NCBI GenBank assembly: GCA_017404555.1 | Contig: JAFRCD010000001.1 | Location: 15,850 to 79,849, forward strand | Direction: 5' to 3' | DNA length: 64,000 nucleotides | Origin: Bacilli bacterium | GTDB lineage: Bacteria > Bacillota_I > Bacilli_A > RF39 > UBA660 | Shown here: piece after piece, positions 1-64,000 of the stretch | Numbering within the stretch: the first letter of the stretch is position 1 | Layout of the letters: the number at the start of each line of letters is the position of its first letter | The notes under the pieces: model-generated | What the model was told of the DNA's origin: nothing | The model's input: the letters and a program-made list of their open reading frames with translations, nothing else | The model's database searches: none | Translations under genes and position numbers: made by a program

Positions 1-123
1 CTAAAAGAAGATTATAAAATTCTATTAAAAGCTAGAGATGATTCTAAAGAGTATTTGGAAAATAAAGACTATGATAAAGACGAAATTAAAAAGAAATTAA
101 TAAAGGGTATCATAGGTAGTTGA
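1..123 (+). CDS. 3' end of an upstream CDS (partial, unknown function)
   Basis: Open frame runs from the window edge to TGA at 121-123. No recognisable motif. Confidence 0.35.
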   Translation, partial: LKEDYKILLKARDDSKEYLENKDYDKDEIKKKLIKGIIGS

Positions 124-230
124 CAAAATATAAAAATTACTTTATGATTAAAGTGCATGATAGATAATCATGCCGAATTTATACTCACGATTATATTAAG
201 TGGGTATATGTTCAACCGAACCCCCTGAAG

Positions 231-258
231 ATAGGCCTTTTGGCCTATCGCTTTTTTT
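231..258 (+). terminator. rho-independent terminator hairpin
   Basis: ataggcc-tttt-ggcctat stem-loop followed by a T7 run. Confidence 0.6.
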
Positions 259-269
259 ATGTTATAATA
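240..269 (+). promoter_or_regulatory. putative sigma-A promoter for the 289-822 gene
   Basis: TTGGCC (240-245), 18-nt spacer, TATAAT (264-269). RBS AGGAGG at 278-283, ATG at 289. Confidence 0.4.
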
Positions 270-288
270 TAGATAATAGGAGGAGCAC

Positions 289-822
289 ATGAAAAAAAGA
301 ATAACAATAATATCAATTATAATCGCAATTGCTATAATAATTATAGGAGTAGTAATTGGTTATCGAAATATTAATAATACTAATAAATCTCTTTTAGTAG
401 TAAGGACATATGCTAAGTATACATCTTCATCTCGATTTGATGGTACTGCCATATTTAATGATGGAAGTGTCTATAGTTGGAGCTTTAAAGGATCTACTGA
501 TAAAGAGTATAAAAAGTATATTGATAACAATAATATTGATACAAAAAAAGGTCTAGAAAAGTTCATCTTAAAAAGAGGAAAGAAAAGATCAAATAAAGTA
601 CCTAGTAATGAATTAGAAGAGATTAAAAGAATTGTTAATAGTTTAACAGAAAAAGATACTGACTATGAAGTTGGTTGTTCTGCTACCCAATCTGGTAATT
701 TCTCAACAGCGGCTTTTAAAGACACAACAAGATATGAAATAAAAGTGAGTGGTGCTTGTGATGGTACTAGTAAGACAACTAATTCATCTAGAATATTAGC
801 TATTGCTAATAAGTATTTGTAA
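289..822 (+). CDS. hypothetical membrane-anchored or secreted protein
   Basis: 177-aa ORF with a strong RBS and an N-terminal hydrophobic segment (IISIIIAIAIIIIGVVIG). Confidence 0.6.
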   Translation: MKKRITIISIIIAIAIIIIGVVIGYRNINNTNKSLLVVRTYAKYTSSSRFDGTAIFNDGSVYSWSFKGSTDKEYKKYIDNNNIDTKKGLEKFILKRGKKRSNKVPSNELEEIKRIVNSLTEKDTDYEVGCSATQSGNFSTAAFKDTTRYEIKVSGACDGTSKTTNSSRILAIANKYL

Positions 823-1140
823 TTAAAAACAGAAGATAATATCTTATTATATGATGTATAATAAATATACGTAAAAAGGAGATGGTAATATGAAAAAACG
901 AATTGTTTTAGTATGTATTGCCATGTTTTTAGAACAGGAGAAATAGCTTCAAGTCAAAAAATCTATCTGAAGGGTATTGGAGCAAAGATAAAGACTTACT
1001 TTTGGATTAATGCTTTTATAAGAGAATTTATCGCGACATTATCTAGAGAAAAAGAAAAGCATATTAAAACAATAATTATATTAGTACTACTAAGTTTTTC
1101 TTTACTAATTGTACATTATTTAAGTTTATATTTATAATTA

Positions 1141-1164
1141 AAAAGGTCATTAAGACCTTTTTTA
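1141..1164. terminator. bidirectional terminator hairpin
   Basis: aaaaggtc-atta-agacctttttt sits between convergent ORFs, with T-runs on both sides. Confidence 0.6.
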
Positions 1165-2040
1165 TTTTAATAATTCAGTAAAACTGTTAATAATATTATT
1201 ATTCTTTCTAGTTGATTCAATTAAGTATACTAAGTCCTTCTCTTTAAAACTAAAGTTAGTATCTAACTCAAATAACTCTTTAGAATCTAATTTACTTTGA
1301 ACATATTCTTTTACAACTAAACCAACGCCTAAACCACCTCTAGCACAATCTTCTATTATTAAGTCATTTCCTATTTCCATTAATGGATGAATAATGATAT
1401 TATTTCTTTTACAAAACTCATTAAAATTCATCCTGTTACTAGCATTAAATGGAAGTAATACTAAAGGCAGGGTAGATAAATCTTTCTTAGTAATAGTTTT
1501 ATCTTTATACTCACTATCACCATTAACTACTAATATATCATGTAACTTCTTTATTTTAGTAATAGTAAAGTTACTAGGAATATCATTAGGTAAATGAGTA
1601 AAGACAATATCAACAAGTCCTACTTGAGCTCTTTTAATTAATTCAGGAGTAACTACAGTATGGACTATAACATTAATATTAGGATATAACTCATGAAACT
1701 TCCTAATATAGGGCATTAAATACCTCTGCATAATAGTATTACCCGCACCAATATTAATAGTTCCACTTTCCATATTATTTAAACTAGTAATATCTTCTTC
1801 AGCTGAAACAATTAAATCCATGGACTTCTTAATCTTATTAAAAAGTAATTCCCCGGCATTAGTTAAAGAAACACCACCTTTTTCCCTGTTAAATAAAATA
1901 GTATTAAGATCCCTTTCTAAGACCTTAATTGACTTACTAACAGCAGGTTGAGAAACCATTAATTCATTAGCGGCCCCAGTAATACTTTTGTTCTTTGCTA
2001 CATAGTAAAATACTTTATATAATTCTAGATTTGTTTTCAT
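1162..2040 (-). CDS. LysR-family transcriptional regulator
   Basis: N-terminal HTH pattern (SITGAANELMVSQPAVSKSIKVLE) and a LysR substrate-binding-like C-terminus. The start is probably the second ATG, which follows a GGGGG RBS. Confidence 0.85.
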   Translation of the reverse strand: MKTNLELYKVFYYVAKNKSITGAANELMVSQPAVSKSIKVLERDLNTILFNREKGGVSLTNAGELLFNKIKKSMDLIVSAEEDITSLNNMESGTINIGAGNTIMQRYLMPYIRKFHELYPNINVIVHTVVTPELIKRAQVGLVDIVFTHLPNDIPSNFTITKIKKLHDILVVNGDSEYKDKTITKKDLSTLPLVLLPFNASNRMNFNEFCKRNNIIIHPLMEIGNDLIIEDCARGGLGVGLVVKEYVQSKLDSKELFELDTNFSFKEKDLVYLIESTRKNNNIINSFTELLK

Positions 2041-2168
2041 AAAAACCCCCATAACTAAAAGTTATATTTCATATAAAAAATATGTATTTTAATTATACCA
2101 CTTTTTGCCTTATAATACAAAGTTGTTTGAAAGGCCAATCAGACAAAAACTAAGAAGGAGGGTAGAAG

Positions 2169-2747
2169 TTGGACAAGACAATACTTGAACAAGTTAAAGA
2201 AGCAGCGAATAAAGCTAAAATCAAATATGTAAGTTTCTTTAATAACGGAAAGATAGTAAAAGACAACGGTAGAATGGAAAGAAGCTTTAATAAAGCCAAT
2301 GATTCTTATCAAAGTGAACTTTTATTAGAAACAATGGTAGATGGTGCGAAGCTTTATTCAAGTTTCTATGATTTTGATAGTATAGACATGCATCTAATAT
2401 TAGGTTTAGTATTTAATGAACAAGATATTAAGGAAGATCAGCAACTAGAAGGTGCGAAACCAATTAAAGGTCTTGTAAGATACTATACTGGAACTTTTGA
2501 TATTACTAATGGTGAAGAAAAAACTAGTTTTGATGATGGTAGATATTATCCATCTACTCAAGGATTTATTAATTATAACAAATTAATGAAAGCTATTGAA
2601 AAAAGTGGATTAGATTATACTGGTCCTGAAACATTCCAAGAGTTTGAAGAACAAATCCTAGTAGGAGAACCATTTGATATTAAAGTATCAGCTAATCTAT
2701 CAAAAGAAGAAAAAACAACTGGTAAAGTAAAAGTAAAAACAAAGTAG
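2169..2747 (+). CDS. hypothetical protein
   Basis: 192-aa ORF with a TTG start after AAGGAGGG. No recognisable motif. Confidence 0.5.
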   Translation: MDKTILEQVKEAANKAKIKYVSFFNNGKIVKDNGRMERSFNKANDSYQSELLLETMVDGAKLYSSFYDFDSIDMHLILGLVFNEQDIKEDQQLEGAKPIKGLVRYYTGTFDITNGEEKTSFDDGRYYPSTQGFINYNKLMKAIEKSGLDYTGPETFQEFEEQILVGEPFDIKVSANLSKEEKTTGKVKVKTK

Positions 2748-2797
2748 ATAACATTGTTATCTACTTTTTATATGTTATAATTAATATAGGTGATTAT

Positions 2798-3235
2798 ATG
2801 AAGAAATTATTTATCTATTATAGTTTAACTAGTAATGGTGATGTAGTAGCAAAAGAATTAAAAAAGAAAGGATACGATATTAGAAAAGTTATAAGTAAAA
2901 GTAAGTATCCTAAGAATAGAGCTTTAATGATATTAATAGGTGGTTATAAAGGAACGTTTAATAAGAAAGATAAACTATTAGACTTTGATAGTGATATAAC
3001 TAAATATGATAAAGTAGTAATAGGATCTCCTGTTTGGAATGATAGATTATCAGCACCTATCAATACAGTAATAAGTACAATAGATACAAAAGATATAGAC
3101 TTTATTCTATATAGCGCCAGTGGTAAAGCAGAACATGCTAAAGAAAAAATAAAAGAACTATACAACAAAGAACCAATAATCCTAAAAGAACCAAAGAAAC
3201 ATAAAGAGGAATTAGAGAAGTTAAAAGGGATATAG
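2798..3235 (+). CDS. flavodoxin-like fold protein (Flavodoxin_4-like)
   Basis: 145-aa ORF with a short N-terminal beta-strand (LFIYYS) and an IGSPVWN-type motif typical of flavodoxin-like proteins. Confidence 0.5.
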   Translation: MKKLFIYYSLTSNGDVVAKELKKKGYDIRKVISKSKYPKNRALMILIGGYKGTFNKKDKLLDFDSDITKYDKVVIGSPVWNDRLSAPINTVISTIDTKDIDFILYSASGKAEHAKEKIKELYNKEPIILKEPKKHKEELEKLKGI

Positions 3236-3473
3236 AAAACTTGCTCTCTTCCCCCTGGCCCCTAAGTGGTGTCTTAGAAATCCTTATTTTATAAAGATTT
3301 CTTTTATTTTAGGTACCATTTTACATACCAGCAAGCTAGTACATTTTGAAGAGAGCATAAATTTGGTTCATCTCAGTACATATTTAGGGTAGCACAATAG
3401 TAAAAAATTTCAAAGTCATTCGAAATTAATTATTATATTTCATATAAAATGATGAGGAAAACAGAAGGTTATA

Positions 3474-3482
3474 TGATATAAT
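3474..3482 (+). promoter_or_regulatory. extended -10 element (TGnTATAAT) upstream of the methyltransferase gene
   Basis: tgatataat lies about 40 nt upstream of AGGAGG (3512-3517) and ATG 3523. Confidence 0.4.
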
Positions 3483-3522
3483 GTTTATAGGAGATATAGT
3501 AAGTACAAATCAGGAGGAAAAT

Positions 3523-5466
3523 ATGTTTGATATACAAAATCGTAGATACATAGGTAATAAATATAAATTAATGGATTGGATATCTGATTTAATAGACAAA
3601 AATTGTAAAAATTGTCACTCGTTCTTTGATGTATTTGCCGGAACTGGATCTGTAACGGATTATATGTTTGATAAGTATGATAGATTTATAATAAATGACT
3701 TTTTATATTCAAACAATATAATATATAATGCCTTTTTTTTGAATGAAGAATATAATGCTGAATTGATAAATGATATAAAAATTAGATATCAGAAATTAGA
3801 TTCATCAAAACTTAAAGATAATTATGTTTCAATCAATTTTGGAAATAAGTTTTTTAATTATGATGATTCTTTAAAAATTGGATACATAAGAGAAGACATT
3901 GAAAAGTTAAAAAAATCTAACAAAATTAATTACAAAGAATATAGTATATTAATTGCTTCACTATTATATTCTTTAGATAGGATAGCTAATACAATTGGCC
4001 ATTATGATGCTTATAGAAAAACAAAAGAAATAAAATCAAGTTTCATATTTGAATTGATTAATCCTAAAGATGATAATCAAAAAAAGGTAATAGAAATATA
4101 TAGAGAAGATTCTAATGGCTTAGCTAAAAGAGTTAAATGTGATATTGCTTATATAGATCCTCCATATAATTCGAGACAATATAGTAGATTTTATCATGTT
4201 TTAGAAAATATTACTGAATGGAAAAAACCTGAGTTATTTGGGGCTGCTTTAAAACCTAAAGAAAAAAATATGTCTGATTATTGCAAGGTTACTGCTCCAA
4301 TAGCGTTTAATGATTTGGTTCAAAGCTTAGATGCAAAATACATAGTAGTTTCTTATAATAATACATACAATTCTAAGAGTAATTCTTCAAAAAATAAGAT
4401 TACATTAGAAGAATTAGAAACAATATTGTCTAGTAAAGGTGAAACACAAATATTTGAAAAGAAATACAAGGCATTTGATGCTGGGAAAACAGATTTAAAC
4501 GATCATAAAGAATTTATATTTATAACTAAAGTAAAGAAAGATATTAAGAAGGAAATATCTTATAGATCACCATTATTTTATGTTGGTGATAAATATAAAT
4601 TAATGCCTGAAATTAAAAAATATATGCCAGAGGGGATTGTTAATTATGTAGAACCTTTTGTTGGCGGTGGTTCATCGTTTCTAAATGTAAAAGCAAAAAA
4701 TTATATTGTCAACGATATAGATACAAGTATTATGTCAATTCATGAAATGCTAAAATCATATTCATTTGATAAAGAAAAATTCTTTGATAAAGCTTTCAAA
4801 TTAATAAATCGTTATGGATTATCATGTTCATATAATGGACATTTAGTTCCTGAAGAATTAAAGCAAAAATATAAGAAAACTTACTATGCTAAGTATAATA
4901 AAGAAGCATACATAAAATTAAGAAATGACTATAATAAAGATCAAAAGGATATATTAAAGTTATATTTATTATTAATATATGGATTTAATCATATGACAAG
5001 ATTCAACTCTAAAGGTCAATTTAATTTACCTGTTGGTAATGTGGATTTTAATAGTAATGTATATAATTCACTAAATTATTATTTTGATTATTTAAAGAGA
5101 ATAAAAATAAAATATTCAAGTATGGATTATAAAAAATTTTTAAATTCTTTATTGCTAAATGAAAATGACTATGTATTATTGGATCCTCCATATTTAATAA
5201 GTCAAAGCGAATATAACAAATTATGGAGTGAAAAAGATGAAAAAGAATTATATGAATTATTAGATGAACTTGATAAAAAGGGAATTAGATTTGGTATAAC
5301 AAATTTGGTTTATCATAAAGGAAAGAAAAATACTATTTTTGAAAAATGGTCTAAAAAGTATAATGTTTATGAGATTAATAGTAATTATATAAGCTTTAAT
5401 GATAATACAATTAAAGCAGGATCTAAGGAGGTGTTTGTTACTAATTATGGCACAAGCAAAGAGTAA
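3523..5466 (+). CDS. fused tandem N6-adenine DNA methyltransferase (two D12/Dam-class alpha domains), M.FokI-like
   Basis: Two complete Dam-like modules are each visible directly in the translation. Domain 1 has RRYIGNKYKL, FAGTGS (motif I) and IDPPYN (motif IV). Domain 2 has LFYVGDKYKL, FVGGGS and LDPPYL. The protein is 647 aa. The motif strings and the two-domain layout match my recollection of M.FokI (GGATG/CATCC). Confidence 0.8.
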   Translation: MFDIQNRRYIGNKYKLMDWISDLIDKNCKNCHSFFDVFAGTGSVTDYMFDKYDRFIINDFLYSNNIIYNAFFLNEEYNAELINDIKIRYQKLDSSKLKDNYVSINFGNKFFNYDDSLKIGYIREDIEKLKKSNKINYKEYSILIASLLYSLDRIANTIGHYDAYRKTKEIKSSFIFELINPKDDNQKKVIEIYREDSNGLAKRVKCDIAYIDPPYNSRQYSRFYHVLENITEWKKPELFGAALKPKEKNMSDYCKVTAPIAFNDLVQSLDAKYIVVSYNNTYNSKSNSSKNKITLEELETILSSKGETQIFEKKYKAFDAGKTDLNDHKEFIFITKVKKDIKKEISYRSPLFYVGDKYKLMPEIKKYMPEGIVNYVEPFVGGGSSFLNVKAKNYIVNDIDTSIMSIHEMLKSYSFDKEKFFDKAFKLINRYGLSCSYNGHLVPEELKQKYKKTYYAKYNKEAYIKLRNDYNKDQKDILKLYLLLIYGFNHMTRFNSKGQFNLPVGNVDFNSNVYNSLNYYFDYLKRIKIKYSSMDYKKFLNSLLLNENDYVLLDPPYLISQSEYNKLWSEKDEKELYELLDELDKKGIRFGITNLVYHKGKKNTIFEKWSKKYNVYEINSNYISFNDNTIKAGSKEVFVTNYGTSKE

Positions 5467-7057
5467 ACCATTATCATTTTCTACTACTATGAGAAATCCT
5501 AATAGAATAGCTGGTTTTTTATCACAAATAGTAGAATTTGAAGGGCAAGTTTTAACAAGTGAAATAATATATAAAGTTATACATAATGTTATAAAAAATA
5601 AATTATATTATACTATGTATGAATATGGCAAACCTGAATATAAAGATATATATTTTTCTGACGAATTAGAATTTTCTGATGAACAAGTAGATGATATTAT
5701 TGCTAGTACAAAACAAAAACATAAAGAGGCAGGATTTGAAGAGGGTTGGGAATCACGCTTTGATACTTGGTTTAGCTTACCTAAAGAATTTGGATTTGTC
5801 TTTTATGAAAAAGGAAAACAAATTAGAATATCTGAAACAGGACATATGTTAATAGATAATAGTAATTTGGAAGAACCTGATGAAGTAATGAATCAAAATA
5901 TATTTTTAAACAGTTTATGTAAGTATCAAACAAATAATCCATTTAAGAAAAATTTAAATGAAAATAATCCGTTACTTTTACTTTTGAATACAATTAAATT
6001 ATTGAAGAATGATCCTGAAGAAAATGATGCAGGAATATTTAGAAGTGAACTTAGTTTATTAATATGTTGGAATAATAATGATGCTACTGAAGTATATAAG
6101 CTAATTAAAAAGTTACGTAAACAAGTTGGGTTTCAATATAGTGATGAAATGATTTATGATATTTGTTTAGAATTATTAGGATGTGTTACACCAGAAGAAA
6201 AAGAAGCAAGTAAAAAATATTTTAAGATTGATAAAATATGTGGTGAAGCAGTAGATGAATATATAAGAAAAATGAGAAGCACAGGAATATTATCGTTAAG
6301 AGGAAATGGTAGATTTTTAGATTTTAATAGTTTTGAACAAAAGAAAATTGACTATGTACTAAGTAAGTACTCATCTATTAAAACTTATAGTAGTGAAGAA
6401 GAATATTTTAATTATATTGGTCAAAAAGATAAAGAATTATTTGATATTAATGATGAAGTAGATTATTCTAAAGAATATGGTATAAAGATTGAAACACTAA
6501 ATAAATTTGCAAACAAGTATACTAAGGAAGAAATATTTAAGGAACTTCTGATTTTAAGTAAGAAAACAGAAAGTAAAAATGATGAATTTAGATTTATACC
6601 TGATCCAACAAGATTAGAATTTTTAACTAGTATTTCTCTTGTTCAAAATTTAAATGGATGTTATGTTGAACCAAATTATTCAATAGATGATGAGGGAATG
6701 CCAACTATGACTGCAAGGGGCAATATGCCAGATATAGTTTGCACTGAAATAAGTGAAAACCCAAATGTATCGCCTTTGATTTCAAATGTTGAAGTGACCA
6801 TGATGAGAGGTAAAACTGACCAAGTTATGAATGAGATGATACCTATTAGAAGACATTTATTAAATGATATGTCAAAGCATAAGGATGTTTTTGCTGTTTT
6901 TGTTGCTCCATTTATTCATGATGATACTAAAGAAGCTTCTGAATGGTATAAACATAAAGACAATATAAATATAAATTTATATACAATAGAAGAATACATT
7001 TTAACAATAGAACAGCATAGTGAATTATATTATTTGAATAAAATGGAGATGAAGTAA
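5447..7057 (+). CDS. putative type IIS restriction endonuclease (FokI-like)
   Basis: The gene overlaps the methyltransferase gene by 20 nt. The N-terminal GxxxxWxSxFxxW...GFxxY pattern and a C-terminal PD...(E/D) segment (GNMPDIV...NVEVT) resemble the FokI recognition and cleavage domains from memory. The position directly after a FokI-like methyltransferase supports the call. Confidence 0.5.
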   Translation: MAQAKSKPLSFSTTMRNPNRIAGFLSQIVEFEGQVLTSEIIYKVIHNVIKNKLYYTMYEYGKPEYKDIYFSDELEFSDEQVDDIIASTKQKHKEAGFEEGWESRFDTWFSLPKEFGFVFYEKGKQIRISETGHMLIDNSNLEEPDEVMNQNIFLNSLCKYQTNNPFKKNLNENNPLLLLLNTIKLLKNDPEENDAGIFRSELSLLICWNNNDATEVYKLIKKLRKQVGFQYSDEMIYDICLELLGCVTPEEKEASKKYFKIDKICGEAVDEYIRKMRSTGILSLRGNGRFLDFNSFEQKKIDYVLSKYSSIKTYSSEEEYFNYIGQKDKELFDINDEVDYSKEYGIKIETLNKFANKYTKEEIFKELLILSKKTESKNDEFRFIPDPTRLEFLTSISLVQNLNGCYVEPNYSIDDEGMPTMTARGNMPDIVCTEISENPNVSPLISNVEVTMMRGKTDQVMNEMIPIRRHLLNDMSKHKDVFAVFVAPFIHDDTKEASEWYKHKDNININLYTIEEYILTIEQHSELYYLNKMEMK

Positions 7058-9267
7058 TGGAAGCAAATAATAGAATGTTATATGATGATATAATAAAGAA
7101 AACAGATGTTCAATATACGATTCCGGTATATCAAAGAAATTATACTTGGGAAAAAGAAAACTGTGAGTTATTGTATAACGATATAGTTAGTAGTATAAAA
7201 AATGAGAGAAACCATTTTTTAGGAAGCTTAGTTTATTCAACAACAAAACGTAATGATATAAAAAGCTGTCCGATAATTGACGGACAACAAAGATTAACAA
7301 CAATTATGTTATTATTGAAAGCTATTGATGATTTAATTAAAGATCCTGAAAATATTACAAAAAAGAAAATTAAACAAAATATATATAACGAAAACTGTGA
7401 AGAGAGATATAAACTAAAACTTAAAAATAGTGATAATGATAATTCTGAATTGGAAAAAGTATTGATGGGGAATACTACTAATTTAGATACAACATCTAAA
7501 GTAGTTATCAATTATAATCATTTTAAATCTTTAATTAAAAGAACTATTGAAACAGAACAGTGGAGCCCTGATAAATTGGTTGAAGGCATTGATAGATTGG
7601 AAATTGTTGAAATAGTTTTAAACGAAGGAGATTCACCTCAAAAAATATTTGAAAGTATAAATTCTACAGGAGTAAAGTTAACAACTGCAGATTTAATTAG
7701 AAATTTTTTACTTATGGGCATTTTGGATGTTGGAAAGCAGGCTGAAATATATAAAAATTATTGGATAACAATAGAAAGTTTAATAGGTAAAGATAATATT
7801 GAAAAGTTTTTCTATGATTTTCTTGTTTCAAAGGATACAAGGTACATAGAAGAAAAGAAAGTATATGAAAATTTTAAAAAATATTATATAAATAGTAACA
7901 TAATAGGAATTGAAGGTATTGAAAAGATATTTAGTGAAATAGTTAGATATGCTCAGTATTATAAATTGTTAGTTTTAAACAATTCTAAAGATTATGATAA
8001 AGTAACAAATCAATTATGCAATATATTTAATATTTTGCAACATAGAACTATATATCCATTTATGTTAAAAGTATGTAATGATTTTGATGATATTAGAAAA
8101 TTACATATGAAAAGAAAAAACGATGTAGGTGAAGAAGTTAAAATAGAGTTAACAAAAGAAGAAGAATTAGAATTAATAAATAAGGAAAAAGAATTTAATA
8201 ACATTATAAGATTATTTGGTAATTATGCTATGAGACGTAATATAGCAAATGTTGCTTCATCAAGTCTACGTAGATTTTATGCATCTTTATATAATAAAAT
8301 ATTTGAAAAAAATAAAAATAATTTTAACTGTTATTTTAAGGCATGTGAGGCATATTTATGTACATTAAAAACAGAAGATAGGATGCCTAATGATAATATG
8401 TTTAAGGATGGCTTACTATATAGTAATATGTACGCTAATGCTAAAACAAGAATATTAAGATATTTCTTTGATTTGATAGAAAATAGTGGAAAAGAGCCAG
8501 TCGATATGTCTGAATTAACTATAGAACACATAATGCCTGAGACATTAAGTACTCAGTGGAAAACAAGTTTGGGTGATAATTATCAAGAAATATATGATAA
8601 ATACGTTCATACATTAGGTAATTTATCCATTACAGGTTATAATTCTGAATATAGTAATGATCCATTCTTGAGTAAGAAAAAACGTTATAATGATATGCTT
8701 ATTACAGGTGAAACTAAAATTGTAAAATTGAATGAAGAATTAAAGAATAATAAAGAAAACAACATAGAGATTTGGAATGAAGACGAAATTGAGAAGCGTG
8801 CAGAAAGATTATCAAAAGTAATTATGAAGGAGTTTCCTTATCCTAAAGACATAGATACTACATTAGAGTTTGAAAAATTTTATGAATTCTATATAGATAA
8901 TCCTGAAGATAATGCTGATGAATTTGAAAACAGCCCTGCATACAAATTATATGGATTCCAATTTGAAGAAACAAAATATAGGGCAGATAGTTACAGAAGC
9001 ATATTCAAGGAGATAATTAAATTATTATATAATATTGATAATTCTGTTTTAGATGACTTAGCAAATAGTAATTATACCTATGAAAGAGGTAAAACTATAA
9101 GATTTTCGAGAACTAAAGAAAATGAGCATCAAGAAGAAATTTTACCATCATTATTTGTTTATACAAATTATAGTAGAAGTACAATTTTTGATTGGATAAG
9201 AGATTTATTTAATAGATATCAATTAGATATATCATTATTTTGTTTATTATTTATAGAAAAAGAATAA
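7057..9267 (+). CDS. GmrSD-like type IV restriction enzyme (DUF262 N-domain fused to DUF1524 HNH-like C-domain)
   Basis: DUF262 motifs are present (IPVYQRNYTWEKE; IIDGQQRLTT). The C-terminus has a His-Me finger-like TIEHIMPE. The ATG overlaps the upstream stop codon (taATGg). Confidence 0.8.
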   Translation: MEANNRMLYDDIIKKTDVQYTIPVYQRNYTWEKENCELLYNDIVSSIKNERNHFLGSLVYSTTKRNDIKSCPIIDGQQRLTTIMLLLKAIDDLIKDPENITKKKIKQNIYNENCEERYKLKLKNSDNDNSELEKVLMGNTTNLDTTSKVVINYNHFKSLIKRTIETEQWSPDKLVEGIDRLEIVEIVLNEGDSPQKIFESINSTGVKLTTADLIRNFLLMGILDVGKQAEIYKNYWITIESLIGKDNIEKFFYDFLVSKDTRYIEEKKVYENFKKYYINSNIIGIEGIEKIFSEIVRYAQYYKLLVLNNSKDYDKVTNQLCNIFNILQHRTIYPFMLKVCNDFDDIRKLHMKRKNDVGEEVKIELTKEEELELINKEKEFNNIIRLFGNYAMRRNIANVASSSLRRFYASLYNKIFEKNKNNFNCYFKACEAYLCTLKTEDRMPNDNMFKDGLLYSNMYANAKTRILRYFFDLIENSGKEPVDMSELTIEHIMPETLSTQWKTSLGDNYQEIYDKYVHTLGNLSITGYNSEYSNDPFLSKKKRYNDMLITGETKIVKLNEELKNNKENNIEIWNEDEIEKRAERLSKVIMKEFPYPKDIDTTLEFEKFYEFYIDNPEDNADEFENSPAYKLYGFQFEETKYRADSYRSIFKEIIKLLYNIDNSVLDDLANSNYTYERGKTIRFSRTKENEHQEEILPSLFVYTNYSRSTIFDWIRDLFNRYQLDISLFCLLFIEKE

Positions 9268-9337
9268 AAGAAGGCGCTAGTACAGGCTTAATATATAAGT
9301 TTTTGTATGGCGTTTTTTTAGTAGGAGGTAATTAATA

Positions 9338-9676
9338 ATGTCTAAAACTATCATTCACAATATGCCTTTACCTTCAAATACAAAATATAAATGGTCTGAA
9401 TGTTTTGCTAAATTAATGTTGGAAAAAGTGATAACTAGTGAGTTAAATAATTTAGCTATAGCTGATAAACCAGATCTTCAAAATGCAAGCATGAGTGTTG
9501 GTATTGAGGTTACTACTGCTGTTGATAAAAAAGATATGGAGTTAGAGAGACTATACACTGAAATTGAATATGGATTGATTAGAAATATTGAAGGTGCAGC
9601 AAAAAAAATTAATAGATTGGGTGGAAAAATTATTGATGGAATATTAATTCATCCAGGACGACAAGAACACTTATGA
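9338..9676 (+). CDS. hypothetical protein (first gene of the three-gene module)
   Basis: 112 aa, AGGAGG RBS 9 nt upstream. No recognisable domain. Confidence 0.55.
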   Translation: MSKTIIHNMPLPSNTKYKWSECFAKLMLEKVITSELNNLAIADKPDLQNASMSVGIEVTTAVDKKDMELERLYTEIEYGLIRNIEGAAKKINRLGGKIIDGILIHPGRQEHL

Positions 9677-9999
9677 ATATATATAATTCTTTTAAAGAAA
9701 AAGTAATTTTGTTAAATAGTGGAAATTATACTATTTTTAAACATAATTATATATTCATTACTGATGAAAATTTAGCACATGAGGAAGAAATCAAAATGGT
9801 AATGATGGAGTTAGAGTTTATACAGGAAAAACAAAAGAATAAATTTGAAAGGGCTTATATATATATTTATGGAGATAAACTTTATGAGTTAAATCTAAAA
9901 CAAGAAAAATACAAAATATTTAAATTATCTTCAGATGAGGTTTATAGAATAAGTATAGATGCTAGAACTATTGTAGAAGAAAAAGAAATGGAGATGTAA
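9673..9999 (+). CDS. hypothetical protein (second gene of the module)
   Basis: 108 aa. Its start overlaps the upstream stop (ATGA). Its own stop lies 2 nt before the next ATG. Confidence 0.55.
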   Translation: MNIYNSFKEKVILLNSGNYTIFKHNYIFITDENLAHEEEIKMVMMELEFIQEKQKNKFERAYIYIYGDKLYELNLKQEKYKIFKLSSDEVYRISIDARTIVEEKEMEM

Positions 10000-10001
10000 T
10001 T

Positions 10002-12191
10002 ATGAAATTAGCTGAAAACCAAAAAATATTCAAGCAGTTAAATATTGATGATGCTTTGTGGGATGATATAAAAAAAGATGACAATAAGGTATTAATTGTT
10101 TATGGATCAAATGGAAGAGGTAAATCTACAATAAAAGATTTATTTCAAAAAGAAAATTTAGAAGAAAAGTTTGGATGTGAATCAGAAAATCAATCTAATA
10201 CTTTATATAATGAATTTGGAAATAATAAGTTTTTAGTATTTGATGAAAAATTTGTTGATCAATTTGTGTATTTTAATAATGCGCTGCAACAAAATAGTAT
10301 GAAAATTATAATGAAAACTGATTACATAAATGAACTATATAATGAAAAATCACACGCTAATGATGTAGTAGATATGATATTAGATACAATCAATAAATAT
10401 TTATCGACTATTGAATCATTTAATTCTATTCTAAATATTAAGTCTAATACAGGAAAAATTACTGATGCTAAAAAAAGATTTGCAACTACATTTATAGAAG
10501 GAAATTTGCCATATAAATATGATGATTTATTTGAAATAAGTGACGATAATCATAGAAAATGGTGGTATGAAGGTCTTTTACTATATAAGGATAATAAGCT
10601 TGATTTTTGCCCTTGGTGTAAAACTACTATTGAATCTGTAAATGAATCTTTAAAAGAACAAATAAAATCTGTGGATAATACGAAGCGAATCAATACTAAA
10701 CTATTTAGTGATAAAGTTGATAAAGTTTCTAATCTGTCGACAATAATGAATAACACTTTAATTAATGAAGAAGTAAAAAATAAAATTAGTCAACTAATTT
10801 CAAAAATAAACGTTTCTGTAGATCAGAATGTTGAAGAAAAGATTTTAACTGACATGGAGTCATTATATTCTTTATTGATTAATGATAATGAAATATTTGC
10901 TGAAATAAAAGATAAAGTTAAAATTTTAGATAATATATTAGAGATACAAGACATAGATTTAGCTAATAATATATCTAAATTAAAATTTTTTAGTCCAACA
11001 GATGAAATTATCAAATTAAGTGATAATTTGGATTATTTTATTAAATATAATAAGGATATTATTAATGGTATTAAAGATAGTAATAAAAGATTGCATGAAA
11101 TAATTAAAAGTGACGAAATTGATATTAATAATATTATTAAAAGTTTAGGATTAAAATACTATATAGAAATTGAATCTGATACTATAGTTTCCTCTGGAAT
11201 AAATGATAATGAAAAATACATGTATTTAAAGAGTTTGAATGGAAAAGACGTAAGTCAAAATATCGGGAATGTGCTTAGTTTTGGTGAAAAAAGTACATTA
11301 GCGTTTGCAATATTTATAGAACAGATTCGAAATTGTACTGATGAAAACACTATTATAATTTTTGATGATCCAATATCTAGTTATGATATTTTTAGAAGAT
11401 ATACTTCGCTCGGAATTATACAGACAATTACTGCATTACAATATAAAAAAATAGTAATACTTACACACGAAAGTAATTTTTTAACGTCGATTGTTTCAAA
11501 TTATGAACATTATACAAATGTTAAATGTACTATTTTAACAGAAATTAATGAATCAGAAATAGAAATAAAAGAATTACATAGACAATATGATAGTGAGGTT
11601 AATGTCTATAAAGATATGCTGAATTTTTCCTTTGATTTTCATATTTCACAAAGAATAATAGCTTTAAGACAGTTGCACGATTTATATCAATATATAACTG
11701 GAGATAGCAAAAAAGAATTATATAAATATATATGCAAATTAGTACATTTTAGAAAAGATGAACAAACATATTGGAATCAAGTAATGAAAACACAAATTAA
11801 TGAATTATTTAATTATTTTGCTATTAGTTATGATTCTCAAATTGAAAATATAAAGGATGAACAATTAGTATTTTCAGACATGGAACAATTATTAAATGAG
11901 ATAACATCAAAGGATATATATGATATTACATTAGAGGATCTAGTAAGCTTAAGAATGATTTCAGAAGTTTCAGTTAGAAATGAATCGAATGATGCAAATA
12001 AATTCAAAGTTAGAACATTATGGTCTATTAAATCATCAAGTAAAAAAGACCAACTTCAAAATTTTAAAGTTCTACTTAATTCAATTACTCATATCGATAA
12101 TGATGAAATAACATGGCCTGTTTTATGTATAAATGATTTAAAGTCAATTCCTAAATATGTTATATCCCAAATTATTAGTATAATAAAATAA
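10002..12191 (+). CDS. ABC/Rad50-like ATPase with a CxxC hook-like insert (RloC/PrrC- or Lamassu LmuB-like defence ATPase candidate)
   Basis: Walker A (YGSNGRGKST) is followed by an insert of about 400 aa containing CPWC, then an ABC-signature-like LSFGEKS, Walker B (IIIFDDPISSYD) and a His-loop-like LTHESNF. A further 240-aa C-terminal region has unknown function. Confidence 0.6.
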   Translation: MKLAENQKIFKQLNIDDALWDDIKKDDNKVLIVYGSNGRGKSTIKDLFQKENLEEKFGCESENQSNTLYNEFGNNKFLVFDEKFVDQFVYFNNALQQNSMKIIMKTDYINELYNEKSHANDVVDMILDTINKYLSTIESFNSILNIKSNTGKITDAKKRFATTFIEGNLPYKYDDLFEISDDNHRKWWYEGLLLYKDNKLDFCPWCKTTIESVNESLKEQIKSVDNTKRINTKLFSDKVDKVSNLSTIMNNTLINEEVKNKISQLISKINVSVDQNVEEKILTDMESLYSLLINDNEIFAEIKDKVKILDNILEIQDIDLANNISKLKFFSPTDEIIKLSDNLDYFIKYNKDIINGIKDSNKRLHEIIKSDEIDINNIIKSLGLKYYIEIESDTIVSSGINDNEKYMYLKSLNGKDVSQNIGNVLSFGEKSTLAFAIFIEQIRNCTDENTIIIFDDPISSYDIFRRYTSLGIIQTITALQYKKIVILTHESNFLTSIVSNYEHYTNVKCTILTEINESEIEIKELHRQYDSEVNVYKDMLNFSFDFHISQRIIALRQLHDLYQYITGDSKKELYKYICKLVHFRKDEQTYWNQVMKTQINELFNYFAISYDSQIENIKDEQLVFSDMEQLLNEITSKDIYDITLEDLVSLRMISEVSVRNESNDANKFKVRTLWSIKSSSKKDQLQNFKVLLNSITHIDNDEITWPVLCINDLKSIPKYVISQIISIIK

Positions 12192-12194
12192 TTA

Positions 12195-12232
12195 AAAGCA
12201 TATATAGCCACGAATCTATATATGCTTTTTTT
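12195..12232 (+). terminator. rho-independent terminator
   Basis: aaaagcatatatag...ctatatatgctttttttt. Confidence 0.7.
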
Positions 12233-12241
12233 ATAACATTT

Positions 12242-12283
12242 TTACATCCTATTTTAGATGACAAATTACATCCCATTTTAGAT
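12242..12283. repeat. two 18-nt direct repeats (ttacatcc[t/c]attttagat) with a 24-nt period
   Basis: Read directly from the sequence. One mismatch between the two copies. Confidence 0.6.
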
Positions 12284-12524
12284 ATTTTTGTGGTATCTAA
12301 AAAATGATACTAAAATGTACTACAGTGTACAAACCCTTATTTTATAAGGAATTTTGAATTGTGGTGAATAAAAGAAAGGCTAAAATTTTCGGCCCCCTGA
12401 AGAGAACAAAGATATAATTATGTAATTAGGTCTTAAAATAAAACAAATAAAGTGATAAAATTGTTAATGGTTATAGAATAGTAAAAGGGAAACTTGGTAT
12501 TTGGAATATTTAATGGGTGATTAT

Positions 12525-13151
12525 ATGAAAGAAGTTATTGAAGAGTTAAGGGAAGAACTTGGTGATACTTTATTAGTGGCTGTTAGTAAGACTAAGAGTA
12601 ATGAAGATATAATGAAGGCTTACGACTTAGGTCTTCGTGATTTTGGTGAAAATTATGTACAAGAGTTAGTTAGTAAGATGGATTCTTTACCTAAAGATAT
12701 TAAATGGCATATGATAGGACATTTACAAACTAATAAAGTAAAAGATCTTGTTAAAAGAAATATTTATTTAATTGAATCTGTTGATTCTTTTAAATTAGCT
12801 TCTATTATTAATAAAGAAGCTCTTAAAAATAATAAAGTTATTAATATTTTAATTGAGGTTAATATTGCGGAAGATCCTAATAAGACTGGTTGTCTTCTTT
12901 CTGAATTAGATAATTTAATTAATGAAGTAGGTGGATTATCTAACATTAAATTACTTGGTTTAATGGCTATTGCTCCTCATACTGATAATGTTTCTGATAT
13001 TAGATCTTCTTTTAAAGAAATGAAGAAATTAAAAGATAAGTACAATTTTTCTTTGCTTTCAATGGGTATGAGTAGTGATTATAAAATAGCTATTGAAGAG
13101 GGTTCTGATATCGTTAGAATTGGTACTAAAATATTTGGAAAAAGATTATGA
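12525..13151 (+). CDS. YggS/YlmE-family pyridoxal-phosphate homeostasis protein
   Basis: LLVAVSKTK (the PLP-binding Lys context) and RDFGENYVQEL are hallmark motifs. The start follows GGGTGA. Confidence 0.85.
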   Translation: MKEVIEELREELGDTLLVAVSKTKSNEDIMKAYDLGLRDFGENYVQELVSKMDSLPKDIKWHMIGHLQTNKVKDLVKRNIYLIESVDSFKLASIINKEALKNNKVINILIEVNIAEDPNKTGCLLSELDNLINEVGGLSNIKLLGLMAIAPHTDNVSDIRSSFKEMKKLKDKYNFSLLSMGMSSDYKIAIEEGSDIVRIGTKIFGKRL

Positions 13152-13210
13152 TAAAGTAATTGCTTTTTTAAAAAAAAGATATTATACTATAATAAAGGAG
13201 GAGTAGTATT

Positions 13211-13723
13211 ATGTATAACAATTATGGCCTTACTCAAGCACCTGTTGTTAGTGAACCAAATGGTTTTGAACAACTTTTAAATAGTTCTGAACCAGTAATT
13301 GTAGTGTTCTGTCTTTTCATAATTCTAGCAGCTATTGCTTTTGCAGTACTAGTAATTGTTGCTCAATGTAAGATATTCAAGAAAGCAGGAGAAGCACAAT
13401 GGAAAGCATTAATTCCAGTATACAGTACTTGGGTAAACACAAAGATTGCCGGCCTAGCTTGGTGGTGGTTCTTAATTATTACAGGATTAACTGCAGCAGT
13501 AGGAACTTGGACCAACATTAATTGGGTATTTACTTGGAGCTTATGCCTAGTATCATTCAATTATTGTTACAACCTAGCTAAGAAGTTTGGTAAAACAAAT
13601 GGCTTTGCAGTCTTATTGGCACTTTTACCTATAATTGGAATACCTATCTTAGGATTTGGTAGTGACAAGTACGACAAAGGTGCTAAAGTTGATAAGAATG
13701 GTATATTCAAAGTAGAGAAATAA
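13211..13723 (+). CDS. small integral membrane protein (DUF5684-like)
   Basis: KIFKKAGEAQWKALIPVY pattern plus a W-rich transmembrane segment. Confidence 0.55.
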   Translation: MYNNYGLTQAPVVSEPNGFEQLLNSSEPVIVVFCLFIILAAIAFAVLVIVAQCKIFKKAGEAQWKALIPVYSTWVNTKIAGLAWWWFLIITGLTAAVGTWTNINWVFTWSLCLVSFNYCYNLAKKFGKTNGFAVLLALLPIIGIPILGFGSDKYDKGAKVDKNGIFKVEK

Positions 13724-13728
13724 AAAGG

Positions 13729-13752
13729 GATATCAAGTGATATCTTTTTTTG
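13729..13752 (+). terminator. rho-independent terminator
   Basis: gatatca-ag-tgatatc followed by a T8 run. Confidence 0.65.
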
Positions 13753-13797
13753 AATATAACTTTTTAAATAATTAATACTAATATTAGAGGTGATTAA

Positions 13798-14265
13798 GTG
13801 AAAAAAGTACTTTTAATTATTTTGTTATTACTAGTAAGTGGGAGTTTAATAATATACTTTAGTAAAAGAGAAGTCAAAAAACCAGTAACTTTTAAGAAAG
13901 GAGTTCCTAAGACAAGTATGAAGATTAATATTACTATTGATGATAAAACTTTTGAAGGGGTATTAGAAGATAATAAAACAACTGAAGAATTTATTAAGGT
14001 TTTACCTCTAGATATTAATATGGAGGATTTAAATGATAATGAAAAGTACTATTATTTTAATACTAGTTTTCCTACTGAATCTAAAAACTATAAAGAAATT
14101 AAACGGGGAGACATAATGCTTTTTGGTGATAATTGTTTAGTTATTTTTTATGAAGATCATACTTCTTATTATGATTATACTAAGATAGGTAAGATAAATA
14201 ATACTGAAGGTCTTAAAGAAATATTAAAGAATAATAAAAATAAAATAAAAATAGAATTGAAATAA
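13798..14265 (+). CDS. hypothetical exported protein
   Basis: GTG start with an N-terminal signal/TM segment (LLIILLLLVSGSLIIY). Confidence 0.5.
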   Translation: MKKVLLIILLLLVSGSLIIYFSKREVKKPVTFKKGVPKTSMKINITIDDKTFEGVLEDNKTTEEFIKVLPLDINMEDLNDNEKYYYFNTSFPTESKNYKEIKRGDIMLFGDNCLVIFYEDHTSYYDYTKIGKINNTEGLKEILKNNKNKIKIELK

Positions 14266-14335
14266 AATGTAAAGGAAATAATTAAATTTAATTATTTTTT
14301 TCTTTTCATGATATAATTAAATAGAGGTAGATACG

Positions 14336-15271
14336 ATGGAAGAAAAATTTGATTTAAAAAAGAAAAGAATTAGTATTCTAGATAACTATGGAGAAAATCT
14401 AACCGAGAAAGATTATATTACTAATCCCGCTATTGGTAGGGAAGAACAGATTAAAGAAGCAGTATTAATATTACTTACTCCTGATAAATCAGTTGTTTTA
14501 ACTGGTAAACCTGGTGTTGGTAAAACTGCTATTGTTGAAGGAATTGCTTATAGAATGCAACTTGATAATATTCCTGATAAGTTAAAGGGTTATGAAATTA
14601 TTAAAGTAAATACTAGTGCTTTATTAGGAGTAGATCCAGTAACTGGAGAAGCTAAGATTCAAACTCTAATTGATGAGTTAAAGAATTATTCTAAATTAAT
14701 TCTCTTTATTGATGAGATTCATACTCTTATGGGTAGTAAGGGTGAAGCACTTGACTTTGCTAATATGTTTAAACCAGGACTAGATCGTGGTGATATTAAA
14801 GTAATTGGTGCTACTACTGATGATGAGTATGAGAGATATATCTTAAGAGATAAAGCCTTTGTTCGTCGTTTTGCCAGAGTACGTGTTGAAGAACCTACTC
14901 GTGATGAAACAGTCAATATTGCATTGGGTACTTTACCTAAGATTGAAAAAAGAACGGGTGCTAAAATGGAGTACTCAGACTTTACTAAGAAACAAATTAT
15001 GGAGTTTTTAACGGATATAACCAGTGAGTTTAAACGAATCTATGAAATTGGTTCTAGGTATCCGGATATTGTTTTGACTATTATTCAAGAAGCTTTCTCT
15101 AACGCTTTATTTGAAAATAGGAAGAATGTCAACATTTTAGATTTCCGGAAAGCTCTTGTAAACTCCAAAAATATTTATGATGATATTAAAAGAAAAGAAC
15201 TACCAACCTTTGATCAAATCTTCGATGATGAAATAGAAAAAGCTAATGCCGGAATAATAGTTGATAATTAA
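14336..15271 (+). CDS. stand-alone AAA+ ATPase resembling the D1 module of ClpA/ClpB/ClpC
   Basis: GKPGVGKTAIVEGIAYR (Walker A), LFIDEIHTL (Walker B) and GATTDDEY...RRF match Clp D1. There is no N-domain or D2 domain; the protein is 311 aa. Confidence 0.7.
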   Translation: MEEKFDLKKKRISILDNYGENLTEKDYITNPAIGREEQIKEAVLILLTPDKSVVLTGKPGVGKTAIVEGIAYRMQLDNIPDKLKGYEIIKVNTSALLGVDPVTGEAKIQTLIDELKNYSKLILFIDEIHTLMGSKGEALDFANMFKPGLDRGDIKVIGATTDDEYERYILRDKAFVRRFARVRVEEPTRDETVNIALGTLPKIEKRTGAKMEYSDFTKKQIMEFLTDITSEFKRIYEIGSRYPDIVLTIIQEAFSNALFENRKNVNILDFRKALVNSKNIYDDIKRKELPTFDQIFDDEIEKANAGIIVDN

Positions 15272-15335
15272 AAAATTATTAACTATTATTTTTTAATATT
15301 GTATAATGGAGTTAGATACAGTATAAGGAGGACAT

Positions 15336-17117
15336 ATGTGTGGAATAGTAGGATATATTGGCGATAAGGTTACCACTGAAGTTCTCTTAAAAGGAATAGA
15401 GAATTTAGAGTATCGTGGATATGATTCGGCTGGTATCGCTATTGCTAATGAAAATAAAATACAAATAATAAGAGAAGTAGGTAAAGTTTCTAAATTAAAA
15501 GAGAAACTAGAAAAAGAAAAGTTAATTACTTCTTCTTTTGGTATTGCTCATACTAGATGGGCTACTAATGGGGAAGTATCTCTTAAAAATACTCATCCTC
15601 ATAATGTAGGAAAAGTTACTTTAGTACATAATGGTATTATTGAAAATGCTGATAAACTTAAAGAAAGATTATTGAAGAAAGGTTACGTCTTTAAAAGCAA
15701 AACTGATACAGAAGTAGTCGCAGCTCTTTTAGATAATTATTTAAAGACTAAATCTGAAAAACAAGCTCTTTTATCAATGGTAAAACAATTAGAAGGTAGT
15801 TTTGCTTTAGTTATTATGATTGAGGGTAAAGATTATTTATATGCTGTTCGTAATAAATCACCTTTAGTAATTGGATCTTTAAAAGATGAAAAATATATTG
15901 CTAGTGATATACCAGCTATTGCTGAATTTACTAAAGACTATTTATTACTAGAGGATTTAGAAATTGCTAAAGTAACGAAAGAAGAAGTAGAAGTTTATGA
16001 TCAAAAGGGTAAAAAGGTAAAAAGAAAAGTTAAAAGAATAGATGTTACTAACGAGATAATTGATAAACAAGGTTATGAACATTTCATGTTAAAAGAAATT
16101 ATGGAAGAACCAAGGGTGTTACATAATCTTTTAGATATTTATTTGGACCATCTAGATGACTTAGATATTTCTCGCTATGACAATGTCCATATTGTAGCCT
16201 GTGGTTCCGCCATGTATGCGGGTATGATTGGTAAAGTTCTATTAGAAGAAAAAGCTCATATTGATGTAACAGTAGAAGTGGCTAGTGAGTACCGTTATAA
16301 GAAAAATATTTATCGGGATAAGACTTTGGTTATTTTAATATCTCAATCAGGAGAAACTGCCGATACTATAGCAGCTTTACGTATTGCTAAGGCTAATCAT
16401 CAAGATACTTTAGCTATTATTAATACCAAGAACTCTACTATTGATAGAGAAGCTGATAAAACATTTTATATTGAGGCTGGTGTTGAAGTAGCAGTTGCGA
16501 CTACTAAAGCCTATATTTTACAGGTAGCTCTTTTATCATTAATGGCTTATGTAACTGCTAAAAAGAAATCACTTTTAGATGTTGATGAGTGCATAGAAGT
16601 AATTAATCATTTTAAAGCACTACCAAGATTAATTCAAAATATTTTAAAAGATAATGAATTATATAAGAAAATAGCTAAACAATTATATAAACATGATAAT
16701 ATCTTCTTTATTGGTCGGAAGATGGATTATGCTATGTGTTTAGAAGGTAGTTTAAAACTTAAAGAAATATCTTATATTCATAGTGAAGCATATCCAGCTG
16801 GAGAATTAAAACATGGAACTATTTCTTTAATTGATAAAGGATTACCTGTTATTGCGATTATGACTGATAAGAAACTAAAAGAAAAGATGCTTTCTAATAT
16901 TAAAGAATGTGAAGCTAGATATGCTAAGATGTTTATTATAACTAGTGAGGTTATTGATGAAAAAGATACTACTATAGTAGTTAAGAAAACAGATCAGTTT
17001 ACTCAAACTCTTTTAGTAGTACCAATCTTACAAATGATCGCTTATAATGTGGCCTTATTAAGAGGTTGTGATATTGATAAGCCTAAAAACTTAGCTAAAA
17101 GTGTAACTGTCGAATAA
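15336..17117 (+). CDS. glmS: glutamine--fructose-6-phosphate aminotransferase
   Basis: The N-terminal MCGIVGYIG carries the Ntn Cys. The length (about 593 aa) and the SIS-domain C-terminus (...KSVTVE) fit. Confidence 0.9.
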   Translation: MCGIVGYIGDKVTTEVLLKGIENLEYRGYDSAGIAIANENKIQIIREVGKVSKLKEKLEKEKLITSSFGIAHTRWATNGEVSLKNTHPHNVGKVTLVHNGIIENADKLKERLLKKGYVFKSKTDTEVVAALLDNYLKTKSEKQALLSMVKQLEGSFALVIMIEGKDYLYAVRNKSPLVIGSLKDEKYIASDIPAIAEFTKDYLLLEDLEIAKVTKEEVEVYDQKGKKVKRKVKRIDVTNEIIDKQGYEHFMLKEIMEEPRVLHNLLDIYLDHLDDLDISRYDNVHIVACGSAMYAGMIGKVLLEEKAHIDVTVEVASEYRYKKNIYRDKTLVILISQSGETADTIAALRIAKANHQDTLAIINTKNSTIDREADKTFYIEAGVEVAVATTKAYILQVALLSLMAYVTAKKKSLLDVDECIEVINHFKALPRLIQNILKDNELYKKIAKQLYKHDNIFFIGRKMDYAMCLEGSLKLKEISYIHSEAYPAGELKHGTISLIDKGLPVIAIMTDKKLKEKMLSNIKECEARYAKMFIITSEVIDEKDTTIVVKKTDQFTQTLLVVPILQMIAYNVALLRGCDIDKPKNLAKSVTVE

Positions 17118-17140
17118 AGCCCTTAGGGCTTTATTCTTTT
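17116..17140 (+). terminator. rho-independent terminator
   Basis: aaagccc-tta-gggcttt followed by attctttt. Confidence 0.6.
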
Positions 17141-17177
17141 AGGGGAATCTGCTATAATAACGATAGGAAGTGATACT

Positions 17178-18443
17178 ATGTCCAAGCACTATTTAATTGC
17201 CAGAAGAAGAGATAATTCATATACAACTATTGATGTTAATGGTGGTAATAAATTAGAAGAGATTGATATCTATACTAGTTCCTTCTTTAATAAGAATGAT
17301 TTACTTCAAGAATTAGAGAAAAAGGGTTTAGAAGTTGGTGATGGAATAGATCTTTTTATAGCGACTTATTCTTCTAAATTAAAGAAAGTTAGAACTAGAA
17401 GAGTTTTATATAAAACTATTTATAATGACGAATTGCGTAGTAATGCTAAAAGAAGTTTAAAAGGACAAAGTATCGATACAGAAAGACTTTATAAACAAGC
17501 AGCTTCCTTAGATGGTAATTATCGTTCTTTAGTACATATTGGTTATTTTGATATGTATAAAGCTTTTGAAAGAATTCTAGCTAATAGAGGAAAGAAGTTA
17601 GAATATCATCATGAAAATAAATGGTTAGAAGATGATTATAAGACTTATCGTGATGTTTTAGCGTCTATACTTGTTTATCATAACTTAAATATTAAAGATT
17701 TAAATGATCATGATAGAGCTTTACAAAATAAAAGTGAATTAAAAGCTCAAAGACAGATGATTGTTGATAGTTTAACTAAGACACTAACTAGTCCTTATCC
17801 TGGACAAGAAGCTCTTGAAGTAGGTAAGAATAGGGGTAGTAAAACTTTATCTCTTTCTCAAAACAATAATAATTTTATTCATATTGATAATATTGAATTA
17901 GATAATGTTAAAGAAAATACTACTGTTGTTAAAGAAAAAAGAAAAGGACTTATTAAAGAAACTGAAGGACAAATTAATATTGATGATATGATTAGTTCGC
18001 AAAAAACAGTTTCTTTAAATAGATTATTAGGAGACGCTGTTAACTATGATGAGAATAATCGTAAAGAAGCAGAAAGTAGTATTTATCGTTTCTTAACTTC
18101 AGGTGCTTATATTAAAACAGGAACTATTTCCGAAAAAGGAAAAGAAGTTAGTCTAAATTATAAGAACTTACCTTTTGATTTAGATCCAGAAGAAAAAGCT
18201 TATTTAGAAAAGTTAAAGTCATCTAAAGTATTATTTAGAAGAGTAAATGAATATCATCGTTATCAAGATACTAGTTTTATAGCGCAAGTAGATAAATTTA
18301 CTTGTGCTGATGAAATTAGAGCTAGATTGAAGAAGTTATCACTTAGATCAATTAATAATCTAGCTAAGTTCTGTGTATTATATAAAGATTGCTATGATAA
18401 AGCAATTAGTAAGGAAGAGGTTAAAGATGGTTATCGCCGATAA
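17178..18443 (+). CDS. hypothetical protein
   Basis: 421-aa ORF with no recognisable motif. Confidence 0.5.
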   Translation: MSKHYLIARRRDNSYTTIDVNGGNKLEEIDIYTSSFFNKNDLLQELEKKGLEVGDGIDLFIATYSSKLKKVRTRRVLYKTIYNDELRSNAKRSLKGQSIDTERLYKQAASLDGNYRSLVHIGYFDMYKAFERILANRGKKLEYHHENKWLEDDYKTYRDVLASILVYHNLNIKDLNDHDRALQNKSELKAQRQMIVDSLTKTLTSPYPGQEALEVGKNRGSKTLSLSQNNNNFIHIDNIELDNVKENTTVVKEKRKGLIKETEGQINIDDMISSQKTVSLNRLLGDAVNYDENNRKEAESSIYRFLTSGAYIKTGTISEKGKEVSLNYKNLPFDLDPEEKAYLEKLKSSKVLFRRVNEYHRYQDTSFIAQVDKFTCADEIRARLKKLSLRSINNLAKFCVLYKDCYDKAISKEEVKDGYRR

Positions 18444-19293
18444 GTGGGAAGATTATGAAATATTAGATGCTTCAAAAGGAGAAAAACTAGAAAGATGGGG
18501 TAAATACCATCTTTTAAGACCAGATCCTCAAATTATTTGGGATCAAGGAGATTTATCTAAAAGATATAGTTCTATAATTGATGCTCACTATTTACGTAGT
18601 TCTTCTGGTGGTGGTCATTGGGAGAATTTAAAAACTATTCCTGAGAACTGGATAATTTCTTATAAAGATTTAAAGTTTAATATTAAGCAAATGGGCTTTA
18701 AACATACAGGACTTTTCCCTGAACAAGCTTATAATTGGGATTTTATGATTAAAAAGATCAAAGAAAGTAAAAGAAAAGTAAAAGTCTTAAATCTTTTTGC
18801 GTATACTGGAGGAGCTACTGTAGCTTGTCTTTCCGCAGGAGCGTCTGTTGTTCATGTTGATTCTTCTAAGGGAATGGTTGACTGGTGTAAAGAAAATGTT
18901 AAACTTAATAATTTAGAAGATAGAGAAATAAGATATTTAGTTGATGATGTTATTAAGTTCGTTAAAAGAGAAATTAGAAGAGGGCATAAATACGATTGTA
19001 TTATTATGGATCCTCCTAGTTATGGTAGAGGTACTAATAAAGAAGTATGGCAATTAGAAAAAGATCTTTTTAACTTAGTAGAGCTATGTATGGAAGTTTT
19101 AAGTGATGATCCACTATTCTTCTTAATTAATTCTTATACAACAGGTATATCTCCTAAAGTATTAGAAAATATTTTAAAAGTAACAGTTAATAAAAAACAT
19201 CCAGGTAAAGTAGAAAGTGATGAAATAGGATTACCAATTAAAGAAGAACTAGTTTTACCTTGTGGTATTTATGGGCGTTGGGAACATGAGTAA
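18427..19293 (+). CDS. class I SAM-dependent methyltransferase (RlmI/YwbD-like rRNA methyltransferase catalytic domain)
   Basis: LNLFAYTGG (motif I) and IIMDPPSYGRG (motif IV). The start is the internal ATG at 18427, which follows GGAAGAGG. Confidence 0.7.
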   Translation: MVIADKWEDYEILDASKGEKLERWGKYHLLRPDPQIIWDQGDLSKRYSSIIDAHYLRSSSGGGHWENLKTIPENWIISYKDLKFNIKQMGFKHTGLFPEQAYNWDFMIKKIKESKRKVKVLNLFAYTGGATVACLSAGASVVHVDSSKGMVDWCKENVKLNNLEDREIRYLVDDVIKFVKREIRRGHKYDCIIMDPPSYGRGTNKEVWQLEKDLFNLVELCMEVLSDDPLFFLINSYTTGISPKVLENILKVTVNKKHPGKVESDEIGLPIKEELVLPCGIYGRWEHE

Positions 19294-19948
19294 GCTAAAT
19301 GTTTTATATGAAGATAATCATGTTATCGTAGTAGAAAAACCAGTTAACGTTCTAAGTCAAGCTGATAGTACCAAAGATATTGATATGCTTACGTTAGTAA
19401 AAGAATATATTAAAGAGAAATATCATAAACCAGGTAATGTCTACTTAGGATTAGTTCACCGTCTAGATCGCCCTGTTGGAGGAATTATGGTTTTTGCTAG
19501 AACTTCTAAAGCGGCATCCCGCTTATCTGAACAAGTACGAACTAATAAAATAGAAAAAGTTTATCTAGCGATTGTTAAAGGTATTTTAAAAGAAAAAGAA
19601 GGTACTTTTAAAGATAAGATTAAGAAAATAGAAAATGGTAATTCTATTATTGCTGAAGATGGAAAAGAAGCAATTCTTAATTACCAGGTTCTATCTGAAA
19701 AAGAAGGACTATCATTAGTAAAAGTAAAACTAATAACTGGTCGCCATCATCAAATAAGAGTACAATTTTCATCAAGAGGATATCCTTTATGTGGTGATCA
19801 AAGATATGGTGACGAGGATAAAACACAGATTGCTTTATATGCCTATGAACTTTCGTTTTACCATCCAACGACTAAAGAAAAGCTAACATTTACTTTACTT
19901 CCTAAAGGTAATTGGTGGACAGAATTTACACTGTCAAAATATGTCTAA
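19286..19948 (+). CDS. RluA-family pseudouridine synthase
   Basis: LVHRLDRPVGG contains the catalytic Asp motif. LYEDNHVIVVEKP is a typical N-terminus. Confidence 0.8.
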   Translation: MSKLNVLYEDNHVIVVEKPVNVLSQADSTKDIDMLTLVKEYIKEKYHKPGNVYLGLVHRLDRPVGGIMVFARTSKAASRLSEQVRTNKIEKVYLAIVKGILKEKEGTFKDKIKKIENGNSIIAEDGKEAILNYQVLSEKEGLSLVKVKLITGRHHQIRVQFSSRGYPLCGDQRYGDEDKTQIALYAYELSFYHPTTKEKLTFTLLPKGNWWTEFTLSKYV

Positions 19949-19954
19949 TGAAAT

Positions 19955-19981
19955 AAATATTTGCAAATGCAAATATTTTTT
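19955..19981 (+). terminator. rho-independent terminator (perfect 11-nt inverted repeat plus T-run)
   Basis: aaatatttgca-aa-tgcaaatatttttt. Confidence 0.6.
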
Positions 19982-20022
19982 GTTATTATATATGTTAGAT
20001 AAGAATAAAGGAGAATGGCTAT

Positions 20023-20934
20023 ATGAAAAACTTTGATTTTAGTTGGTTTTTAACAATACCAGGAATGTTGATTACCGGAGGAGTATTATTATTAATTATT
20101 GCCTTGATAATATTTATTGCTACTTCAGGTAAGAAAGATAAAAAAGATAAGAAGAAAGGGAAGGAAGAAGTACCAGTGGATAATAATATGATGAATGCTG
20201 CACCAGCAGCCGGAGCTGTAGCTCCAAATCCAGAAATTGCAACTATGGATGTACCAGCTGATACACCAGCTGAAGCACCAACAGAGGCTCCAGCAATCCC
20301 AATTGAGGTACCTGATCCAACTACTGAAGCTACTCCAGAGCCAGCAGAACCATTTGCTGTACCTGAGGCTACACCTACTCCTGAAACACCAGCAGCAGAG
20401 ACACCTGCTGTAGAAACTCCAGTAGTAGAAGCAGCACCAGTAGAAACTCCTGCTGTAGAAACACCAGTAGTGGAAGCTGCTCCAGTAGAGGCAGCACCAG
20501 TAGAAGCTACTCCAGTTGAAACTCCTGTTGTAGAGGCAGCGCCAGTAGAGACTCCAGTAGTAGAAGCTGCTCCAGTGGAGACACCAGTAGCTGATGCTCA
20601 AGTACCAGAAGTACCAGTAGTAGAAACACCAGTAGTAGAAGCTGCTCCAGTAGAGGCAGCACCAGTAGAAGCTACTCCAGTTTATGGCGGTGCTGATCCG
20701 AGTGTAAGCAATGTAGATGTTACTCCAGCTGAAGAGCCAAAACAAATATATGGTGGCGCTAATCCTGCTGATAATACCGGTGTAGTAGAAGCTACTCCAG
20801 TAGAAACTCCAGTAGTAGAGGCAGCACCTGTAGAAGCCGCTCCAGCAGCAACTCCAGTAACACCAGTTAGTGTTCAACCAGTTGGTGAACCAAGTTCAAT
20901 CCCAACAGTTGTTCAAAACGAAACAAATAATTAA
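20023..20934 (+). CDS. membrane-anchored Pro/Ala/Val/Glu/Thr-rich repeat protein
   Basis: N-terminal TM (LTIPGMLITGGVLLLIIALIIFI) is followed by a low-complexity region with (E/A)(T/A)PVVEAAPV repeats. Confidence 0.65.
   Translation: MKNFDFSWFLTIPGMLITGGVLLLIIALIIFIATSGKKDKKDKKKGKEEVPVDNNMMNAAPAAGAVAPNPEIATMDVPADTPAEAPTEAPAIPIEVPDPTTEATPEPAEPFAVPEATPTPETPAAETPAVETPVVEAAPVETPAVETPVVEAAPVEAAPVEATPVETPVVEAAPVETPVVEAAPVETPVADAQVPEVPVVETPVVEAAPVEAAPVEATPVYGGADPSVSNVDVTPAEEPKQIYGGANPADNTGVVEATPVETPVVEAAPVEAAPAATPVTPVSVQPVGEPSSIPTVVQNETNN
20380..20680 (+). repeat. imperfect tandem repeats of about 30 nt encoding ETPVVEAAPV units
   Basis: Recurrent gaaactcc(a/t)g(t/c)(a/t)gtagaagc(a/t)gc(a/t)ccagta blocks are visible in the DNA. 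Confidence 0.7.
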
Positions 20935-20955
20935 CGAGCATAGCTCGTTTTTTTG
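20934..20955 (+). terminator. rho-independent terminator
   Basis: acgagc-ata-gctcgt followed by a T7 run. Confidence 0.7.
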
Positions 20956-21006
20956 TCATAAAAAAAAGACCTTTTCATATGTTTTATTAGAAAGAAGGTA
21001 AAATAT

Positions 21007-21267
21007 ATGGAAACACTTAAAGTAAGTAGTAAATCTAATCCCAATAGTGTTGCGGGAGCTCTTGCCAATGTTTTTAGAGAAAATGATAAAGTAGAAATTC
21101 AAGCTATTGGAGCTGGTGCTTTAAATCAAGCTATTAAAGCTGTTGCTATTGCTAGAGGATTTGTTGCTCCTGCTGGTAAGAACTTAGTATGTATTCCTGC
21201 ATTCACAGATATTGCTATTGATGGAGAAGAAAAAACAGCTATTAAACTAATAATTGAAAGCAAGTAA
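21007..21267 (+). CDS. spoVS: stage V sporulation protein S
   Basis: 86 aa. Near-identical pattern to B. subtilis SpoVS (SNPNSVAGALA...IQAIGAGALNQA[IV]KAVAIARGFVAP...CIPAFTDI.IDGEE.TAIKLI). Confidence 0.9.
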   Translation: METLKVSSKSNPNSVAGALANVFRENDKVEIQAIGAGALNQAIKAVAIARGFVAPAGKNLVCIPAFTDIAIDGEEKTAIKLIIESK

Positions 21268-21286
21268 TTAAAACTTGCTTTTTTTT
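21258..21286 (+). terminator. rho-independent terminator
   Basis: aagcaagt-aattaaa-acttgctt followed by a T8 run. Confidence 0.65.
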
Positions 21287-21373
21287 ATTGTAGATTTTAA
21301 CTAATTATAAATATTTATATATAAAAATGGTAATTTGTATGTAAAAGAGTTATCAATTAGTAAAAAGGATCAT

Positions 21374-21401
21374 TTGACATATAAACAGTATTTGTTATTA
21401 T
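21374..21401 (+). promoter_or_regulatory. putative sigma-A promoter (TTGACA, 16-nt spacer, TATTAT)
   Basis: A consensus -35 and a near-consensus -10 lie about 20 nt upstream of the GGAGG RBS of the 21421 gene. Confidence 0.5.
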
Positions 21402-21420
21402 GCCTTTGATGGAGGTAATA

Positions 21421-22302
21421 ATGAATTACTATAACGAGATAAAGAACAAGCTTATTGATAATGAGATATATATTAAAGTAAAAGATTATTCTAAAGAAAG
21501 AAATAGAGTAATTACTTATTATGAAGTGGGTAAGTTATTAAGTTCTGCTGGCAAACAATATGGTGATGGAATAATTAAAGAGTATTCAAAAAGATTAACC
21601 AATGAAGTTGGAAAAAAATATACTGTTAGATATTTGTTTGATATTAGGAGATTATACTATTTTTTAAAAGTGCACCCGCTGGATGCATTTTTAACATTTT
21701 CTCATTATAGAGTTTTATTTGTCTTGAAAGATGACAACGAAGTCAATTATTACATAAATCAAACTGTTGAAAGAAATTTATCAAAACGGGCATTACAAGA
21801 GGTAATTAAAAATAAAGAGTATGAAAGATTGCCAGAGAAAACTAAAAAGAAATTAATAGAAAACAAAAATACTAGTGTACAGGATTTAATTAAAAATCCT
21901 ATTATAATAAGAAATCCTAATAATATAGAAGTAGTAAAAGAAAAGGTACTACAAAGATTAATACTAGAAGATATAGATAACTTTTTAAAGGAGTTAGGAG
22001 ACGGATTTAGTTATATTGAAAATGAATACAAAATAAAGATAGGACCTAGTTATAATTATATAGATTTATTACTTTTTAATTATAAATATAATTGTTTTGT
22101 GGTAGTAGAGTTAAAAGTAATTCCTCTAAAGAAAGAACATATAGGACAGATAAAAGTATACATGAACTACATAGATAATCATTTAAGAAATATTAATCAA
22201 GATAAGACAATAGGTATTATTATATGCAAACATAATAATACATTTATTATGGAATACTGTTCCGATAAAAGGATTCTTTCTAAAGAATATAGTTTGGTTT
22301 AA
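21421..22302 (+). CDS. DUF1016/YhcG-family PD-(D/E)XK nuclease
   Basis: C-terminal core IDLLLFNYKYNCFVVVELKV (D...ELK), with an N-terminal YhcG-like region. Confidence 0.65.
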   Translation: MNYYNEIKNKLIDNEIYIKVKDYSKERNRVITYYEVGKLLSSAGKQYGDGIIKEYSKRLTNEVGKKYTVRYLFDIRRLYYFLKVHPLDAFLTFSHYRVLFVLKDDNEVNYYINQTVERNLSKRALQEVIKNKEYERLPEKTKKKLIENKNTSVQDLIKNPIIIRNPNNIEVVKEKVLQRLILEDIDNFLKELGDGFSYIENEYKIKIGPSYNYIDLLLFNYKYNCFVVVELKVIPLKKEHIGQIKVYMNYIDNHLRNINQDKTIGIIICKHNNTFIMEYCSDKRILSKEYSLV

Positions 22303-22366
22303 TTTTTGACTTTTTCATTTATTTTTAGTATAATATCTACTTGTCCCTTAAAGGAGAGGTGAAAAC

Positions 22367-23038
22367 ATGTTTTATGATGAGGAAAAAGCTATTACTAAAT
22401 GTGAAGAACAACCGGCCCTCATATTTGAACTGATGAAGGAAGAGTATTTTGATACTGTTGATAAAGTTCTTTCTAAAAGAAAGTTTGATATCAATGTTTC
22501 TGATGAAAATGGTGATAGTGTTCTTCAGAAATTATTAAAACTAGGTCAATATGATTTGGTTCTAAAACATATGAAGAAGAAAAACTGGCACGTTAATCAT
22601 CAAAACAACAGTGGTAATACTTTTGCTCATATATTAGTTACTATTGATTATTTGAAAGTTAAAAATATTATGGATGCTTTAAGTAAAAGAAAAGACTTTA
22701 TTCCTAATATTAAAAATAATAATGATGAAACCATCTTAGATAAATCTAAATATATTTATACTTCCCTTAGAATTATTAAAGATAATCGTTTCAATAATAT
22801 TGATACTATAGCTTTCTATAATTTATATAAGAACTATATTAAATCATCAGTTTATGGAAAGTACTCCAAACTTAATAATTTAGAATTAATTATTACTAAT
22901 TTAAATAAGAAGGAAAACCTTCTACCAAGATTACAATTAGTAATTGATACTCTAATTGTTAATATGGAGGAAATAAAGAAAGAATTAGAAGAAAATAACA
23001 TGACTAGTATTGATCGAATGATTACTTCATTTATTTAA
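22367..23038 (+). CDS. ankyrin-repeat protein
   Basis: NGDSVLQKLLKLGQYDLVLKHM and SGNTFAHILV match the ankyrin consensus (xGxTxLHxAxxxGxxxxVxxLL). Confidence 0.6.
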   Translation: MFYDEEKAITKCEEQPALIFELMKEEYFDTVDKVLSKRKFDINVSDENGDSVLQKLLKLGQYDLVLKHMKKKNWHVNHQNNSGNTFAHILVTIDYLKVKNIMDALSKRKDFIPNIKNNNDETILDKSKYIYTSLRIIKDNRFNNIDTIAFYNLYKNYIKSSVYGKYSKLNNLELIITNLNKKENLLPRLQLVIDTLIVNMEEIKKELEENNMTSIDRMITSFI

Positions 23039-23089
23039 TACGTTGTGTTTTTTTTCTTAATAAGATATGATATTAGAGGAAGTGATACT

Positions 23090-24499
23090 ATGCAGTTACC
23101 TGATTATAAAGAAGCTCGTAAACGAAATAAAAACTATCAAAGAATAGAGTATGTAATCGACAAAAAATTAAAAGACAAGTATCAAGGTAAGACTTATTAT
23201 ATAAGAACTTATGGTTGTCAAATGAATGAACATGATACCGAGAATATTAAAGCTATTTTAGAGCAATTAGGTTTAAAAGAAATAGATAATATGAATAAAG
23301 CTGATATTGTTTTACTTAATACTTGTTCTATTAGAGAAAATGCTCATAATAAAGCTTTTGGTATGTTAGGAAGATTAAAACATTTAAAAGAAGAGAGAAA
23401 AGATTTAATAGTTGGTCTATGTGGTTGTATGGCTCAAGAGACTGGGGTAATAGAAGAAATACTAAAGAATTATCCTTGGGTAAACTTTGTTTTTGGTACG
23501 CATAATATGTATAACTTACCAGAGATATTAGATGAAGCTATTACTACTAAGAAACAACAAATAGAAGTATTCTCTAAAGAAGGAGATCTAATAGAAGATA
23601 TCCCAGTTAAAAGAGAAAACAAATTCAAAGCTTATGTCAACATTATTTATGGTTGTGATAAATTCTGTACTTACTGTATTGTTCCATTTACTAGAGGTGG
23701 AGAAAGAAGTAGAAAGAAAGAAGATATCTTAAAAGAAATAGAAAAACTAGTACAAGATGGTTATAAAGAAGTAACTTTACTAGGACAAAATGTTAATGCT
23801 TATGGTAAAGATATTTATGATGACTATGGCTTAGGAGAATTATTAGAAGATGTAGCTAAAACTAAAATACCTAGAATTAGATTTATGACTTCTCATCCTT
23901 GGGATTTTACATCTAAAATGGTTGATGTAATCGCTAAATACGATAATATTATGCCTGCTATTCACTTGCCAGTTCAAAGTGGATCAGATAGAATTCTTAA
24001 ATTAATGGGTAGAAGATATACTAAAGAAAAGTATTTAAAACTATTTAAGGAAATAAGAGAAAAGGTTAAAGGCTGTACCATTTCTACTGATATTATAGTA
24101 GGTTTTCCTAATGAAACAGAAGAAGATTTTGAAGAAACAATTGATTTAGTAAATATATGTAAATTTGATAATGCTTTTACTTTTATTTATTCTCCTAGAG
24201 AAAATACTCCAGCTGCTAAATTAAAGGACAATGTAACAATAGAAGAAAAAGAGAAAAGACTATATAAACTTAATGAAATAGTTAATGGCTACTTTAAAGA
24301 AAACAATGAGAAATTAGTTGGTGAAACAGTTAAAGTTTTAACTGAAGGTGAATCTGCTAAAAAAGATAACTATTATGGTTATACTGATACTAATAAATTA
24401 ATTAACTTTACTGGTAAAAAATTACAACCAGGGGACTTAGTCAATGTTAAAGTAACAGAGGCTAAAACTTGGAGCTTGGATGGTGTTCTAGATGAATAA
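23090..24499 (+). CDS. miaB: tRNA-2-methylthio-N6-dimethylallyladenosine synthase (radical SAM methylthiotransferase)
   Basis: YIRTYGCQMNEHD (UPF0004 Cys), CDKFCTYC (radical-SAM CxxxCxxC) and a TRAM-domain C-terminus. Confidence 0.9.
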   Translation: MQLPDYKEARKRNKNYQRIEYVIDKKLKDKYQGKTYYIRTYGCQMNEHDTENIKAILEQLGLKEIDNMNKADIVLLNTCSIRENAHNKAFGMLGRLKHLKEERKDLIVGLCGCMAQETGVIEEILKNYPWVNFVFGTHNMYNLPEILDEAITTKKQQIEVFSKEGDLIEDIPVKRENKFKAYVNIIYGCDKFCTYCIVPFTRGGERSRKKEDILKEIEKLVQDGYKEVTLLGQNVNAYGKDIYDDYGLGELLEDVAKTKIPRIRFMTSHPWDFTSKMVDVIAKYDNIMPAIHLPVQSGSDRILKLMGRRYTKEKYLKLFKEIREKVKGCTISTDIIVGFPNETEEDFEETIDLVNICKFDNAFTFIYSPRENTPAAKLKDNVTIEEKEKRLYKLNEIVNGYFKENNEKLVGETVKVLTEGESAKKDNYYGYTDTNKLINFTGKKLQPGDLVNVKVTEAKTWSLDGVLDE

Positions 24500-24821
24500 A
24501 GAAATAGATAAAAGTCTAGAAGAAGTTATTAATTATATAAAGAGTAAAAAAGAGTATCAAAAGTGCATTGATCTAAAAAAGAAAATGAATAATAATAAAG
24601 AACTTACTACTTTAATTAATGATATTAAGAAAAAACAAAAAGAGTATATCAACAGCGGAAATAGTGTCAAGTTAGAAAAAGGATTAAAAAAGCTAAATAA
24701 TGAATTAGACAAATATCCTATATATATAGAATATAATAACAATCTGAAAACAATTAATGAAGATATTGAAATTTTAAAAAAAAGGTTAAATGATTACTTT
24801 ACAAGTGTTATAGAGATATAA
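24492..24821 (+). CDS. YmcA/RicA-like (YlbF/YmcA family) protein
   Basis: A small helical protein sits immediately after miaB, as ymcB-ymcA does in B. subtilis, with a coiled-coil-like composition. The assignment is weak. Confidence 0.4.
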   Translation: MNKEIDKSLEEVINYIKSKKEYQKCIDLKKKMNNNKELTTLINDIKKKQKEYINSGNSVKLEKGLKKLNNELDKYPIYIEYNNNLKTINEDIEILKKRLNDYFTSVIEI

Positions 24822-24833
24822 CACTTTTTTTTG
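24806..24833 (+). terminator. rho-independent terminator
   Basis: gtgttata-gaga-tataacac followed by a T8 run. Confidence 0.7.
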
Positions 24834-24884
24834 AAATAAAAAGAAAAAAGTTATATAATTGAATATATAATGAGGAGAATCAGT

Positions 24885-27800
24885 ATGAAAAAACGCCAAA
24901 ATATATTTTTATTTATAATAGCAGGATTATTATTTTGTGGAGGATTGACGGGCTTTATTATGACTTTAAGAGCATCGCTAGCTGAAGTGGGTACCAACAC
25001 TTTATATGGTGCTATTGCAGCTGATCCTTTAACAGCAGTTTATGAAGGAGAACATCAAGATAGTTTAGATGGTTCTGGAAATGAAGCAATCCATTATTTC
25101 ACAGGTAGTGATGAGATAGTAAATCACAATAATGTAAAGCTAGGGGATACTTGTTGGCAAGTATTAAGAACTACTGATACTGGTGGAGTTAAAATGATTT
25201 ATAATGGTCCTTATGATGAAACCAACAAATGTAACTCTTCAAGAGGAACTCATAAAGGTATAATTAATACAAAAGGAGAGACAACAGATTTATCTGGTGG
25301 AGCTTATTTATACGGTTATGGTTTTACTTATAATGAGTCAACGGGAGAATTTACTTTAATTAATCCAATCAGTGCAACTTGGAGTAGTTCAACATATAAA
25401 AGTTTAGAGGGCAAATATACTTGTATGAGTACTTCTGATACTTGTACAACCATTTATAATATTCATAGTTATAGTAGTGATACAAGCGCTAAAACAACTA
25501 GTTATACAATCGATGATACCCACTATTCTCAAATTGGAACAAGTCCCTTCAATATAAATTCCAATCTGGCTATGGGCGGATATATGACTAATAGTTCCTA
25601 TTCCACTACGGCAACTTCTTATACAGCGCAAGCAGAACAGGTTTTACAGCAAAGCAGCAGTTTGTTTACAAATAGTTATTACTATGGATCAAGCATAAAA
25701 ACTAATGGTAGTCTCTATAATATAGGAGGAACAATAAGTAGAAATCCGGGAGCAGGATTATATACAGTCTTGTCTTCTAGTCTTTATGGTTCAACAGCAT
25801 ATTATATAGTCGGTAAAAGCGGTTCAGTATTTTATTACTTAACTTTAACTGGCGGTAAATCGCTAGCTGCAACTGAGAAATACTACACGTATGGGGATAG
25901 TTATACAGGAAATACTATAGCTAATCCTTCAAGTTTAAAATCAACAAATTTCTTTTCTAGGCATAATAGTCTTAGAAATAAATTCTATTGTTCTGGCGCA
26001 ACAAGCACTGCTTCTTGTACTCTAAAATATGCTACAAACACAACACCAGCAACAATAAGTTATATTTCAGCCAGTGGTACAAAATATGGTAATAAAGTAA
26101 CCTATGCTAATGGAAAATATACTTTGGTAGGTGTAGTAACTGGTTTTCCAGATAAGAACCACCATTATACATGTAATAATGGAGCAACAACTTGTGCAAC
26201 GGCATACTATGTAAATTCTTTTAGTGGAAATGCTTTGCGCCGAATAACACTAACTGGCGGAAAAAACATCAATAACGTTATTGAAGAAATGTATGATTCT
26301 AATTCCGTAAACCACTATAATTCATCGATAAAAAGTCAGATAGAAGGTTGGTATAGAGCAAAACTAGCTAATTATACAAAGTATTTTGAGGACGCTATAT
26401 ATTGTAACGATCGAACTAGAGCCAATCAATCAGAAAGTGGATTTGGCCCAAGTGGAGGAAGTTTAACAAAATCATTATATTTTACTGATCGAAATGACAA
26501 TACAGCTTTGAAATGTACTAAGCAAACTGATCAATTTGCAGTTGGTAATATTAAGGCTAAGAATAAATATCCTGTGGGATTAGCAGCAGCTGCAGAAATG
26601 AATTTATTAGATAATGATGCGGCCAGGACGACAGGAGAAAGCTATTGGTTAGGATCACCTTATGCTGCTAGTATTTATGCTAGCAATGGTTATATCAATA
26701 ATGAGGGAAGTGTTATATCTTATAATACAGGTGAACCTCGCGGGACTCGTCCAGTAGTATCTTTGAAAGCTGGCACAAAATATATATCAGGAACTGGTTC
26801 GCAAACAGATCCATATGTAATTGATATAAGGCCAGTCATAACTACTAGCGTTAAACATGGTACTATAACCGAAACTGATCAAGTAGAAGAAGGTTCCAAC
26901 AAGACAATTAGTTATAGCCCTGATAGCGGTTATCAGTTAAAGAGTATTAAAGTAGATGGTGAAGAGGTAAGTATTACTACATATGCTAATAGTTATGCAT
27001 TTAATAATATAACTGAAGATCATGCTATAGAAGTAGAATACTGGAAACCAACAATAACTACAAGCGTTATTCACGGAACAATAACTGAAACATCAGATGT
27101 GGATTCTGGTGAAGATAAAACAATTAATTATAGCCCTGATAGTGGTTATGATTTGAAAAAGATTACAGTAGATGGTGTAGATGTAAGTATTAGTGCTCAT
27201 GCTAGTAGCTATACATTTACTAATGTAACCGAAGATCATTCAATTGAAGTTGAGTATTGGAAACCAACAATAACTACTTCTGTTATTCATGGAACAATAA
27301 CTGAAACATCAGATGTAGATTCTGGTGAAGATAAGACAATTAATTATAGTCCAGATACGGGGTACAGATTAGAAAGTATAAAAGTAGATGGCGTAGAAGC
27401 TAGTATAACAGCTTACCCTAATAGTTATACCTTTAACAATGTAACAGAGGATCATACCATAGAAGTAGTATATGTCAATAAAAAAGTAGGCTATATAGTA
27501 AACTATTTAGAAAATGAAACTGATAAAGTCTTACATACTCAAAAACGAGAGGAAAATGCTTACTACGGTGATGAAATAATCAGCATACAAGAGATGATTG
27601 ATATTGATAATTATCACTTCGTTGATTTCAACAAAGAACGAATAGTACTAGAGGAAAATATCAATGATAATATCATTAATCTATACTATGAAAAAAATAG
27701 TAAAGAAGAAGTAATTACTGAACATAGTATGGTTCTTACTAGTGAAAAAGCAAAAATAACAAGTGAAGAAGACAAAGTTGATTATCAAATTAAATATCGA

Positions 27801-28325
27801 GTAGGTTTAGAAAACTATGTTGGTAAGGTCAAAGCTAAAATCACAGCATATTTACCATATCAAATAGATCTTGATGAATCTGATTTGGATGGTGGTAAGT
27901 ATAATAAAGATTATCGAACTATTACTTGGGAAGGAACAGTTGATATTGATAGAGAAAATAATCAAATTAGTTTTGATAAGGATATCGAATTAGTATATAA
28001 AGGTTACGATCTAAGTAAAAATGAACTTATTAATGTAGTTGCTGGCGAAATTACTTTAAAAGATTTAGATGATTATACTGAAGAAGTCTATGATACTAAA
28101 ACTACGAGTGTTGATATTAAAAAAGACGTTAAGCCAGATGTTAAACCTGATGATAAAGGAACAAATAATAAAGATAAGTCTAGTTCAACTAATAAAATAG
28201 TATCTGATCGAGTAAATAGTCCAAATACTACAACTAGAAATATGTTCTTATATATAATTGTTATGATGATATCTATCGTATGCTTCGGATTAGGTGTTAA
28301 AAATTATAAACAAATAAAGAGTTAA
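24885..28325 (+). CDS. large surface protein with N-terminal TM/signal anchor, three tandem 72-aa beta-sandwich-like repeats and a C-terminal TM anchor
   Basis: About 1147 aa. The N-terminal segment is FLFIIAGLLFCGGLTGFIM. The C-terminal segment is MFLYIIVMMISIVCFGLGV followed by KNYKQIKS. Repeats of the form KPTITTSVIHGTITETSDVDSGEDKTINYSPDSGY... are present. Confidence 0.7.
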   Translation: MKKRQNIFLFIIAGLLFCGGLTGFIMTLRASLAEVGTNTLYGAIAADPLTAVYEGEHQDSLDGSGNEAIHYFTGSDEIVNHNNVKLGDTCWQVLRTTDTGGVKMIYNGPYDETNKCNSSRGTHKGIINTKGETTDLSGGAYLYGYGFTYNESTGEFTLINPISATWSSSTYKSLEGKYTCMSTSDTCTTIYNIHSYSSDTSAKTTSYTIDDTHYSQIGTSPFNINSNLAMGGYMTNSSYSTTATSYTAQAEQVLQQSSSLFTNSYYYGSSIKTNGSLYNIGGTISRNPGAGLYTVLSSSLYGSTAYYIVGKSGSVFYYLTLTGGKSLAATEKYYTYGDSYTGNTIANPSSLKSTNFFSRHNSLRNKFYCSGATSTASCTLKYATNTTPATISYISASGTKYGNKVTYANGKYTLVGVVTGFPDKNHHYTCNNGATTCATAYYVNSFSGNALRRITLTGGKNINNVIEEMYDSNSVNHYNSSIKSQIEGWYRAKLANYTKYFEDAIYCNDRTRANQSESGFGPSGGSLTKSLYFTDRNDNTALKCTKQTDQFAVGNIKAKNKYPVGLAAAAEMNLLDNDAARTTGESYWLGSPYAASIYASNGYINNEGSVISYNTGEPRGTRPVVSLKAGTKYISGTGSQTDPYVIDIRPVITTSVKHGTITETDQVEEGSNKTISYSPDSGYQLKSIKVDGEEVSITTYANSYAFNNITEDHAIEVEYWKPTITTSVIHGTITETSDVDSGEDKTINYSPDSGYDLKKITVDGVDVSISAHASSYTFTNVTEDHSIEVEYWKPTITTSVIHGTITETSDVDSGEDKTINYSPDTGYRLESIKVDGVEASITAYPNSYTFNNVTEDHTIEVVYVNKKVGYIVNYLENETDKVLHTQKREENAYYGDEIISIQEMIDIDNYHFVDFNKERIVLEENINDNIINLYYEKNSKEEVITEHSMVLTSEKAKITSEEDKVDYQIKYRVGLENYVGKVKAKITAYLPYQIDLDESDLDGGKYNKDYRTITWEGTVDIDRENNQISFDKDIELVYKGYDLSKNELINVVAGEITLKDLDDYTEEVYDTKTTSVDIKKDVKPDVKPDDKGTNNKDKSSSTNKIVSDRVNSPNTTTRNMFLYIIVMMISIVCFGLGVKNYKQIKS
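26826..27480 (+). repeat. three tandem repeats of about 216 bp inside the surface-protein gene
   Basis: Repeat units 2 and 3 are nearly identical at the DNA level (aaaccaacaataactac...gaagttgagtattgg). Unit 1 is more diverged. Confidence 0.8.
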
Positions 28326-28342
28326 TAAACTCTTTATTTTTT
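28317..28342 (+). terminator. rho-independent terminator overlapping the stop codon
   Basis: aagagtt-aata-aactctt followed by tatttttt. Confidence 0.55.
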
Positions 28343-28394
28343 GTCAAAAAAACTAGTTATTTGCATATTATATAGCAAAAAGGAGTGATATTTT

Positions 28395-28940
28395 ATGCAA
28401 AGAATTAGGGAGATAGTTACTAAAGCTGTAATTGGTAAAGGTAAAAAAGTGTTTACTGATACTGAAAAGATAACCCCAGATAATAAACCTACTACTATTT
28501 TAGGTTGTTGGGTAATTAATCATCAATTCAAAGGAAGTGAGCACAATAATCAAATAGTTATTGATGGTAGTTATGATATTAATATTTGGTATTCTTATGA
28601 TAATGATACGAAAACTGATGTTATTAAGAATACTAATACTTATCATGAAGTAGTAAATATGCAAAATGATGAAGAAGTAGAAAATAGTGAAATTATTATT
28701 AGAAGTTTAAAACAACCTAATTGTACTAATGTTGAAATTGAAAATGGTACTATTAATTATACAGTTGAAAAAGAACTAGGTGTAGAACTAGTAGGTGATG
28801 TCTTTGTTAAGATTGCTGATAACAGTGAAGATTTAGAAGATGATTGGAATGAAATATTAGATCAAAATCCTGAAAAGATAGAGAAAGAAATAGAAGAAGA
28901 AGTACAAGAAGAATTTATCGATGATCAAGAAATTGTCTAA
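28395..28940 (+). CDS. hypothetical acidic protein
   Basis: 181-aa ORF with an RBS AAAGGAG. The C-terminus is Glu/Asp-rich. Confidence 0.5.
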   Translation: MQRIREIVTKAVIGKGKKVFTDTEKITPDNKPTTILGCWVINHQFKGSEHNNQIVIDGSYDINIWYSYDNDTKTDVIKNTNTYHEVVNMQNDEEVENSEIIIRSLKQPNCTNVEIENGTINYTVEKELGVELVGDVFVKIADNSEDLEDDWNEILDQNPEKIEKEIEEEVQEEFIDDQEIV

Positions 28941-28957
28941 CTGTTAGCAAAAAAAGG

Positions 28958-28986
28958 TTGACATCTAACAAAGTTGCATATATAAT
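28958..28986 (+). promoter_or_regulatory. consensus sigma-A promoter upstream of rpsP (TTGACA, 17-nt spacer, TATAAT)
   Basis: Perfect -35 and -10 hexamers with an optimal spacer. The RBS AGGAAG and ATG lie 30 nt downstream. Confidence 0.65.
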
Positions 28987-29015
28987 AACAAATATGAGAA
29001 AGGAAGTGGTACTTG

Positions 29016-29444
29016 ATGGCAGTAAAATTGAGATTAACCAGAATGGGAGCAAAGAAGAAACCCTTCTATCGAATTGTAGCTAGTGATTCTAGGAGACCTA
29101 GAGATGGTAAGTATCTAGAATTAATCGGAACTTATGATCCAAGTAGAAATCCAGCTGAAATTAAGATTGATGAAGAGAAAGCTTTAAAATGGTTGAATGT
29201 TGGAGCAACTCCTTCTGATACTGTTCGTAGTTTTTTAAGAGCTGAAGGTATTATGAAGAAATTTGCTGATAGTAAAGCTAAAAAAGCTCCAAAGAAAGAA
29301 GAAAAGAAAGAAGCTCCTAAGAAAACAGCAACTACTAAAAAAGCAACTCCAGCTAAAAAGACAACAACAGCTAAAACAACAACTAAAAAGGCAACTACAG
29401 CTAAGAAGACAACAACTAAAAAAACTGAGAAAAAGGATAAGTAA
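29016..29444 (+). CDS. rpsP: 30S ribosomal protein S16 with a Lys/Thr/Ala-rich C-terminal extension
   Basis: [21 protein letters not shown]...GTYDP is the canonical S16 core (about 90 aa). It is followed by roughly 50 aa of KKTTT/AKK repeats. Confidence 0.9.
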
Positions 29445-29446
29445 TT

Positions 29447-29695
29447 ATGGATTTAGTAAGTTTAACAGAGAAAATAGTTAAATCAATTGTTGTAGATGAA
29501 GATGCTGTTAGTGTTAAAGAGTTCGATTCAGAAGATGAAAATACCATTCTAATTCAAGTTATTGTCAGTGAAGAAGACTTTGGTCGTGTTATTGGTAAAG
29601 GTGGAAAGACAGCTAATTCTATCAGAACTTTAGTACAAGCTAGTGCTTCTTTACATGATAAAAAGTTTGTAAAAATCGATATTGATAAATTTTAG
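29447..29695 (+). CDS. KH-domain RNA-binding protein (YlqC-like)
   Basis: It sits directly after rpsP, as ylqC does in Firmicutes. VIGKGGKTANSIRTL is the KH GXXG loop. Confidence 0.8.
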   Translation: MDLVSLTEKIVKSIVVDEDAVSVKEFDSEDENTILIQVIVSEEDFGRVIGKGGKTANSIRTLVQASASLHDKKFVKIDIDKF

Positions 29696-29719
29696 AAAGT
29701 GGATGCTTTCTTTTTTTTT
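29695..29719 (+). terminator. rho-independent terminator
   Basis: gaaag-tggatg-ctttc followed by a T9 run. Confidence 0.6.
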
Positions 29720-29761
29720 CTTTTTATATTATAATAATAAGAGAAAGGTCGGGGATGATTT

Positions 29762-30562
29762 GTGAAAAAACGAGTAATTAGTGCTTGTATCATTTTGGCG
29801 GTTTTAATACCACTTATTATAATTGGGAAAGAACCATTTGAAATATTTTGTGTTGTTATGGCATTGTGTTCAATGCATGAATTAATAAGAGTAAGGAAGA
29901 ATAAAAAAGATTTTCCTGTGATTTTAAAGATCTTTGCTTATTTATTGGTAGCTTTTTTAACTATGAATAATGCCGGTTCTGCAGACTTTAATTATTCAAT
30001 TGATTATAAAGTAATGAGCTTTATTATCTTTGCCTTTTTCTTACCAATGATCTTTGTTAATGATCATAAAAAGTATAATTTAAATGATGTTTTATTCTTA
30101 GTTGGTTCTACTTTATTTTTAGGACTAAGTTACAATCTTTTAATGATTGTTAGGAATAATGATATAACATATATTATATACTTATTATTAATAACATTCG
30201 TAACCGATACTTTTGCATATTTCAGTGGTATGTTAATAGGTTCTCATAAACTAGCACCTAATATATCACCAAAGAAAACTATTGAAGGACTTTGTGGTGG
30301 TGTTGTAGTTGGTACCTTAGTAGCGACAGTATACTATCATATGATTATTAATCCTAATTTTGGAGTTTTACCACTTATTGGTATTACTTTACTACTATGT
30401 ATAATTGGTCAACTTGGAGATCTTTGCTTCTCAGCTATTAAAAGATCATATAATGTTAAAGATTTCTCTAATCTTTTACCTGGACATGGAGGTATATTAG
30501 ATCGTTTTGATTCTTTAGTTTTTGTTTTATTAGCTTTTGTATTATTTATAGAAATTTTATAG
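29762..30562 (+). CDS. cdsA: phosphatidate cytidylyltransferase
   Basis: GTG start. A multi-TM protein with the C-terminal signature SxxKRxxxxKDxxxxxPGHGGxxDRxDS (SAIKRSYNVKDFSNLLPGHGGILDRFDS). Confidence 0.85.
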   Translation: MKKRVISACIILAVLIPLIIIGKEPFEIFCVVMALCSMHELIRVRKNKKDFPVILKIFAYLLVAFLTMNNAGSADFNYSIDYKVMSFIIFAFFLPMIFVNDHKKYNLNDVLFLVGSTLFLGLSYNLLMIVRNNDITYIIYLLLITFVTDTFAYFSGMLIGSHKLAPNISPKKTIEGLCGGVVVGTLVATVYYHMIINPNFGVLPLIGITLLLCIIGQLGDLCFSAIKRSYNVKDFSNLLPGHGGILDRFDSLVFVLLAFVLFIEIL

Positions 30563-30572
30563 GAGGATGGGC

Positions 30573-31610
30573 ATGACCATAATAATTTTTATCTTAATAT
30601 TAGGCGCTATTATCTTTGTACATGAATTAGGACATTTCCTATTTGCTAAAGCTAATGGTGTTTATGTCTATGAATTTGCTTTAGGAATGGGTCCTAAACT
30701 AATTAGTAAAAAAACCAAAGAAACAACTTATTCATTAAGACTTATTCCCATAGGTGGCTTTTGTCAACTAGCTGGTGAAGATACTGAAATGGATAAGGAT
30801 CATAAAGTTCCTAAGAATAGAACTTTGCAAGCTAAAAGTCCTTGGCAAAGATTTTTGATTATGTTCTTTGGAGCTGGATTTAATTTTATTTTTGCTATTT
30901 TGGTATTATTCTTTATTTCCTTGTTTGGAGGAAGTGCTGATTATAGACCAATAATAAGTACAGTAGAAAAAAATATGCCAGCAGTAGAAGCAGGAATTAA
31001 AAAAGGCGATATCATCAAGGAAATTGATGGTCACAAGATTAAAACCATTGATGATATTTCTCTTTATTTAGTTATTGCTCCTCATAATAAAGCTACTAAA
31101 ATAGTAGTTAATCGTGATGGTAAAAATATAACTTATAAAGTTCAAGCTAAAAAAGTTAAAGAAAAAGGAGAAAAGGTTTATCGTTATGGAATAGGTCTTG
31201 ATAGTAAAAAGAAACATGGTTTTATAAATGCTATTAAATATACTTATCATAAGACAGGAGCTATTTTTAGACAAATGGCCGTTACCTTAAAATCTCTATT
31301 TACTGGTGGAGTTAAATTAAATCAATTAAGTGGACCAGTTGGTATTTATTCCATTGTTGGTGAACAGAGTAAAGATGGTTTGGCTAGTATTCTTTACTTA
31401 ATGGCATTCTTAAGTATTAATGTTGGTTTTATTAATTTATTGCCTTTACCAGCTTTTGATGGAGGACATATTCTATTTATTATTATTGAAATGATTAAAG
31501 GTTCACCAGTTAAACCAGAGACAGAAAACATGATTCATACAATAGGATTATTCTTATTGATGGCTTTAATGGTCTATATTACGTTTAATGATATAATGAA
31601 ATTATTCTAA
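30573..31610 (+). CDS. rseP: RIP zinc metalloprotease RseP/RasP (site-2 protease)
   Basis: HELGHF zinc motif in TM1, a PDZ-like middle region, and a C-terminal LPLPAFDGG (LDG motif). Confidence 0.85.
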   Translation: MTIIIFILILGAIIFVHELGHFLFAKANGVYVYEFALGMGPKLISKKTKETTYSLRLIPIGGFCQLAGEDTEMDKDHKVPKNRTLQAKSPWQRFLIMFFGAGFNFIFAILVLFFISLFGGSADYRPIISTVEKNMPAVEAGIKKGDIIKEIDGHKIKTIDDISLYLVIAPHNKATKIVVNRDGKNITYKVQAKKVKEKGEKVYRYGIGLDSKKKHGFINAIKYTYHKTGAIFRQMAVTLKSLFTGGVKLNQLSGPVGIYSIVGEQSKDGLASILYLMAFLSINVGFINLLPLPAFDGGHILFIIIEMIKGSPVKPETENMIHTIGLFLLMALMVYITFNDIMKLF

Positions 31611-31634
31611 ATTAGGACTTGTCCTAATTTTTAT
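31611..31634 (+). terminator. rho-independent terminator
   Basis: attaggac-ttg-tcctaat followed by ttttt. Confidence 0.7.
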
Positions 31635-31698
31635 TTAAAATAATAGTTACATATAAAGAATAATATGATATAATCATAATATAATAGGAGGTAACCAT

Positions 31699-33498
31699 AT
31701 GATACGGAAAAACAAAAAAGGATTTACAATGGTTGAACTTTTAGCAACCATAGCTATAATAGCTGTTTTAACAACGCTAGCTATAGTGGGGGTAAACGGA
31801 GTAAGAAATTCCCTTAAGAGTAGTTATTACAAGCGAGTAGAAAAGCTGGTAGTAGCAGCGGGAATGGATTACTATAATGACCATAAAGGAGAACGACCTA
31901 TTAGAATTGGTCAATCTAGTCAAGTGGCACTATCAAAGTTGGAAGGTCAAGCTTATATTGAAGATGTTAAAGACTATACTAAACAATCATGTGATGCTAC
32001 TGAAAGTTATGTTTCAATAACTAAGACAAGTGAAAAAAAATATGAATATGATACATATTTAATATGTCCAGACCGTCTTGAAGATGATGTGCCCGAAGAC
32101 AAAAAAATAGATCCCAATATAGGAGAGGCAACAGACTGTAGTGACATGTTATCATCTGATGCCACGGATTCTGAATGGTCACATACAAGTACAAACTTAA
32201 GAGCAACCTTAACACCTGATATTACAGAATATATACTTCAAAAGAAAACTAGTAAGGGATGGGAAACTATTGGAGAGACTCATAAAGCTGACTATACACT
32301 TGCTATAAGTGATAATGGAATTTCTACTTATCGAGCAAGAGGAACAGGGACTAATGGTAAGTATTGTACTAGTAATACTGTTAATATAAAAATAGATAAA
32401 GATAATCCAAGATGTGGAGATGTAACTGGAGAAAGTACCAGTTGGACAAAGAGCCCTAGAACAATATCAATTGCTTGTTCAGATGGTGAAAAAGAAAGTG
32501 GTTGTGTTGAACCTACATATCAACATACTTTCTCAGCAGATACTAAAGTTGGAACTATAACTATTGCTGATAAAGCTGGTAATACTACTAATTGTCCTGT
32601 TAATGCTTATGTTGATACAACACCTCCAACTTGTGGTACTGCAACAGGAACAAGTACTAGTTGGACAAAGAGTAGTAGAACAATAACTCAACCTTGTACA
32701 GATAATTTAAGTGTTTGTAATAGTGTTCCTGCCACTTATTCAACAACTACTAAAACAGCTTCAGTAACAGTAACTGATAGTGCTGGAAATTCAAAAACAT
32801 GTCCAGCTTATAATGTTTATGTTGATACAACAGCTCCAACTTGTGGAAGTGCATCAGGTGGTGGTACTTCTTCAGCGCATAAGTTTGGTAATGTAACAGT
32901 TTCAGTAGGATGCTCTGATAGCCATAGTGGTTGTGGAAGTAGTTCATACAGTAAAACTTTCTCACCAACTACTACGACTAGTACAATTGCGATAGCTGAT
33001 AAAGCTGGTAATAGTAGAAGCTGTTCTGTTAATGTTTATAGTTATCCATGTAGTGCTCCAACAGTAAGTGGTTCAGTAGCATCAACTAGAAAATGTCCTT
33101 ATAATGGTGAAACTTTATCAAATACTAAAATAGTAACCTTTACAGTTGGTGGTTGTAGAAATGGTATGACAAGCTCTAATAGTTATATATGCTATTATAA
33201 TAAATCGTCAACAACAGCTTCTGGATGGTCAAGTCAACAAAAACGTCATGATAAAATTGTTTCAATTGGTTGTGGTAAAGTAAAATGTGGTTATCATTCA
33301 AGTAACTGGCATGGTAGCTGCATTAGTTCTAGTAACCATGGTGCTTTCACAGGTAGTGGTACTAAATGGAGTCTAAACCGTTCAACAGAGTGTGCTTACA
33401 TTAAAGCAGTAAGTAGTGGTGGTACTAAAGAGATGACTTGTAACATGAGTACTGGAAAATGTGTAACTGGTGTATCTGCTATGATAAGTAACTGTTAA
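31699..33498 (+). CDS. large type IV pilin-like protein (prepilin N-terminus plus three Cys-rich Ig-like modules), paralog A
   Basis: Class III signal KKGFTMVELLATIAIIAVLTTLAIVG (cleavage G|FTxxE). Repeated modules of about 65 aa carry paired Cys and TDxAGN-type motifs. Confidence 0.7.
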   Translation: MIRKNKKGFTMVELLATIAIIAVLTTLAIVGVNGVRNSLKSSYYKRVEKLVVAAGMDYYNDHKGERPIRIGQSSQVALSKLEGQAYIEDVKDYTKQSCDATESYVSITKTSEKKYEYDTYLICPDRLEDDVPEDKKIDPNIGEATDCSDMLSSDATDSEWSHTSTNLRATLTPDITEYILQKKTSKGWETIGETHKADYTLAISDNGISTYRARGTGTNGKYCTSNTVNIKIDKDNPRCGDVTGESTSWTKSPRTISIACSDGEKESGCVEPTYQHTFSADTKVGTITIADKAGNTTNCPVNAYVDTTPPTCGTATGTSTSWTKSSRTITQPCTDNLSVCNSVPATYSTTTKTASVTVTDSAGNSKTCPAYNVYVDTTAPTCGSASGGGTSSAHKFGNVTVSVGCSDSHSGCGSSSYSKTFSPTTTTSTIAIADKAGNSRSCSVNVYSYPCSAPTVSGSVASTRKCPYNGETLSNTKIVTFTVGGCRNGMTSSNSYICYYNKSSTTASGWSSQQKRHDKIVSIGCGKVKCGYHSSNWHGSCISSSNHGAFTGSGTKWSLNRSTECAYIKAVSSGGTKEMTCNMSTGKCVTGVSAMISNC

Positions 33499-33510
33499 TG
33501 AATGAGTATA

Positions 33511-33538
33511 AAAAACTAGGAATATATCCTGGTTTTTT
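33511..33538 (+). terminator. rho-independent terminator
   Basis: aaaaaactagga-atatat-cctggtttttt. Confidence 0.65.
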
Positions 33539-33583
33539 CTTGCTTATAATACTGTATATGCTATAATTATAATAGGTGGTAGA

Positions 33584-35395
33584 ATGAAAAAGAAAAAAGG
33601 GTTTACAATGGTTGAACTTTTAGCAACCCTAGCTATAATAGCTGCTTTAACAACTCTAGCTATAGTAGGAGTAAATACAGTAAGAACAGCTCTTAAAAAC
33701 AGTTATTATAATAGAGTAAAAAAATTAGTAATAGCGGCGGGAATTGATTATTATAATGATCATAAGAGTGAACGACCTGTTAGAATCAATCAAACTAATA
33801 AAGTGGCACTTATAGACTTACAAAATGAAGATTATATTGAAAAGGTTAAGGATTATGCCAAGGAAGTGTGTGATCCTGATAATAGTGAGCTTATTACTGA
33901 TAAAAGTTATGTTGTAATAACTAAAAAAAGCACGAAAAAATATAGTTATCAAGTTTATTTAAATTGTCCTAATTATAGTGATGGTGATCCTCAAGAAGAA
34001 AATCCAAATCCAAATGTAGGAGAAGCAACTGACTGTAGTAATATGTTAAGATCAAATGCTACGGGTTCTGGTTGGTCACATACAAGTATAGACTTAACAG
34101 CAACCTTAACACCAGATATTACAGAATATATAATTCAAAAGCAAAATGGTGACAAATGGGAAACTATTGGTTCAACCCATACTGGCGATACTACACTTAC
34201 TATAAGTGATAATGGAGTTTCTACTTATCGAGCATTAGGAACAGGAACTAATGGTAAGTATTGTACTAGTAATACTGTTAATATACAAATAGATAAAGAT
34301 AATCCAAGATGTGGTGCAATAGAAGGAGCAAGCACTAATTGGACAAAGAGTCCTAGACTAATTAAAATTAAATGTTCAGATGGTGAAAATGAAAGTGGTT
34401 GTGTTCAAGATGAATATCAACACACATTCTCTGCAGATACCAAAGTTGGAACTATAACTATTGCTGATAATGCTGGAAATACCACTGATTGTCCTGTTAA
34501 TGCTTATATTGATACAACACCTCCAACTTGTGGAACTCCAACCGGAACAAGCACTAGTTGGACAAAGAGCCCTAGAACAATAACTCAGCCTTGTAGTGAT
34601 AATGTAAGTGGTTGTAATAGTGTTCCTGCCACTTATTCAACAACTACTAAAACAGCTTCAGTAACAGTAGTTGATGGTGCTGGAAATTCAAAAACATGTC
34701 CAGCTTATGATGTTTATGTTGATACAACACTTCCAACCTGTGGAACAGCAACTGGTGGTGGTACTTCTTCAGCGCATAAGTTTGGTAATGTAACTGTTTC
34801 TCAACCATGTTCTGATAGTCATAGTGGTTGTGTAAAAACTCCATATAGTAAAACCTTCTCACCAACTACTACGACTAGTACAATTGCGATAGCTGATAAA
34901 GCTGGTAATAGTAGAAACTGTACTGTTAACGTTTATAGTTATCCGTGTGGTGCTCCAACAGTAAGTGGCTCAGTAGCAACCACTAGAAAATGTCCTTATA
35001 ATGGTGAAACTTTATCAAATACTAAAACAGTAACCTTTACAGTTGGTGGTTGTAGAAATGGTATGACAAGCTCTAATAGTTACATATGTCACTATAACAC
35101 CAAATCAACAGTTGCTACTGGCTGGTCGAGCGATCAAAAACACCATAATAAAATTGTGGAAATCGGTTGTGGTAAAGTAAAATGTGGTTATCATTCAAGT
35201 AACTGGCATGGTAGTTGTAAAAGTTCTACCAATCATGGGGCTTTCACAGGTAGTGGTACTAAATGGAGTCTTAATCGTTCAACAGAGTGTACATACATTA
35301 AAGCGGTAAGTGATGGTGGTACTAAAGAAATGACTTGTAATATGGGTACAGGAAAATGTGTAACAGGCGTATCTAATATGATAAAGAACTGCTAA
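33584..35395 (+). CDS. large type IV pilin-like protein, paralog B
   Basis: Same prepilin N-terminus (KKGFTMVELLATLAIIAALTTLAIVG). It is collinear with paralog A, and long DNA stretches are near-identical. Confidence 0.7.
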   Translation: MKKKKGFTMVELLATLAIIAALTTLAIVGVNTVRTALKNSYYNRVKKLVIAAGIDYYNDHKSERPVRINQTNKVALIDLQNEDYIEKVKDYAKEVCDPDNSELITDKSYVVITKKSTKKYSYQVYLNCPNYSDGDPQEENPNPNVGEATDCSNMLRSNATGSGWSHTSIDLTATLTPDITEYIIQKQNGDKWETIGSTHTGDTTLTISDNGVSTYRALGTGTNGKYCTSNTVNIQIDKDNPRCGAIEGASTNWTKSPRLIKIKCSDGENESGCVQDEYQHTFSADTKVGTITIADNAGNTTDCPVNAYIDTTPPTCGTPTGTSTSWTKSPRTITQPCSDNVSGCNSVPATYSTTTKTASVTVVDGAGNSKTCPAYDVYVDTTLPTCGTATGGGTSSAHKFGNVTVSQPCSDSHSGCVKTPYSKTFSPTTTTSTIAIADKAGNSRNCTVNVYSYPCGAPTVSGSVATTRKCPYNGETLSNTKTVTFTVGGCRNGMTSSNSYICHYNTKSTVATGWSSDQKHHNKIVEIGCGKVKCGYHSSNWHGSCKSSTNHGAFTGSGTKWSLNRSTECTYIKAVSDGGTKEMTCNMGTGKCVTGVSNMIKNC

Positions 35396-35409
35396 TAAAA
35401 AAATAAAAT

Positions 35410-35432
35410 CTAGGATAATCCTAGGTTTTTTT
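35410..35432 (+). terminator. rho-independent terminator
   Basis: ctagga-taa-tcctag followed by g and a T7 run. Confidence 0.65.
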
Positions 35433-35506
35433 CTTTTGCCCTTGTTTTATTTTTAAAATGATATATAATAAAAAGCAATACGTATTTTTGGGAGGTGAAA
35501 TCATAT

Positions 35507-37813
35507 ATGAAGTCTAACAAATTAGGAGTCCTACTTGTCAATGATATGGTTTTATTCCCAGGTGCTGAAATTCGTTTTGAGATTGACAACCTTGAACAAA
35601 GACAGATTATTTCAGTAGCAGAAGCTACAGAAGAAAAAGAAATATTAGTTGTCAATCCAATTGAAAATAACTTAGACAGTTTAGATATTACAATGCTTCC
35701 AACAGTTGGGGTAGTCGCTTCCTTAAAATTAAAAATGGATATTCCTAATGGTAAAACTAAAATAGTTTTAAAAGGTCTTCGTAGGGTAAAAGTAGACAGC
35801 TATTATCTTAATAATAGTTATTATGAAGCTACTACTAAAAAACTTGTTAAAAGAATTGATAAAGAAGACGAAGCTATGTATAGAGATATTTTAATTAAAG
35901 GCTTCGATAAATATATTGAAAATGTCCCCTATGTATCTAATGCCATTATGGCTCAACTAAAATACGTAGAAAAACTTAAAGAAATGACTGATATGATTGC
36001 GAACTTTTTACCTATTAGTTATGATAAAAAGAAGAAATATATTTTAGAATCTAGTCCTATTCTTAGAACAACAATGCTTATTGAAGACATGAACGATGAT
36101 ATTAAGTATGTTGAGTTGGAACGTAAGATTGAACAAGAAGTTGAAAAAGAATTAAATGATACCCAAAAAGAATTCTTCTTAAGAGAAAAAATAAAAACTA
36201 TTCAAAAAGAATTAGGAGATGTTTCTTCTAAAGAAGATGAAGTAGAACGCTTAGAGAAAAAACTTAGGTCTTTGAAATGTTCTAAAAGAGTAAAAGATCG
36301 TATTAAAAGAGAGATTGATCGTTACAAGAATGTTAATTCTAATTCTCCGGAATTAGGAATGATTAGAGATTATTTAGATTGGATGCTTAATTTACCTTGG
36401 CAGAAATATACTAAAGATAATGAAGATTTAGATGCGGTTAAACATGTTTTAGATACTTCGCACTTTGGTCTTGAAGATGTTAAAACTAGAATAATTGAGT
36501 ATTTGGCAGTTAAACAAAATACTAATAATTTAAAAAGTCCCATTATTTGTTTGGTAGGTCCTCCTGGTGTTGGTAAAACATCTTTAGCATTTTCTATTGC
36601 TAAGAGCTTAAATCGTAAATATACCAAAATAAGTGTAGGTGGTATTAATGATGAAGCTGAAATAGTAGGACATAGAAGAACTTATGTTGGTGCTTGTCCA
36701 GGAAGAATAATTTCCGGTATTAGAAAAGCAGAATCTACTAATCCAGTCTTTATTATTGATGAAATTGATAAATTAAGAAAAGATTTAAAGGGAGATCCAG
36801 CTAGTTCTTTATTAGAGGTTTTAGATCCTGAACAAAATTCTAAGTTCTCTGATCATTATATAGAAGAAGAATTTGATCTTTCCCAAGTAATGTTTATCGC
36901 GACAGCTAATTATATGGAACAAATCCCCCTAGAATTAAGAGATCGTTTAGAAATAATTGAACTATCTAGTTATACTGAATATGAAAAAGTTGATATTGCG
37001 ATGAACTATTTAATTCCCAAGAACTTGGAATCACATGGTTTAACTGAGTTAGAAGTTCAATTTGATGAAAAAGCTATTCTTTCATTGATTCGTAACTATA
37101 CTAAAGAAGCAGGCGTAAGAGAATTAGAAAGAGTAATATCATCACTACTAAGAAAGATAGTTAAAAAACTTTTAACTGACAAGAAGACCGCTGCTTACCA
37201 AATAGATACTAAGAAAGTAGTAGAGTTCTTAGGTCATGGTAAATATGAATACTCTAAACCTACTAAAGTTGATGAAGTAGGAGTTGTTAATGGTTTGGCT
37301 TATACAGTTTTTGGTGGTGATGTCTTACCGATTGAAGTAACTTCTTATAAAGGTAAAGGGAAACTTCTTTTAACTGGTAGTTTAGGTGATGTTATGAAAG
37401 AGTCAGCTAAGATTGCCTTAAGTTATATTAAGACCAATGCCAAAACATTTGGAATAGATTTTAAAGTGTTTGAAGAAAACGATATTCATATTCATGTTCC
37501 AGAAGGAGCAGTTAATAAAGATGGTCCTTCAGCAGGTATTACGCTAACTACAGCTCTTATTTCTCTTTTCACTAATAAAAAAGTTTCTTCTGATATAGCG
37601 ATGACTGGAGAAATAACCTTAAGGGGGCAAATATTACCTATTGGTGGTTTGAAAGAAAAGATAATAGGAGCCAAAAGAAATGGTATTAAAGAGATTTTTA
37701 TTCCTAAAGATAATAAAAAAGATTTAGAAGAAATCGATAAAGAATTAACTAAATCAGTAAAATTTATTTTAGTTGATAAATATCTTGATATTTATAAAAA
37801 GATATTTAAATAA
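35507..37813 (+). CDS. lon: ATP-dependent Lon protease (LonA)
   Basis: Lon N-domain, AAA+ motifs GPPGVGKTS and FIIDEIDK, and a proteolytic domain with the DGPSAG catalytic Ser and PIGGLKEK Lys. Confidence 0.9.
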   Translation: MKSNKLGVLLVNDMVLFPGAEIRFEIDNLEQRQIISVAEATEEKEILVVNPIENNLDSLDITMLPTVGVVASLKLKMDIPNGKTKIVLKGLRRVKVDSYYLNNSYYEATTKKLVKRIDKEDEAMYRDILIKGFDKYIENVPYVSNAIMAQLKYVEKLKEMTDMIANFLPISYDKKKKYILESSPILRTTMLIEDMNDDIKYVELERKIEQEVEKELNDTQKEFFLREKIKTIQKELGDVSSKEDEVERLEKKLRSLKCSKRVKDRIKREIDRYKNVNSNSPELGMIRDYLDWMLNLPWQKYTKDNEDLDAVKHVLDTSHFGLEDVKTRIIEYLAVKQNTNNLKSPIICLVGPPGVGKTSLAFSIAKSLNRKYTKISVGGINDEAEIVGHRRTYVGACPGRIISGIRKAESTNPVFIIDEIDKLRKDLKGDPASSLLEVLDPEQNSKFSDHYIEEEFDLSQVMFIATANYMEQIPLELRDRLEIIELSSYTEYEKVDIAMNYLIPKNLESHGLTELEVQFDEKAILSLIRNYTKEAGVRELERVISSLLRKIVKKLLTDKKTAAYQIDTKKVVEFLGHGKYEYSKPTKVDEVGVVNGLAYTVFGGDVLPIEVTSYKGKGKLLLTGSLGDVMKESAKIALSYIKTNAKTFGIDFKVFEENDIHIHVPEGAVNKDGPSAGITLTTALISLFTNKKVSSDIAMTGEITLRGQILPIGGLKEKIIGAKRNGIKEIFIPKDNKKDLEEIDKELTKSVKFILVDKYLDIYKKIFK

Positions 37814-37814
37814 A

Positions 37815-37843
37815 AAGAGTTAGTATTATTCTAACTCTTTTTT
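37815..37843 (+). terminator. rho-independent terminator
   Basis: aagagttag-tattatt-ctaactctttttt. Confidence 0.7.
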
Positions 37844-37871
37844 CATATTATTTTATAGAGGAGGAACAAAA

Positions 37872-38528
37872 ATGAGAAAAACAATATCTTTACAAAAAGA
37901 ATTAACTTTTCCTACTATGATAGGAGAAATTAGTAGTATAGCTTTAGATAATAATCTTAAATTTATTAATTCTAATAAAATAGAAGGTGATTTAGTAGTA
38001 AGCGGTACTTACAAAATGACTGAGGCATCAAGAATTACTGAAGACTTTAATTATAGTATTCCTACCGAAATAGAATTAACTGAAAACCTGGAATTAGAAA
38101 CAGCCGCTATTGATATTGATGACTTTACTTATGAAATAATAGAGGAAGATATCTTATTATGTAAAATAGACCTTTTAGTGGAAGGCGTAGAAGAAACAGA
38201 TAGTTTAGAAGAAGAAATAAAAAAAGAAATAGTTGAAGAAGTACCTACAGTAGAAGAAGTTAGTAGTGAAGAAATAGAAAGAGCATGTGATGGTGGTGCT
38301 TTAGAAGAAGAAAAAGAACCAATTGAATTGAATTCACTATTCTCTAATTTAGATGATGATAGTTTTAAACCATATACAGTTTATATTGTTAGAGAAAATG
38401 ATACAGTTGAAGGAATCATGGAAAAGTATAATGTTACTAAAGAAGAATTACTAAAGTATAATGATCTTGATAAGGTAAGTTTAAATACTAAATTGATTAT
38501 ACCAACTACTAATACCAATGAAGATTAA
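37872..38528 (+). CDS. SpoVID-like protein (SpoVID-type N-terminal region, acidic linker, C-terminal LysM)
   Basis: The N-terminus (SLQKELTFPTMIGEISSIALD) resembles the SpoVID N-domain. The C-terminus (YTVYIVRENDTVEGIMEKYNVTKEELLKYNDL) is a LysM domain. The position after lon is reminiscent of the B. subtilis lonA...spoVID region. Confidence 0.45.
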   Translation: MRKTISLQKELTFPTMIGEISSIALDNNLKFINSNKIEGDLVVSGTYKMTEASRITEDFNYSIPTEIELTENLELETAAIDIDDFTYEIIEEDILLCKIDLLVEGVEETDSLEEEIKKEIVEEVPTVEEVSSEEIERACDGGALEEEKEPIELNSLFSNLDDDSFKPYTVYIVRENDTVEGIMEKYNVTKEELLKYNDLDKVSLNTKLIIPTTNTNED

Positions 38529-39411
38529 AATAAGAGATATTAAAGAAAATAAAAAAGTAAATAGAGTTGAATACATTAATAGTGCCCTAATCATTGATAA
38601 TAGAGTCTATAAGAAAAGAAGAAATAAAGAAATATATAATTATTTAGAGGCAAAAGACTTTCATTATTATCTAGAACCAATTAGAACTAAAAAAGGAATT
38701 GATGAATTTGCTTTCCTCAAAGAAACAAAAATAGATAATAATGATAAGGCTCTTGATTTGATGTATATTCTTGCATATTTACAGAACAAAACTGCATCTT
38801 ATGAAGATATCAATTTAGATAAAGTAAAAGAAAAGTTTGAAAGTGTCAATGAAAGAATTATTTCTCTTAGAAACTACTACTATCAACTACAAGATAAAAT
38901 CGAAAGAAAAGTCTATTTTAATCCTAGTGAATATCTATTGATGGTTAATATTTCTCTTATTTATGAAGCACTTAATCAAGCTAAAACAACCATTGATAAA
39001 TACTATGAACTAGTAACAAAAAAAGAAAAAGTTCGGAAAGTATTTATCCATGGTAAATTAGAACTTAATCATTTTTTTGATAATGAGGATAAAAAACTAA
39101 TTAGTTTTAATAATTTAGAAAAAGATCTTCCTATTTATGACTTTATCTACTTTTATAAAACACACTATCGTGATGTCGATATGATTGATCTATTTAATGT
39201 CTATCAAAGTAGATTTCTTTATAACGAAGAAGAATTAATGCTTCTTTTTGGTGAAATATTAGTAATGGATAAAGTGAAGATAAGGGATAATTCTTATTTA
39301 GTATATGAGAAGGTTCAAAATTTAATTGAATATGTTCAAATAACTAGAGAATTCGTCTTAAAGCAGAATGAAAAATATAAAGAATATAAAGAGAAAAAAC
39401 TCCAAGAATAG
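38518..39411 (+). CDS. hypothetical protein (possibly YsxE/CotS-like spore coat kinase-fold protein)
   Basis: It overlaps the upstream gene by 11 nt, and the spoVID-ysxE pairing is known from B. subtilis. There is no firm motif. The call rests on position only. Confidence 0.3.
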   Translation: MKIKIRDIKENKKVNRVEYINSALIIDNRVYKKRRNKEIYNYLEAKDFHYYLEPIRTKKGIDEFAFLKETKIDNNDKALDLMYILAYLQNKTASYEDINLDKVKEKFESVNERIISLRNYYYQLQDKIERKVYFNPSEYLLMVNISLIYEALNQAKTTIDKYYELVTKKEKVRKVFIHGKLELNHFFDNEDKKLISFNNLEKDLPIYDFIYFYKTHYRDVDMIDLFNVYQSRFLYNEEELMLLFGEILVMDKVKIRDNSYLVYEKVQNLIEYVQITREFVLKQNEKYKEYKEKKLQE

Positions 39412-39655
39412 AATAATAGCATTTATTTTAGTAGTTATAAATATAAGAATTAATGCTTGGTAAAAAACAATAATAAAAATTATTGGTATTAAAGAAGAAA
39501 AGAAAGAACTATTTCTTCTTTTTTGTTTACAATATGAACAGCGACAAAAGAAAGAATGCTTATTGTTCATAAGGATCACCTAGTATATTTTATGTTATTA
39601 CTTTAGATAATTTACAATTACTGAAAAATACCTTATAATAAAATTGGTGATGAAA

Positions 39656-40015
39656 ATGAATAGAAAAGGATTTACATTAGTTGAAGTTATTGCGGTAGTC
39701 GCTATTATTGGTTTTTTAGCAATAATAACCATTCCAGCTATTAGTAGATTATCAGCTGGTAATAATTCCAAAACAGTTGAGACTTTCGAAAAAACATTAA
39801 AAAATAGTGCTAAAGCCTATATTAATGTGACTAACCAAACAATTACAAGTACTCCTCAGAATATAACCTGTACAACTTTACAAGGTGCTGGATATATCAA
39901 GCAGTGTACAGTTAGAGGATATAACTGTAATAATCCATATGTAGAAGTACGTGCAGATTCTGATCGTACAAAATCTTATATTTATACGGTTCATGGTAAT
40001 TGTACAAAAGCGTAA
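39656..40015 (+). CDS. small type IV pilin/pseudopilin (ComGC-like)
   Basis: MNRKGFTLVEVIAVVAIIGFLAIITIPAI is a class III prepilin signal plus hydrophobic helix. About 120 aa with two C-terminal Cys. Confidence 0.75.
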   Translation: MNRKGFTLVEVIAVVAIIGFLAIITIPAISRLSAGNNSKTVETFEKTLKNSAKAYINVTNQTITSTPQNITCTTLQGAGYIKQCTVRGYNCNNPYVEVRADSDRTKSYIYTVHGNCTKA

Positions 40016-40079
40016 TTAATTGACAAATAACACTTTTTCTGGTATAATATAGCCACTATTTTGATTGGGGGGATTTTAG

Positions 40080-41093
40080 ATGAAAAAGAGAATGAGTAAA
40101 ATACTAAATTTAGTACTAGTTGGAATAATTAGTATGTTGTTTGCTCTAGGGAATGCCAAAGCATTAGACAACACTGTTACTGTTGGTGTATCTTCTTCTT
40201 TAACACCTTATGTAGCTGACGTTCATGTTGCCAAGATGCCACTAGTTGGTGGTGGATATGCTTATTGTACTGAACTAGCTAAGATTACACCATCTAATAT
40301 AACAGAAAAGTTAGTACAAGAATCAGATGCTGGAATTACTTATATTCTAGTAAATGGTTATCCAAGGAGAAACATTACTGGTAATGGAGACTATGACTAT
40401 TACATTACTCAAACAGCTATTTGGTGGTATTTAGATGATATCAACGGAACTGATTACTTATCATTAGCTTTTAAAACTGATGGTAAAGATGAATTTGGTT
40501 TAAGACCTTATGTTAAAGAGTTAGTTGAAGCAGCTAAAGAAGCTAAGAGTTCAGGCTATGGATATGGTTCAGTAGTACTTAATCCTAAATCTTCTAGTTT
40601 AGAATTATCTAGTGATAAAAAGTACTATGAAACAGTAATTGAACCTGTATTTACTAATGTTTTAGGAACTTATACTGTTAGTGTTAACTCTGATAAAGCA
40701 ATTATTACTGATTTAAATAATAATGCTAAGAATACTTTCAATGTAACTGAAAGTTTCAAGATTAGAGTTGCTAATGGTAAATATGATCCAAGTAAGATTA
40801 AAGTAACAGTTTCAGCTAATAATACTTATGAAAAAGCCTTCTATTATGCAGCTGAGAATCCTGCTATCCAAGGAGTAGTAGTATTACAAGATATCGCTGA
40901 AGAAGTAACAGCTTCATTAGAATTAGCTATGAATCCAACTTGTGAAAACGGTGGATTAACTGATGGTTGTGAAGCAGCTGAAATAGTAGATGTTCCAAAT
41001 ACTAATACTAATACTATTCTTTACATCATTGGTGCAGTTATTCTAGTATCTTCTACTGGATACGTATTCTATAATGCAAAACTTAAGAAATAA
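40080..41093 (+). CDS. cell-surface protein with a TQxA (thioester-domain-like) motif and a C-terminal sortase-B-type sorting signal
   Basis: Signal peptide; Cys63 in YAYCTE; YITQTAIWWY (TQxA[IV]W motif) about 48 aa downstream. The C-terminus has VPNTN followed by a hydrophobic segment and a KLKK tail. Confidence 0.5.
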   Translation: MKKRMSKILNLVLVGIISMLFALGNAKALDNTVTVGVSSSLTPYVADVHVAKMPLVGGGYAYCTELAKITPSNITEKLVQESDAGITYILVNGYPRRNITGNGDYDYYITQTAIWWYLDDINGTDYLSLAFKTDGKDEFGLRPYVKELVEAAKEAKSSGYGYGSVVLNPKSSSLELSSDKKYYETVIEPVFTNVLGTYTVSVNSDKAIITDLNNNAKNTFNVTESFKIRVANGKYDPSKIKVTVSANNTYEKAFYYAAENPAIQGVVVLQDIAEEVTASLELAMNPTCENGGLTDGCEAAEIVDVPNTNTNTILYIIGAVILVSSTGYVFYNAKLKK

Positions 41094-41712
41094 TGAAACA
41101 AGAAGAATAACTAATAGTAAGATCGCTTTTATAGCCAGTATCCTTACTATAATAGGATTATTCTTCTTATCATATAATTACATAATGGCTAAAAAAGCCG
41201 TTGTCTATGAATACATTAATGGAATCTATGTAGAAGAAAAACAAGATAATGATGTAGAAGTAGTTACCGAGAATAAAAAAGAAGGGGAAAAGGAAGAAGT
41301 AGAAGAAAATGATAGTGATTATATTGGCTATCTTAAGATACCAAAAATCGGGTTTGAAAAAGGTTTAGTTGACAAGAATTCAGAAGAAAATGATGTAGAA
41401 AAGAACCTTTATATCGCACCAGTATCTGCTTATCCAAATGTTAAAGGTGGTAATTTAATTATTGCTGGTCATTCAGGGACTGGATGGAAAGCCTTTTTCA
41501 ATGATTTATACAAATTAAGATTAACTGATCAAGCTATTGTAACTTATAAGAACAAAGAATATGTTTATCAACTTATGGATTTTTATAAACAACCTAAGAA
41601 TGGAAAGGTAACAATTAAAAGAAACAAATCAAAGACAACACTTACTCTTATAACGTGTACTAATGGTGATAGTACAACTCAGACTGTTTATATATTTGAA
41701 TTAAAAGAATAG
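41074..41712 (+). CDS. sortase-like cysteine transpeptidase
   Basis: N-terminal TM, the His motif LIIAGHSG and the Cys motif TLTLITCT. The conserved Arg expected about 10-13 residues after the Cys is absent. Confidence 0.6.
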   Translation: MQNLRNNETRRITNSKIAFIASILTIIGLFFLSYNYIMAKKAVVYEYINGIYVEEKQDNDVEVVTENKKEGEKEEVEENDSDYIGYLKIPKIGFEKGLVDKNSEENDVEKNLYIAPVSAYPNVKGGNLIIAGHSGTGWKAFFNDLYKLRLTDQAIVTYKNKEYVYQLMDFYKQPKNGKVTIKRNKSKTTLTLITCTNGDSTTQTVYIFELKE

Positions 41713-41749
41713 AAGTTACATATCATGTAATCTATAGGGGGTGATGAAG

Positions 41750-42901
41750 ATGATAAAAAACTTATCTTTTAGTGACCTTTTAGCGAATGTTGGTGGTGTT
41801 ATATCATCTTCATCGTTAAACATTATTTTAATTATCATATTTGTTATATTAGGATACTTATTAATCAAGTCTGATAATAAATATAATAATTATAAAAGAT
41901 ATGGTCTAATAGGTGTAATAATGATTATCTTAGGAGTTTTAATCTATTATAATAATGGTTTATTTAAAACTCTTGATTATCTAGCTAATAATTTATTCAT
42001 GATATTTTACTTCCCTAATTTATTAGCTTATATAATTGGTTTAATTGTTTTAAATATTGTTGTCTTTAAGACAATTACTAATAGAAAAACAGATAAATTA
42101 TTAAAAGTTGTAAATACTATTGTCTATTTAATAATTATGTATATGTCCCTTTTATTAATAGGAATTATCTCTAAAAGTAAACTAAATGTTTTTGCTTTAG
42201 ATGATATCTATAAAAATAGTAAAGCTTTATCTTTAATTAGACTTAGTTCCATTATCTTTATTGTTTGGTTATTATTTATTATTCTTTACAAAATATATTT
42301 GAACTATTTAAATAAGAAAGATCTTAAGCTACCAGCTTATAAGAAAAGCGAAAATAAGATCAAACCTAATTATCAAGTTAAAGCTAGAAGTTTACCTGAT
42401 TATATTAAAGAGATAGATTATCCAAAGATAGTAGAAAGAGATTACAAAGAATACAACATTAAAGAAGAAGAGTTAACTAATGAATTTGAAAGACAATTAT
42501 CTTTAGATGACTACAAACTATTAGTAAAATTACTATTAGATCATAAGACTAAAGAAGAAATGAGAGAAAAGGTTTCTTTCAAGAACCTAGATGATATTGC
42601 GACTATTAAAGCAAGAATTGAACAATCACAAAATGAAGATTCGGGGGTGGAAAACATGTTAGAAGAAGTAGAAAGAATTGTAACTGGTCCAACATTAGAA
42701 CAAGTTATGCCAATATATAAACCAGAACAAGAAATGATTTCTAAACATGACGAAGAAGTTATCACTAAAACAGTAGAAGCTATTGAAGAAAACTTATATC
42801 AAGCTAGAAGAAATAGTAATGTAATCGAAGAAGTAGAAAAAGATGATGACTCTTTGAAACAAGCTAAAATTGCCGAACTATTGAGATTATATCAAGAATA
42901 A
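41750..42901 (+). CDS. hypothetical polytopic membrane protein with an acidic C-terminal domain
   Basis: At least five hydrophobic segments in the first 190 aa, followed by a charged coiled-coil-like tail. Confidence 0.5.
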   Translation: MIKNLSFSDLLANVGGVISSSSLNIILIIIFVILGYLLIKSDNKYNNYKRYGLIGVIMIILGVLIYYNNGLFKTLDYLANNLFMIFYFPNLLAYIIGLIVLNIVVFKTITNRKTDKLLKVVNTIVYLIIMYMSLLLIGIISKSKLNVFALDDIYKNSKALSLIRLSSIIFIVWLLFIILYKIYLNYLNKKDLKLPAYKKSENKIKPNYQVKARSLPDYIKEIDYPKIVERDYKEYNIKEEELTNEFERQLSLDDYKLLVKLLLDHKTKEEMREKVSFKNLDDIATIKARIEQSQNEDSGVENMLEEVERIVTGPTLEQVMPIYKPEQEMISKHDEEVITKTVEAIEENLYQARRNSNVIEEVEKDDDSLKQAKIAELLRLYQE

Positions 42902-42927
42902 AAAGAGAATTATTTCTCTTTTTTTAT
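42902..42927 (+). terminator. rho-independent terminator
   Basis: aaagagaa-tta-tttctcttt followed by ttttt. Confidence 0.7.
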
Positions 42928-42969
42928 GCTTTAATTTAGAGTATAATTATTATAGAAAGAGGGATAAAT

Positions 42970-45066
42970 ATGGATTTAACTAAATTAAATGATGAACAAC
43001 TAAAAGCCGTTAAATATAATGATGGTCCCTTATTAATAATTGCAGGAGCTGGTTCTGGTAAGACTAGAGTTTTAACAGTTAAGATTGCTTATTTAATAGA
43101 AAATATTCACATCAGTCCCTATAATATTCTGGCGATTACTTTTACTAATAAAGCCGCTAATGAAATGAAAGAACGAGTTCATAACCTAATTGGTAGTGAT
43201 GCTGACTTTATTCAGATATCAACTTTCCATAGTTTTGGGGTTAGAATTCTTAGAGAAAAAGACAATGCTAAACTACTGGGATATGATAAAAACTTTTCTA
43301 TTGTTGATAGTGAAGATTCTTTAGTAGTTATTAAGAAAATATTAAAAGAATTGAACCTTGATCCTAAGTATTATAATCCTCGTTCTCTAAGAAATAAAAT
43401 AAGTAGTTTAAAAAACGATATGTTAATGCCTGATGATTATGAAAAGTATACAGCTAGTGATTATGAAAAGGCTTGTTTAAATGTCTATCGTAAGTATCAA
43501 AAGAAATTAAAAGAGGGAAACTTAGTTGATTTTGATGATCTTTTACTATTACCAATCAAACTATTTAGAGAAAACAAAAAAGTTTTAGAATATTATCAAG
43601 AACGATTTAAATATATTTTAATTGATGAATATCAGGATACTAATGAAGCCCAGTATAAATTCAGTAAAATGTTAGCTTCTAAATATCGTAATATTACGGT
43701 AGTGGGTGATGATAGTCAGTGTATCTATGGTTTTAGAGGATCTAACTATAAAAACATTTTGAACTTTGAAAAAGATTATAAAGACGCTAAGACAATTCTT
43801 TTAGAGGAAAACTATCGTTCAACTACTAATATTTTAGATGCTGCTAATGATGTTATTAAGCACAATAAGAATAAAAAAGATAAGAGTCTTTGGACTAAGA
43901 ACGAAAAGGGTAATAAGATTAAATATTACAGAGCCTATAACGAAAAAGAAGAAGCTAGGTATGTAGTTCGTAAAATAAAAGAATTAGTCTCTTCTGGTGT
44001 AAACTATGAAGATATTGCTATTCTTTATCGGACTAATGCTCAATCCCGTGTTTTAGAAGAAGAAATATTAAAGGATAATTTACCATATAAAGTAGTAGGT
44101 AGCTTTTATTTCTATTCTCGAAAAGAAATAAAAGATTTAATTGCTTATTTAAGATTAATTTATAATGAAAAGGATAATGTTAGTTTCTTAAGAGTAATTA
44201 ATTATCCAAAAAGGAAGATTGGCCCTAAAACAATTGAACAGTTAACTGAAAAAGCTGATAAAGAAGGAATTAGTTTATATGAAGCAATTGATAGTGGTAA
44301 AGAATTAGAGTTTAAAAAAATTATTGAAGACTTAAAGAAGGTTAAAGATAATGTTACTTTGACAGAATTAATTGATAAAGTTTTAGATGCTTCAGGAATT
44401 AGAAAAGAATTAGAAAGTGAAAAGACTTTAGAAGCTGAAATAAGATTAGAGAACTTAGAAGAGTTTAAATCTATTACCAGAGGCTTTGAAGAAAAAGAAG
44501 GTCTCATTTCCTTAGAAGATTTCTTATTTGAAATTAGTTTGGTTAGTGATAAAGAAGAATATAGTACTGATAATAATCGTATTAATCTAATGACTATTCA
44601 TTCAGTTAAAGGACTAGAATTTGATTATGTCTTTGTAGTGGGTGTTGAAGAAGGATTGTTTCCACACATAAATTCCTTAATGGATGAAAAAGATTTAGAA
44701 GAGGAAAGAAGACTTTGTTATGTAGCTATTACTAGAGCAAAAAAAGATCTTTATTTAATTAATGCTAAAAGAAGAGTCCTTTTCGGTAATGATGAAATTA
44801 ATCCACCTAGTCGTTTCATTGGTGAGATTAGGGAAGAGTTATTAGATGCCAATACGGAAATAGAAAAACAAGAAGAGAAAATAAAGGACGAAGAAATATT
44901 CCGTGATGAAGAAGTTGACTATAATGTAGGTGATTATGTCTATCATGAGACCTTTGGTACTGGTAAAGTAGTAGAGGTAACAGAGACACTAGTAAGTGTA
45001 GCTTTTAAACACCCTTACGGAGTTAAAAAGTTAATGAAAAACCATAAGAAATTATCAAAAATATAG
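42970..45066 (+). CDS. pcrA: ATP-dependent DNA helicase PcrA/UvrD
   Basis: Motifs GAGSGKTRVL (I), DEYQDTN (II), the later helicase motifs VGDDSQCIYGFRG and TIHSVKGLEF, and a C-terminal Tudor-like tail. Confidence 0.9.
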   Translation: MDLTKLNDEQLKAVKYNDGPLLIIAGAGSGKTRVLTVKIAYLIENIHISPYNILAITFTNKAANEMKERVHNLIGSDADFIQISTFHSFGVRILREKDNAKLLGYDKNFSIVDSEDSLVVIKKILKELNLDPKYYNPRSLRNKISSLKNDMLMPDDYEKYTASDYEKACLNVYRKYQKKLKEGNLVDFDDLLLLPIKLFRENKKVLEYYQERFKYILIDEYQDTNEAQYKFSKMLASKYRNITVVGDDSQCIYGFRGSNYKNILNFEKDYKDAKTILLEENYRSTTNILDAANDVIKHNKNKKDKSLWTKNEKGNKIKYYRAYNEKEEARYVVRKIKELVSSGVNYEDIAILYRTNAQSRVLEEEILKDNLPYKVVGSFYFYSRKEIKDLIAYLRLIYNEKDNVSFLRVINYPKRKIGPKTIEQLTEKADKEGISLYEAIDSGKELEFKKIIEDLKKVKDNVTLTELIDKVLDASGIRKELESEKTLEAEIRLENLEEFKSITRGFEEKEGLISLEDFLFEISLVSDKEEYSTDNNRINLMTIHSVKGLEFDYVFVVGVEEGLFPHINSLMDEKDLEEERRLCYVAITRAKKDLYLINAKRRVLFGNDEINPPSRFIGEIREELLDANTEIEKQEEKIKDEEIFRDEEVDYNVGDYVYHETFGTGKVVEVTETLVSVAFKHPYGVKKLMKNHKKLSKI

Positions 45067-45088
45067 TATAATAATATAAGGAGGATAT

Positions 45089-46009
45089 ATGAACAAAGAA
45101 ATAACTTTAGTAGTGTTGGCGGCTGGTATGGGAAGCCGTTTTGGAGGTTTAAAACAAGTAGAACCTTTTGGACCTAATGGAGAGTTTATTATTGATTATT
45201 CTATTTATGATGCCAAAAAAGCTGGTTTTGATAAAGTAGTATTTTTAATTAGAAAACATAACTATGATCTCTTCAAAGAAACTGTAGGTAAAAGAGTAGA
45301 AGAATATATTAAGGTAGAATATGCTTTTCAAGAAATGGATGATTTAAAAGAAAAGTATCATCTTCCTGAAAGGGAAAAACCGCTTGGAACTGCTCATGCA
45401 GTTTGGTGCTGTAAAGATGTAGTAGATGGTCCTTTTATGATGATTAATGCTGATGACTTCTATGGCTATGATGCTTTTAAAGAAGGATATCAATTCTTAA
45501 AAAATAGTATTTCAGATACTGAATATGGAATGGTTGTCTATGATGTTATTAATACTATCACTGAACATGGTTCTGTTAAAAGAGGAATAATTGATATTGT
45601 CGATAATTATATTAATAAAATAGTGGAATCAAAAATAGAGATGAAAGATAATAAGCTAATGGCTAGTCCTTTAGATAGTGAAGAAGAAAAAGAAATAAGT
45701 AAAGATACTAAAGTGTCAATGAATATGCTTTTATTAAATAATAATATCTTTACTTATATCGAAGAAAATATGGATGAAATGTTTCTAAATAGTGATAATT
45801 TAGATACCTGTGAATACTTAATACCAGATGTCTTAGAAAAGGGTATTAGAGAGAACAAATTTAGAGTAAGAGCTCTTAATACTGATAGTGTTTGGCATGG
45901 AGTTACTTACAAAGAAGATAAAGACGAATTAGTAAATTCAATAAATAAATTAATTGAAGAGGGTAATTATCCTCACGAATTATGGAAAGGAGGAAATGAT
46001 GAAGCCTAG
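45089..46009 (+). CDS. sugar-phosphate nucleotidyltransferase family protein
   Basis: LVVLAAGMGSRFGGLKQ is the NTP_transferase G-loop at the N-terminus. Confidence 0.65.
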   Translation: MNKEITLVVLAAGMGSRFGGLKQVEPFGPNGEFIIDYSIYDAKKAGFDKVVFLIRKHNYDLFKETVGKRVEEYIKVEYAFQEMDDLKEKYHLPEREKPLGTAHAVWCCKDVVDGPFMMINADDFYGYDAFKEGYQFLKNSISDTEYGMVVYDVINTITEHGSVKRGIIDIVDNYINKIVESKIEMKDNKLMASPLDSEEEKEISKDTKVSMNMLLLNNNIFTYIEENMDEMFLNSDNLDTCEYLIPDVLEKGIRENKFRVRALNTDSVWHGVTYKEDKDELVNSINKLIEEGNYPHELWKGGNDEA

Positions 46010-46640
46010 TTTATATCCTAAGACCTTTATGTGGTTATTTGGAGGTCTATTAGTATCTTTTATTACTGGATATGCCTTATATCTAAATGAAACTATTCTT
46101 GCTAATGTTTTTAGTTCTAAAGCAATGTGGCTTTTAATTATTTTAGAATTAGGTGTAGCAATTTTCTTTAGTGTTAGGATTAAGAAAATGTCTAAGGTAA
46201 CTGCTATTTTCTGTTATGCACTCTATTCCTTTTTAACGGGATTTACCTTTGGCGTTATCTTTATTACCTATGAATTAGCATCTATTATTTTAGTATTTGG
46301 TATTACTTCAGTACTATTCTTAATATTTGCTTTATATGGATACTTTACGAAAAGAGATATTAGTAAATGGGGATCTTTCTTATTGATGGCTCTAATAGGT
46401 ATTATTCTTTGTTCAATAGTTAATATCTTTTTACATAGCTCTGTTTTTGATTTGGTTCTAAGTATTGTTGGAATAATTATCTTCTTAGGATTTATTGCTT
46501 ATGATATTCAAAAATTAAAAGCCCTTGATGATTATATAGGGGAAGATAAAGCTGCTATCTTTGGAGCTTTCCAATTATACCTAGATTTCATTAACTTATT
46601 TATTAGATTATTAGAACTATTTGGCAAAGTTAAAGATTAA
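45996..46640 (+). CDS. Bax inhibitor-1/YccA-family membrane protein
   Basis: Seven predicted TM segments, about 215 aa, and a C-terminal charged tail typical of the BI-1 family. Confidence 0.6.
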   Translation: MMKPSLYPKTFMWLFGGLLVSFITGYALYLNETILANVFSSKAMWLLIILELGVAIFFSVRIKKMSKVTAIFCYALYSFLTGFTFGVIFITYELASIILVFGITSVLFLIFALYGYFTKRDISKWGSFLLMALIGIILCSIVNIFLHSSVFDLVLSIVGIIIFLGFIAYDIQKLKALDDYIGEDKAAIFGAFQLYLDFINLFIRLLELFGKVKD

Positions 46641-46666
46641 TCACTTCAAATGAAGTGATTTTTTTA
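46639..46666 (+). terminator. rho-independent terminator
   Basis: aatcacttca-aa-tgaagtgatt followed by tttttt. Confidence 0.7.
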
Positions 46667-46733
46667 TTGTTCTATTGACGAACATATGTATTTGTTTTAT
46701 AATAAAAACAAAGCATAAAGGGAGGTTTGGGAA

Positions 46734-47594
46734 ATGCAAGAAATAATTAAAAACAATATTAGAGTGGAAAATATGATTTATGAAATCGGCGAAAAACAAA
46801 TAATGATGGATTCGGATTTAGCCAAACTATATCAGGTGGAAACAAAACGAATTAATGAAGCAGTTCGTAATAACCCAAATAAGTTTCCTACGAGATTTAG
46901 CTGGATTTTAACAGAAAAGGAATGGGTATCTTTAAGGTCGAAAATTTCGACCTTAAACGGTTCGCAAATAGGTAGAGGCCAACATAGAAAATATTTGCCA
47001 AGAGTTTTCACTGAACAAGGAGTAGCAATGCTTGCGACAATTTTAAAATCTAGTGTTGCGACAGAAGTGAGCATTAATATAATGGATGCTTTTGTTTTAA
47101 TGAGAAAATACATATCAACAAATTTGCTTGAACAAAAATGTATTAATAATATGGTGCTAGATCACGAGGAGAGATTAAAAATGGTGGAAGACACCTTTTC
47201 GAGATTTAAGGAAGTAAATAATCACTTGTTTTTTGAAGGACAAATATATGATGCGCATTCTCTGTTGATAGATATCTTGAAAAAGGGGCAAAAAGAAATA
47301 ATAATTATTGATAACTATATTGATAAAGAAGTTTTAGATATTTTAAAGAAAATAAATACGAAAACAATTATTATAACTAACAAATATAATAATATTGATT
47401 ACCAAAAATATAAAAAACAATATCATAATATAATTATGAAAATAAACAATAGTTTTCATGATAGATTTATTGTTTTAGATCGAAAACTTGTTTATCATTC
47501 TGGTGCTAGTTTTAAAGATTTAGGTAAGAAGTGTTTTGCTATTACTAAAATAGAAGAAAAAGGAATTTTAGAAAAGATTATAAATTTGCTATAA
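46734..47594 (+). CDS. ORF6N-domain protein (phage antirepressor-like N-domain) with an uncharacterised C-terminal half
   Basis: MDSDLAKLYQVETKRINEAVRNN...RF...F.LT..E...LRS...TL.....GRG.HRKYLP.VFTEQGVAMLATILKS..A..VSI.IM.AFV matches the ORF6N consensus. Confidence 0.65.
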   Translation: MQEIIKNNIRVENMIYEIGEKQIMMDSDLAKLYQVETKRINEAVRNNPNKFPTRFSWILTEKEWVSLRSKISTLNGSQIGRGQHRKYLPRVFTEQGVAMLATILKSSVATEVSINIMDAFVLMRKYISTNLLEQKCINNMVLDHEERLKMVEDTFSRFKEVNNHLFFEGQIYDAHSLLIDILKKGQKEIIIIDNYIDKEVLDILKKINTKTIIITNKYNNIDYQKYKKQYHNIIMKINNSFHDRFIVLDRKLVYHSGASFKDLGKKCFAITKIEEKGILEKIINLL

Positions 47595-47616
47595 TATAAA
47601 TGAAGGGAGGAATACC

Positions 47617-49767
47617 ATGGTTATTGGAGTTCTAGTAGAAATAACTAACAAAAATGTTGATAAACTATTTTATTATAAAGTACCTAAAAACTTAGAAAAA
47701 GATATTAGAATTGGTATTCGAGTTAAAGTTCCCTTTGCCAATAAAAAACTCGAAGGTTTTGTCTTGGAAATAACTAATAAAAAAATAGATATGGATTTAA
47801 AAGAAGTAATAGCTATTGTTGATAATGAGATAGTCTTAACTGAAGAATTAATTAAACTAGGTAAAGAAATGAAAGAATTAACTCTAGCATCATTAATTAG
47901 CTGTTACCAAGCGATGTTACCTAAGGCTTTAAAAGCAAAGAATAATACTTTGATTAATAAAAAGTATGATGTTTATTATCGTTTAAATAAAAAAGAAGAA
48001 AAATTTAATAGTAAACAACAAGAAATAATTTCTTTGTTTAAAGATAAAAAATTAGTACCTCGTCAAGAAATAATAAATATTTCTCTTAGTAGTTTAAATA
48101 CCTTAGTTAAAAAAGGTGTTCTTACTAAAGTGGAAAAAGAACACTATCGTTTAGAACACAACAATGAAAAAGTTAAAAAACATCCTTTAACTGCTGAACA
48201 AAAAGAGGTTGTTAGAAAAGTAGATATGGATCGTTTTAATACTTATTTATTATATGGGGTTACTGGTAGTGGTAAGACTGAAGTATATATGGAGTTGATT
48301 GAAAAAGCTCTTGAAAAAGGAAAAAGAGCTCTTGTTTTAGTACCTGAGATTTCTCTTACTGAACAGATGATAGATCGTTTTGAAAAACGTTTTGGTACAA
48401 GTATTGCAACTTTACATTCATCTCTTTCTGAAGGAGAAAAGTATGATGAATATCGAAGAATTAGTAAAGGGGAAGCTGATGTTGTAATTGGGGCTCGAAG
48501 TGCTGTTTTTGCGCCCATTAGTAATTTAGGTATTGTGGTTATTGATGAAGAGCATAGTGAGTCTTATAAACAAGATTCTACACCTCGCTATAATGCGATT
48601 GATATTGCTAAAATTAGAGCCAAAGATAATAATATTCCGCTTATACTAGGTTCTGCAACTCCACTTTTAGAATCATTTGCTAGAGCGAATAAAAAAGTTT
48701 ATAAACTATTAACTTTAAAGAATAGAATTAATACTACTTTACCAGCTATCGAGATTGTTGATTTAAATAAAGAAATCAAGTCTATGCAGGGACACTTTTC
48801 TTCTACATTAATTGAAAAGATGAAGGAAAAACTAGCTAGAGGAGAACAAGTCATCCTTCTTTTGAATAGAAGAGGTTATTCTTCTTTTGTCACTTGTCAA
48901 AATTGTGGTGAGGTTATTAAGTGTCCACACTGTGATATAACACTAACTTATCATAAAACTTCCCATAATTTACGCTGTCATTATTGTGGTTATGCGACTA
49001 AATTTTATGATAAATGTCCCAACTGTCAGGAACACGCCTTAAAAGATTTAGGGGTTGGTACCCAAAAAATAGAAGAGGAATTGAAAAACTTATTTCCTGA
49101 TAATAAAGTCATCAGAATGGATTTTGATACTACTAGTAGAAAAGGTATGCATGAGAAGATAATTAATACTTTTAAAAACCATGAAGCCGATATCTTATTA
49201 GGTACTCAAGTAGTCGCTAAGGGATTAGATTTTCCTAATGTTACTTTAGTTGGAGTAATTAATGCTGATACTTCTTTAAATATTCCTGATTTTAGAAGTA
49301 GTGAAAATACTTTCTCGCTACTTTTACAAGTGGCGGGACGTAGTGGTAGAAGAAACAAAGGAGAAGTTGTTATTCAGACTTATAATCCTGACCATTATGC
49401 CATAAAACTATTAAATGAACATAACTATGAAAAATTCTATCAACAAGAAATGATGATTCGCAGAAATTTAAAATATCCACCATATTATTATCTTGTTCAT
49501 ATTAGAGTAAGTAGTAAAAAAGAGGATTTACTTAGTCTAGAGACCAAAAAAATTATTGGAGCTTTAAAAAGAAACTTAAAAGAGACTATTATTCTTGGTC
49601 CTTCTATTAGTAATCCCTATAAATTAAACAATAATTTCCGTCTTTCTATTATCTTAAAATACAAGTATGAAGAAAGACTTAATGACACTTTGAATAAACT
49701 TATTGATCATTATAAAGGGAACAATAATATCAAAATTGATATTGATTTTAATCCTAGACACTTTTAA
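47617..49767 (+). CDS. priA: primosomal protein N' (PriA helicase)
   Basis: GVTGSGKTEVY Walker A, DEEH box, two Cys4 zinc-binding clusters (CQNCGEVIKCPHCD; CHYCGYATKFYDKCPNC) and a C-terminal helicase domain. Confidence 0.9.
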   Translation: MVIGVLVEITNKNVDKLFYYKVPKNLEKDIRIGIRVKVPFANKKLEGFVLEITNKKIDMDLKEVIAIVDNEIVLTEELIKLGKEMKELTLASLISCYQAMLPKALKAKNNTLINKKYDVYYRLNKKEEKFNSKQQEIISLFKDKKLVPRQEIINISLSSLNTLVKKGVLTKVEKEHYRLEHNNEKVKKHPLTAEQKEVVRKVDMDRFNTYLLYGVTGSGKTEVYMELIEKALEKGKRALVLVPEISLTEQMIDRFEKRFGTSIATLHSSLSEGEKYDEYRRISKGEADVVIGARSAVFAPISNLGIVVIDEEHSESYKQDSTPRYNAIDIAKIRAKDNNIPLILGSATPLLESFARANKKVYKLLTLKNRINTTLPAIEIVDLNKEIKSMQGHFSSTLIEKMKEKLARGEQVILLLNRRGYSSFVTCQNCGEVIKCPHCDITLTYHKTSHNLRCHYCGYATKFYDKCPNCQEHALKDLGVGTQKIEEELKNLFPDNKVIRMDFDTTSRKGMHEKIINTFKNHEADILLGTQVVAKGLDFPNVTLVGVINADTSLNIPDFRSSENTFSLLLQVAGRSGRRNKGEVVIQTYNPDHYAIKLLNEHNYEKFYQQEMMIRRNLKYPPYYYLVHIRVSSKKEDLLSLETKKIIGALKRNLKETIILGPSISNPYKLNNNFRLSIILKYKYEERLNDTLNKLIDHYKGNNNIKIDIDFNPRHF

Positions 49768-49849
49768 AAGAGATATATTATCTCTTTTAATAATTGTAAA
49801 AAAAGATATATTTTGATATACTTATATATATAGTAGAGGTGGTGGTAAA

Positions 49850-51055
49850 ATGATTGAGAAATTCTTAGAACGAGCTGATGTCTTAGATTTTTTAAGAGAA
49901 TGCTTAACGGATTCTAGATTTGTCAACACCACAACTTCAGAAATGTTTGAAGAAGACCTTTTCCTTAAGAATCAATATGGTCTTTTATTTGCCATGGATG
50001 CTTTGATTAAATTTGATATTATTGTTGGTGATCCAGACTTAATAGATGAATATGTGGCCCAACTTAGAAGAATTATGAAAAAGTTTAATACTGGTAATGA
50101 TCTTTATTTGGGACTTAATAAAACTTTAGGTAAGTTAATTGCTTCTAAACTTAATTTAGAAGATACTGATAGTCCTGAAAATAAAAAAGCTATTATCAAG
50201 TATATTTATGAACGATATATTCAAAACGGTTATATTTTCCATAGCTTTCCAGCAGAATATTTAGAAGAAATTAAAAATACTGGTATTGATAGTAGTGAAG
50301 CTTATTATAACTTGGAAGAAGTTAAAGAAATTGATGCCATCTTTAAGAATCATGGTATGGGTAAAATTTTTGATGGGTTAAATGAAAATCATAATTATGC
50401 CATTGATATTACTGATTCCCCATTAATTGCTTATTTCAATGCTTTAAATATGCCTAAATATTTAAATACTTTTACTTCTACTAATGAGTACTTACTTGAA
50501 AATAAGTATGATCGCAATGCCTTTTATAAAAAAGACAAAGTAGCTTGTTTAGATAATATTAAAAGACTATCTAATAATGCTGGTCTAACTAATCAAGAAA
50601 AAGAAAAAGTACTAGCTTTCTTTGAAAAAGAATGGAAGCTTTATAAATGTAATACTTGTAGTCCTTATATTATGTTTATTAAAAGAAGTTCTCTTTCTAA
50701 GAATTATTTAGATCACTATCAAGCTATTTTAGATAATTGTCATAAAGAAGATGTTTCCTTTAGTATTGAAAAAATATTAGAGAGTAGATATAAACATGAA
50801 AAGATAAGTGTTAAATTAAATCCTAATGATTATAAATTTGTTAAATTAGCTGGTTATAAAAAAGTGTATTTTGGAGATGAAGAAGGATTTGAAGAAATCT
50901 TTCCAGAAAAAGAAAAAGAAGAAGAGGAAACTCCATCTATGGGATTTGGTTTTGCTTTTGCTAATAACTATGGTGGACTAACAATAGTTTTCCTATTAGG
51001 GATAATTTTAGTGTTAGTTGGAATAATTTTAATATTATTAGGTTTCTATCAATAG
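49850..51055 (+). CDS. hypothetical protein with a C-terminal TM anchor
   Basis: 401-aa ORF with an RBS GGTGGTGG. The C-terminus has GGLTIVFLLGIILVLVGIILILLGF. Confidence 0.5.
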   Translation: MIEKFLERADVLDFLRECLTDSRFVNTTTSEMFEEDLFLKNQYGLLFAMDALIKFDIIVGDPDLIDEYVAQLRRIMKKFNTGNDLYLGLNKTLGKLIASKLNLEDTDSPENKKAIIKYIYERYIQNGYIFHSFPAEYLEEIKNTGIDSSEAYYNLEEVKEIDAIFKNHGMGKIFDGLNENHNYAIDITDSPLIAYFNALNMPKYLNTFTSTNEYLLENKYDRNAFYKKDKVACLDNIKRLSNNAGLTNQEKEKVLAFFEKEWKLYKCNTCSPYIMFIKRSSLSKNYLDHYQAILDNCHKEDVSFSIEKILESRYKHEKISVKLNPNDYKFVKLAGYKKVYFGDEEGFEEIFPEKEKEEEETPSMGFGFAFANNYGGLTIVFLLGIILVLVGIILILLGFYQ

Positions 51056-51067
51056 GAGATGATAACT

Positions 51068-52000
51068 ATGCAAGATAAAAGAGTAATATTTATGGGAACA
51101 CCAGAGTTTGCTTTACCAATTGTAAACTGTCTATATGAAAGTGTTAATTTAATTGGAATTATTTCTCAACCCAATAAAGAAGTAGGGAGAAAGAAAATAA
51201 TTGTTGATACTCCAACAGCGGCTTTTGCCAAAGAAAAAGGTGTTCACCTAATGCAACCAATAAAAGTAAGAGAAATTACTGAGGAGATTAAAGAGTTAAA
51301 TCCTGATATGATTGTTACCTGTGCTTATGGACAAATTGTTCCAGAAGAAATATTAAATATTCCTAAATATGGATGTATTAATGTTCATGGCTCACTTTTA
51401 CCTAAGTATCGTGGTGGTGCACCAATTCAACGGGCAATCATGAATGGAGAAGAAAAAACTGGTATCACTATTATGTACATGGATAAAGGAATGGATACTG
51501 GTGACATGATTAAAAAAGAAGAAGTAGAAATAGAAGAAACAGATAATTTAGAAACTCTTTCTAATAAATTATCATTATGTGGTGAAAAACTATTACGAGA
51601 AGTTCTACCAACTATTTTTGCTGGTACTAATGAACGAATTAAACAAAATGATGATGAAGCTACTTTGGCACCTATCATTAAAAAAACTGATGAGTTAATT
51701 GATTTTAATCAAACTAAAGAAGAAGTGTTTAATAAAATAAGAGGCTTATCACCAGTACCAGCAGGGTACTTTATGATGGATAATAAAAGAGTAAAAGTCT
51801 ATGAGTCTTATAAAAAAGATGAAAAGACTAAAGAGCCATCTATTATTTCTAATATTTATTCAGATGGTTTCGCTATTAGTACAACTAATGGAGAAATAGT
51901 AATTACTAAACTACAAGTTGAAGGTAAAAAACCTTCTTCTGGTAAAGACTATTTAAATGGAGTTAAAAAAGAAAGTTTACTTAATAAAAGAATTAATTAG
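51068..52000 (+). CDS. fmt: methionyl-tRNA formyltransferase
   Basis: N-terminal RVIFMGTPEFALP, the formyltransferase motifs NVHGSLLPKYRGGAPIQRAIMNGE and HxSLLPxxRG, and a C-terminal domain. Confidence 0.9.
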   Translation: MQDKRVIFMGTPEFALPIVNCLYESVNLIGIISQPNKEVGRKKIIVDTPTAAFAKEKGVHLMQPIKVREITEEIKELNPDMIVTCAYGQIVPEEILNIPKYGCINVHGSLLPKYRGGAPIQRAIMNGEEKTGITIMYMDKGMDTGDMIKKEEVEIEETDNLETLSNKLSLCGEKLLREVLPTIFAGTNERIKQNDDEATLAPIIKKTDELIDFNQTKEEVFNKIRGLSPVPAGYFMMDNKRVKVYESYKKDEKTKEPSIISNIYSDGFAISTTNGEIVITKLQVEGKKPSSGKDYLNGVKKESLLNKRIN

Positions 52001-52008
52001 GAGTGTCT

Positions 52009-52740
52009 ATGGAACCAAAGAAAAGTAAAATTGCTAGTATTATTACTTATATTAAAGAAGCTCGTAAAGACCCTAAGAAAAAAATGGTCTTGTTCTTTGC
52101 GTTTTACTTTGTTTTTTTCTTAATTATAATTATTATGGTACGACTAAATGGAAATAATACTTCTATCCAAAAAGAAAATCTTATTGGTAGTAAGTATAGT
52201 CTAAATCAATTAAAAAAAGGTAATTATCATTATGTATATGATTTAAAAATAGGTACTGAGGAAAAAGTAATTGATGGTGAAAGAAACGGTAATATTGAAA
52301 GTTTTGAAGTAAAAGAAAATGGTAAAGTTACAAGTTTCTATCAAAATAGTAAAGAATGTTTAAAGAAAGAAAATGGTACTTGGGTAAAGACTGAAAATCC
52401 CAATAAATATTCTTATATTACTGATATTGATAATTTAGAAAAGATTTTAGATAAAGCAACTTATATATCTAAGACAGAGTATAAAAGTGAAGAATTAGAC
52501 TTAAATTATGAAATTAGTACAACTACTCTTACTGAACTTTTAGATGGTAAAAAAATAGATATTGATGATGAAACTAATAAGATAGTTATTAGAACTGATA
52601 TAAATAAAGAAGCTTATGCTTTTACTATTGATTTAGAACCATACTTTACTTATATAAATAATAAAGATACTGAGGCTAGATTTAAGCTTACATATGATAA
52701 TTTTGGTAATGTAGAAGAAATAATAAATCCCAAGAAATAG
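52009..52740 (+). CDS. hypothetical membrane-anchored protein
   Basis: A basic N-terminus is followed by one TM (VLFFAFYFVFFLIIIIMV) and an extracytoplasmic domain. Confidence 0.45.
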   Translation: MEPKKSKIASIITYIKEARKDPKKKMVLFFAFYFVFFLIIIIMVRLNGNNTSIQKENLIGSKYSLNQLKKGNYHYVYDLKIGTEEKVIDGERNGNIESFEVKENGKVTSFYQNSKECLKKENGTWVKTENPNKYSYITDIDNLEKILDKATYISKTEYKSEELDLNYEISTTTLTELLDGKKIDIDDETNKIVIRTDINKEAYAFTIDLEPYFTYINNKDTEARFKLTYDNFGNVEEIINPKK

Positions 52741-52752
52741 GAGTGATAAACT

Positions 52753-53331
52753 ATGATGTATACAATTTTTAGTAAAAGAAATATAATAATTCTATCAGCG
52801 GTTTTATTAGTTTTAGTACTAGTTAACTCACTAGCTTATTCTAATGATGATTTTAAGATTAGTTTAAGATATGATAAGACAAAAGATACTAGTAAAGTAT
52901 TACATAGAAAGACAGATGAAAGTAAGAATGCTAAAAACGTTGAAGAGGTAACGTTAGTAGTAAAATATGATATTCGTGATGTTCGTGATAATGGTTATGC
53001 TCCTAATGATCTAGTTATAAAAGTAAATGGATTGGGTAATTACAGAGATGATCAAATGAAAGTTAATATTGATAAAAACATTGCTCAAGATAAGAATAGT
53101 ACTAATAAAGATGCAGATTTTACTTATTACTATAATAAAAGTACTAATCAATATATTTTTATGAATAATAAGCATATTAAAGATTATATGAAAGGGGAAA
53201 TTAAATTAACTTTCCATGTTAATAAAGAGAACATAATGGTTGATTATAAAACAGCTATAGTTGCCTCTTTAACCGCACCAGGAGATGTCAAAATAGGAAG
53301 TGATGAATTGTTATATGAAGAAAGAAGATAA
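52753..53331 (+). CDS. hypothetical secreted protein
   Basis: Signal-peptide-like N-terminus (IIILSAVLLVLVLVNSLAYS). The RBS AGGAG lies 9 nt upstream. Confidence 0.5.
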   Translation: MMYTIFSKRNIIILSAVLLVLVLVNSLAYSNDDFKISLRYDKTKDTSKVLHRKTDESKNAKNVEEVTLVVKYDIRDVRDNGYAPNDLVIKVNGLGNYRDDQMKVNIDKNIAQDKNSTNKDADFTYYYNKSTNQYIFMNNKHIKDYMKGEIKLTFHVNKENIMVDYKTAIVASLTAPGDVKIGSDELLYEERR

Positions 53332-53391
53332 TTCTTTCTTTTTTAATGCAAAATTATTAAAAATTTGGTAAAATTAATATAGGTGATAAAC

Positions 53392-55373
<1,982 letters not shown>

Positions 55374-55536
55374 TTTATAAAAAAGAATAAGGGGTTGGCA
55401 CGCATTTACTATGCGTGTCTTCTTAATTAAGAAAAATACTATAATAGTATTTATGCTATAATTAATATAGTTTTGACAAATATAAACAGTAATGCTAGAA
55501 TAAAAAGCATTAAAAGAAAGCTTATGGAGGTAAAAA

Positions 55537-57542
55537 TGGACATAAAACTATTAGAAAAATTAAAACTAGATTTAAAAGAAGCTATTAACAAAAAAGATGT
55601 AGCTAAAATTGAGGAAATAAGTAAAATACTAAATATTTCTGAAGAACAGAAAAGGTATTTTGATAAAGGCTTAACAGGATACTCATCAATAGATGAACCG
55701 TGGATGAGAAACTATCAACCGGGTGCTAGAGAAATAGCTGAAAGTATTGATAGAACCAAATCAATATCTGATACTATTATAGATAAATTTGATGAACAAA
55801 AAGAAATACCAGCTTTAAAATATTTTAATTCAACACTAAGTAGAGATGATTTTAAATTACTAATAGAAAAATGGGCCAAAGCTTTTAGAGAAATAGGAGT
55901 AGAAGCCGATGAAGTAGTACCAATTTATGGAACTTTCTTTCCAGATGTATGTGCTATGATTTTAGCGTTAAATCAAATAGGTGCAGTTTCTTATTCCTTA
56001 AAACTAACAGAGACTAAAGAAGACTTTGAAAGAGAGACATCTGAGTCAAAGGTAGCTATTGTATATGATGGAATGTGGAATAACGTAAAAGATGTATTTA
56101 GTGATGACAGATTTAAATATGTTATCTCTGTAAGTGCTGCTGATGGAGTTTTACCACCATTAAAACAAGTTGTTAAATTTAAAAGTCATCTAGAGGCAGT
56201 TAAAAACAAGTCTAAAATGCCTTCGTCTAAGAAGTTTTTACATTCAAAAGACATGATGGAAATGGCAGATGCTTATAGTGGAAAGTATAAAGAAGAATTT
56301 AAAAAAGAAAGAACAGCATTTATTACAAGTAGTAGTGGTTCTACTATAGATGGCCAGGTTAAGGGGATAATGACAACAAATGAGGCGGCAGTTACACAGC
56401 TTGGGAAATGTGTAGCAGCAGAAATGCCATTCAATTATGGAGAAAACGTTCTTACCAACATGCCACCTACGGCATCAACAGCTTTGTTTTGTTTGTACCT
56501 TTTACCATTATATAAAGGTATGACAATAATTGATGATCCAAGATTGAACGAGAATACATTTTATTCACAAGTCCTACATTATAAACCACAAGTTGCAATT
56601 ATGACGGGAAGCTTTTGGAAGAAGTTTTTCAGTCAGTTGAAAGAAGATGCCCAAAAAAAGGGAATACCAAACTTGGACTTTTTACGATTCCCAGGAATTG
56701 GTGGAGAAGGAATTACACCGAGGGAATTAGAGTCTATGGATCAAATCCTAAAGTTTTGTGGCTCACCGGTTTCTATCTTTAATGGATATGGTATGTCTGA
56801 ATTCTTTTCTATTTATTCAGTTGATAAAGAGGATGTTAAATCCAAAAGAAATAGATTAAAACCAACTATAAGTGTTGGATTGCCTTTACCAAATGTAAGA
56901 GCAGGAATTTTTGATGAAAAAGGAAATGAGCTTGGATATAATGAGCGTGGTGAATTATACATGGGTGATGATACTGTAGTAATGAAAGGATATTATAACA
57001 AACCCGAATTAACTGCAGAAGCTTTACAAGATGATTGGCTTCATACCGGTGATATGGCTGAAATAGATGAAGAAGGATATTTATATGTTTATGGTAGAAA
57101 AAAAGATAAAACAACTTTAGTCAACGGAAAGGAAGTATATCTTTTTGATATAGCAAATAAAATAAGAGAAGACACCAACATATTAGATGTAGTAGTTTTT
57201 TCAGTACCACTAGTGGATAAAACAAATGCATTATTAGCTCATATTATATTTGAACCAAATTTCTATGGTGATAAAAACAACGAGTTAGAATCAATTGACA
57301 AATACTTAGAAGCGTCTTTTGAAGGTAACGTTAAAATAGATGGATATAAAGAACATGAAAAAGCATTTACAATTTCTCCTACAACTGCCAAAATGGATAG
57401 AAACAGCATGTATCACGATAGAGATAATTATGTAAAAGTGATTGATGGAAAAGAGTATAGAGTTGATTTACAAGAAACAGAATTTGGTGCAGTCAAAGAG
57501 ATGGCAAAGAAAGAAGAAAAAGTATTAAAAAAGCGAATGTAA
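55537..57542 (+). CDS. AMP-binding (adenylate-forming) enzyme, acyl-CoA synthetase family
   Basis: SSGSTIDGQVKG (P-loop-like motif I variant), YGMSEF, GELYMGDD...KGYY and WLHTGDMAEIDEEGYLYVYGRKKD are the core ANL-superfamily motifs. Confidence 0.75.
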
Positions 57543-57587
57543 AATTTGCTTTTTTTGTGTTATAATAGATTAAGGTAGGTGGCTTGT

Positions 57588-59468
57588 ATGTGGAATATTT
57601 TATTCTTATTTCAAGGATTACTTTATATTTGCTTATTATTAATAGTATTTAAATCCAAAAAGAGAATTGAATCCGAAGAAAATAAGATATTTAGAATTAT
57701 GACAGTAGAGATTATAATAACCTTTATTATTGAAATTCTTCTTCAAATATCTTTTAGAAATATAGGCGTTGATAGTCCGTTAACAGTCATTTTGGGAAGA
57801 ATATACTTAGTTGGATTATATATATGGTTCTGCTATTTAACAATATACACATACTACATAGCCAGAGCAAAAGATAAAGAAGAAACAGGGGCGAAAAACT
57901 ATAAAATTTTTAAAAGTATAATATATATAGTTATGATTATAGGGACCATATTATATTTGACACTTCCAATGTATCTAACGCACGAAGGAGATATTAATTA
58001 TAGCTATGGTCCAGCAGTTACATTATTGAAAGTATCTATAGGAACAGGTACAGTAATTTGGTTGATATTATTAATACTTAATAGAAGTAGATTCAAAAAA
58101 CAATTTGTGCCTATCTATACAACAATGATGATGCTTATTGTAAACGTTATTCTACAAACTATTAATCCATCAATTCTAATTGCTACTGCTACATTTGGTT
58201 TTACACTATACATCATGTTCTTTACAATAGAAAATCCAGATTTGAAAATGTTACATGAAACAGAAGCAGCTAAGATTCATGCTGAAAAAGCAAATAGAGC
58301 TAAGAGTGATTTCTTATCTTCAATGTCACATGAGATTAAAACCCCATTAAATGCTATTATTGGGTTCTCTGAAGATATAAGAGATTATATTGATAGTGGT
58401 GATACAGCGCGTATTAAAGAGGATTCTGAACTCATTCTTGCTTCATCAGAAACACTATTAGAAATAGTTGGTAATATTCTTGATATTAGTAAAATTGAAA
58501 GTGAAAAAATGGATATTGTTGAAGGAACATATAATCCTAAAGAAGAAATAGAAAAATTAACAAAAATAACATCTACTAAAATTGGAGATAAACCAATTAA
58601 GTTTAATCTACATATTGCCGAAGATATTCCGTATGAACTTATGGGCGATTCTGGCAAAGTTAAACAGATAATAAACAACTTATTAACTAATGCCATTAAG
58701 TACACTGATCAAGGTGAAATAAATTTAAGAATAGATTGTATCAATCAGAATAATATTTCTTTATTAAAAGTATCTTGTCAAGATACTGGTCGTGGAATCA
58801 AGAAAGAAAATGTTGAGAAACTATTTACTAAGTTTGAACGTCTTGATGCTGAAAAAAATTCTACTACTGAAGGTACTGGTTTAGGACTTGCTATTACGAA
58901 AAATTTAGTTGAAATGATGGGTGGTAATATTAATGTTTCCTCTCAATTTGGTAAGGGGTCAATATTCGTTGCCCAAATACCACAGAGAATAAAGACTTTA
59001 CATACTCCAGTTAGTCAAGAAACGCCTAATGTACCAGCAACACCTTCAAAAAGACAAGAAAAAATAGACGGTAAAATATTAGTAGTAGATGATAATAACT
59101 TAAATATTGTTGTGGCTAAGAAAGCTTTAGAAGAACTTATTGATAATATTGATACAGCTCTTAGCGGACAGGAATGTTTAGATAAAATTAATAATGGTGA
59201 AAAATATGATCTTATCTTAATGGATATTATGATGCCTGAGATGAGTGGAGAGACAACCTTTACTAAATTAAGAGAAATTGAAGGATTTAATACTCCTGTT
59301 ATCGCAGTTACTGCTGATACTGAAGCTGGTTCTAAGGAAAAGTACATATCAGAAGGATTTATTGATTATGTAGCAAAACCATTTAAAAAAGAAGAAATTA
59401 AAACTTATTTAGAAAAGTATTTAAATAAGAAAGAAACAGAAGTAAAAGAAGAAATAGAAACACTGTAA
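57588..59468 (+). CDS. hybrid sensor histidine kinase (polytopic N-terminal sensor, HisKA, HATPase_c, C-terminal receiver)
   Basis: Six predicted TM segments. The H-box is SHEIKTPLNAI. The G-boxes are DTGRGI and GTGLGLAI. The receiver domain has ILVVDDNNLN...DLILMDIMMPEMSG. Confidence 0.85.
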   Translation: MWNILFLFQGLLYICLLLIVFKSKKRIESEENKIFRIMTVEIIITFIIEILLQISFRNIGVDSPLTVILGRIYLVGLYIWFCYLTIYTYYIARAKDKEETGAKNYKIFKSIIYIVMIIGTILYLTLPMYLTHEGDINYSYGPAVTLLKVSIGTGTVIWLILLILNRSRFKKQFVPIYTTMMMLIVNVILQTINPSILIATATFGFTLYIMFFTIENPDLKMLHETEAAKIHAEKANRAKSDFLSSMSHEIKTPLNAIIGFSEDIRDYIDSGDTARIKEDSELILASSETLLEIVGNILDISKIESEKMDIVEGTYNPKEEIEKLTKITSTKIGDKPIKFNLHIAEDIPYELMGDSGKVKQIINNLLTNAIKYTDQGEINLRIDCINQNNISLLKVSCQDTGRGIKKENVEKLFTKFERLDAEKNSTTEGTGLGLAITKNLVEMMGGNINVSSQFGKGSIFVAQIPQRIKTLHTPVSQETPNVPATPSKRQEKIDGKILVVDDNNLNIVVAKKALEELIDNIDTALSGQECLDKINNGEKYDLILMDIMMPEMSGETTFTKLREIEGFNTPVIAVTADTEAGSKEKYISEGFIDYVAKPFKKEEIKTYLEKYLNKKETEVKEEIETL

Positions 59469-59485
59469 AAGTGTTTCTTTTTTTT
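59457..59485 (+). terminator. rho-independent terminator
   Basis: gaaacac-tgtaaaa-gtgtttc followed by a T8 run. Confidence 0.7.
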
Positions 59486-59525
59486 GGTATTTATGATAAA
59501 ATAATAACGAAAAAGAGGTGGTATT

Positions 59526-60239
59526 ATGCCTAGTGGTTTTTATGGAGATACACACAAGAAGAAGACAAGTAAAAAGAAGGCTGCAACTAAGCCTAAAAAA
59601 GTGAATACTAACGTACCTAAATTAGAAAAAGTTAAGAAAGTAAAGACTTCAAAGAAAAAAGAAAAGGGTCCTAAGAAAATAGTTAATATTATCTGCTTAG
59701 TTATTGTTGCCTTAGTAGTTTTATCTGCTATTGACTATGTTTTAGTATCTAAATATGAAAAAGGACCATTCTTTGCTATTAAGACGAAGACTCATTCTGA
59801 TGGTGGTACTAAAGAATACTATGGTTTGTTCTATAAAGTTATTAAATATGATCAGAGTATTGGTCGTAAAGACATGGAAGTAGGTAGCTGGGGATTAAAA
59901 TACTATGTAGAGCCAATTGATTATTCAACTCTAGATTTAGCTCTAGATCTTAACAACAAGCCTAAAGAAACATATAAGAAAATATCTAAGAAATTTATGC
60001 GAATTAGTGGAGAAGTTTTAGAGGGTAACGATCTCAATAACGAACTTACTTTACACTATAAAGATCCTGATGGTGACTATACTTTAAACATAGTATGTAA
60101 AATGTGGTCATCTAATGCCTTAGTAAGTGATTATATTAAAGGTGATAATGTTACTGTTTTAGGTACAGTTACTAAATTTGAAATGAAGAGTAAAAGGAAA
60201 CCTAATACCTTAACTCTAAAGAATTGTTTTGGATCTTAA
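59526..60239 (+). CDS. hypothetical membrane protein with a highly basic N-terminal tail
   Basis: KKKTSKKKAATKPKK...KKEKGPKK is followed by one TM (IICLVIVALVVLSAI) and an extracytoplasmic domain of about 170 aa. Confidence 0.5.
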   Translation: MPSGFYGDTHKKKTSKKKAATKPKKVNTNVPKLEKVKKVKTSKKKEKGPKKIVNIICLVIVALVVLSAIDYVLVSKYEKGPFFAIKTKTHSDGGTKEYYGLFYKVIKYDQSIGRKDMEVGSWGLKYYVEPIDYSTLDLALDLNNKPKETYKKISKKFMRISGEVLEGNDLNNELTLHYKDPDGDYTLNIVCKMWSSNALVSDYIKGDNVTVLGTVTKFEMKSKRKPNTLTLKNCFGS

Positions 60240-60250
60240 AAATAATTGAA

Positions 60251-60275
60251 AATAACCTCCAAGAGGTTATTTTTT
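60251..60275 (+). terminator. rho-independent terminator
   Basis: aataacctc-caa-gaggttatt followed by ttttt. Confidence 0.65.
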
Positions 60276-60311
60276 GTGGTATAATAATGATAGCTAAAAA
60301 GGGAGGTTATT

Positions 60312-60602
60312 ATGGATAAATTAACCGAAGAAGAAGTAATGCATGTCGCTAAACTAGCGCGGATTGAAATAAGTAAAGAAGAATTAGAAAAATACCAAGT
60401 TAGTTTAAAGAAAATATTTGCTGAAATTGAAAAAATTAAAGAAATTGAAATCGAAGGGGATATATTGATTAGTCCTACTTCTTCAGTGTGCCCTTTAGAA
60501 AGTATTACTGACTCTATTAGTAACCCCAAAGAAATACTAGCTAATGCCAATGATACTAGTGGCAACTATATTAAAGTTCCGGTGGTGATTGATCATGAGT
60601 AA
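60312..60602 (+). CDS. gatC: Asp/Glu-tRNA amidotransferase subunit C
   Basis: 96 aa. The N-terminus (LTEEEVMHVAKLARIEISKEELEKY) is typical of GatC. The gatCAB order supports the call. Confidence 0.85.
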   Translation: MDKLTEEEVMHVAKLARIEISKEELEKYQVSLKKIFAEIEKIKEIEIEGDILISPTSSVCPLESITDSISNPKEILANANDTSGNYIKVPVVIDHE

Positions 60603-62043
60603 GTATTTAGATTTGAATATTAAAGAAATAAATGAACTTCTAAAGAAAAAAGAGATTAAAGTTAGTGATTTAGTTAAAGAAGCTATTGAGAGAATTGAAA
60701 ATAGTGATTTAAATGCTTTTATTACTCTTTGTAAAGAAGAAGCTTTAAAGAAAGCTGAAGAATTAGATGATAAAGAAGTTGATAATTTACTTTTTGGTAT
60801 ACCTATTGCTATTAAAGACAATATCGTTACTAAAAATATTAAAACTACTGCTGGTTCTTTGATGCTTAATAATTTCAATCCTACTTATAATGCTGATGTT
60901 GTAGAACTAATTAATGAAAAGAATATGGTTATTATTGGTAAAACCAATATGGATGAATTTGCTATGGGTTCTTCTAATCAGACTTCATACTTTGGACCAG
61001 TTAAGAATCCTTGGAATAAAACTAAAGTACCAGGTGGATCATCTGGAGGTAATGCTGCTTGTATATCTTCTCGTTTAGTACCTTTTGCTTTAGGTAGTGA
61101 TACAGGAGGATCTATTAGACAGCCATCAGCTTTTTGTGGTACTGTTGGCTTAAAGCCTACTTATGGAAGAGTATCTCGTTATGGTCTAATTGCTTTTGCT
61201 TCTAGCTTAGATCAAATTGGACCAATGACTAGAAATGTTTATGAGAATGCTTTATTATTAAATGCTATTTGTAAGAAAAGTAAAAATGATTTAACTAGTA
61301 GTGATACCAATGAAGACTTTACAAGATTAATTGGTGAAGATATTAAAGGTATGAAAATAGGTATTCCTAAATTCTATATTAGTGATGTCATTGATAAAGA
61401 TATTTTAGATAAGTTTAAGGAAATAGTTTCTCTTTTAGAAGAAAAAGGAGCTACTATAGATTATGTTGATATTGACTATATCGATAAATGTGTACCTTTG
61501 TATCAAATTATTGCTTTAGGAGAAGCATCTTCTAATTTAGCTCGTTTTGATGGTATTAGATATGGATATGCTGCTAAAGATATTGATAATATTGATGATT
61601 TATATTATAAAACTAGAAGCCAAGGCTTTGGTGAAGAAGTAAAAAGAAGAATTATGGTAGGTAGTTATCTTTTGAGTGGTGAAAATGTTGATGTTTATTA
61701 CAACAATGCTTTAAGAATAAGAAATGCTATGCGTAATTCCTTCTTAGATAAATTTAATAGTTATGATCTTTTAATTGGACCAACTACAACTACGGTAGCC
61801 TATGATTTAAATAGTGATTTAGATGATCCTAATAAATCTTTTATGGATGATGTTTTAACTATTCCTGTTAATATGGCAGGACTTCCAGCTATGAGCTTAC
61901 CAATTGGTTTTAGTAACGATCTTCCTATTGGAATGCAGATAATTGGTAAACCAGAAGATGAGGCTCTTATCTATAAATTGGGTAGTTTTATTGAAAAAGA
62001 ATTATCCTTAGACTTAGATCCAAGAGGTGATAAAGATGAATAA
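60595..62043 (+). CDS. gatA: Asp/Glu-tRNA amidotransferase subunit A (amidase)
   Basis: Amidase signature GGSSGGNAACIS..GSDTGGSIRQPSAFCG. Overlaps gatC by 8 nt. Confidence 0.9.
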   Translation: MSKYLDLNIKEINELLKKKEIKVSDLVKEAIERIENSDLNAFITLCKEEALKKAEELDDKEVDNLLFGIPIAIKDNIVTKNIKTTAGSLMLNNFNPTYNADVVELINEKNMVIIGKTNMDEFAMGSSNQTSYFGPVKNPWNKTKVPGGSSGGNAACISSRLVPFALGSDTGGSIRQPSAFCGTVGLKPTYGRVSRYGLIAFASSLDQIGPMTRNVYENALLLNAICKKSKNDLTSSDTNEDFTRLIGEDIKGMKIGIPKFYISDVIDKDILDKFKEIVSLLEEKGATIDYVDIDYIDKCVPLYQIIALGEASSNLARFDGIRYGYAAKDIDNIDDLYYKTRSQGFGEEVKRRIMVGSYLLSGENVDVYYNNALRIRNAMRNSFLDKFNSYDLLIGPTTTTVAYDLNSDLDDPNKSFMDDVLTIPVNMAGLPAMSLPIGFSNDLPIGMQIIGKPEDEALIYKLGSFIEKELSLDLDPRGDKDE

Positions 62044-63475
62044 TTATTTAAAAACTATTGGATTAGAAGTTCATTTAGAGCTAAAGAGTAAAAATAAAAT
62101 TTTCTCATCTAGTATTAATGGCTTTGGTAGTAGTGCCAATACTTTGATTAATGAAATAGATTTGGGTTATCCAGGGGTTTTACCAATTATGAATGAAGAA
62201 GTAATTAATCTTGGTATTAAAGCGGCTATTATCTTAAATTGTAAAATTAATAAAAAGATGCATTTTGATCGTAAGAATTATTTCTATCCCGATCTTCCTA
62301 AAGGTTATCAGATAACTCAGAGCAGAACACCTATTGGTTATGATGGTTATGTTGAAATAGAGCGAGATGGAGAAGTAAAAAGAATTGAAATTAGTGATAT
62401 TCATTTAGAAGAAGATACTGCTAAGAGTACGCATCGTCAAAATGAAAGCCTTTTGGATTTCAATAGAGCAGGAGTTCCTCTTTTAGAGATTGTTACTAAA
62501 GCTTGTATTGATGATCCAATTGATGCCAAACTTTATCTAGAAAAACTAAAGGAATTAATGCTTTATGCTGATATATCAGACTGTAAAATGGAAGAAGGAT
62601 CAATGAGATGTGATGCAAATATATCAGTACGTAAAAAAGAACAAGATAAATTAAACGAAAAGATTGAAATTAAAAATATTGGTTCTATTTCTAATGTTGT
62701 TTTAGCTTTAGAACAATGTGCTAAAGAACAAATTGAAATGTATGAAAACAACGAAAGTATTAGAGCTCAAACCCGTAGATTTGATGATAAATTAAACAAG
62801 ACAGTTTTAATGCGTTATAAAGAAACAGTTAATGATTATCGTTATTTTCCTGAACCAGATATTCCTTATGTTTATCTTGATGATGAAAGAATTGAAAGTA
62901 TTAAAAAAGATATTCCTTTACTACCAGATGAGTTACGAAGGATTTATCATGAAAAGGGGTTAAATGACATAAGTAGTAATAAACTAATCAACAATTTATC
63001 TCTGTCAAAATTCTTTAATAGTTTCCTTGATGAAGAAATAGATCTAGTGACGGCTTCTAATTTATTATTAGGTGATATTGCTTCCTATTTAAACAAATTA
63101 GAAATAACTATTGCTGATACTAAACTTACTAAAGATAAATTTATTTCCTTAGTAAATAAAGTTTCTGATAATAGTCTAACTAGTAGAAATGTTAAAGATA
63201 TTTTAGAAGATGTCTTAGAAAAAGATCTTTCATTAGAAGAAATAATTAAAGAAAAAGGTATTGCTAATATCACTGATAGTAATGAATTAAGTGATTTGGT
63301 TGATCAAGTAATTTCTGCAAATGAAGCTAGTGTTACGGATTATTTAAATGGTCATGACAGGGCTCTTAAATACTTGATGGGTCAGATTATGAAGGCCTCA
63401 CAGGGTAAGGCTAATCCAGCGATGGTTAATAAAATTTTAATTGAAAAGTTACAATTGAAAAAGAAGAATAACTAG
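62036..63475 (+). CDS. gatB: Asp/Glu-tRNA amidotransferase subunit B
   Basis: The N-terminus (IGLEVHLEL) and the YFYPDLPKGYQITQ motif are GatB hallmarks. The C-terminus is a YqeY-like tail. Confidence 0.9.
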   Translation: MNNYLKTIGLEVHLELKSKNKIFSSSINGFGSSANTLINEIDLGYPGVLPIMNEEVINLGIKAAIILNCKINKKMHFDRKNYFYPDLPKGYQITQSRTPIGYDGYVEIERDGEVKRIEISDIHLEEDTAKSTHRQNESLLDFNRAGVPLLEIVTKACIDDPIDAKLYLEKLKELMLYADISDCKMEEGSMRCDANISVRKKEQDKLNEKIEIKNIGSISNVVLALEQCAKEQIEMYENNESIRAQTRRFDDKLNKTVLMRYKETVNDYRYFPEPDIPYVYLDDERIESIKKDIPLLPDELRRIYHEKGLNDISSNKLINNLSLSKFFNSFLDEEIDLVTASNLLLGDIASYLNKLEITIADTKLTKDKFISLVNKVSDNSLTSRNVKDILEDVLEKDLSLEEIIKEKGIANITDSNELSDLVDQVISANEASVTDYLNGHDRALKYLMGQIMKASQGKANPAMVNKILIEKLQLKKKNN

Positions 63476-63508
63476 TGTATAATAATCTATAATAGAGGAG
63501 TTGAAAAA

Positions 63509-63964
63509 ATGGAATATATAAAAGCTCATAAATTTATGGTGGTTGCTTTAATAGTATTAGTATTATTGTTAATCATGATAGTTCAATTAAAGAATATTTT
63601 CTTACCTAAGCAAGCTAGTGGTGCTGCTTATGGAGATCGTTTAGCAGGTATTAAAAAAGTAAAAATCAATAATGATTTAAAAGACAGTATTAAGTCTAAA
63701 TTAGAAAGTGACGGTATGGTTAAAAAAGCTGTTGTAAGAACTCAAGGACGGATTCTTAGAGTAACTGTTACTGTTGAAGATAGTGTTTTAGCTAATGACG
63801 CTAAGAGTTTAGCTGATATTGTTAAGAATAAGATATCTAGTAAACAGAATAAATATTTTGATACAGAAATTATCATTAAGAAAGATGCTAATGATGCTAG
63901 TTTCCCTATTATAGGTTACAAGCAACATACTAAAGATAACTTTTCTTGGACAAAAGATAGGTGA
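63509..63964 (+). CDS. hypothetical membrane-anchored protein
   Basis: N-terminal TM (FMVVALIVLVLLLIMIV) with the RBS GAGGAG. Confidence 0.5.
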   Translation: MEYIKAHKFMVVALIVLVLLLIMIVQLKNIFLPKQASGAAYGDRLAGIKKVKINNDLKDSIKSKLESDGMVKKAVVRTQGRILRVTVTVEDSVLANDAKSLADIVKNKISSKQNKYFDTEIIIKKDANDASFPIIGYKQHTKDNFSWTKDR

Positions 63965-63970
63965 TAGTAT

Positions 63971-64000
63971 ATGAAGAAAAAGTATATTATTATTCCCTTA
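63971..64000 (+). CDS. 5' end of a CDS continuing beyond the window
   Basis: ATG followed by aagaaaaagtatattattattccctta. Partial. Confidence 0.3.
   Translation, partial: MKKKYIIIPL

What the first reader, a model, noticed from the sequence alone, without database searches (positions are those of the whole stretch)
3481..12191. About 9 kb multi-system defence island with no mobility genes
Eight consecutive same-strand genes sit between two housekeeping-type loci. They are a FokI-like double methyltransferase, a putative type IIS endonuclease, a GmrSD-like type IV enzyme, two small unknowns and a Rad50/ABC-like ATPase. The block has no integrase, transposase or tRNA. The stop/start overlaps at 5447-5466, 7055-7059, 9673-9676 and 9997-10004 indicate two or three polycistronic units.
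Basis: partly seen in the sequence, partly recalled or inferred. Interest (0 to 1): 0.6.

Follow-up and report, generated by a model that had tools for sequence, protein, structure and literature searches.

The report
Mosaic anti-phage defence island, three modules
This 9-kb stretch is a fairly ordinary bacterial anti-virus gene cluster made of three known kinds of defence module; the two "small unknown genes" are one partner gene broken in two by a single-base deletion.

Summary
The observation largely holds. Window 3481-12191 carries a same-strand block of defence genes between ordinary genes, with no integrase, transposase or tRNA. It has six ORFs, not eight, and they make five genes.

- **Module 1:** a fused double Dam-type adenine methyltransferase plus an AlwI-family type IIS endonuclease.
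- **Module 2:** a GmrSD-type type IV enzyme whose start overlaps the endonuclease stop.
- **Module 3:** a 220-aa gene of an uncharacterised family followed by a 729-aa ABC/Rad50-like ATPase.

The 220-aa gene is split here into 112-aa and 108-aa ORFs by a 1-nt deletion. The ATPase belongs to PADLOC candidate family PDC-S06 and Pfam AAA_13. It has an invariant CPWC "zinc hook" and a conserved Arg/His-rich helical C-terminal domain. I read it as an RloC-like anticodon nuclease; that reading rests on motifs only.

The modules are mosaic. The 2.9-kb third module recurs at 88.6% identity in a different island. A related island carries the same kinds of module plus a tyrosine integrase. Synonymous codon usage matches the host, and no empty site was found.

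Verdict: a new member of known kinds, of modest interest. The open point is the widespread, unannotated 220-aa partner family.

The parts
3241..3300 (.). Left-border motifs in the intergenic region after the flavodoxin-like gene: TTGCTCTCTTC (3241-3251), GGCCCC (3257-3262), and a near-palindromic CCTTATTTTATAAAGATTT (3282-3300).
   Evidence: Each motif has a counterpart at the right border. GGCCCC occurs only 3 times in the 64 kb, and 2 of those bracket the block. The meaning is not established.
3481..5466 (+). Fused M1-M2 N6-adenine DNA methyltransferase, made of two D12/Dam-class domains. The likely true start is ATG 3523.
   Evidence: Pfam PF02086 at 2.6e-60 in two stretches. PADLOC MTase_II matches run the full length. 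NCBIfam dam at 1.6e-43. FAGTGS and DPPY at 3634-3651 and 4156-4167; FVGGGS and DPPY at 4657-4674 and 5182-5193. It is 85% identical to the L181 methyltransferase, with the alignment starting at 3523.
5447..7057 (+). AlwI-family type IIS restriction endonuclease. The start is ATG 5447 or TTG 5435, overlapping the methyltransferase stop.
   Evidence: Pfam RE_AlwI at 1.4e-33. PADLOC REase_II PDLC03507 at 2.9e-160 over the whole profile. The sequence around the start was read.
7057..9267 (+). GmrSD-family type IV (modification-dependent) restriction enzyme. Its start overlaps the endonuclease stop (TAATG).
   Evidence: GmrSD_N at 3.3e-35 and GmrSD_C at 4.7e-22. PADLOC Orf5, HEC-06, SspE and mREase_IV models match. 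DGQQR at 7279-7293 and EHIMP at 8524-8538.
9338..9999 (+). One 220-aa gene of an uncharacterised family, split by a 1-nt deletion at about 9658-9661 into ORFs 9338-9676 (112 aa) and 9673-9999 (108 aa).
   Evidence: The two ORFs tile the intact 220-aa protein of L085. P0064 is an intact allele that differs by 2 residues. 37 of the 46 family proteins found are 216-225 aa; the rest are mostly shorter partial sequences. The invariant R110 is lost. The split is present in all independent assemblies of this organism.
10002..12191 (+). 729-aa ABC/Rad50-like ATPase with a CxxC hook and a helical C-terminal domain, read as an RloC-like candidate anticodon nuclease (PADLOC PDC-S06).
   Evidence: Pfam AAA_13 at 1.3e-13. 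PDC-S06 PDLC04889 at 5.9e-33 over the full length. Walker A at 10104-10130, WWYEG at 10560-10574, CPWC at 10608-10619, LSFGEKS at 11274-11294, Walker B/D-loop at 11352-11387, H489 within 11460-11474, H582-x-R584 at 11745-11753, R651-x3-E655 within 11949-11966, H697 within 12078-12104.
9301..12234 (+). A portable two-gene cassette (220-aa gene, ATPase and terminator) shared with a different island.
   Evidence: blastn gives 88.6% identity over 2937 nt to L085 9298-12234 and to L087. The sequence on either side is unrelated.
12194..12229 (.). Terminator-like hairpin directly after the ATPase gene.
   Evidence: The scan found a 14-bp stem. The sequence with a T-run on the + strand was read. The hairpin lies inside the block shared with L085.
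12242..12409 (.). Right-border motifs: tandem TTACATCCYATTTTAGAT x2 (12242-12283), CCTTATTTTATAAGGAATT (12335-12353), GGCCCC (12391-12396), and GAAGAGAACAA (12399-12409, inverted copy of 3241-3251).
   Evidence: The motifs are found only in assemblies of the same organism. Their function is not established.

Best explanation
The block is a chromosomal defence island assembled from three separately exchangeable modules. It probably derives from an integrative island that has lost, or never carried, its recombinase at this site.

**Module 1 (shown by homology).** This is a type IIS restriction-modification system. The fused double Dam-type methyltransferase methylates adenine on both strands of an asymmetric site. 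The AlwI-family endonuclease cuts unmethylated incoming DNA beside that site.

**Module 2 (shown by homology).** This is a GmrSD-type enzyme that cuts DNA carrying phage-type base modifications. It covers phages that escape module 1 by modifying their DNA. It is translationally coupled to module 1.

**Module 3 (inferred).** The 729-aa ATPase works like RloC. A Rad50-like ABC head, with a coiled-coil arm ending in a CPWC zinc hook, senses DNA ends or damage made during infection or restriction. It then releases a C-terminal metal-independent RNase that cuts tRNA anticodon loops, shutting down translation as a back-up (abortive) defence.

**The upstream 220-aa protein.** It is a facultative partner of unknown role. 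In this organism it is broken by a frameshift that removes an invariant arginine. Module 3 therefore now runs, if at all, on the ATPase alone or with a two-piece partner.

**Confidence by part.** About 0.9 that this is a three-module defence island with the stated module 1 and module 2 identities and a split partner gene. About 0.55 for the RloC-like RNase mechanism of the ATPase. The overall figure given is a blend of the two.
For: **Modules 1 and 2**
- Searches give the profile hits and motifs.
- PMC12898733 states that AlwI-family endonucleases are always found with a fused DNA adenine methylase-Dam methyltransferase.

**Module 3 architecture**
- The ABC motifs and Rad50 heads appear in the PDB profile search.
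- W187, G191, C203, P204 and C206 are invariant across 32 homologues and an Enterobacter plasmid protein.
- The hook context WWYEGLLLYKDNKLDFCPWC resembles the RloC alignment W-V-x-E-G...H-x5-C-x-F-C in the supplement of PMC2610378.
- R651-x3-E655-x41-H697 fits that paper's Arg-X3-Glu-X36-52-His rule.
- The C-domain model is all-helical with pLDDT 91, as HEPN-type RNase domains are (PMC3710099).
- That paper also describes RloC-like ABC-HEPN genes embedded in R-M neighbourhoods as multi-pronged defence.

**Genomic context**
- Every homologue context examined is a defence island next to R-M genes.

**Mosaicism**
- The third module is shared with L085 as a discrete block.
- The methyltransferase is 85% identical to that of L181, but the endonuclease only 29%.
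- L181 and L182 are 98-99% identical upstream but only 43% in the ATPase.

**Origin from a mobile island**
- L181 has GmrSD, the same methyltransferase, an AlwI endonuclease, the 217-aa gene, the ATPase and then a tyrosine integrase.
- The 220-aa gene also sits at the ends of large-serine-recombinase islands.

**The split gene**
-.
Against: **Nuclease activity is not shown**
- The C-domain matches no Pfam, NCBIfam or PADLOC nuclease model.
- It has no PDB fold neighbour by Foldseek.
- In a six-sequence alignment with distant homologues, the Arg-x3-Glu element aligns to a different arginine. Only R556, H582, R584 and H697 are invariant.
- The canonical HEPN Rx4-6H spacing is not present.
- PDC-S06 is an untested candidate family in the papers found.

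**Acquisition is not proven**
- No strain lacking the island was found.
- Synonymous codon usage and GC3 equal those of the core genes.
- The border motifs do not form a clean att site or target-site duplication.
Confidence: 0.7

Rival explanations
1. Module 3 is a sensor-effector pair, not an RloC-like single-chain nuclease. The ATPase only senses and activates, and the 220-aa protein is the nuclease effector, as in Septu, PARIS or Lamassu-type ATPase-plus-nuclease systems. With the 220-aa gene frameshifted, the system in this organism is dead.
For: - The genes are tightly coupled, with the same 2-nt spacing in the window, L085, L181 and L182.
- The pairing holds while the ATPase diverges to 43-65% identity.
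- The 220-aa family has invariant E21, K25, E29, D46, E57 and R110. Its 'PD...EVT' strand pair is reminiscent of PD-(D/E)xK nucleases.
- Weak hits to Cas4, NucC and PD-(D/E)xK proteins appear among the top fold matches.
Against: - The ATPase occurs without the 220-aa gene at 68% and 49% identity.
- The 220-aa gene occurs without any ATPase.
- All fold hits are non-significant: best E 0.08 against the PDB and 0.02 against BFVD, with TM below 0.35.
- hhalign against the AlwI catalytic domain gives probability 0.13.
- The ATPase keeps its own conserved 200-aa C-terminal domain with invariant His and Arg residues.
Confidence: 0.2
2. The 220-aa protein is a silencer or antitoxin of the ATPase's toxic nuclease, analogous to EcoprrI silencing PrrC. 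Alternatively it is a recombination accessory factor of the mobile islands, with no defence role.
For: - It lies upstream of the ATPase and is translationally coupled to it.
- In three other lineages it sits directly after a large serine recombinase as the last gene of an island. That is the position expected of a directionality factor or of end-of-island cargo.
Against: - If it were an essential antitoxin, the frameshift should be lethal. Yet the ATPase ORF is intact with all motifs, and the split is present in every assembly examined, from four samples.
- ATPase homologues live without it.
- There is no homology to known directionality factors or antitoxins in any library.
Confidence: 0.15
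3. The block is not an acquired island. It is a long-resident, vertically inherited region whose lower GC simply reflects its amino-acid composition.
For: - GC3 is 0.155 against 0.169 +/- 0.03 for the core genes, and the synonymous codon score is 0.342 against 0.321 +/- 0.067, so the two are indistinguishable.
- The block is present in all 11 contigs that carry the identical flank proteins.
- There are no mobility genes.
Against: - The closest available relatives share no synteny here.
- The 2.9-kb cassette sits at 88.6% identity in a different genomic context with sharp homology ends.
- Homology to L181 stops at the methyltransferase stop codon.
- A related island carries an integrase.
Confidence: 0.15

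Closest known systems
AlwI-family type IIS R-M systems with a fused M1-M2 adenine methyltransferase (described for Mycoplasma bovis, M. meleagridis and Streptococcus uberis in PMC12898733; M.FokI is the classic fused double methyltransferase)
   Same: - The gene order is methyltransferase then endonuclease.
- Two D12/Dam-class domains sit in one chain, each with FxGxGS and DPPY motifs.
- The endonuclease is of the AlwI family and matches its profile over the full length.
   Different: - The recognition sequence is unknown.
- The endonuclease is only 29% identical to the one paired with an 85%-identical methyltransferase in a related island. This implies endonuclease replacement under a conserved methyltransferase.
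GmrSD / BrxU / SspE family type IV restriction enzymes (DUF262 + DUF1524)
   Same: - Both domains score above Pfam cut-offs.
- The DGQQR motif and the His-Me finger region are present.
- It is a single polypeptide.
   Different: - There is an extra 150-aa C-terminal tail (about residues 590-736) with no family match.
- The gene is translationally fused into the type IIS operon.
- The target modification is unknown.
[quoted passage not shown]
   Same: - It has an ABC ATPase head with Walker A, signature, Walker B/D-loop and switch His.
- A helical insert carries a CxxC hook preceded by W-x-x-E-G.
- The C-terminal helical domain has Arg-x3-Glu...His at RloC-like spacing.
- Its size is in the range of Firmicute RloCs (706-804 aa).
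- It sits next to R-M genes.
   Different: - There is no significant sequence match of the C-domain to any curated model.
- The arm before the hook is about 85 residues shorter, and the stretch between Walker B and the putative triad is about 75 residues longer.
- It is often preceded by a coupled 220-aa gene, which is not described for RloC.
- Activity is untested.
PADLOC phage defence candidate PDC-S06
   Same: - The full-length match to PDLC04889 is 5.9e-33.
- Distant homologues of the same family score 4e-184 and 1.2e-252.
   Different: - The window protein is a divergent branch.
- PDC-S06 is listed as a single-gene candidate without experimental proof or a proposed mechanism in the papers found.

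Membership tests
Type IIS R-M, AlwI family with fused double methyltransferase | Endonuclease matches the AlwI-family profile over its length | tested here: met
   PF09491 at 1.4e-33 (117 bits, cut-off 23.1). PADLOC REase_II at 2.9e-160, residues 20-548 against profile positions 5-538 of 542.
Type IIS R-M, AlwI family with fused double methyltransferase | Two complete N6-adenine methyltransferase domains, with an AdoMet motif and a DPPY catalytic motif in each | tested here: met
   PF02086 matches in two stretches. FAGTGS with DPPY, and FVGGGS with DPPY.
Type IIS R-M, AlwI family with fused double methyltransferase | Asymmetric recognition site, cleavage outside the site, and protection by methylation of both strands | not testable with these tools
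   This needs a methylome or enzyme assay. Site-frequency counts in 64 kb were uninformative.
GmrSD type IV restriction enzyme | N-terminal DUF262 domain with DGQQR, plus C-terminal DUF1524 His-Me nuclease domain | tested here: met
   GmrSD_N at 122.5 bits (cut-off 33.2) and GmrSD_C at 78.8 bits (cut-off 23). The motifs were located.
GmrSD type IV restriction enzyme | Cleavage dependent on modified bases | not testable with these tools
RloC (ABC ATPase-anticodon nuclease) | ABC ATPase motifs: Walker A, signature, Walker B/D-loop and switch His | tested here: met
   GSNGRGKST, LSFGEKS, IIIFDDPISSYD and LTHES are invariant or nearly so in 32 homologues. Rad50 and ABC proteins are the top PDB profile hits.
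RloC (ABC ATPase-anticodon nuclease) | Coiled-coil insert carrying a CX2C zinc hook | tested here: met
   The CPWC motif is invariant (C203, P204, C206), with W187 and G191 upstream. The context resembles the RloC alignment in the supplement of PMC2610378. Coiled-coil character is inferred only from the AAA_13 match and helical-bundle hits. Zinc binding is untested.
RloC (ABC ATPase-anticodon nuclease) | C-proximal Arg-X3-Glu-X36-52-His catalytic triad | tested here: inconclusive
   R651-x3-E655-x41-H697 is conserved within the family. With distant homologues the Arg-x3-acid element aligns elsewhere. Only R556, H582, R584 and H697 stay invariant.
RloC (ABC ATPase-anticodon nuclease) | Detectable homology of the C-domain to the PrrC/RloC (HEPN-type) RNase domain | tested here: not met
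RloC (ABC ATPase-anticodon nuclease) | tRNA anticodon-loop cleavage, activated by ATP and DNA ends | not testable with these tools
   Biochemistry is required.
PADLOC PDC-S06 | Match to a PDC-S06 profile over the full length | tested here: met
   PDLC04889 at 5.9e-33, residues 22-728 against profile positions 15-687 of 693. Five further PDC-S06 models also match.
Integrative genomic island | Recombinase gene, att repeats, or a tRNA target | tested here: not met
   The window has no recombinase and no tRNA. Border motifs exist but form no clean direct repeat. The related island L181 does have a tyrosine integrase.

The most novel reading that the evidence does not exclude
The 220-aa protein defines a large, entirely unannotated family: at least 1065 clusters at 50% identity, no model in four libraries, no fold neighbour in the PDB or BFVD, and a confident model with pLDDT 93. 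Under this reading it is a new functional partner of RloC-like ATPases, either a nuclease or a trigger sensor. Together they would form a two-gene defence system distinct from single-chain RloC. The same protein would double as end-of-island cargo of serine-recombinase elements.
Probability: 0.25. Interest if true: 0.55.

Novelty: new member of a known kind. Interest (0 to 1): 0.32.

Why it matters
As a defence island the block is routine. It does three useful things.

- **A mechanistic reading for PDC-S06.** It gives a concrete, testable reading of an untested PADLOC candidate family: an RloC-like protein with a zinc hook and a putative RNase domain.
- **An uncharacterised partner family.** It flags a widespread protein family that travels both with these ATPases and with large serine recombinases.
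- **Evidence of module-by-module exchange.** The endonuclease has been swapped under a conserved methyltransferase, and ATPase alleles have been swapped under conserved neighbours. This bears on how defence specificities diversify in uncultured low-GC gut Firmicutes.

Tried and rejected
**Finding an empty site or the island ends by comparison**
- Scans of genome contigs and metagenome contigs with YggS found relatives at no more than 82% identity, none syntenic.
- Exact-protein look-ups of both flank genes returned only island-bearing contigs.

**Composition as a marker of foreign origin**
- GC is 24.2% against 27-29% in the flanks. The gap comes from codon positions 1 and 2.
- GC3 and synonymous usage match the core genes.

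**Border repeats as att sites, inverted terminal repeats or a structured RNA**
- The motifs are real but not collinear.
- RNA folds are not better than shuffles, with z-scores of -1.75 and -0.56.
- Rfam gives nothing even at E up to 1.

**Fold assignment of the 220-aa protein and of the ATPase C-domain**
- Foldseek against the PDB and BFVD gave no significant hits.

**Other tests**
- Homology of the 220-aa protein to the AlwI catalytic domain: hhalign probability 0.13.
- Guessing the R-M site from under-representation of candidate type IIS sites: no clear signal.
- Fusion partners of the 220-aa domain in longer relatives: no Pfam domains.
- Presence of the 220-aa family in IMG/VR viral contigs: none.
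- Programmed frameshift or phase variation as the cause of the split: rejected. Relatives are uninterrupted, and the deletion is not in a long repeat tract.

Full report
**What is there.** The window is very AT-rich, 24-30% GC. Between 3481 and 12191 there are six + strand ORFs of 100 aa or more, not eight.

- The methyltransferase stop at 5464-5466 lies inside the endonuclease ORF, whose start is ATG 5447 or TTG 5435.
- The endonuclease stop and the GmrSD start share TAATG at 7055-7059.
- The two small ORFs share ATGA at 9673-9676.
- The second small ORF and the ATPase are 2 nt apart (TAAttATG, 9997-10004).

The only gap inside the block is 9268-9337. A terminator-like hairpin follows the last gene at 12194-12229. 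The whole window has no tRNA and no Rfam family. Neither the block nor its neighbours has a recombinase or transposase domain.

**Modules 1 and 2.** ORF 3481-5466 has two D12-class N6-adenine methyltransferase domains (PF02086, 2.6e-60, two stretches). It matches PADLOC type II methyltransferase models that span both halves and the NCBIfam Dam family. Each half keeps FxGxGS and DPPY. Its likely true start is ATG 3523. That codon follows AGGAGG, and the alignment to the 647-aa homologue in L181 begins there.

ORF 5447-7057 is an AlwI-family endonuclease (PF09491 at 1.4e-33; PADLOC REase_II at 2.9e-160, full length). A recent paper notes that AlwI-family endonucleases are always associated with a fused DNA adenine methylase-Dam methyltransferase (PMC12898733). 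The pair is therefore a known arrangement.

ORF 7057-9267 has both GmrSD domains above Pfam cut-offs, with DGQQR and the EHIMP/His-Me region. It also has an unassigned 150-aa tail. The overlaps make MT-RE-GmrSD one translationally coupled unit.

**The two small ORFs are one broken gene.** In locus L085 a single 220-aa ORF occupies the same position in front of an 89%-identical ATPase. The window's 112-aa and 108-aa ORFs tile it end to end. The DNA alignment shows a 1-nt deletion in the window at about 9658-9661.

A search found 46 related protein clusters. 37 are 216-225 aa and most of the rest are shorter partial sequences. One of them, P0064, is an intact allele that differs from the window by two residues. 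It already has Met at position 113. This explains why the frameshift produces an ATGA stop-start overlap.

The shift replaces residues 109-112 and removes R110, which is invariant in 40 sequences. The split appears in every assembly of this organism that was found, from four different samples. It is therefore a real mutation present in all sampled assemblies, not a sequencing error. It does not lie in a long repeat tract.

**What the 220-aa protein is.**
- A profile search of 1.84 billion representatives found 1065 family members at E <= 1e-3 and 421 at E <= 1e-10. Nearly all are 200-235 aa.
- No member tested matches Pfam, NCBIfam, PHROGs or PADLOC.
- The AlphaFold model is confident, with pLDDT 92.8 and pTM 0.89. 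Even so, it has no significant neighbour in the PDB or BFVD.
- Conserved E21, K25, E29, D46 and E57 on a helix-strand-strand core look like a PD-(D/E)xK site. This remains a lead only. A profile comparison with the AlwI catalytic domain was insignificant.

Its contexts fall into two groups:
- It is directly coupled to the ATPase in the window, L085, L181 and L182/L183.
- In more distant members it is the last gene after a large serine recombinase, at the end of islands carrying type I R-M, HpaII or AbiE genes.

It is absent from IMG/VR viral contigs.

**The ATPase.** ORF 10002-12191 matches Pfam AAA_13 and PADLOC PDC-S06, with PDLC04889 at 5.9e-33 over the full length. Its distant homologues P0054 and P0056 score 4e-184 and 1.2e-252 against the same model. 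A family profile hits Rad50 and ABC heads in the PDB.

Conserved features across 32 homologues:
- Walker A, the LSxGE signature, the DDPISSxD Walker B/D-loop and a switch His are invariant or nearly so.
- W187, G191 and the C203-P204-x-C206 motif are also conserved.

The same set is conserved in a 20%-identical Enterobacter plasmid protein that lies beside a type II endonuclease and integrases.

The RloC papers define RloC by three features: ABC motifs, a coiled-coil/zinc-hook insert with CX2C, and a C-proximal Arg-X3-Glu-X36-52-His triad (PMC2610378). The supplement's alignment shows the hook context W-V-x-E-G...H-x5-C-x-F-C. This protein has WWYEGLLLYKDNKLDFCPWC.

In the C-terminal 205 residues the close family conserves R651-x3-E655-x41-H697. 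The domain models as an all-helical bundle with pLDDT 91. That is compatible with the HEPN-type RNase fold assigned to PrrC and RloC (PMC3710099).

The limits of this reading are clear:
- No curated model or solved structure matches the C-domain.
- With distant homologues the Arg-x3-acid element aligns to another arginine. Only R556, H582, R584 and H697 remain invariant.
- PDC-S06 has not been tested experimentally in the papers found.

I therefore say it works like RloC, at about 55% confidence. I do not file it as a proven RloC family member.

**Mosaic structure and origin.**
- blastn shows that window 9301-12234 (220-aa gene, ATPase and terminator) is 88.6% identical to L085 and L087. Homology ends sharply on both sides, and the neighbours differ.
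- Locus L181 has an ATPase 65% identical to the window's. It carries a GmrSD gene, a methyltransferase 85% identical to the window's, an AlwI-family endonuclease only 29% identical, a four-gene insert, the 217-aa gene, the ATPase, and then SymE and a tyrosine integrase. DNA homology to the window stops at the methyltransferase stop codon.
- L181 and L182 are 98-99% identical in four upstream genes and 89% in the 218-aa gene, but only 43% in the ATPase.
- Other ATPase homologues stand alone next to Dcm or MutH-type R-M genes.

So the same kinds of module are reshuffled gene by gene among related islands, some of which are demonstrably integrative.

**Evidence on acquisition.**
- Relatives with 53-82% identical YggS share no synteny, so the block is not core.
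- No empty site was recovered.
- GC3 and synonymous codon usage match the core genes.
- The borders carry paired motifs. GGCCCC is rare, with 3 copies in 64 kb, and two of them lie at 3257 and 12391. There is an inverted 11-mer at 3241 and 12399, and similar small palindromes at 3282 and 12335.
- These motifs do not form a clean att site or target duplication, and they show no RNA-structure signal.

**Verdict.** The corrections are five genes rather than eight, a frameshifted partner gene rather than two small unknowns, and an RloC-like reading of the ATPase. The island is a new member of known kinds. The points worth following up are the unannotated 220-aa family and the untested PDC-S06/RloC-like mechanism.

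Noticed in passing
window 3507-5470 vs L181 1768-3733; window 5447-7057 vs L181 3698-5272: The methyltransferase is 85% identical in protein (82% in DNA) to that of a related island. Homology stops at its stop codon, and the AlwI-family endonuclease downstream is only 29% identical. The endonuclease gene seems to have been replaced under a conserved methyltransferase.
   Followed up: partly
L181 5358-12190 vs L182 70-6902: Two islands share four upstream genes (72, 640, 304 and 270 aa, the last with DUF6339) at 98-99% identity and the 218-aa gene at 89%. Their ATPases are only 43% identical, which points to allele replacement of the ATPase. The four-gene set may be a further uncharacterised system.
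   Followed up: no
L093 6125-8663, L096 6396-8654, L099 6393-8654: Distant members of the 220-aa family sit immediately after a large serine recombinase. A conserved 31-aa ORF lies upstream. The 220-aa gene is the last gene of defence-cargo islands, in two of the three cases next to a LysM amidase gene.
   Followed up: partly
window 3241-3300 and 12242-12409: Paired border motifs flank the block. GGCCCC occurs at 3257 and 12391, out of only three copies in 64 kb. There is an inverted 11-mer TTGCTCTCTTC / GAAGAGAACAA and similar palindromes CCTTATTTTATAARGA. A tandem TTACATCCYATTTTAGAT x2 lies at 12242-12283. The motifs are unexplained.
   Followed up: partly
window 21400-22302: A separate YhcG/DUF1016-type PD-(D/E)xK protein matches PADLOC candidate PDC-S02 at 5e-54. 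It lies 9 kb downstream of the island among ordinary genes.
   Followed up: no
window 20023-20934: A 303-aa membrane-anchored protein is made largely of PVETPVVEAA-type tandem repeats. Its GC is 44.7% in a 29% GC background, and the repeats create a long spurious antisense ORF.
   Followed up: no
window 14336-15271: A 311-aa AAA ATPase lies directly upstream of glmS. It has faint TniB/nSTAND and weak PADLOC IetA matches. It is probably an ordinary SpoVK-like AAA protein.
   Followed up: no
window 26904-27472: A 216-nt tandem repeat (2.6 copies, 80% match) lies inside the 1151-aa ORF 24870-28325. This suggests a repeat-domain surface protein.
   Followed up: no

Follow-up and report, generated by a model that had tools for sequence, protein, structure and literature searches.

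RloC is described as a protein of 658–897 aa in which the ABC motifs are combined with a coiled-coil/CxxC insert and a C-terminal region carrying Arg-X3-Glu-X36-52-His, the His being often preceded by Ser (PMC2610378). The insert of RloC is an antiparallel coiled coil bearing the zinc hook at its apex, and the protein is an anticodon nuclease that excises the wobble nucleotide under the control of its DNA-dependent ATPase and of the hook. It is activated in vitro by DNA ends, but in the natural Acinetobacter host DNA breaks alone gave no detectable activation of the RloC nuclease (PMC3458546). In B. cereus genomes, DefenseFinder assigns to RloC the same proteins that PADLOC assigns to PDC-S06 (PMC11811056 Supplementary Data 6). 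The related PrrC proteins are of 341–416 aa, have no coiled-coil/zinc-hook insert, and are always encoded within a type I restriction-modification (R-M) locus (PMC2610378, PMC3458546). Lamassu is defined by the SMC-like ATPase LmuB accompanied by the DUF4297 effector LmuA and, in some cases, by LmuC.

A locus resembling these systems was found in a 64,000-nt stretch of DNA from a Bacilli bacterium (the window). The original prediction had described it as an undescribed defence module of three genes, encoding two small proteins and a Rad50-like ATPase with the architecture of either RloC or LmuB. We show here that the locus consists of two genes, one for an RloC-type ATPase and one upstream partner gene, which probably form a defence cassette, and that the two small open reading frames (ORFs) are the halves of that single, frameshifted partner gene. 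The ATPase is of the catalogued PDC-S06/RloC kind; the partner is apparently undescribed and is disrupted in this genome.

Organization of the Locus

The cassette forms the last part of a restriction island in the chromosome. Upstream of it, on the same (forward) strand, lie the genes for a double Dam-type methyltransferase (3481–5466), an AlwI-family endonuclease (5399–7057), and a GmrSD type IV endonuclease (7057–9267), so the R-M and GmrSD neighbours proposed initially are real. All features of the cassette are also on the forward strand. An AGGAGG ribosome-binding site, read from the sequence (9322–9327), precedes by 10 nt the ATG at 9338. It is followed by the two called ORFs of 112 aa (9338–9676) and 108 aa (9673–9999), overlapping by ATGA at 9673–9676, and, after a gap of 2 nt, by the ATPase gene of 729 aa (10002–12191). 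An intrinsic terminator (12194–12236) consisting of the GCATATATAG...CTATATATGC hairpin (12194–12229) and a run of seven T closes the unit. Each of these sequence elements had been noted in the original prediction and is present.

The blastn comparison delimited a conserved two-gene cassette at 9263–12405, comprising the leader, the partner gene, the ATPase gene, the terminator, and approximately 170 nt downstream. This span shows 98% nucleotide identity with the loci L012/L013 and 91% with L015–L017; the identity is confined exactly to it and the flanking genes differ. The ATPase/partner loci of the relatives are always situated amid R-M or other defence genes. The Rfam scan of the whole window gave no match.

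The ATPase and Its C-Terminal Domain

The ATPase belongs to Pfam AAA_13 (E = 1.3e-13) and was matched over its full length by the PADLOC PDC-S06 model PDLC04889 (E = 5.9e-33, residues 22–728 aligned with profile positions 15–687 of 693); five more PDC-S06 models matched it with E-values from 2.7e-10 to 1.7e-3. Homologues were found at 42–99% identity, and the 99% identical one differs from the ATPase of the window at only seven positions, all of them variable. The ATPase profile had no match among the PDB sequences, and tblastn against plasmids with the ATPase as the query returned only 20–25% identical genes annotated as 'AAA family ATPase', which were uninformative.

The following head motifs were located: Walker A GSNGRGKST (aa 35–43, 10104–10130), in which G35, N37, G38, G40, K41, S42, and T43 are invariant, and, encoded within 11274–11474, the LSFGEKS signature (aa 425–431), the IIIFDDP Walker B/D-loop (aa 451–457), and the LTHES H-loop (aa 487–491). 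In 15 homologues all four elements are invariant or nearly so. The CPWC motif, a candidate zinc hook, occupies aa 203–206 (10608–10619) and not aa 199–202 as given previously. It lies inside the insert of approximately aa 100–420 splitting the ATPase head, and it is invariant in the homologue alignment; C203, P204, and C206 persist even in relatives of 19–20% identity. A crude count revealed very few Pro and Gly among the insert residues 101–350.

The C-terminal domain (aa 525–729, 11574–12188) is all-helical and is predicted to be an RNase of the HEPN-like/ACNase-like kind. Its invariant residues are R556, H582-x-R584-K585, R651-x3-E655-x3-R659, and N693-x3-H697-x-D699. The Arg-Glu-His triad, proposed earlier as a point to check, is present as R651-x3-E655-x41-H697 and invariant in 27 homologues of 42–99% identity, the His being preceded by T or S in most of them; in relatives of 19–20% identity R651 and H697 persist and E655 is not conserved. 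Fold comparison of this domain gave weak matches; several were HEPN proteins, which are characterized by an all-alpha bundle with a conserved R-x4-6-H and often E-x3-[KR] (PMC3710099). When the profile of the C-domain was run with hmmsearch on 1.84 billion representative sequences, it retrieved its own family only and no canonical RloC or PrrC, whereas the full-length PDC-S06 model reaches across the domain.

The Two Small ORFs Are One Frameshifted Gene

The partner gene is one reading unit (9338–9999), coding when intact for a protein of 220 aa with a PD-(D/E)xK-like fold, and broken in the window by a 1-bp deletion. When the gene was aligned with its counterpart in L012, a locus with a 99% identical ATPase, a single indel appeared, at 9656–9665: the intact relative has GGACGAACAAG where the window has GGACGACAAG, with one A missing at approximately 9660 (GGACG[A]ACAAG, the bracketed A being absent from the window). 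In tblastn the intact partner protein gave two matches in the window, in different frames and overlapping at the break. In the intact gene, the ATG at 9673 lies internally and codes for Met113. The ATGA overlap, taken initially for a sign of tight coupling between separate genes, is a by-product of the frameshift.

An intact gene of 217–220 aa was found at the same position in L008–L017, L037–L039, L041, and L044. Eight distinct relatives, with ATPases 44–99% identical to that of the window, have it as one intact gene ending 2–5 nt before the ATPase start, and all the recovered full-length members of the partner family are of 202–225 aa. The split form was found in no other relative, the 99% identical one included. 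The N-terminal fragment retains the invariant E21, E29, P45-D46, and E57-V-T59; its residues 109–111 are changed from TRT to QEH, replacing the nearly invariant R110 by E, before it terminates at an out-of-frame TGA. In the C-terminal fragment the nearly invariant I147 is replaced by Ala (I147A), a substitution involving two bases. Programmed frameshifting and phase variation were considered and rejected, as the site contains no repeat tract and is shared by no relative. For annotation, these results are a caution that a neat pair of small overlapping ORFs preceding a defence ATPase may be one frameshifted gene.

Fold and Distribution of the Partner

The AF2 model of the intact partner is a single compact domain covering both halves (pLDDT 93.3). 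The PD-(D/E)xK fold is recognized by its alpha-beta-beta-beta-alpha-beta core, in which helix 1 bears an acidic residue, strand 2 the (P)D, and strand 3 the (D/E)-x-K motif. Judged by fold and motif, the partner appears PD-(D/E)xK-like, that is nuclease-like with conserved acidic residues, but with an atypical E-x-T (E57-V-T59) in place of E-x-K and no catalytic Lys. The Foldseek search of PDB gave no significant match, and neither the two small ORFs nor the intact partner yielded anything usable in Pfam, NCBIfam, PADLOC, and PHROGs, the intact partner having no match in PADLOC. The view that the small proteins have no recognizable motifs holds for the profile libraries and fails at the level of the fold and motifs.

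The partner is present beside the ATPase relatives of 99, 91, 89, 83, 65, and 44% identity and absent beside those of 68, 49, and 42%. The conservation anticipated for the small ORFs next to the ATPase was thus observed for one gene instead of two and in only a part of the relatives. Neighbouring genes in the other ATPase clades, coding for 255 aa (L024) and 153 aa (L025), are unrelated to the partner. Elsewhere the partner homologues occur alone or beside an OLD-type ABC ATPase; in L048/L049 the homologue is part of a type I R-M operon, where it separates hsdM from hsdS. No partner was found in viral contigs, hence there is no sign of phage carriage. The partner–ATPase pairing is facultative, so that a mechanistic dependence between the two is at most putative.

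Comparison with Known Systems

By its architecture, its PDC-S06 match, and the triad rule, the ATPase fits the RloC type. Its head, with K41, D455/D456, the signature, and the H-loop, is split by a CxxC insert (C203/C206) and followed by an extra C-terminal domain, as had been proposed; the triad spacer x41 falls within the published X36-52, with T/S before the His; and the size of 729 aa, the location in a restriction/defence island, and the full-length PDC-S06 match agree as well. The RloC/PDC-S06 equivalence, however, comes from B. cereus and may involve other sub-models than PDLC04889, and the C-domain, which has no HMMER-detectable similarity beyond its own narrow family, agrees with the canonical RloC/PrrC nuclease domain in the motif rule and the architecture only. 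Walker B is separated from the triad Arg by 196 residues, in comparison to 120 in GkaRloC (approximately 75 more), and the ATPase of the window has in addition the invariant H582-x-R584-K585 and R556. Finally, the catalogues list RloC as a system of one gene, whereas the ATPase of this clade is preceded by a dedicated partner gene.

With PrrC the ATPase shares the ABC NTPase joined to a C-terminal Arg-x3-Glu...His RNase motif and the genetic linkage to restriction enzymes. The placement of the partner family between hsdM and hsdS recalls the place of prrC within its hsd locus. Apart from the size and the insert, the two differ in that the cassette of the window has enzymes of types II and IV as its neighbours and moves independently of them. 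An operon that combines a zinc-hook-type ABC ATPase with a small protein of nuclease fold is reminiscent of Rad50–Mre11 and SbcC–SbcD, but the partner is PD-(D/E)xK-like and not a calcineurin-like phosphoesterase, the insert of the ATPase is far shorter, an RNase-like C-domain is added, and the distribution is patchy and defence-island-like instead of housekeeping. Lamassu, too, is found in defence islands and joins a Rad50/SMC-like ATPase to a protein of nuclease fold. When the ATPase and the two fragments were compared with PADLOC at E up to 0.1, only PDC-S06, a marginal match to mad8 (E = 0.015), and SspB (E = 0.0067) were obtained; no DUF4297/LmuA or LmuC-like gene was seen among the neighbours, and the ATPase has its own conserved, catalytic-looking C-domain. 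The LmuB reading was rejected.

Discussion

Altogether, we favour, as the probable explanation, an RloC-type ATPase/RNase with a PD-(D/E)xK-like partner, in which the first gene has lost 1 bp and is broken. If the protein works as Geobacillus RloC does, its C-terminal RNase would be kept inactive by the ATPase/hook part. A DNA-linked signal, with DNA ends or the failure of the neighbouring restriction systems as the candidates, would trigger ATP hydrolysis, and the released RNase would cut the anticodon loops of tRNA, leading to the arrest of translation and the abortion of infection. The partner, separated in this clade from the ATPase gene by only 2–5 nt, might act on the DNA side of the pathway, serving as a DNA-binding/nicking accessory, comparable to Mre11/SbcD with Rad50/SbcC, or regulating the switch. 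The cassette with its broken first gene either functions with the ATPase only or is in decay; the former is plausible since sister clades have the ATPase and no partner.

The break itself allows two other readings. An error of sequencing or assembly, with the organism holding an intact two-gene cassette, seems unlikely. The lone single-base deletion in an otherwise 98–99% identical cassette, with the ATPase untouched, would suit such an error, but the site is a mere AA dinucleotide and no long homopolymer, widespread broken ORFs were not seen elsewhere in the ORF list of the window, and I147A hints at relaxed selection. Still less credit is given to a functional split gene, in which the fragments corresponding to aa 1–112 and 113–220 are both produced, the latter through translational reinitiation at the ATGA, and reassemble into the normal fold, giving a module of three polypeptides. 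A stop/start overlap of this type is able to support reinitiation, and in the model the break falls in a loop, with the second ORF starting exactly at Met113, the first residue of the helix 113–126, and only residues 109–111 altered. Such a form occurs in no other relative, however; the R110 to E and I147A changes hit nearly invariant positions, there is no convincing ribosome-binding site ahead of 9673, and a recent inactivating mutation is the simplest reading.

The division of labour within the cassette could also be the reverse, following the logic of Lamassu or Rad50–Mre11: the ATPase as a sensor of DNA ends, its C-domain serving regulation or docking, and the partner as the DNA-degrading effector. 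The nuclease-like fold with conserved acidic residues, the tight coupling to the ATPase, the presence of homologues beside an OLD-type ABC ATPase, and the weakness of the HEPN matches all speak for this arrangement. We nevertheless consider it rather doubtful, as the ATPase clades devoid of the partner keep the R/E/H residues invariant, which suggests an activity of the ATPase's own, the putative effector has no catalytic Lys, the searches revealed none of the Lamassu components, and a broken partner beside an intact ATPase would leave the module of the window effector-less. The idea of a housekeeping SMC/RecN/SbcC-type repair ATPase with no role in defence, named as a refuting outcome in the original prediction, is extremely improbable and was rejected. 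Besides the general Rad50-like layout, it could invoke only a Pfam SMC_N match (E = 0.015) of 15.2 bits, below the cut-off of 40; NCBIfam gave sub-threshold ABC-transporter-type and thioredoxin matches and no repair-ATPase family, PDB holds no sequence relatives, the full-length match is to a defence-candidate model of PADLOC, and the distribution is patchy, with flanks that vary between the relatives inside R-M/defence islands. The ATPase is a non-housekeeping, defence-island ABC ATPase of a known, catalogued kind.

Returning to the favoured RloC-type ATPase with its partner, the role of the latter can be directly tested, since there are natural genomes in which the partner is present, absent, or broken. 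A wider and tentative idea, to which we give a low probability and which we raise as a speculation, is that the partner represents an unrecognized portable adaptor on the DNA side of abortive infection, which docks onto RloC-type or OLD-type ATPases or type I R-M enzymes and relays the state of DNA or restriction, for example DNA ends or a restriction enzyme that is stalled or inhibited, to an RNA-cutting effector. If this is true, the RloC-type protein and its partner would constitute a Rad50/Mre11-like pair that turns the sensing of DNA damage into tRNA cleavage, and the partner would supply the tether to DNA or restriction enzymes postulated for RloC by the Kaufmann laboratory. The partner family, found with the RloC-like clade, in a type I R-M operon, and beside an OLD-type ATPase, is a candidate for the missing link between the DNA/restriction status and tRNA cleavage.

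The two small ORFs are halves of one frameshifted gene

The three ORFs of the original prediction lie on the forward strand where it had placed them (9338-9676, 112 aa; 9673-9999, 108 aa; 10002-12191, 729 aa). The AGGAGG motif 10 nt 5' of the first ATG, the ATGA overlap between the small ORFs, the 2-nt gap before the ATPase ORF and the terminator, a forward-strand hairpin (GCATATATAG/CTATATATGC) followed by a T-run at 12194-12236, were all present in the sequence. What changed was the interpretation: instead of a three-gene module with two small unknown proteins, the locus is a pair of genes, an ATPase and an upstream partner split by a frameshift.

After locating genomic loci that encode ATPase homologues, we found in every relative of the window's ATPase clade a single gene of 217–220 aa, ending 2–5 nt 5' of the ATPase start. 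The intact partner accompanied ATPases 99% (loci L012-L014), 91% (L015-L017), 89% (L008/L009, L037, L038, L041), 83% (L011, L039), 65% (L010) and 44% (L044) identical to that of the window. A four-way DNA alignment confined a one-column gap to the window sequence, and the pairwise alignment with L012 contained one indel in the whole 662-nt region. The frameshift maps to 9656-9665 (GGACGACAAG in the window versus GGACGAACAAG in L012); it alters partner residues 109–111 from TRT to QEH and leads to an out-of-frame TGA after L112. The start of the supposed second gene is the Met113 codon of the intact partner, hence the ATGA overlap, taken for tight translational coupling, is a by-product of the frameshift. 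The intact partner used as the tblastn query hit two window pieces in two frames, and its AlphaFold2 model (P0057; built from a 41-sequence alignment) showed a single compact domain across both halves (pLDDT 93.3, pTM 0.90).

The missing base might be an assembly error, but a real mutation is favoured because the window's ORF list gave no sign of further broken genes and the deletion site is only an AA dinucleotide. The window partner also carries a two-base change, I147A, at a nearly invariant position, which hints at relaxed selection. Just seven positions, all of them variable, separate the ATPase from its 99% relative.

The ATPase is RloC-like

All the ATPase motifs predicted originally proved real: Walker A (aa 35–43), LSFGEKS (aa 425–431), IIIFDDP (aa 451–457), LTHES (aa 487–491) and CPWC, the last being situated at aa 203–206 and not at 199–202. 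The protein matched Pfam AAA_13 (E=1.3e-13) and, over residues 22–728, the PADLOC model PDLC04889 of the candidate system PDC-S06 (E=5.9e-33), which appears in the literature solely as an unpublished PADLOC candidate. For Bacillus cereus, Supplementary Data 6 of PMC11811056 lists proteins that DefenseFinder designates RloC and PADLOC designates PDC-S06. By definition, RloC proteins are 658–897 aa long and have the motifs of an ABC ATPase, a CxxC-bearing coiled-coil insert and a C-region Arg-X3-Glu-X36-52-His, often with Ser before His (PMC2610378). The 729-aa window ATPase carries K41, C203/C206, D455/D456 and R651-x3-E655-x41-H697, all invariant in 27 homologues of 42–99% identity, and the residue preceding H697 is T or S in most homologues. 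Relatives of 19–20% identity keep C203/C206, R556, H582/R584, R651 and H697(-x-D/E); E655 is not conserved in them. The C-domain (aa 525–729) was modelled as eleven helices (pLDDT 91.4), with R651, E655 and R659 sharing one face of helix 650–661 and H697 placed directly past helix 680–695.

Since a C-domain profile searched against 1.84 billion representative proteins recovered nothing beyond its own narrow family, homology to the canonical RloC nuclease domain is supported via motif, architecture and detection-tool equivalence rather than direct sequence similarity. Neither a housekeeping SMC/RecN/SbcC protein nor Lamassu was borne out by the Pfam, PADLOC and NCBIfam scans and the PDB sequence search. 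The architectural insight of an RloC type was thus right and the Arg-Glu-His triad suggested for checking was found, but the ATPase is of the known RloC-like/PDC-S06 kind and the label "undescribed" does not apply to it.

The partner family

Forty-five partner family members (approximately 202–225 aa, 35–100% identity) were detected, none of them matched by Pfam, PADLOC, NCBIfam or PHROG models. E21, A24, E29, P45-D46, G55, E57, T59 and A61 are invariant. In the model, E21 and E29 lie on helix 19–31, P45-D46 immediately ahead of strand 47–49, and E57-x-T59 on strand 54–60; this predicted layout is that of a PD-(D/E)xK nuclease core with Thr in place of Lys. No description of such a nuclease-fold partner was found in the literature search; it is apparently a conserved, undescribed family of which the window holds a damaged copy.

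The partner–ATPase pairing is facultative

The block 9263-12405, comprising leader, partner, ATPase and terminator, is 91–98% identical at the nucleotide level to L012-L017 and the genes on either side differ, which indicates that the pair travels between defence islands as one cassette. The ATPase family is hosted by gut and rumen Bacilli, Erysipelotrichales and Mollicutes-type MAGs.

The pairing is facultative in both directions. ATPases without the partner were found at 68% identity (L005, directly 3' of a type II R-M system), 49% (L004/L023 and L024, the last with an unrelated 255-aa gene upstream) and 42% (L001/L025/L026). In the 42% clade, an unrelated 153-aa gene overlaps the ATPase stop codon in differing contexts (L001:8199-8660, L025:7199-7660, L026:5885-6346); it has no Pfam match, is unrelated to the 220-aa partner family and may be an alternative partner.

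Conversely, partner homologues occurred alone (L042, L043), after a KAP NTPase in a conjugative element (L022), and 11 nt after a 391-aa AAA_21/OLD-type TOPRIM gene (L020:4814-6654 and L021; partner 44% identical). The 391-aa gene may itself be truncated, because its ATPase part covers the AAA_21 profile over the C-terminal half only. In L048 (3770-4420) and L049 (2463-3188), a type I R-M operon contains a full-length homologue (hhalign probability 99.7%) between its hsdM and hsdS genes, and hsdR follows downstream; the homologue can therefore be called a restriction-linked ORF, and prrC occupies a similar position in its own locus. No partner homologue was found in viral contigs.

In L018 (5805-6663), L019 and L045, a DUF7695 gene of approximately 70 aa overlaps the start of the partner homologue beside AbiEi/AbiEii. 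It also stands beside an AbiEi-like gene just 3' of a 42% ATPase (L001:9650-9859), being a recurring, uncharacterised defence-island neighbour. In two loci (L046:343-1404, L047:1067-2116) the reading frame of partner residues 1–117 (78% identical) continues into valyl-tRNA synthetase, namely into its anticodon-binding domain and C-terminal arm; this ORF of 349–353 aa resembles a deletion junction, or else a chimeric metagenome contig, from which the rest of the cassette was removed.

Genomic surroundings

A double Dam-type methyltransferase, an AlwI-family endonuclease and a GmrSD enzyme precede the cassette, and ordinary chromosomal genes border the island (LysR and flavodoxin-like genes at one end, YggS-like and GlmS genes at the other). 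The methyltransferase and endonuclease ORFs (3481-7057) overlap by 68 nt. The same R-M pair (methyltransferase 82% identical in nucleotides) recurs in L010:1-3272, where a DUF6339 cluster of four genes stands between it and the same cassette. At least two genomes therefore hold both the R-M system and the cassette, with different genes between them. In several relatives (L008:6376-7218, L043:513-1355, L047:107-949) a 280-aa ORF lacking any Pfam match recurs directly 5' of the partner gene, where the window has GmrSD. Outside the island, a YhcG/DUF1016 PDDEXK nuclease-family gene lies at 21400-22302, about 9 kb 3'. A 303-aa Pro-rich, extensin-like repeat ORF (20023-20934) coincides with a G+C spike of 43% against a window background of about 27%; the long antisense ORF at 20125-20877 is probably an artefact of repeat composition.

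Proposed mechanism

In Geobacillus kaustophilus RloC (GkaRloC), DNA, and above all DNA ends, stimulates ATP hydrolysis, and mutating the hook uncouples the nuclease (PMC3458546). The mechanism that we infer for the pair is drawn mostly from this analogy. The ATPase/zinc-hook part would keep the C-terminal RNase silent; once ATP hydrolysis is triggered, the freed RNase would cleave tRNA anticodon loops and infection would be aborted. The partner would most likely act on the DNA side, as a DNA-binding or nicking accessory, or as a regulator of the switch. Its presence in R-M operons and beside another ABC ATPase fits the role of a portable adaptor. With its partner disrupted, the window ATPase may still work alone, as sister clades lack the partner altogether.

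Follow-up and report, generated by a model that had tools for sequence, protein, structure and literature searches.

Two tandem genes of an uncultured rumen Bacilli bacterium, here called genes 1 and 2, appear to encode modular type IV pilins, in which a pilin carrier is followed by a stalk of four Ig-like domains and a Cys-rich end; we put the probability of this reading, together with a role as adhesins at the filament tip, at roughly 0.65. The genes are flanked by those for RseP and Lon within a 64,000-nucleotide stretch of DNA (the window) and, as the first-pass annotation of this DNA had it, they are tandem paralogues of about 600 codons on the same strand, both complete (Table 1), sharing 78% identity in protein and 84% in DNA. 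By analogy with known systems, the products are most likely adhesins displayed on a pilus or on the cell surface, with the pilus as the presumed site. In the mechanism that we propose, prepilin peptidase would cleave the gene 1 product after Gly8 and the gene 2 product after Gly6, and the hydrophobic alpha-1 helix with its Glu5 would dock the protein into a type IV filament, most likely at the tip because of the bulk of the protein. The distal domain would thus be presented for adhesion in the ruminant gut.

Both products begin with the short basic leader, glycine, run of about 21 hydrophobic residues and glutamate at +5 that characterise the class III signal of type IV pilins (IPR012902). The leaders read MIRKNKKG/FTMVE in gene 1 and MKKKKG/FTMVE in gene 2 (slash, predicted cleavage point; Gly at -1), both running into KKG/FTMVELLAT, and they score above the cut-offs of PF07963 (N_methyl; 29.8 bits for gene 1 and 26.8 for gene 2; cut-off 21.2) and TIGR02532 (27.6 and 25.2 bits; cut-off 16.3). 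Because a phmmer search of the whole protein against the PDB matched nothing past the alpha-1 helix, a profile built from the first 135 residues of the pilin family was searched against solved structures. This search recovered Geobacter PilA-N (1.2e-12), Streptococcus sanguinis PilE1 (4.5e-11), PilA, MshA, PpdD and GspG, while a match to Neisseria PilE reached profile position 93. The AlphaFold model has a helix at residues 11-61 followed by a small beta head (pLDDT 92-97); Foldseek, run with the N-terminal module alone, returned no significant PDB match, the best being an Xcp pseudopilus model (E = 1.6). Across the family, Gly-1, Phe+1 and Glu+5 show little or no variation, and the Cys98-Cys123 pair is kept. 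The prepilin signals and pilin-like N-terminal domains initially called from the sequence are thus borne out by independent profiles. Since the pilin module ends near residue 135 and additional non-pilin modules follow, genes 1 and 2 join the already-known class of modular type IV pilins, and they already carry NCBI annotation of a generic kind.

A small stand-alone type IV pilin is encoded 4 kb downstream of the pair. It resembles ComGC and GspG at scores below the cut-offs, and it aligns across the whole pilin module of genes 1 and 2, and to these first 119 residues only (26% identity over 119 aa, E = 6e-9). Given this whole-length homology, it is a candidate for a partner or for the major pilin and may work together with genes 1 and 2.

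Downstream of the pilin module, structure prediction, which had been proposed as a check on the repeat modules, yielded Ig-like beta-sandwiches at pLDDT >90. The three Cys-containing modules described initially were recovered, at 69-75 residues rather than about 65, with four Cys each and 42-57% mutual identity; the count of Ig-like domains rises from three to four, since the AlphaFold model of gene 1 places a further beta-sandwich at residues ~150-232, ahead of the Cys-containing modules. Partial matches to Big_3_2, DUF7743 and Big_13 were found in the stalk, and Foldseek aligned residues 150-445 with the tandem-Ig rods of the adhesins GhpA and SiiE and of an ice-binding RTX adhesin, at 10-20% sequence identity. 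Those adhesins differ in their anchoring and in their export, which uses T1SS or other routes, and the four-Cys module pattern is specific to the family of genes 1 and 2. Each protein contains 27 Cys at corresponding positions (4.5%, versus 0.87% in the other ORFs of the window), 11 of them in a C-terminal domain of 150 residues, the Cys-rich end of the initial description. This domain is modelled at pLDDT <50, and a HMMER search with it against 1.84 billion representative proteins returned two clusters only, both from its own clade, with no homologue of known function, so that the term adhesin rests here on analogy; the domain is likely to be the ligand-binding end.

Table 1 Features of genes 1 and 2 and their surroundings, in window positions
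Feature	Position	Strand	Residues	Remark
RseP terminator hairpin (ATTAGGACttgtCCTAATTTTT)	ahead of gene 1 promoter-like site			intergenic sequence
Promoter-like site, gene 1	31646..31674	+		GTTACA, 17 nt, TG-TATAAT; 10/12 matches plus TG extension; consensus match only
Gene 1 ORF	31699..33498	+	599 aa	complete
Gene 1 leader	31699-31722	+	1-8
Gene 1 pilin module	31723-32103	+	9-~135
Gene 1 Ig-like domain	32119-32394	+	~141-232
Gene 1 Cys-containing modules	32407-32631, 32632-32841, 32842-33048	+	237-311, 312-381, 382-450
Gene 1 Cys-rich C-terminal domain	33049-33495	+	451-599
Gene 1 intrinsic terminator (AAAAAACTAGGAatataTCCTGGTTTTTT)	33510..33538	+
Likely promoter, gene 2	33540..33567	+		TTGCTT, 16 nt, TGc-TATAAT; inferred by direct reading of the sequence
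Gene 2 ribosome-binding site	33574-33579	+		AGGTGG
Gene 2 ORF	33584..35395	+	603 aa	complete
Gene 2 leader		+	1-6
Gene 2 pilin module	33602-34000	+	7-~139
Gene 2 Ig-like domain	34016-34291	+	~145-236
Gene 2 Cys-containing modules	34304-34528, 34529-34738, 34739-34945	+	241-315, 316-385, 386-454
Converted segment of gene 2 in strain L001/L002	34670..34855	+		gene-1 sequence, equivalent to 32773-32958
Gene 2 Cys-rich C-terminal domain	34946-35392	+	455-603
Gene 2 intrinsic terminator (AAAATCTAGGAtaaTCCTAGGTTTT)	35405..35429	+
Small stand-alone type IV pilin	39650..40015	+	~120 aa	MKMNRKG/FTLVE; N_methyl 30.0 bits, cut-off 21.2

Each gene has its own start codon, signal peptide, ribosome-binding site, promoter-like hexamers and intrinsic terminator. 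The two terminators are built on a common CTAGGA/TCCT(A/G)G stem, in agreement with the related stems noted initially. The gene 2 promoter went unflagged in a consensus scan because its -35 hexamer fits at only 3/6 positions. In Clostridioides difficile a pilin gene is controlled by a c-di-GMP riboswitch; Rfam scans upstream of all three pilin genes of the window found no riboswitch of this or any other class.

In keeping with the first-pass annotation, genes with T2SSE, T2SSF or Peptidase_A24 domains (PilB, PilC, PilD, PilT) are absent from the window and from the 10 kb on each side of it (84 kb in total), and a six-frame Walker-A search for PilB/PilT-type ATPases found PriA only. Assembly genes were likewise absent within 10 kb of four more distant family members (L007, L008, L082, L083) and from those parts of the sister-species contig (L003) that were read. 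A scan of a genome collection with the motif GFT[ML][VI]E returned, among the matches listed, mostly unrelated pilins of Planctomycetes and Patescibacteria, this species not being represented, and among these loci PilB-type ATPases adjoined pilins in non-Bacilli loci only. The family's own genes lie among housekeeping genes (RseP-Lon, PolC-TruB, the FtsZ region), either alone or two or three in tandem. Such scattering, and the size of the family's proteins (560-1050 aa), would suit display independent of pili, in which the class III signal and alpha-1 helix would do no more than export the protein and anchor it, as a monomer or short stub, to membrane or wall, with no long filament. Possible analogues are the sugar-binding proteins of the archaeal bindosome and the prepilin-type proteins that Planctomycetes and Verrucomicrobia encode in their hundreds, and class III signals on non-pilus surface proteins have a precedent (PMC3047682). 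We nevertheless regard this alternative as unlikely: near-invariant residues around the cleavage site and a conserved, confidently folded pilin head form a pattern associated with filament docking, and a small classical pilin is encoded close by.

The modular pilins encoded by genes 1 and 2 have diverged unevenly. Amino acid identity is 45-55% in the pilin head and 80-95% elsewhere, and dS along the pair varies from 0.12 to 0.95 (chi-square p = 0.011), which confirms the mosaic, non-uniform divergence that had been proposed. The pair of segments offered as an example of near-identity (32860-33070 and 34750-34960) fared less well, being 7 nt out of register and 21% identical as given, and 90.5% identical after a 7-nt shift; the wording was too strong, because the longest exact run common to both genes anywhere is 50 nt.

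Evidence that gene conversion contributes to this mosaic comes from a near-identical strain (L001). All 27 differences between gene 2 of the window and its L001 orthologue carry the gene 1 state, and 26 of the 27 fall within 186 nt, a region in which every one of the 26 sites that differ between the paralogues has been converted. This defines a gene 1-to-gene 2 tract with a minimum length of 186 nt and a maximum of 305 nt (34612-34916). The longer-term pattern was assessed from four-taxon site patterns, comparing genes 1 and 2 with the paralogue pair of the sister species (L003), in which the gene pair is syntenic. In the pilin head, patterns of orthology outnumber concerted ones (17 to 6), whereas concerted patterns prevail in the first Ig-like domain (48 to 3) and in the C-terminal domain (50 to 9). 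The sister-species paralogues are 97% identical to one another (nucleotides, alignment columns 161-200), as against 62-68% to their own orthologues. These patterns indicate that the duplication predates the split from the sister species; that the pilin heads of the two genes have stayed distinct and orthologous; that everything downstream of the head has been repeatedly homogenised by gene conversion while diverging fast between species; and that recent tracts yield mosaic alleles among strains. The gene conversion suggested in the first-pass annotation therefore has support on both time scales.

All comparison sequences come from metagenome assemblies of short reads, a setting in which paralogues in tandem may be joined wrongly, and the strain mosaics might accordingly be chimeric contigs produced by assemblers switching between copies that are 84% identical. 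Three assemblies have features that such switching could produce: a 4.7-kb scaffold (L005), from sample SAMN15829945, bears one hybrid gene that switches between the paralogues where the two are most alike; one allele (P0127), on a contig of 1.8 kb, has lost 51 aa internally; and the scaffold of L002 has a 100-N gap in place of ~200 nt of gene 1 (roughly 32767-32965), over the conversion tract. The L001 tract, however, sits in a 101-kb scaffold with both genes intact and gene-2-specific sites on either side. Its allele (P0002) is recorded on three contigs, and the two of these that were read come from different samples; samples SAMN15829917 and SAMN15829905 carry the allele of the L001 type. 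Another allele (P0126) retains the window-type tract, and the window-type allele recurs in other assemblies. The L002 gap lies at the point at which assembly would fail if a long identical repeat were truly there, and hundreds of fixed sites underlie the concerted evolution relative to the sister species, so no assembly effect is at work there. An artefact is therefore very improbable. The L005 hybrid was set aside as evidence of deletion by unequal crossover, because assembly collapse of the two copies explains it equally well.

Gene conversion between pilin genes recalls antigenic variation, which had also been suggested for this pair. Neisseria pilS copies are silent, lacking a promoter and 5' end, and diversify an expressed locus at high frequency. 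Non-reciprocal tract transfer that alters an expressed allele is common to both systems, but the two copies of the present pair are each complete and apparently expressed, from separate transcripts, and conversion mainly homogenises, with one recent tract documented; within a genome it makes the copies more alike, not more different. A six-frame scan of the window for the prepilin motif, which by design reaches copies that retain the motif and not truncated ones without it, found genes 1 and 2 and the small pilin at 39650 only, with no silent cassettes. Nor were there signs of phase variation: A-runs at the gene starts reach 6 nt at most, with no long homopolymer or short repeat, and the inverted-repeat pairs are either short or poorly complementary (15-28-nt arms, 71-87%; two 14-nt pairs, 93%), none of them bracketing a promoter. 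Crude dN/dS is below 1 in every region (0.17-0.63). We therefore do not uphold the suggestion of antigenic variation.

Modular pilins are an established and diverse class of more than 1,200 proteins with 264 architectures, multi-domain ones included (Raynaud et al. 2021, PMC8179133). Among them, S. sanguinis PilB (pilin plus vWA) has been shown to be an adhesin, and PilC joins a pilin to a lectin (PMC8179133). Genes 1 and 2 resemble these in their canonical class III signal, small pilin module followed by non-pilin modules, monoderm host and predicted presentation of an effector module by the filament. They differ in that the graft is four Ig-like domains and an orphan 11-Cys domain instead of vWA or lectin, in lying outside a pil operon as a tandem pair evolving in concert, and in being known from sequence alone. 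The large minor pilins CofB and TcpB, located at the tips of type IVb pili (PMC8179133), likewise join a pilin module to beta-rich extra domains, and bulk is again the basis for the proposed tip location, but they are encoded in pilus operons of diderm pathogens, lack Cys-rich modules and share no sequence similarity with genes 1 and 2 beyond alpha-1.

In the Kil (Tad) pilus of Myxococcus, paralogous sets of interchangeable minor-pilin 'Tips' expose variable domains at the pilus end (Herrou et al. 2025, PMC12075869), which sets a precedent for a single machine with exchangeable tips. Paralogues that differ in their heads but have similar stalks, as the two here do, could be used in this way, although Kil is a Tad/Flp system of a diderm predator with multi-protein tip complexes and the likeness implies no homology. 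Bacilli of the herbivore gut may have expanded giant Cys-rich modular pilins, either as exchangeable tips that serve a single distant type IV machine or for bindosome-like display independent of pili, a speculation that we think has only a slim chance of being right. Were it so, paralogues would in either mode keep distinct carrier heads while conversion keeps stalks and tips alike, and the Ig-like modules with four Cys each would depend on extracytoplasmic disulfides (or on metal sites) in a probably strictly anaerobic Firmicute.

It is highly improbable that genes 1 and 2 encode minor subunits of a Com or T2SS-like pseudopilus, as the name given to gene 2 by NCBI ('type II secretion system protein', MBQ3435447.1) and weak N-terminal-only matches to ComGC, ComGD, ComGE, GspH and GspJ models might suggest, since those matches fall far below the cut-offs (best, ComGE at 20.5 bits against 49; GspJ at 14.5 against 64.85) and mostly cover part of the pilin module only, Com/Gsp pseudopilins have nothing that corresponds to the Ig-like and Cys-rich extension of 450 aa, the genes lie outside any comG-like operon, and the host looks like a spore-forming monoderm (CotE, SpoVS, YsxE, LtaS and a sortase), classical T2SS belonging to diderms. 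The product name is thus misleading.

As modular type IV pilins, genes 1 and 2 do not overturn current understanding. Such proteins are thought to explain new functions of simple type IV filaments, and nearly all of the evidence comes from one streptococcus. The pair forms a natural experiment in which carrier (head) and cargo (stalk and tip) are under different evolutionary regimes: the heads remain orthologous, while conversion homogenises the cargo, which diverges quickly from one species to the next. Confined to one clade, the Cys-rich tip domain of 150 residues is a target for tests of ligand binding in the rumen. Finally, local GC is 34% at the gene pair versus ~28%, which suggested horizontal acquisition; we rejected this as the main explanation, because the pair is syntenic in the sister species and the higher GC follows from a protein rich in Gly, Thr, Ser and Cys.

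The two tandem open reading frames, whose positions in the first-pass annotation proved exact, lie between rseP, which has its own terminator, and lon, and share 78% identity in protein and 84% in DNA. Both products carry the textbook class III signal claimed for them (MIRKNKKG/FTMVELLAT for gene 1 and MKKKKG/FTMVELLAT for gene 2), with Pfam N_methyl and TIGR02532 both above curated cut-offs. The exact proteins are on record at NCBI: MBQ3435446.1 is named 'prepilin-type N-terminal cleavage/methylation domain-containing protein', MBQ3435447.1 is named 'type II secretion system protein', and both belong to a 'Bacilli bacterium' MAG. The second name is a generic-motif label that profile scores do not support. 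Since each gene has its own terminator with a related stem, as previously noted, and -10/-35-like hexamers and a ribosome-binding site upstream, the two look like separate transcription units, as judged from sequence. No regulatory RNA was detected at the pilin genes. G+C reaches 34% in both genes (measured over 32001-36000), against 26-29% in flanking housekeeping genes and ~28% across the window, probably owing to their Gly/Thr/Ser/Cys-rich composition; synteny in a sister species argues against recent acquisition.

Location and content of the pilin gene pair, other features of the window, and sites of family genes on related contigs
Feature	Location	Strand	Details
Gene 1	31699..33498	+	599-aa ORF
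Intrinsic terminator of gene 1	33510-33538	+	CTAGGA stem, related to that of gene 2
Gene 2	33584..35395	+	603-aa ORF
Tract of gene 2 converted in L001	34670-34855		186 nt
Intrinsic terminator of gene 2	35405-35429	+	CTAGGA stem, related to that of gene 1
Defence island	3481-12191		D12-class DNA methyltransferase (661 aa), AlwI-family restriction enzyme, GmrSD, two small ORFs, AAA_13 ATPase
1151-aa protein	24870-28325		between ylbF and cotE
Stand-alone pilin	39650-40015		~120 aa
Candidate surface-display cassette	39650-42901		in order: small pilin, TED (thioester-domain) protein, sortase, DUF6057-like membrane protein
NAD-dependent DNA ligase ORF	53898-55373		
Family genes, RseP-Lon site	window, L001 (near-identical strain), L003 (sister species)		
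Family genes, PolC-TruB site	L007 7014-13677, L083 7396-15980 (other Bacilli MAGs)		
Family gene, FtsZ/FtsW vicinity	L082 (contig with more distant member)		
Family gene among housekeeping genes	L008 (contig with more distant member)		

The proposed pilin-like N-domain is supported by a profile drawn from 23 family members (residues 1-135), which matched solved type IV pilins including Geobacter PilA-N (1.2e-12), S. sanguinis PilE1 (4.5e-11), PilA, MshA, PpdD and GspG; the alignment with Neisseria PilE reaches profile position 93. At the end of the pilin head, a pair of cysteines (C98 and C123) is nearly invariant across the family. The stand-alone pilin encoded 4 kb downstream, also above the N_methyl cut-off, aligns with the module from end to end (26% identity, 119 aa, E = 6e-9).

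An AlphaFold model built with an 82-sequence family alignment (mean pLDDT 78) has a helix of 51 residues (aa 11-61), then a small beta head (pLDDT 92-97) that runs to about aa 120. A beta-sandwich domain follows at aa ~150-232, and three more such modules at aa 238-445, these domains being mostly above pLDDT 90. The Ig-like modules described earlier are therefore present, but number four rather than three. The three sequence-repeat modules (69-75 aa each, 42-57% mutual identity) each have four Cys and a D-x-A-G-N motif; Pfam matches in the stalk, to Big_3_2, DUF7743 and Big_13, are partial only, while Foldseek aligns it with the rods of tandem Ig domains in bacterial adhesins, among them GhpA, SiiE and an ice-binding adhesin. 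The C-terminal region (aa 460-599) has no confident model (pLDDT <50). It is Cys-rich, as stated before, with 11 Cys in the last 150 residues, including the terminal residue. Among 1.84 billion representatives, this domain occurs in no more than two clusters (50% identity), each belonging to this clade. Cysteines make up 4.5% of residues in the pair, against 0.87% in the rest of the window; either protein has 27 of them, and their positions correspond.

A homology search returned 293 relatives. Their length is mostly 560-1050 aa, and almost all have the N_methyl motif together with the same type of module in variable number; some additionally contain thrombospondin-type or Listeria-Bacteroides repeats. 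Related contigs bear the sample codes XIEF21-1 and WILK20-1, which we read as those of datasets from ruminant guts; among the genome-collection matches listed, two related MAGs are rabbit-named ('Lapin'). The presence of CotE, SpoVS, YsxE, LtaS and sortase among the neighbours indicates a spore-forming monoderm host. Family genes have housekeeping neighbours in every context inspected, where they occur either alone or as tandem arrays with two or three members. In the PolC-TruB arrays, which encode two or three large N_methyl proteins of 702-938 aa, a small unannotated ORF (149-305 aa) comes after every such gene, suggesting a conserved partner gene missing from the window pair.

Both proteins fit best among the modular type IV pilins, an established class whose members bear effector modules on a pilin carrier (PMC8179133). 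Most likely, a prepilin peptidase would cleave the leader, alpha-1 would dock into a type IV filament, with the tip as the probable site given how bulky the protein is, and the Cys-rich distal domain would be presented as an adhesin. The main rival, which we consider unlikely, is that no filament is involved and the class III signal serves export and anchoring only. The genomic setting, orphan throughout, is in line with this alternative: no T2SSE, T2SSF or Peptidase_A24 was found within 10 kb of family genes in the contexts inspected (L001, L003, L007, L008, L082 and L083), or anywhere in the window or the 10 kb beyond either end of it, in agreement with the reported lack of nearby pil assembly genes.

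Similar and diverged segments both occur along the pair, as first described, with clearly uneven identity (45-55% aa at residues ~76-150, 80-95% elsewhere). The DNA cited as near-identical had been paired 7 nt out of register and is 90.5% identical in register; the longest perfect run common to both genes is 50 nt. L001 is a 101-kb scaffold of a strain nearly identical to the window (rseP and lon 99.4% identical). Its gene 1 is 100% identical to that of the window, and its gene 2 has 27 differences, at all of which (27/27) it carries the gene 1 base. All but one of these (26/27) fall within a single tract, where every paralogue-distinguishing site (26/26) is converted; the upper limit for the tract is 305 nt. 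This allele occurs on three contigs, and the two examined come from different samples. Because P0126, a more distant gene-2 allele, keeps the window-type tract, transfer must have run from gene 1 to gene 2. In L002, another scaffold with the L001 allele, a 100-N gap breaks gene 1 and spans the tract, as expected from a long perfect repeat. A single hybrid gene on the short scaffold L005 was set aside as evidence, as both unequal-crossover deletion and assembly collapse are possible. A further gene-2 allele (P0127, 1.8-kb contig) has a clean in-frame 51-aa deletion, losing the last part of module 3 together with the first part of the C-terminal domain; either true length variation or faulty assembly could account for it.

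The sister species (L003/L004; rseP 88% and lon 91% identical) has the same arrangement, with genes for 595 and 596 aa between RseP and Lon, and its paralogues have a 97%-identical block of their own. Among four-taxon informative sites from the window and sister-species paralogues, those in the pilin head favour orthology (17 orthologous against 6 concerted and 5 cross), and those in the first Ig-like domain (48 concerted, 3 orthologous, 1 cross) and the C-terminal domain (50, 9 and 5, respectively) are overwhelmingly concerted. Together with the L001 tract, these concerted sites give comparative backing to the gene conversion proposed in the first-pass annotation. Between the window paralogues, dS varies by region, with values of 0.12 to 0.95 (chi-square p = 0.011); crude dN/dS exceeds 1 nowhere, with 0.17-0.20 for alpha-1 and the C-terminal domain and 0.46-0.63 for head and stalk. 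By these comparisons, the carrier heads stay distinct, with stalk and tip held alike by conversion and changing fast between species. This pattern fits two alternative carriers of the same cargo and recalls Myxococcus, whose pilus tips are interchangeable (PMC12075869). Variation of antigens in the manner of pilE/pilS, also proposed earlier, is not supported: unlike in that system, both copies are complete and apparently separately transcribed, a search at the gene pair found no invertible repeats or slippery tracts, and, as stated above, no regulatory RNA was detected.

Downstream of the pair, the order of genes from the stand-alone pilin onwards looks like a surface-display cassette; its TED protein (337 aa) ends in a VPNTN sorting-like signal and hydrophobic tail, and the best NCBIfam match of its sortase is class D, below cut-off. 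On L008, a pilin gene again accompanies a sortase/TED pair (989-aa N_methyl protein, then a 474-aa ORF and a sortase). The 1151-aa protein has no confident family, with a faint Flg_new_2 match only; present in the window and L001 and missing at the same position in L003/L004, its gene looks like a lineage-specific insertion encoding a large, probably surface, protein. The defence island includes GmrSD, which cuts modified DNA. Finally, the ligase ORF is 5'-truncated, by an ORF-calling rule or a frameshift near 53383-53900, since it begins at adenylation-domain profile position 110 and the ligase of a comparison contig (L080) is a 660-aa product.

Follow-up and report, generated by a model that had tools for sequence, protein, structure and literature searches.

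The window, by which we mean the whole 64-kb stretch of DNA that was analysed, carries on its forward strand a small orphan type IV prepilin gene (39656..40015), a gene for a Class II thioester-domain (TED/TIE) surface adhesin (40080..41093), a gene for a membrane-anchored sortase (41074..41712) that overlaps the adhesin gene by exactly 20 nt and, directly downstream, a gene for a polytopic membrane protein (41750..42901). The first three had been reported as open reading frames in a first-pass annotation, and the sequence confirms them at these positions. On the same strand an extended -10 promoter of the sigma-70 type (TTGACA-17-TG-TATAAT, 12/12) occupies 40020..40048, 32 nt upstream of the adhesin start codon, and is the probable promoter of an operon made up of the adhesin and sortase genes, perhaps with the membrane protein gene. 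Upstream of the pilin gene lies a separate promoter-like site at 39611..39639 on the forward strand (TTTACA-17-TATAAT, 11/12), which is a consensus match only. The neighbours of the module are housekeeping and sporulation genes, namely lon, a spoVID-like gene, a ysxE-like gene and pcrA. Elsewhere in the window there is at least one probable indel error, located in ligA.

The membrane protein is encoded in all 80 related loci, mostly 10-30 nt behind the sortase gene, and consists of an N-terminal multi-transmembrane domain (about 215 aa), in which an FPN motif is invariant, followed by a variable charged C-terminal region. Searches for a family found no reliable match and no relative in the PDB; DUF6057 was considered and rejected, as it matches only 2 of 23 orthologs and those below its cut-off.

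The product of the middle gene is, on the evidence of sequence comparison, a Class II TED adhesin. It has 337 aa, with a signal peptide at residues 1-28 and a TED body at about 31-290, and it matches the Pfam TED family (PF08341) with E=4.7e-10 and 40.3 bits (cut-off 22). A search of the PDB with the single sequence returned nothing useful, and it was the TED family profile that matched BaTIE of B. anthracis (6FWV, E=1e-64). The AF2 model has a mean pLDDT of 85, rising above 90 for residues 31-290, and predicts the Class II TED fold, in which a barrel is combined with a bundle of three helices, a beta-sandwich and a long hairpin. Foldseek ranks two Class II TEDs, 6FWV and 6FWY, highest, with the Class I TEDs far weaker, and both the beta-sandwich insertion of Class II (strands 164-257 of the model) and the slipknot hairpin (240-257/266-284) are present, as a prediction only. 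The first-pass identification as a thioester-domain adhesin with a sorting signal is borne out, the domain by Pfam, by the BaTIE profile match and by AF2 and Foldseek together, which includes the fold check by AlphaFold that had been proposed. The window protein has no stalk and ends about 15 residues past the TED, while its orthologs carry two SpaA domains and reach about 507 aa.

In BaTIE the thioester seen by crystallography joins Cys71 and Gln266. The aligned residues in the window protein are Cys63 (YAYC63TE, codon 40266..40268, forward strand), which is at least 90% conserved in the TED family alignment and fits the [YFL]C motif, and Gln264 (AENPAIQ264GVV, codon 40869..40871, forward strand), which is invariant in that alignment. 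IQ264GVV fits the ΦQζΦΦ motif of strand Q and sits at the tip of the long beta-hairpin of the model. We therefore predict Cys63-Gln264 as the bond pair. The cysteine had earlier been paired with Gln111 of the TQTAIW motif (codon 40410..40412, forward strand), a pairing that is ruled out both by the alignment to BaTIE and by the work of Miller et al. 2018 (PMC6194298), in which the Gln of the TQxxΦW motif is a non-essential neighbour of the thioester bond. T110-QTAIW115 of the window protein has the form of this auxiliary motif, so Gln111 would lie beside the bond without forming it, and one homologue (P0145) has Ser in its place. The unusually short spacing of 48 aa noted before disappears with the corrected partner: Cys63 and Gln264 are 201 residues apart, within both the 188-204 that is normal for Class II TEDs and the 171-204 of the characterised proteins, and the spacing is equal in the TED family and in BaTIE where the two are aligned.

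The C-terminus of the adhesin carries the sorting motif V305-P-N-T-N309 (40992..41006, forward strand), followed by a hydrophobic membrane-retention segment and a basic tail ending in KLKK (41007..41090, forward strand; …ILYIIGAVILVSSTGYVFYNAKLKK), which the model shows as a helix at 312-336. The pattern V-P-[N/D]-T-x is found in 76 of 77 TED orthologs and in most of 120 homologues; conservation across the orthologs is limited to V-P-[N/D]-T, the fifth residue being A, G, S, N, D or K. An earlier reading of the motif as a class B-like NPxTN signal fails on that variable fifth residue and on the lack of any class B model among the NCBIfam matches of the sortase. Judged from the motifs, the signal appears closer to those of class D (LPNTA, LPDTS) than to NPxTN, and cleavage would be predicted after Thr308. 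A YPK pilin motif occurs in 12 of the 120 substrate homologues. A second protein encoded in the window, of 1151 aa, ends in SPNTT, a transmembrane segment and a basic tail, and because of this ending the sortase may act on more than the TED protein alone.

The sortase has 212 aa and belongs to the PF04203 superfamily by Pfam (E=2.1e-16). An N-terminal anchor (hydrophobic residues 16-36, helix 14-59 in the model) is followed by an acidic disordered linker at 60-79 and a catalytic domain at 81-212. The AF2 model has a mean pLDDT of 88 and exceeds 93 across the catalytic domain, and Foldseek returned 129 PDB matches of the sortase type at E<=1e-3, with rmsd values of 2.6-3.5 A to sortases of classes C, D, A and E. 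The catalytic His133 (AGH133SG, codon 41470..41472) and Cys195 (TLITC195, codon 41656..41658), both on the forward strand and both invariant in the family alignment, stand where they are expected, the latter in a canonical TLxTC site at the end of beta7. The class D models of NCBIfam score 43.2 bits against a cut-off of 165 (NF033746) and 57.8 against 140 (NF058671), and the class C model NF033745 scores 50 against 160. The class C lid with its DP[W/F/Y] motif is absent, the acidic disordered linker (pLDDT <50) lying in its place. The orthologs' V-P-[N/D]-T-[A/G/S/N…] differs from the class D motif, LPxTA or LP[N/D]T[A/S], by Val for Leu (76/77). The invariant columns of the sortase alignment are N106, P121, H133, G135, F142, Y165, G177, C195 and Q203. 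One further feature is specific to the family: where the beta6/beta7 loop begins it has Lys175-x-Gly177 (41596..41604, forward strand; K in 62/63 and G in 63/63) in the columns where canonical sortases, L169 included, have P-x-D. Lys175 is near-invariant, but it probably lies far from Cys195.

Another difference from known sortases lies at the position of the third catalytic residue. The first-pass annotation had remarked that no Arg follows the catalytic Cys, and indeed none is present in the 17 residues after Cys195. The canonical Arg at the start of beta8 is replaced by Gln203 (codon 41680..41682, forward strand), the second residue of that strand, at Cys+8 and within the +7 to +9 range listed for Cys-to-Arg spacing in enzymes of classes A, C and D. 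In alignment, Gln203 falls on the catalytic Arg of B. anthracis SrtA (2KW8) and likewise, with no gap after the Cys, on the Arg of SrtD from a C. perfringens plasmid, the closest Arg-containing plasmid sortase; the other of the two alignments to solved sortases, with 4D70, is shifted by one residue. The HMM alignment to S. aureus SrtA ends before β8, at the long β7/β8 loop, and so the Arg column is not covered. The glutamine is shared across the family: the in-frame ending TC-x(4-8)-Q-[T/I/L]-[V/I], with Gln at the Arg position, is kept in 120 of 120 close homologues, in 150 of 150 diverse representatives (50% clustering) and in 147 of the 148 different sortases that the fetched loci yielded (CAA 111 times and CAG 35 times), and its column in the family alignment is uniform (63/63). 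Apparent Arg revertants also occur, L144 being one. A compensating Arg, which had been suggested, was sought in the alignment and none is invariant; Arg183 (KRN/YRN), considered as an obligatory replacement, was set aside at a conservation of only 46/63.

The active site is therefore predicted to consist of His133 and Cys195 with Gln203 where all described classes have Arg. No Arg-less or Gln-type sortase turned up in a search of open-access papers, and this His-Cys-Gln clade appears to be both unusual and undescribed. Reviews give His-Cys-Arg as common to all sortase classes, and efficient catalysis by S. aureus SrtA needs Arg197 (Marraffini et al. 2004); for both of these reasons the activity of the Gln enzyme must be regarded as unproven.

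The order of TED gene, overlapping sortase gene and membrane protein gene is found in 77 of 80 species-level genomes, which agrees with the earlier suggestion of a dedicated, non-canonical TED/sortase pair, and the position of the locus is syntenic across the 80 species, with no transfer genes. The Gln variant is common to hundreds of uncultured gut bacteria and to some mobile elements, and all carriers are uncultured organisms. A divergent branch has the same overlapping pair without the membrane protein. There the pair belongs to an integrative mobile element, inserted at three different sites, that also encodes ParA/ParB, a helicase of the SNF2 type and a DUF3991/Toprim primase. In PLSDB the relatives are of the Arg type only, with at most 33% identity, and the phage collection contains no relative.

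Taken together, we read the locus as a surface-display module in which a TED adhesin is handled by an overlapping Gln sortase through the normal sortase reaction, with the pilin unrelated, and we give this reading a probability of roughly 0.7. The pair, with a third gene probably co-transcribed, would be expressed from the consensus promoter at 40020-40048. The adhesin would be secreted by Sec, and its Cys63-Gln264 thioester, if formed as in BaTIE, would react with an amine on its target and so bind covalently. V-P-N-T-N, the membrane-spanning stretch and the basic tail would hold the protein in the membrane pending the sortase, Cys195 would attack the carbonyl of Thr308 to give an acyl-enzyme, and the adhesin would then be passed to an amine of the cell-wall precursor. 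In this step the carboxamide of Gln203 would take over from the Arg guanidinium the hydrogen bond to substrate or oxyanion, and the Gln enzyme would then be catalytically competent. Two pieces of background make such a role easier to picture. In the Cys/His proteases of the papain family Gln19 is the oxyanion-hole donor, and S. aureus SrtA in which Arg197 has been exchanged for uncharged citrulline is reported to stay active. Once anchored, the window TED might be buried within the wall, since it has no stalk domains.

The module itself is an ordinary adhesin module, and what is unusual is the His-Cys-Gln sortase clade. A further-reaching proposal, which we hold tentatively and at a little under even odds, is that the Gln enzymes form a distinct class of fully active transpeptidases, specific for the V-P-[N/D]-T-x signal of Class II TEDs, which has spread by vertical descent among uncultured gut Bacilli and by horizontal transfer on integrative elements of the conjugative type.

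The alternative that survives best concerns the use to which the module is put. It could serve mainly in contact between bacteria, in mating-pair formation or aggregation, and less in adhesion to a host, with the chromosomal copy domesticated from the adhesin-sortase cassette of a conjugative element. The divergent pair on the integrative element fits this proposal, as does the finding that the nearest annotated relatives are class D sortases encoded beside a TED/CnaB adhesin on conjugative plasmids of the pCW3 type in C. perfringens; according to the literature, efficient transfer needs the pCW3-type SrtD, and the Class II TED adhesin of pLS20 is required for conjugation in liquid. However, housekeeping and sporulation genes surround the window copy, its position is syntenic in 80 species and has no transfer genes, and the target of the thioester is not readable from sequence. 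We consider an origin and function of this kind possible but rather unlikely.

It is improbable, in our judgement, that loss of the catalytic Arg has left a weakened or repurposed sortase-like protein, such as a hydrolase that only releases the adhesin, an enzyme limited to one slow turnover or a partner without enzymatic function. The description of the Arg as conserved in all sortases and necessary for efficient catalysis speaks for such a loss of function, as do the lack of a compensating invariant Arg (Arg183 being kept in 46/63) and the change from P-x-D to K-x-G, which shows that the substrate groove has been remodelled too. Against this, the residues His, Cys and Gln never vary across at least 150 clusters at 50% identity, synonymous codons do vary, the substrate has preserved both its conserved cleavage motif and a complete membrane-retention signal, and the pair is maintained in two genomic contexts unrelated to each other. 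For these reasons a dead enzyme is unlikely.

The pilin gene had been taken as a functional part of the arrangement and its product as a ComGC-like pilin of 123 aa. From a TTG start the frame does encode 123 aa (39644-40015), or 119 aa from the ATG at 39656 (MNRKGFTLVEV), and the product is a prepilin, with a class III signal (G|FTLVE), four C-terminal Cys and matches above cut-off to N_methyl PF07963 (E=1.2e-6, 28.3 against 21.2) and TIGR02532 (27.2 against 16.3). The ComGC part of the assignment did not hold, as the equivalog NF040999 gives 36.7 bits against a cut-off of 75. A functional link to the TED-sortase pair could be argued from the shared strand and adjacency of the two genes, 64 nt apart, in an arrangement kept in four near-identical metagenome contigs, but we regard it as very improbable: a prepilin gene lies upstream of TED in none of the 77 ortholog-bearing loci and in none of loci L005-L008, the promoter-like sites are separate, and the 64-kb window holds no pilus machinery (ATPase, platform protein or prepilin peptidase; PilB/C/D/T-type). 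Two further orphan prepilin genes are scattered near the pilin gene, another point against the link. The pilin is an unrelated neighbour, outside the module.

There is only a negligible chance that an assembly indel hides a canonical Arg, as the +1 frame (VQLRLFIYLN*) with its Arg and following hydrophobic strand, and the probable indel error in ligA, might suggest, for every homologue, across independent assemblies, retains the in-frame TTQT[V/I]YI ending.

Textbook sortases with a His-Cys-Arg site are antivirulence drug targets and tools for protein ligation, and the Arg has been treated as universal and necessary. The Gln clade is under clear purifying selection and always stands beside a motif-bearing substrate, and with this conserved substrate motif it offers a natural experiment on whether the third catalytic residue is needed for its charge or for its hydrogen bond. 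If the proposed activity is true, the ‘universal’ catalytic Arg is dispensable and a new recognition motif becomes available for sortase-based protein ligation, possibly with a VP[N/D]T-specific enzyme for orthogonal use. TED adhesins with private sortases are also seen to be common in abundant uncultured gut Bacilli and in their mobile elements.

Among known systems, class D comes closest to the window sortase, which we compared with B. anthracis SrtC, which acts with BasH/BasI (LPNTA), B. subtilis YhcS with YhcR (LPDTS), C. perfringens SrtD (PDB 4D70) and the SrtD of pCW3-type plasmids. The window sortase resembles these in that class D supplies its best-scoring NCBIfam models and is among its best sequence matches in the PDB, in its compact catalytic domain of about 130 aa with no lid, in the substrate pattern x-P-[N/D]-T-small and in having a dedicated substrate gene adjoining its own. 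In the pCW3-type plasmids the neighbour of srtD also encodes a TED/CnaB adhesin. Unlike class D, the window family has an invariant Gln for the catalytic Arg and K-x-G for P-x-D, the window sortase scores 43-58 bits against cut-offs of 140-165, and the first residue of the motif is Val and not Leu.

The adhesin shares its fold, Cys, bond-forming Gln and TQxxΦW motif with the Class II TIEs (BaTIE 6FWV, EfmTIE86 6FWY, SaTIE and TIEpLS20), and a sortase-type C-terminal signal with BaTIE, SaTIE and EfmTIE86. It differs from them in lacking a CnaB/SpaA stalk, in having VP[N/D]Tx rather than LPxTG as its signal and in having a sortase of its own. A further parallel is Cpa of S. pyogenes, a TED adhesin of the pilus tip with a VPPTG signal and a dedicated, non-housekeeping sortase encoded nearby. 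Like Cpa, the window protein is a TED adhesin with a signal of the V-P-x-T-G type for a dedicated sortase. Cpa, however, has Class I TEDs, whose structures are weak Foldseek matches to the window model, and is polymerised onto a pilus, whereas the window module has neither a pilin partner nor a sortase lid. For Gln203 the closest parallel is Gln19 of the papain family, where a Cys/His enzyme also employs a Gln carboxamide; the folds are unrelated, and the likeness is one of analogy only.

The three genes lie in a window of about 27% G+C in which nearly every gene is on the + strand. A check of the ORFs and sequences bore out the first-pass annotation of their motifs and of a 20 nt overlap between the second and third, and each product matched a Pfam family above its curated cut-off. 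They are a prepilin gene (39644/39656-40015, +; N_methyl, E=1.2e-6), the gene for a secreted 337-aa thioester-domain (TED) protein (40080-41093, +; TED, E=4.7e-10) and the gene for a 212-aa sortase (41074-41712, +; Sortase, E=2.1e-16). The TED protein carries the motifs YAYC63TE and TQ111TAIW and ends with VPNTN, a hydrophobic stretch and KLKK, while the sortase carries IAGH133SG and TLITC195 and has no Arg after this Cys.

The thioester had been placed between Cys63 and Gln111 of the TQTAIW motif, with an odd spacing of 48 residues, but the literature and alignment point to Gln264 as the predicted bonding residue. The bond-forming Gln of TEDs sits in a weak ΦQζΦΦ motif in a later β-strand, and the Gln and Trp of TQxxΦW merely sit beside the bond, which can form without them (PMC6194298). 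In an alignment of 30 homologues Gln264 (AENPAIQGVV) is invariant and Cys63 nearly so, and one homologue has Ser in place of Gln111. The profile of this alignment matches the Bacillus anthracis TIE protein (BaTIE, 6FWV) with E=1e-64. The Cys and Gln picked out by this match are separated by 195 residues of chain, exactly as are BaTIE Cys71 and Gln266, which form the thioester of the crystal structure. The Cys63-Gln264 spacing of 201 compares with 195 in BaTIE, 204 in EfmTIE86, 171 in SaTIE and 188 in TIEpLS20, all characterised Class II TEDs. The expected thioester-domain fold was recovered in an AlphaFold model (mean pLDDT 85, above 90 over residues 31-290), which combines a β-barrel and three helices with a β-sandwich and places Gln264 at the tip of a long hairpin. 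Its top structural matches are the Class II TEDs 6FWV and 6FWY (EfmTIE86), with Class I TEDs far weaker. Because residue equivalence, spacing, model and structural matches agree, the core of the protein is an ordinary Class II TED, and the adhesin adds to an established family. Its unusual feature is the lack of a stalk: the chain stops about 15 residues past the TED, whereas orthologs of about 507 aa carry two SpaA/CnaB domains. Directly before the sorting signal is a Cys-x10-Cys element (TCENGGLTDGC; 40935-40975, +), and some long orthologs, such as P0124 and P0146, have a comparable CENGG…C stretch ahead of their signal; from sequence, this suggests a conserved disulfide mini-loop beside the cleavage site.

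VPNTN had been likened to the NPxTN-type signal of class B sortases. In 120 homologues, and in 77 orthologs taken from species-level genomes, it is instead one variant of V-P-[N/D]-T-x, with A, G, S, N, D or K as the fifth residue. Elsewhere in the window a 1151-aa protein with InlB B-repeat (Flg_new_2) domains (24870-28325, +) ends in …VNSPNTTTRN, a hydrophobic stretch and KNYKQIKS, making it a second candidate x-P-N-T substrate, about 12 kb from the window's only sortase. Given this second SPNTT-tailed protein, the sortase may be dedicated to the TED protein or may be the general sortase of the cell.

The reading we favour, with a probability of roughly 0.7, is that the adhesin would be secreted and form the Cys63-Gln264 thioester, while its C-terminal signal keeps it in the membrane. 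The co-expressed sortase would then cut the adhesin behind Thr308 and attach it to the cell wall, and the thioester would capture an amine on a target. By analogy, Gln203 would supply the hydrogen bond normally given by Arg. Papain-type Cys/His proteases have a Gln in the oxyanion hole, a precedent for such a role, and uncharged citrulline can reportedly stand in for Arg197 in SrtA. One rival to this wall-anchoring scheme takes the sortase for an enzyme that has been weakened or put to another use.

When each GTDB species was scanned through a single genome, 571 stretches that encode a relative were found. Nearly all lie in metagenome-assembled genomes of uncultured gut Bacilli, variously labelled Bacilli, Mollicutes/Tenericutes, Erysipelotrichaceae, Candidatus Faecimonas or Clostridium sp. 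CAG:451, and every carrier identified is an uncultured organism. The order TED protein, overlapping sortase, polytopic membrane protein and, usually, pcrA is kept in 77 of the 80 loci retained from the scan, the TED gene being lost to a contig end in the other three. The membrane protein (41750-42901, + in the window) combines an FPN motif that never varies with a charged tail that does, lies directly 3' of the sortase in 80/80 related genomes, mostly with gaps of 10-30 nt, and gave no reliable match to a family or structural relative. It accompanies the pair in this chromosomal lineage only. In a divergent branch fetched from metagenomes (32-41% identity) the sortase gene overlaps the 3' end of a gene for a large TED protein of 820-1300 aa ending in (E/K)VP[N/D/S]T-x, a TM segment and KKRKK, the FPN protein is absent, and the neighbours are quite unlike those of the chromosomal lineage. 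Because the pair recurs with different neighbours, TED adhesin and Gln-sortase are the conserved unit, and the proposed non-canonical pairing is supported. One divergent-branch sortase was seen on 492 contigs without any difference in sequence. The block around it comprises ParA, ParB, a TED/SpaA protein, the sortase, a 2452-aa SNF2-type helicase, HTH proteins and a DUF3991/Toprim primase. In three fetched loci (L170-L172, about 4400-20651) the ParA/ParB block, also with DUF3848, occupies three different chromosomal insertion sites, and it is therefore an integrative, conjugative-type element. The window also holds a defence island (3481-12191, +) comprising a D12 adenine methyltransferase, an AlwI-type restriction endonuclease, a GmrSD-type endonuclease, two small ORFs and an AAA_13 ATPase. 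A module mainly for cell-to-cell contact is a further alternative, in favour of which is the likeness to SrtD of pCW3 and the TED adhesin of pLS20.

A functional link to the neighbouring pilin fares less well. The product of 39656-40015 is a genuine prepilin (G|FTLVE), as annotated, but its ComGC score fell below the cut-off. Consensus matches place a promoter-like site of its own upstream of the prepilin gene and a perfect TTGACA-17-TG-TATAAT between it and the TED gene; a prepilin-like ORF lies upstream of the TED gene in 0/77 loci with a TED ortholog, and there are no pilus assembly genes anywhere in the 64-kb window. The juxtaposition, once thought meaningful, is best read as coincidental. 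About 4-8 kb upstream of the pilin are two tandem paralogous orphan prepilins of about 600 aa (31699-33498 and 33584-35395, +). Both of these giant pilin-like proteins begin like a prepilin (KKGFTMVELL), contain Ig-like (Big_3_2) repeats and are rich in Cys towards the C-terminus, and the genes around them include no pilus machinery.

Translated in the +1 frame, the sequence that follows TLITCTNGD (41668-41700) gives VQLRLFIYLN*, which resembles the β8 strand of a canonical sortase, Arg included, and a frameshift was therefore tested for. Such errors are not absent from the window, since ligA (NAD-dependent DNA ligase; 53380-55373, +) is split over two frames, its N-terminal 100 or so residues ending …ERIKKKR* and the remainder following in another, probably because the assembly has a homopolymer indel within this essential gene. 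A frameshift concealing the Arg is nonetheless refuted, and the +1 reading judged coincidental, by the Gln ending kept in-frame in 120/120 close homologues (52-93% identity; TCTNxDxTTQT[V/I]YI), in 150/150 best representatives of 50%-identity clusters (32-54% identity to the query; TC-x(4-8)-Q-[T/I/L]-[V/I]) and in 147/148 distinct sortases from the fetched loci. The absence of Arg is thus real. Both codons are in use in the locus-derived sortases (CAA 111, CAG 35), so selection acts on the amino acid. One fetched locus (L144, 5974-6639) has Arg exactly at the Gln position (CAA to CGA, KQIIV to KRIIV) relative to L138-L142; with 7 nt differences in all across the gene, this is probably a real natural strain allele and not a copied read error.

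Only nine columns are invariant in a 63-sequence alignment, His133, Cys195 and Gln203 among them. A compensating Arg was sought there and none is obligatory: Arg183, the candidate, is conserved in 46/63 only. When the family profile is aligned to B. anthracis SrtA (2KW8), Gln203 falls on the catalytic Arg; the alignment to Clostridium perfringens SrtD (4D70) is one residue off, without a gap. The β8 strand predicted in the model has Gln203 in second place, at Cys+8, within the +7 to +9 listed for the Arg of class A, C and D sortases.

In comparison with known sortases, the model superposes about 132 residues on class C, D, A and E structures with an rmsd of 2.6-3.5 Å. Class C enzymes have a lid, whereas residues 60-79 here are predicted to be a disordered acidic linker. 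The start of the β6/β7 loop, P-x-D in canonical sortases, is a nearly invariant K175-x-G177 in the Gln-sortase clade. Only the generic NCBIfam sortase model was passed; all class-specific models scored far below their cut-offs, those of class D best. The V-P-[N/D]-T-x pattern most resembles that of class D substrates (LPNTA, LPDTS, LPDTA), with Val where these have Leu. Among annotated plasmids, the nearest relative with an Arg is the pCW3-type "class D sortase" (33% identity), which reads TLITC-INHAK-QR-LIL where the divergent Gln-branch reads TLITC-RHNTNK-Q-IVI; counted ungapped from Cys, its Arg coincides with their Gln. On one such plasmid, C. perfringens pCPPB-1 (L169), the class D sortase (4947-5579) reads …AKQRLIL, with Gln immediately before the catalytic Arg, and lies about 1.4 kb downstream of an ORF (888-3527) for an 879-aa TED/CnaB adhesin that ends without a sorting signal. 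We found no description of a Gln-type sortase in the open-access literature, and reviews give His-Cys-Arg as common to all sortase classes. By fold, Cys and His the enzyme is a member of the superfamily; it departs from the defining Arg, and does so consistently across a large clade.
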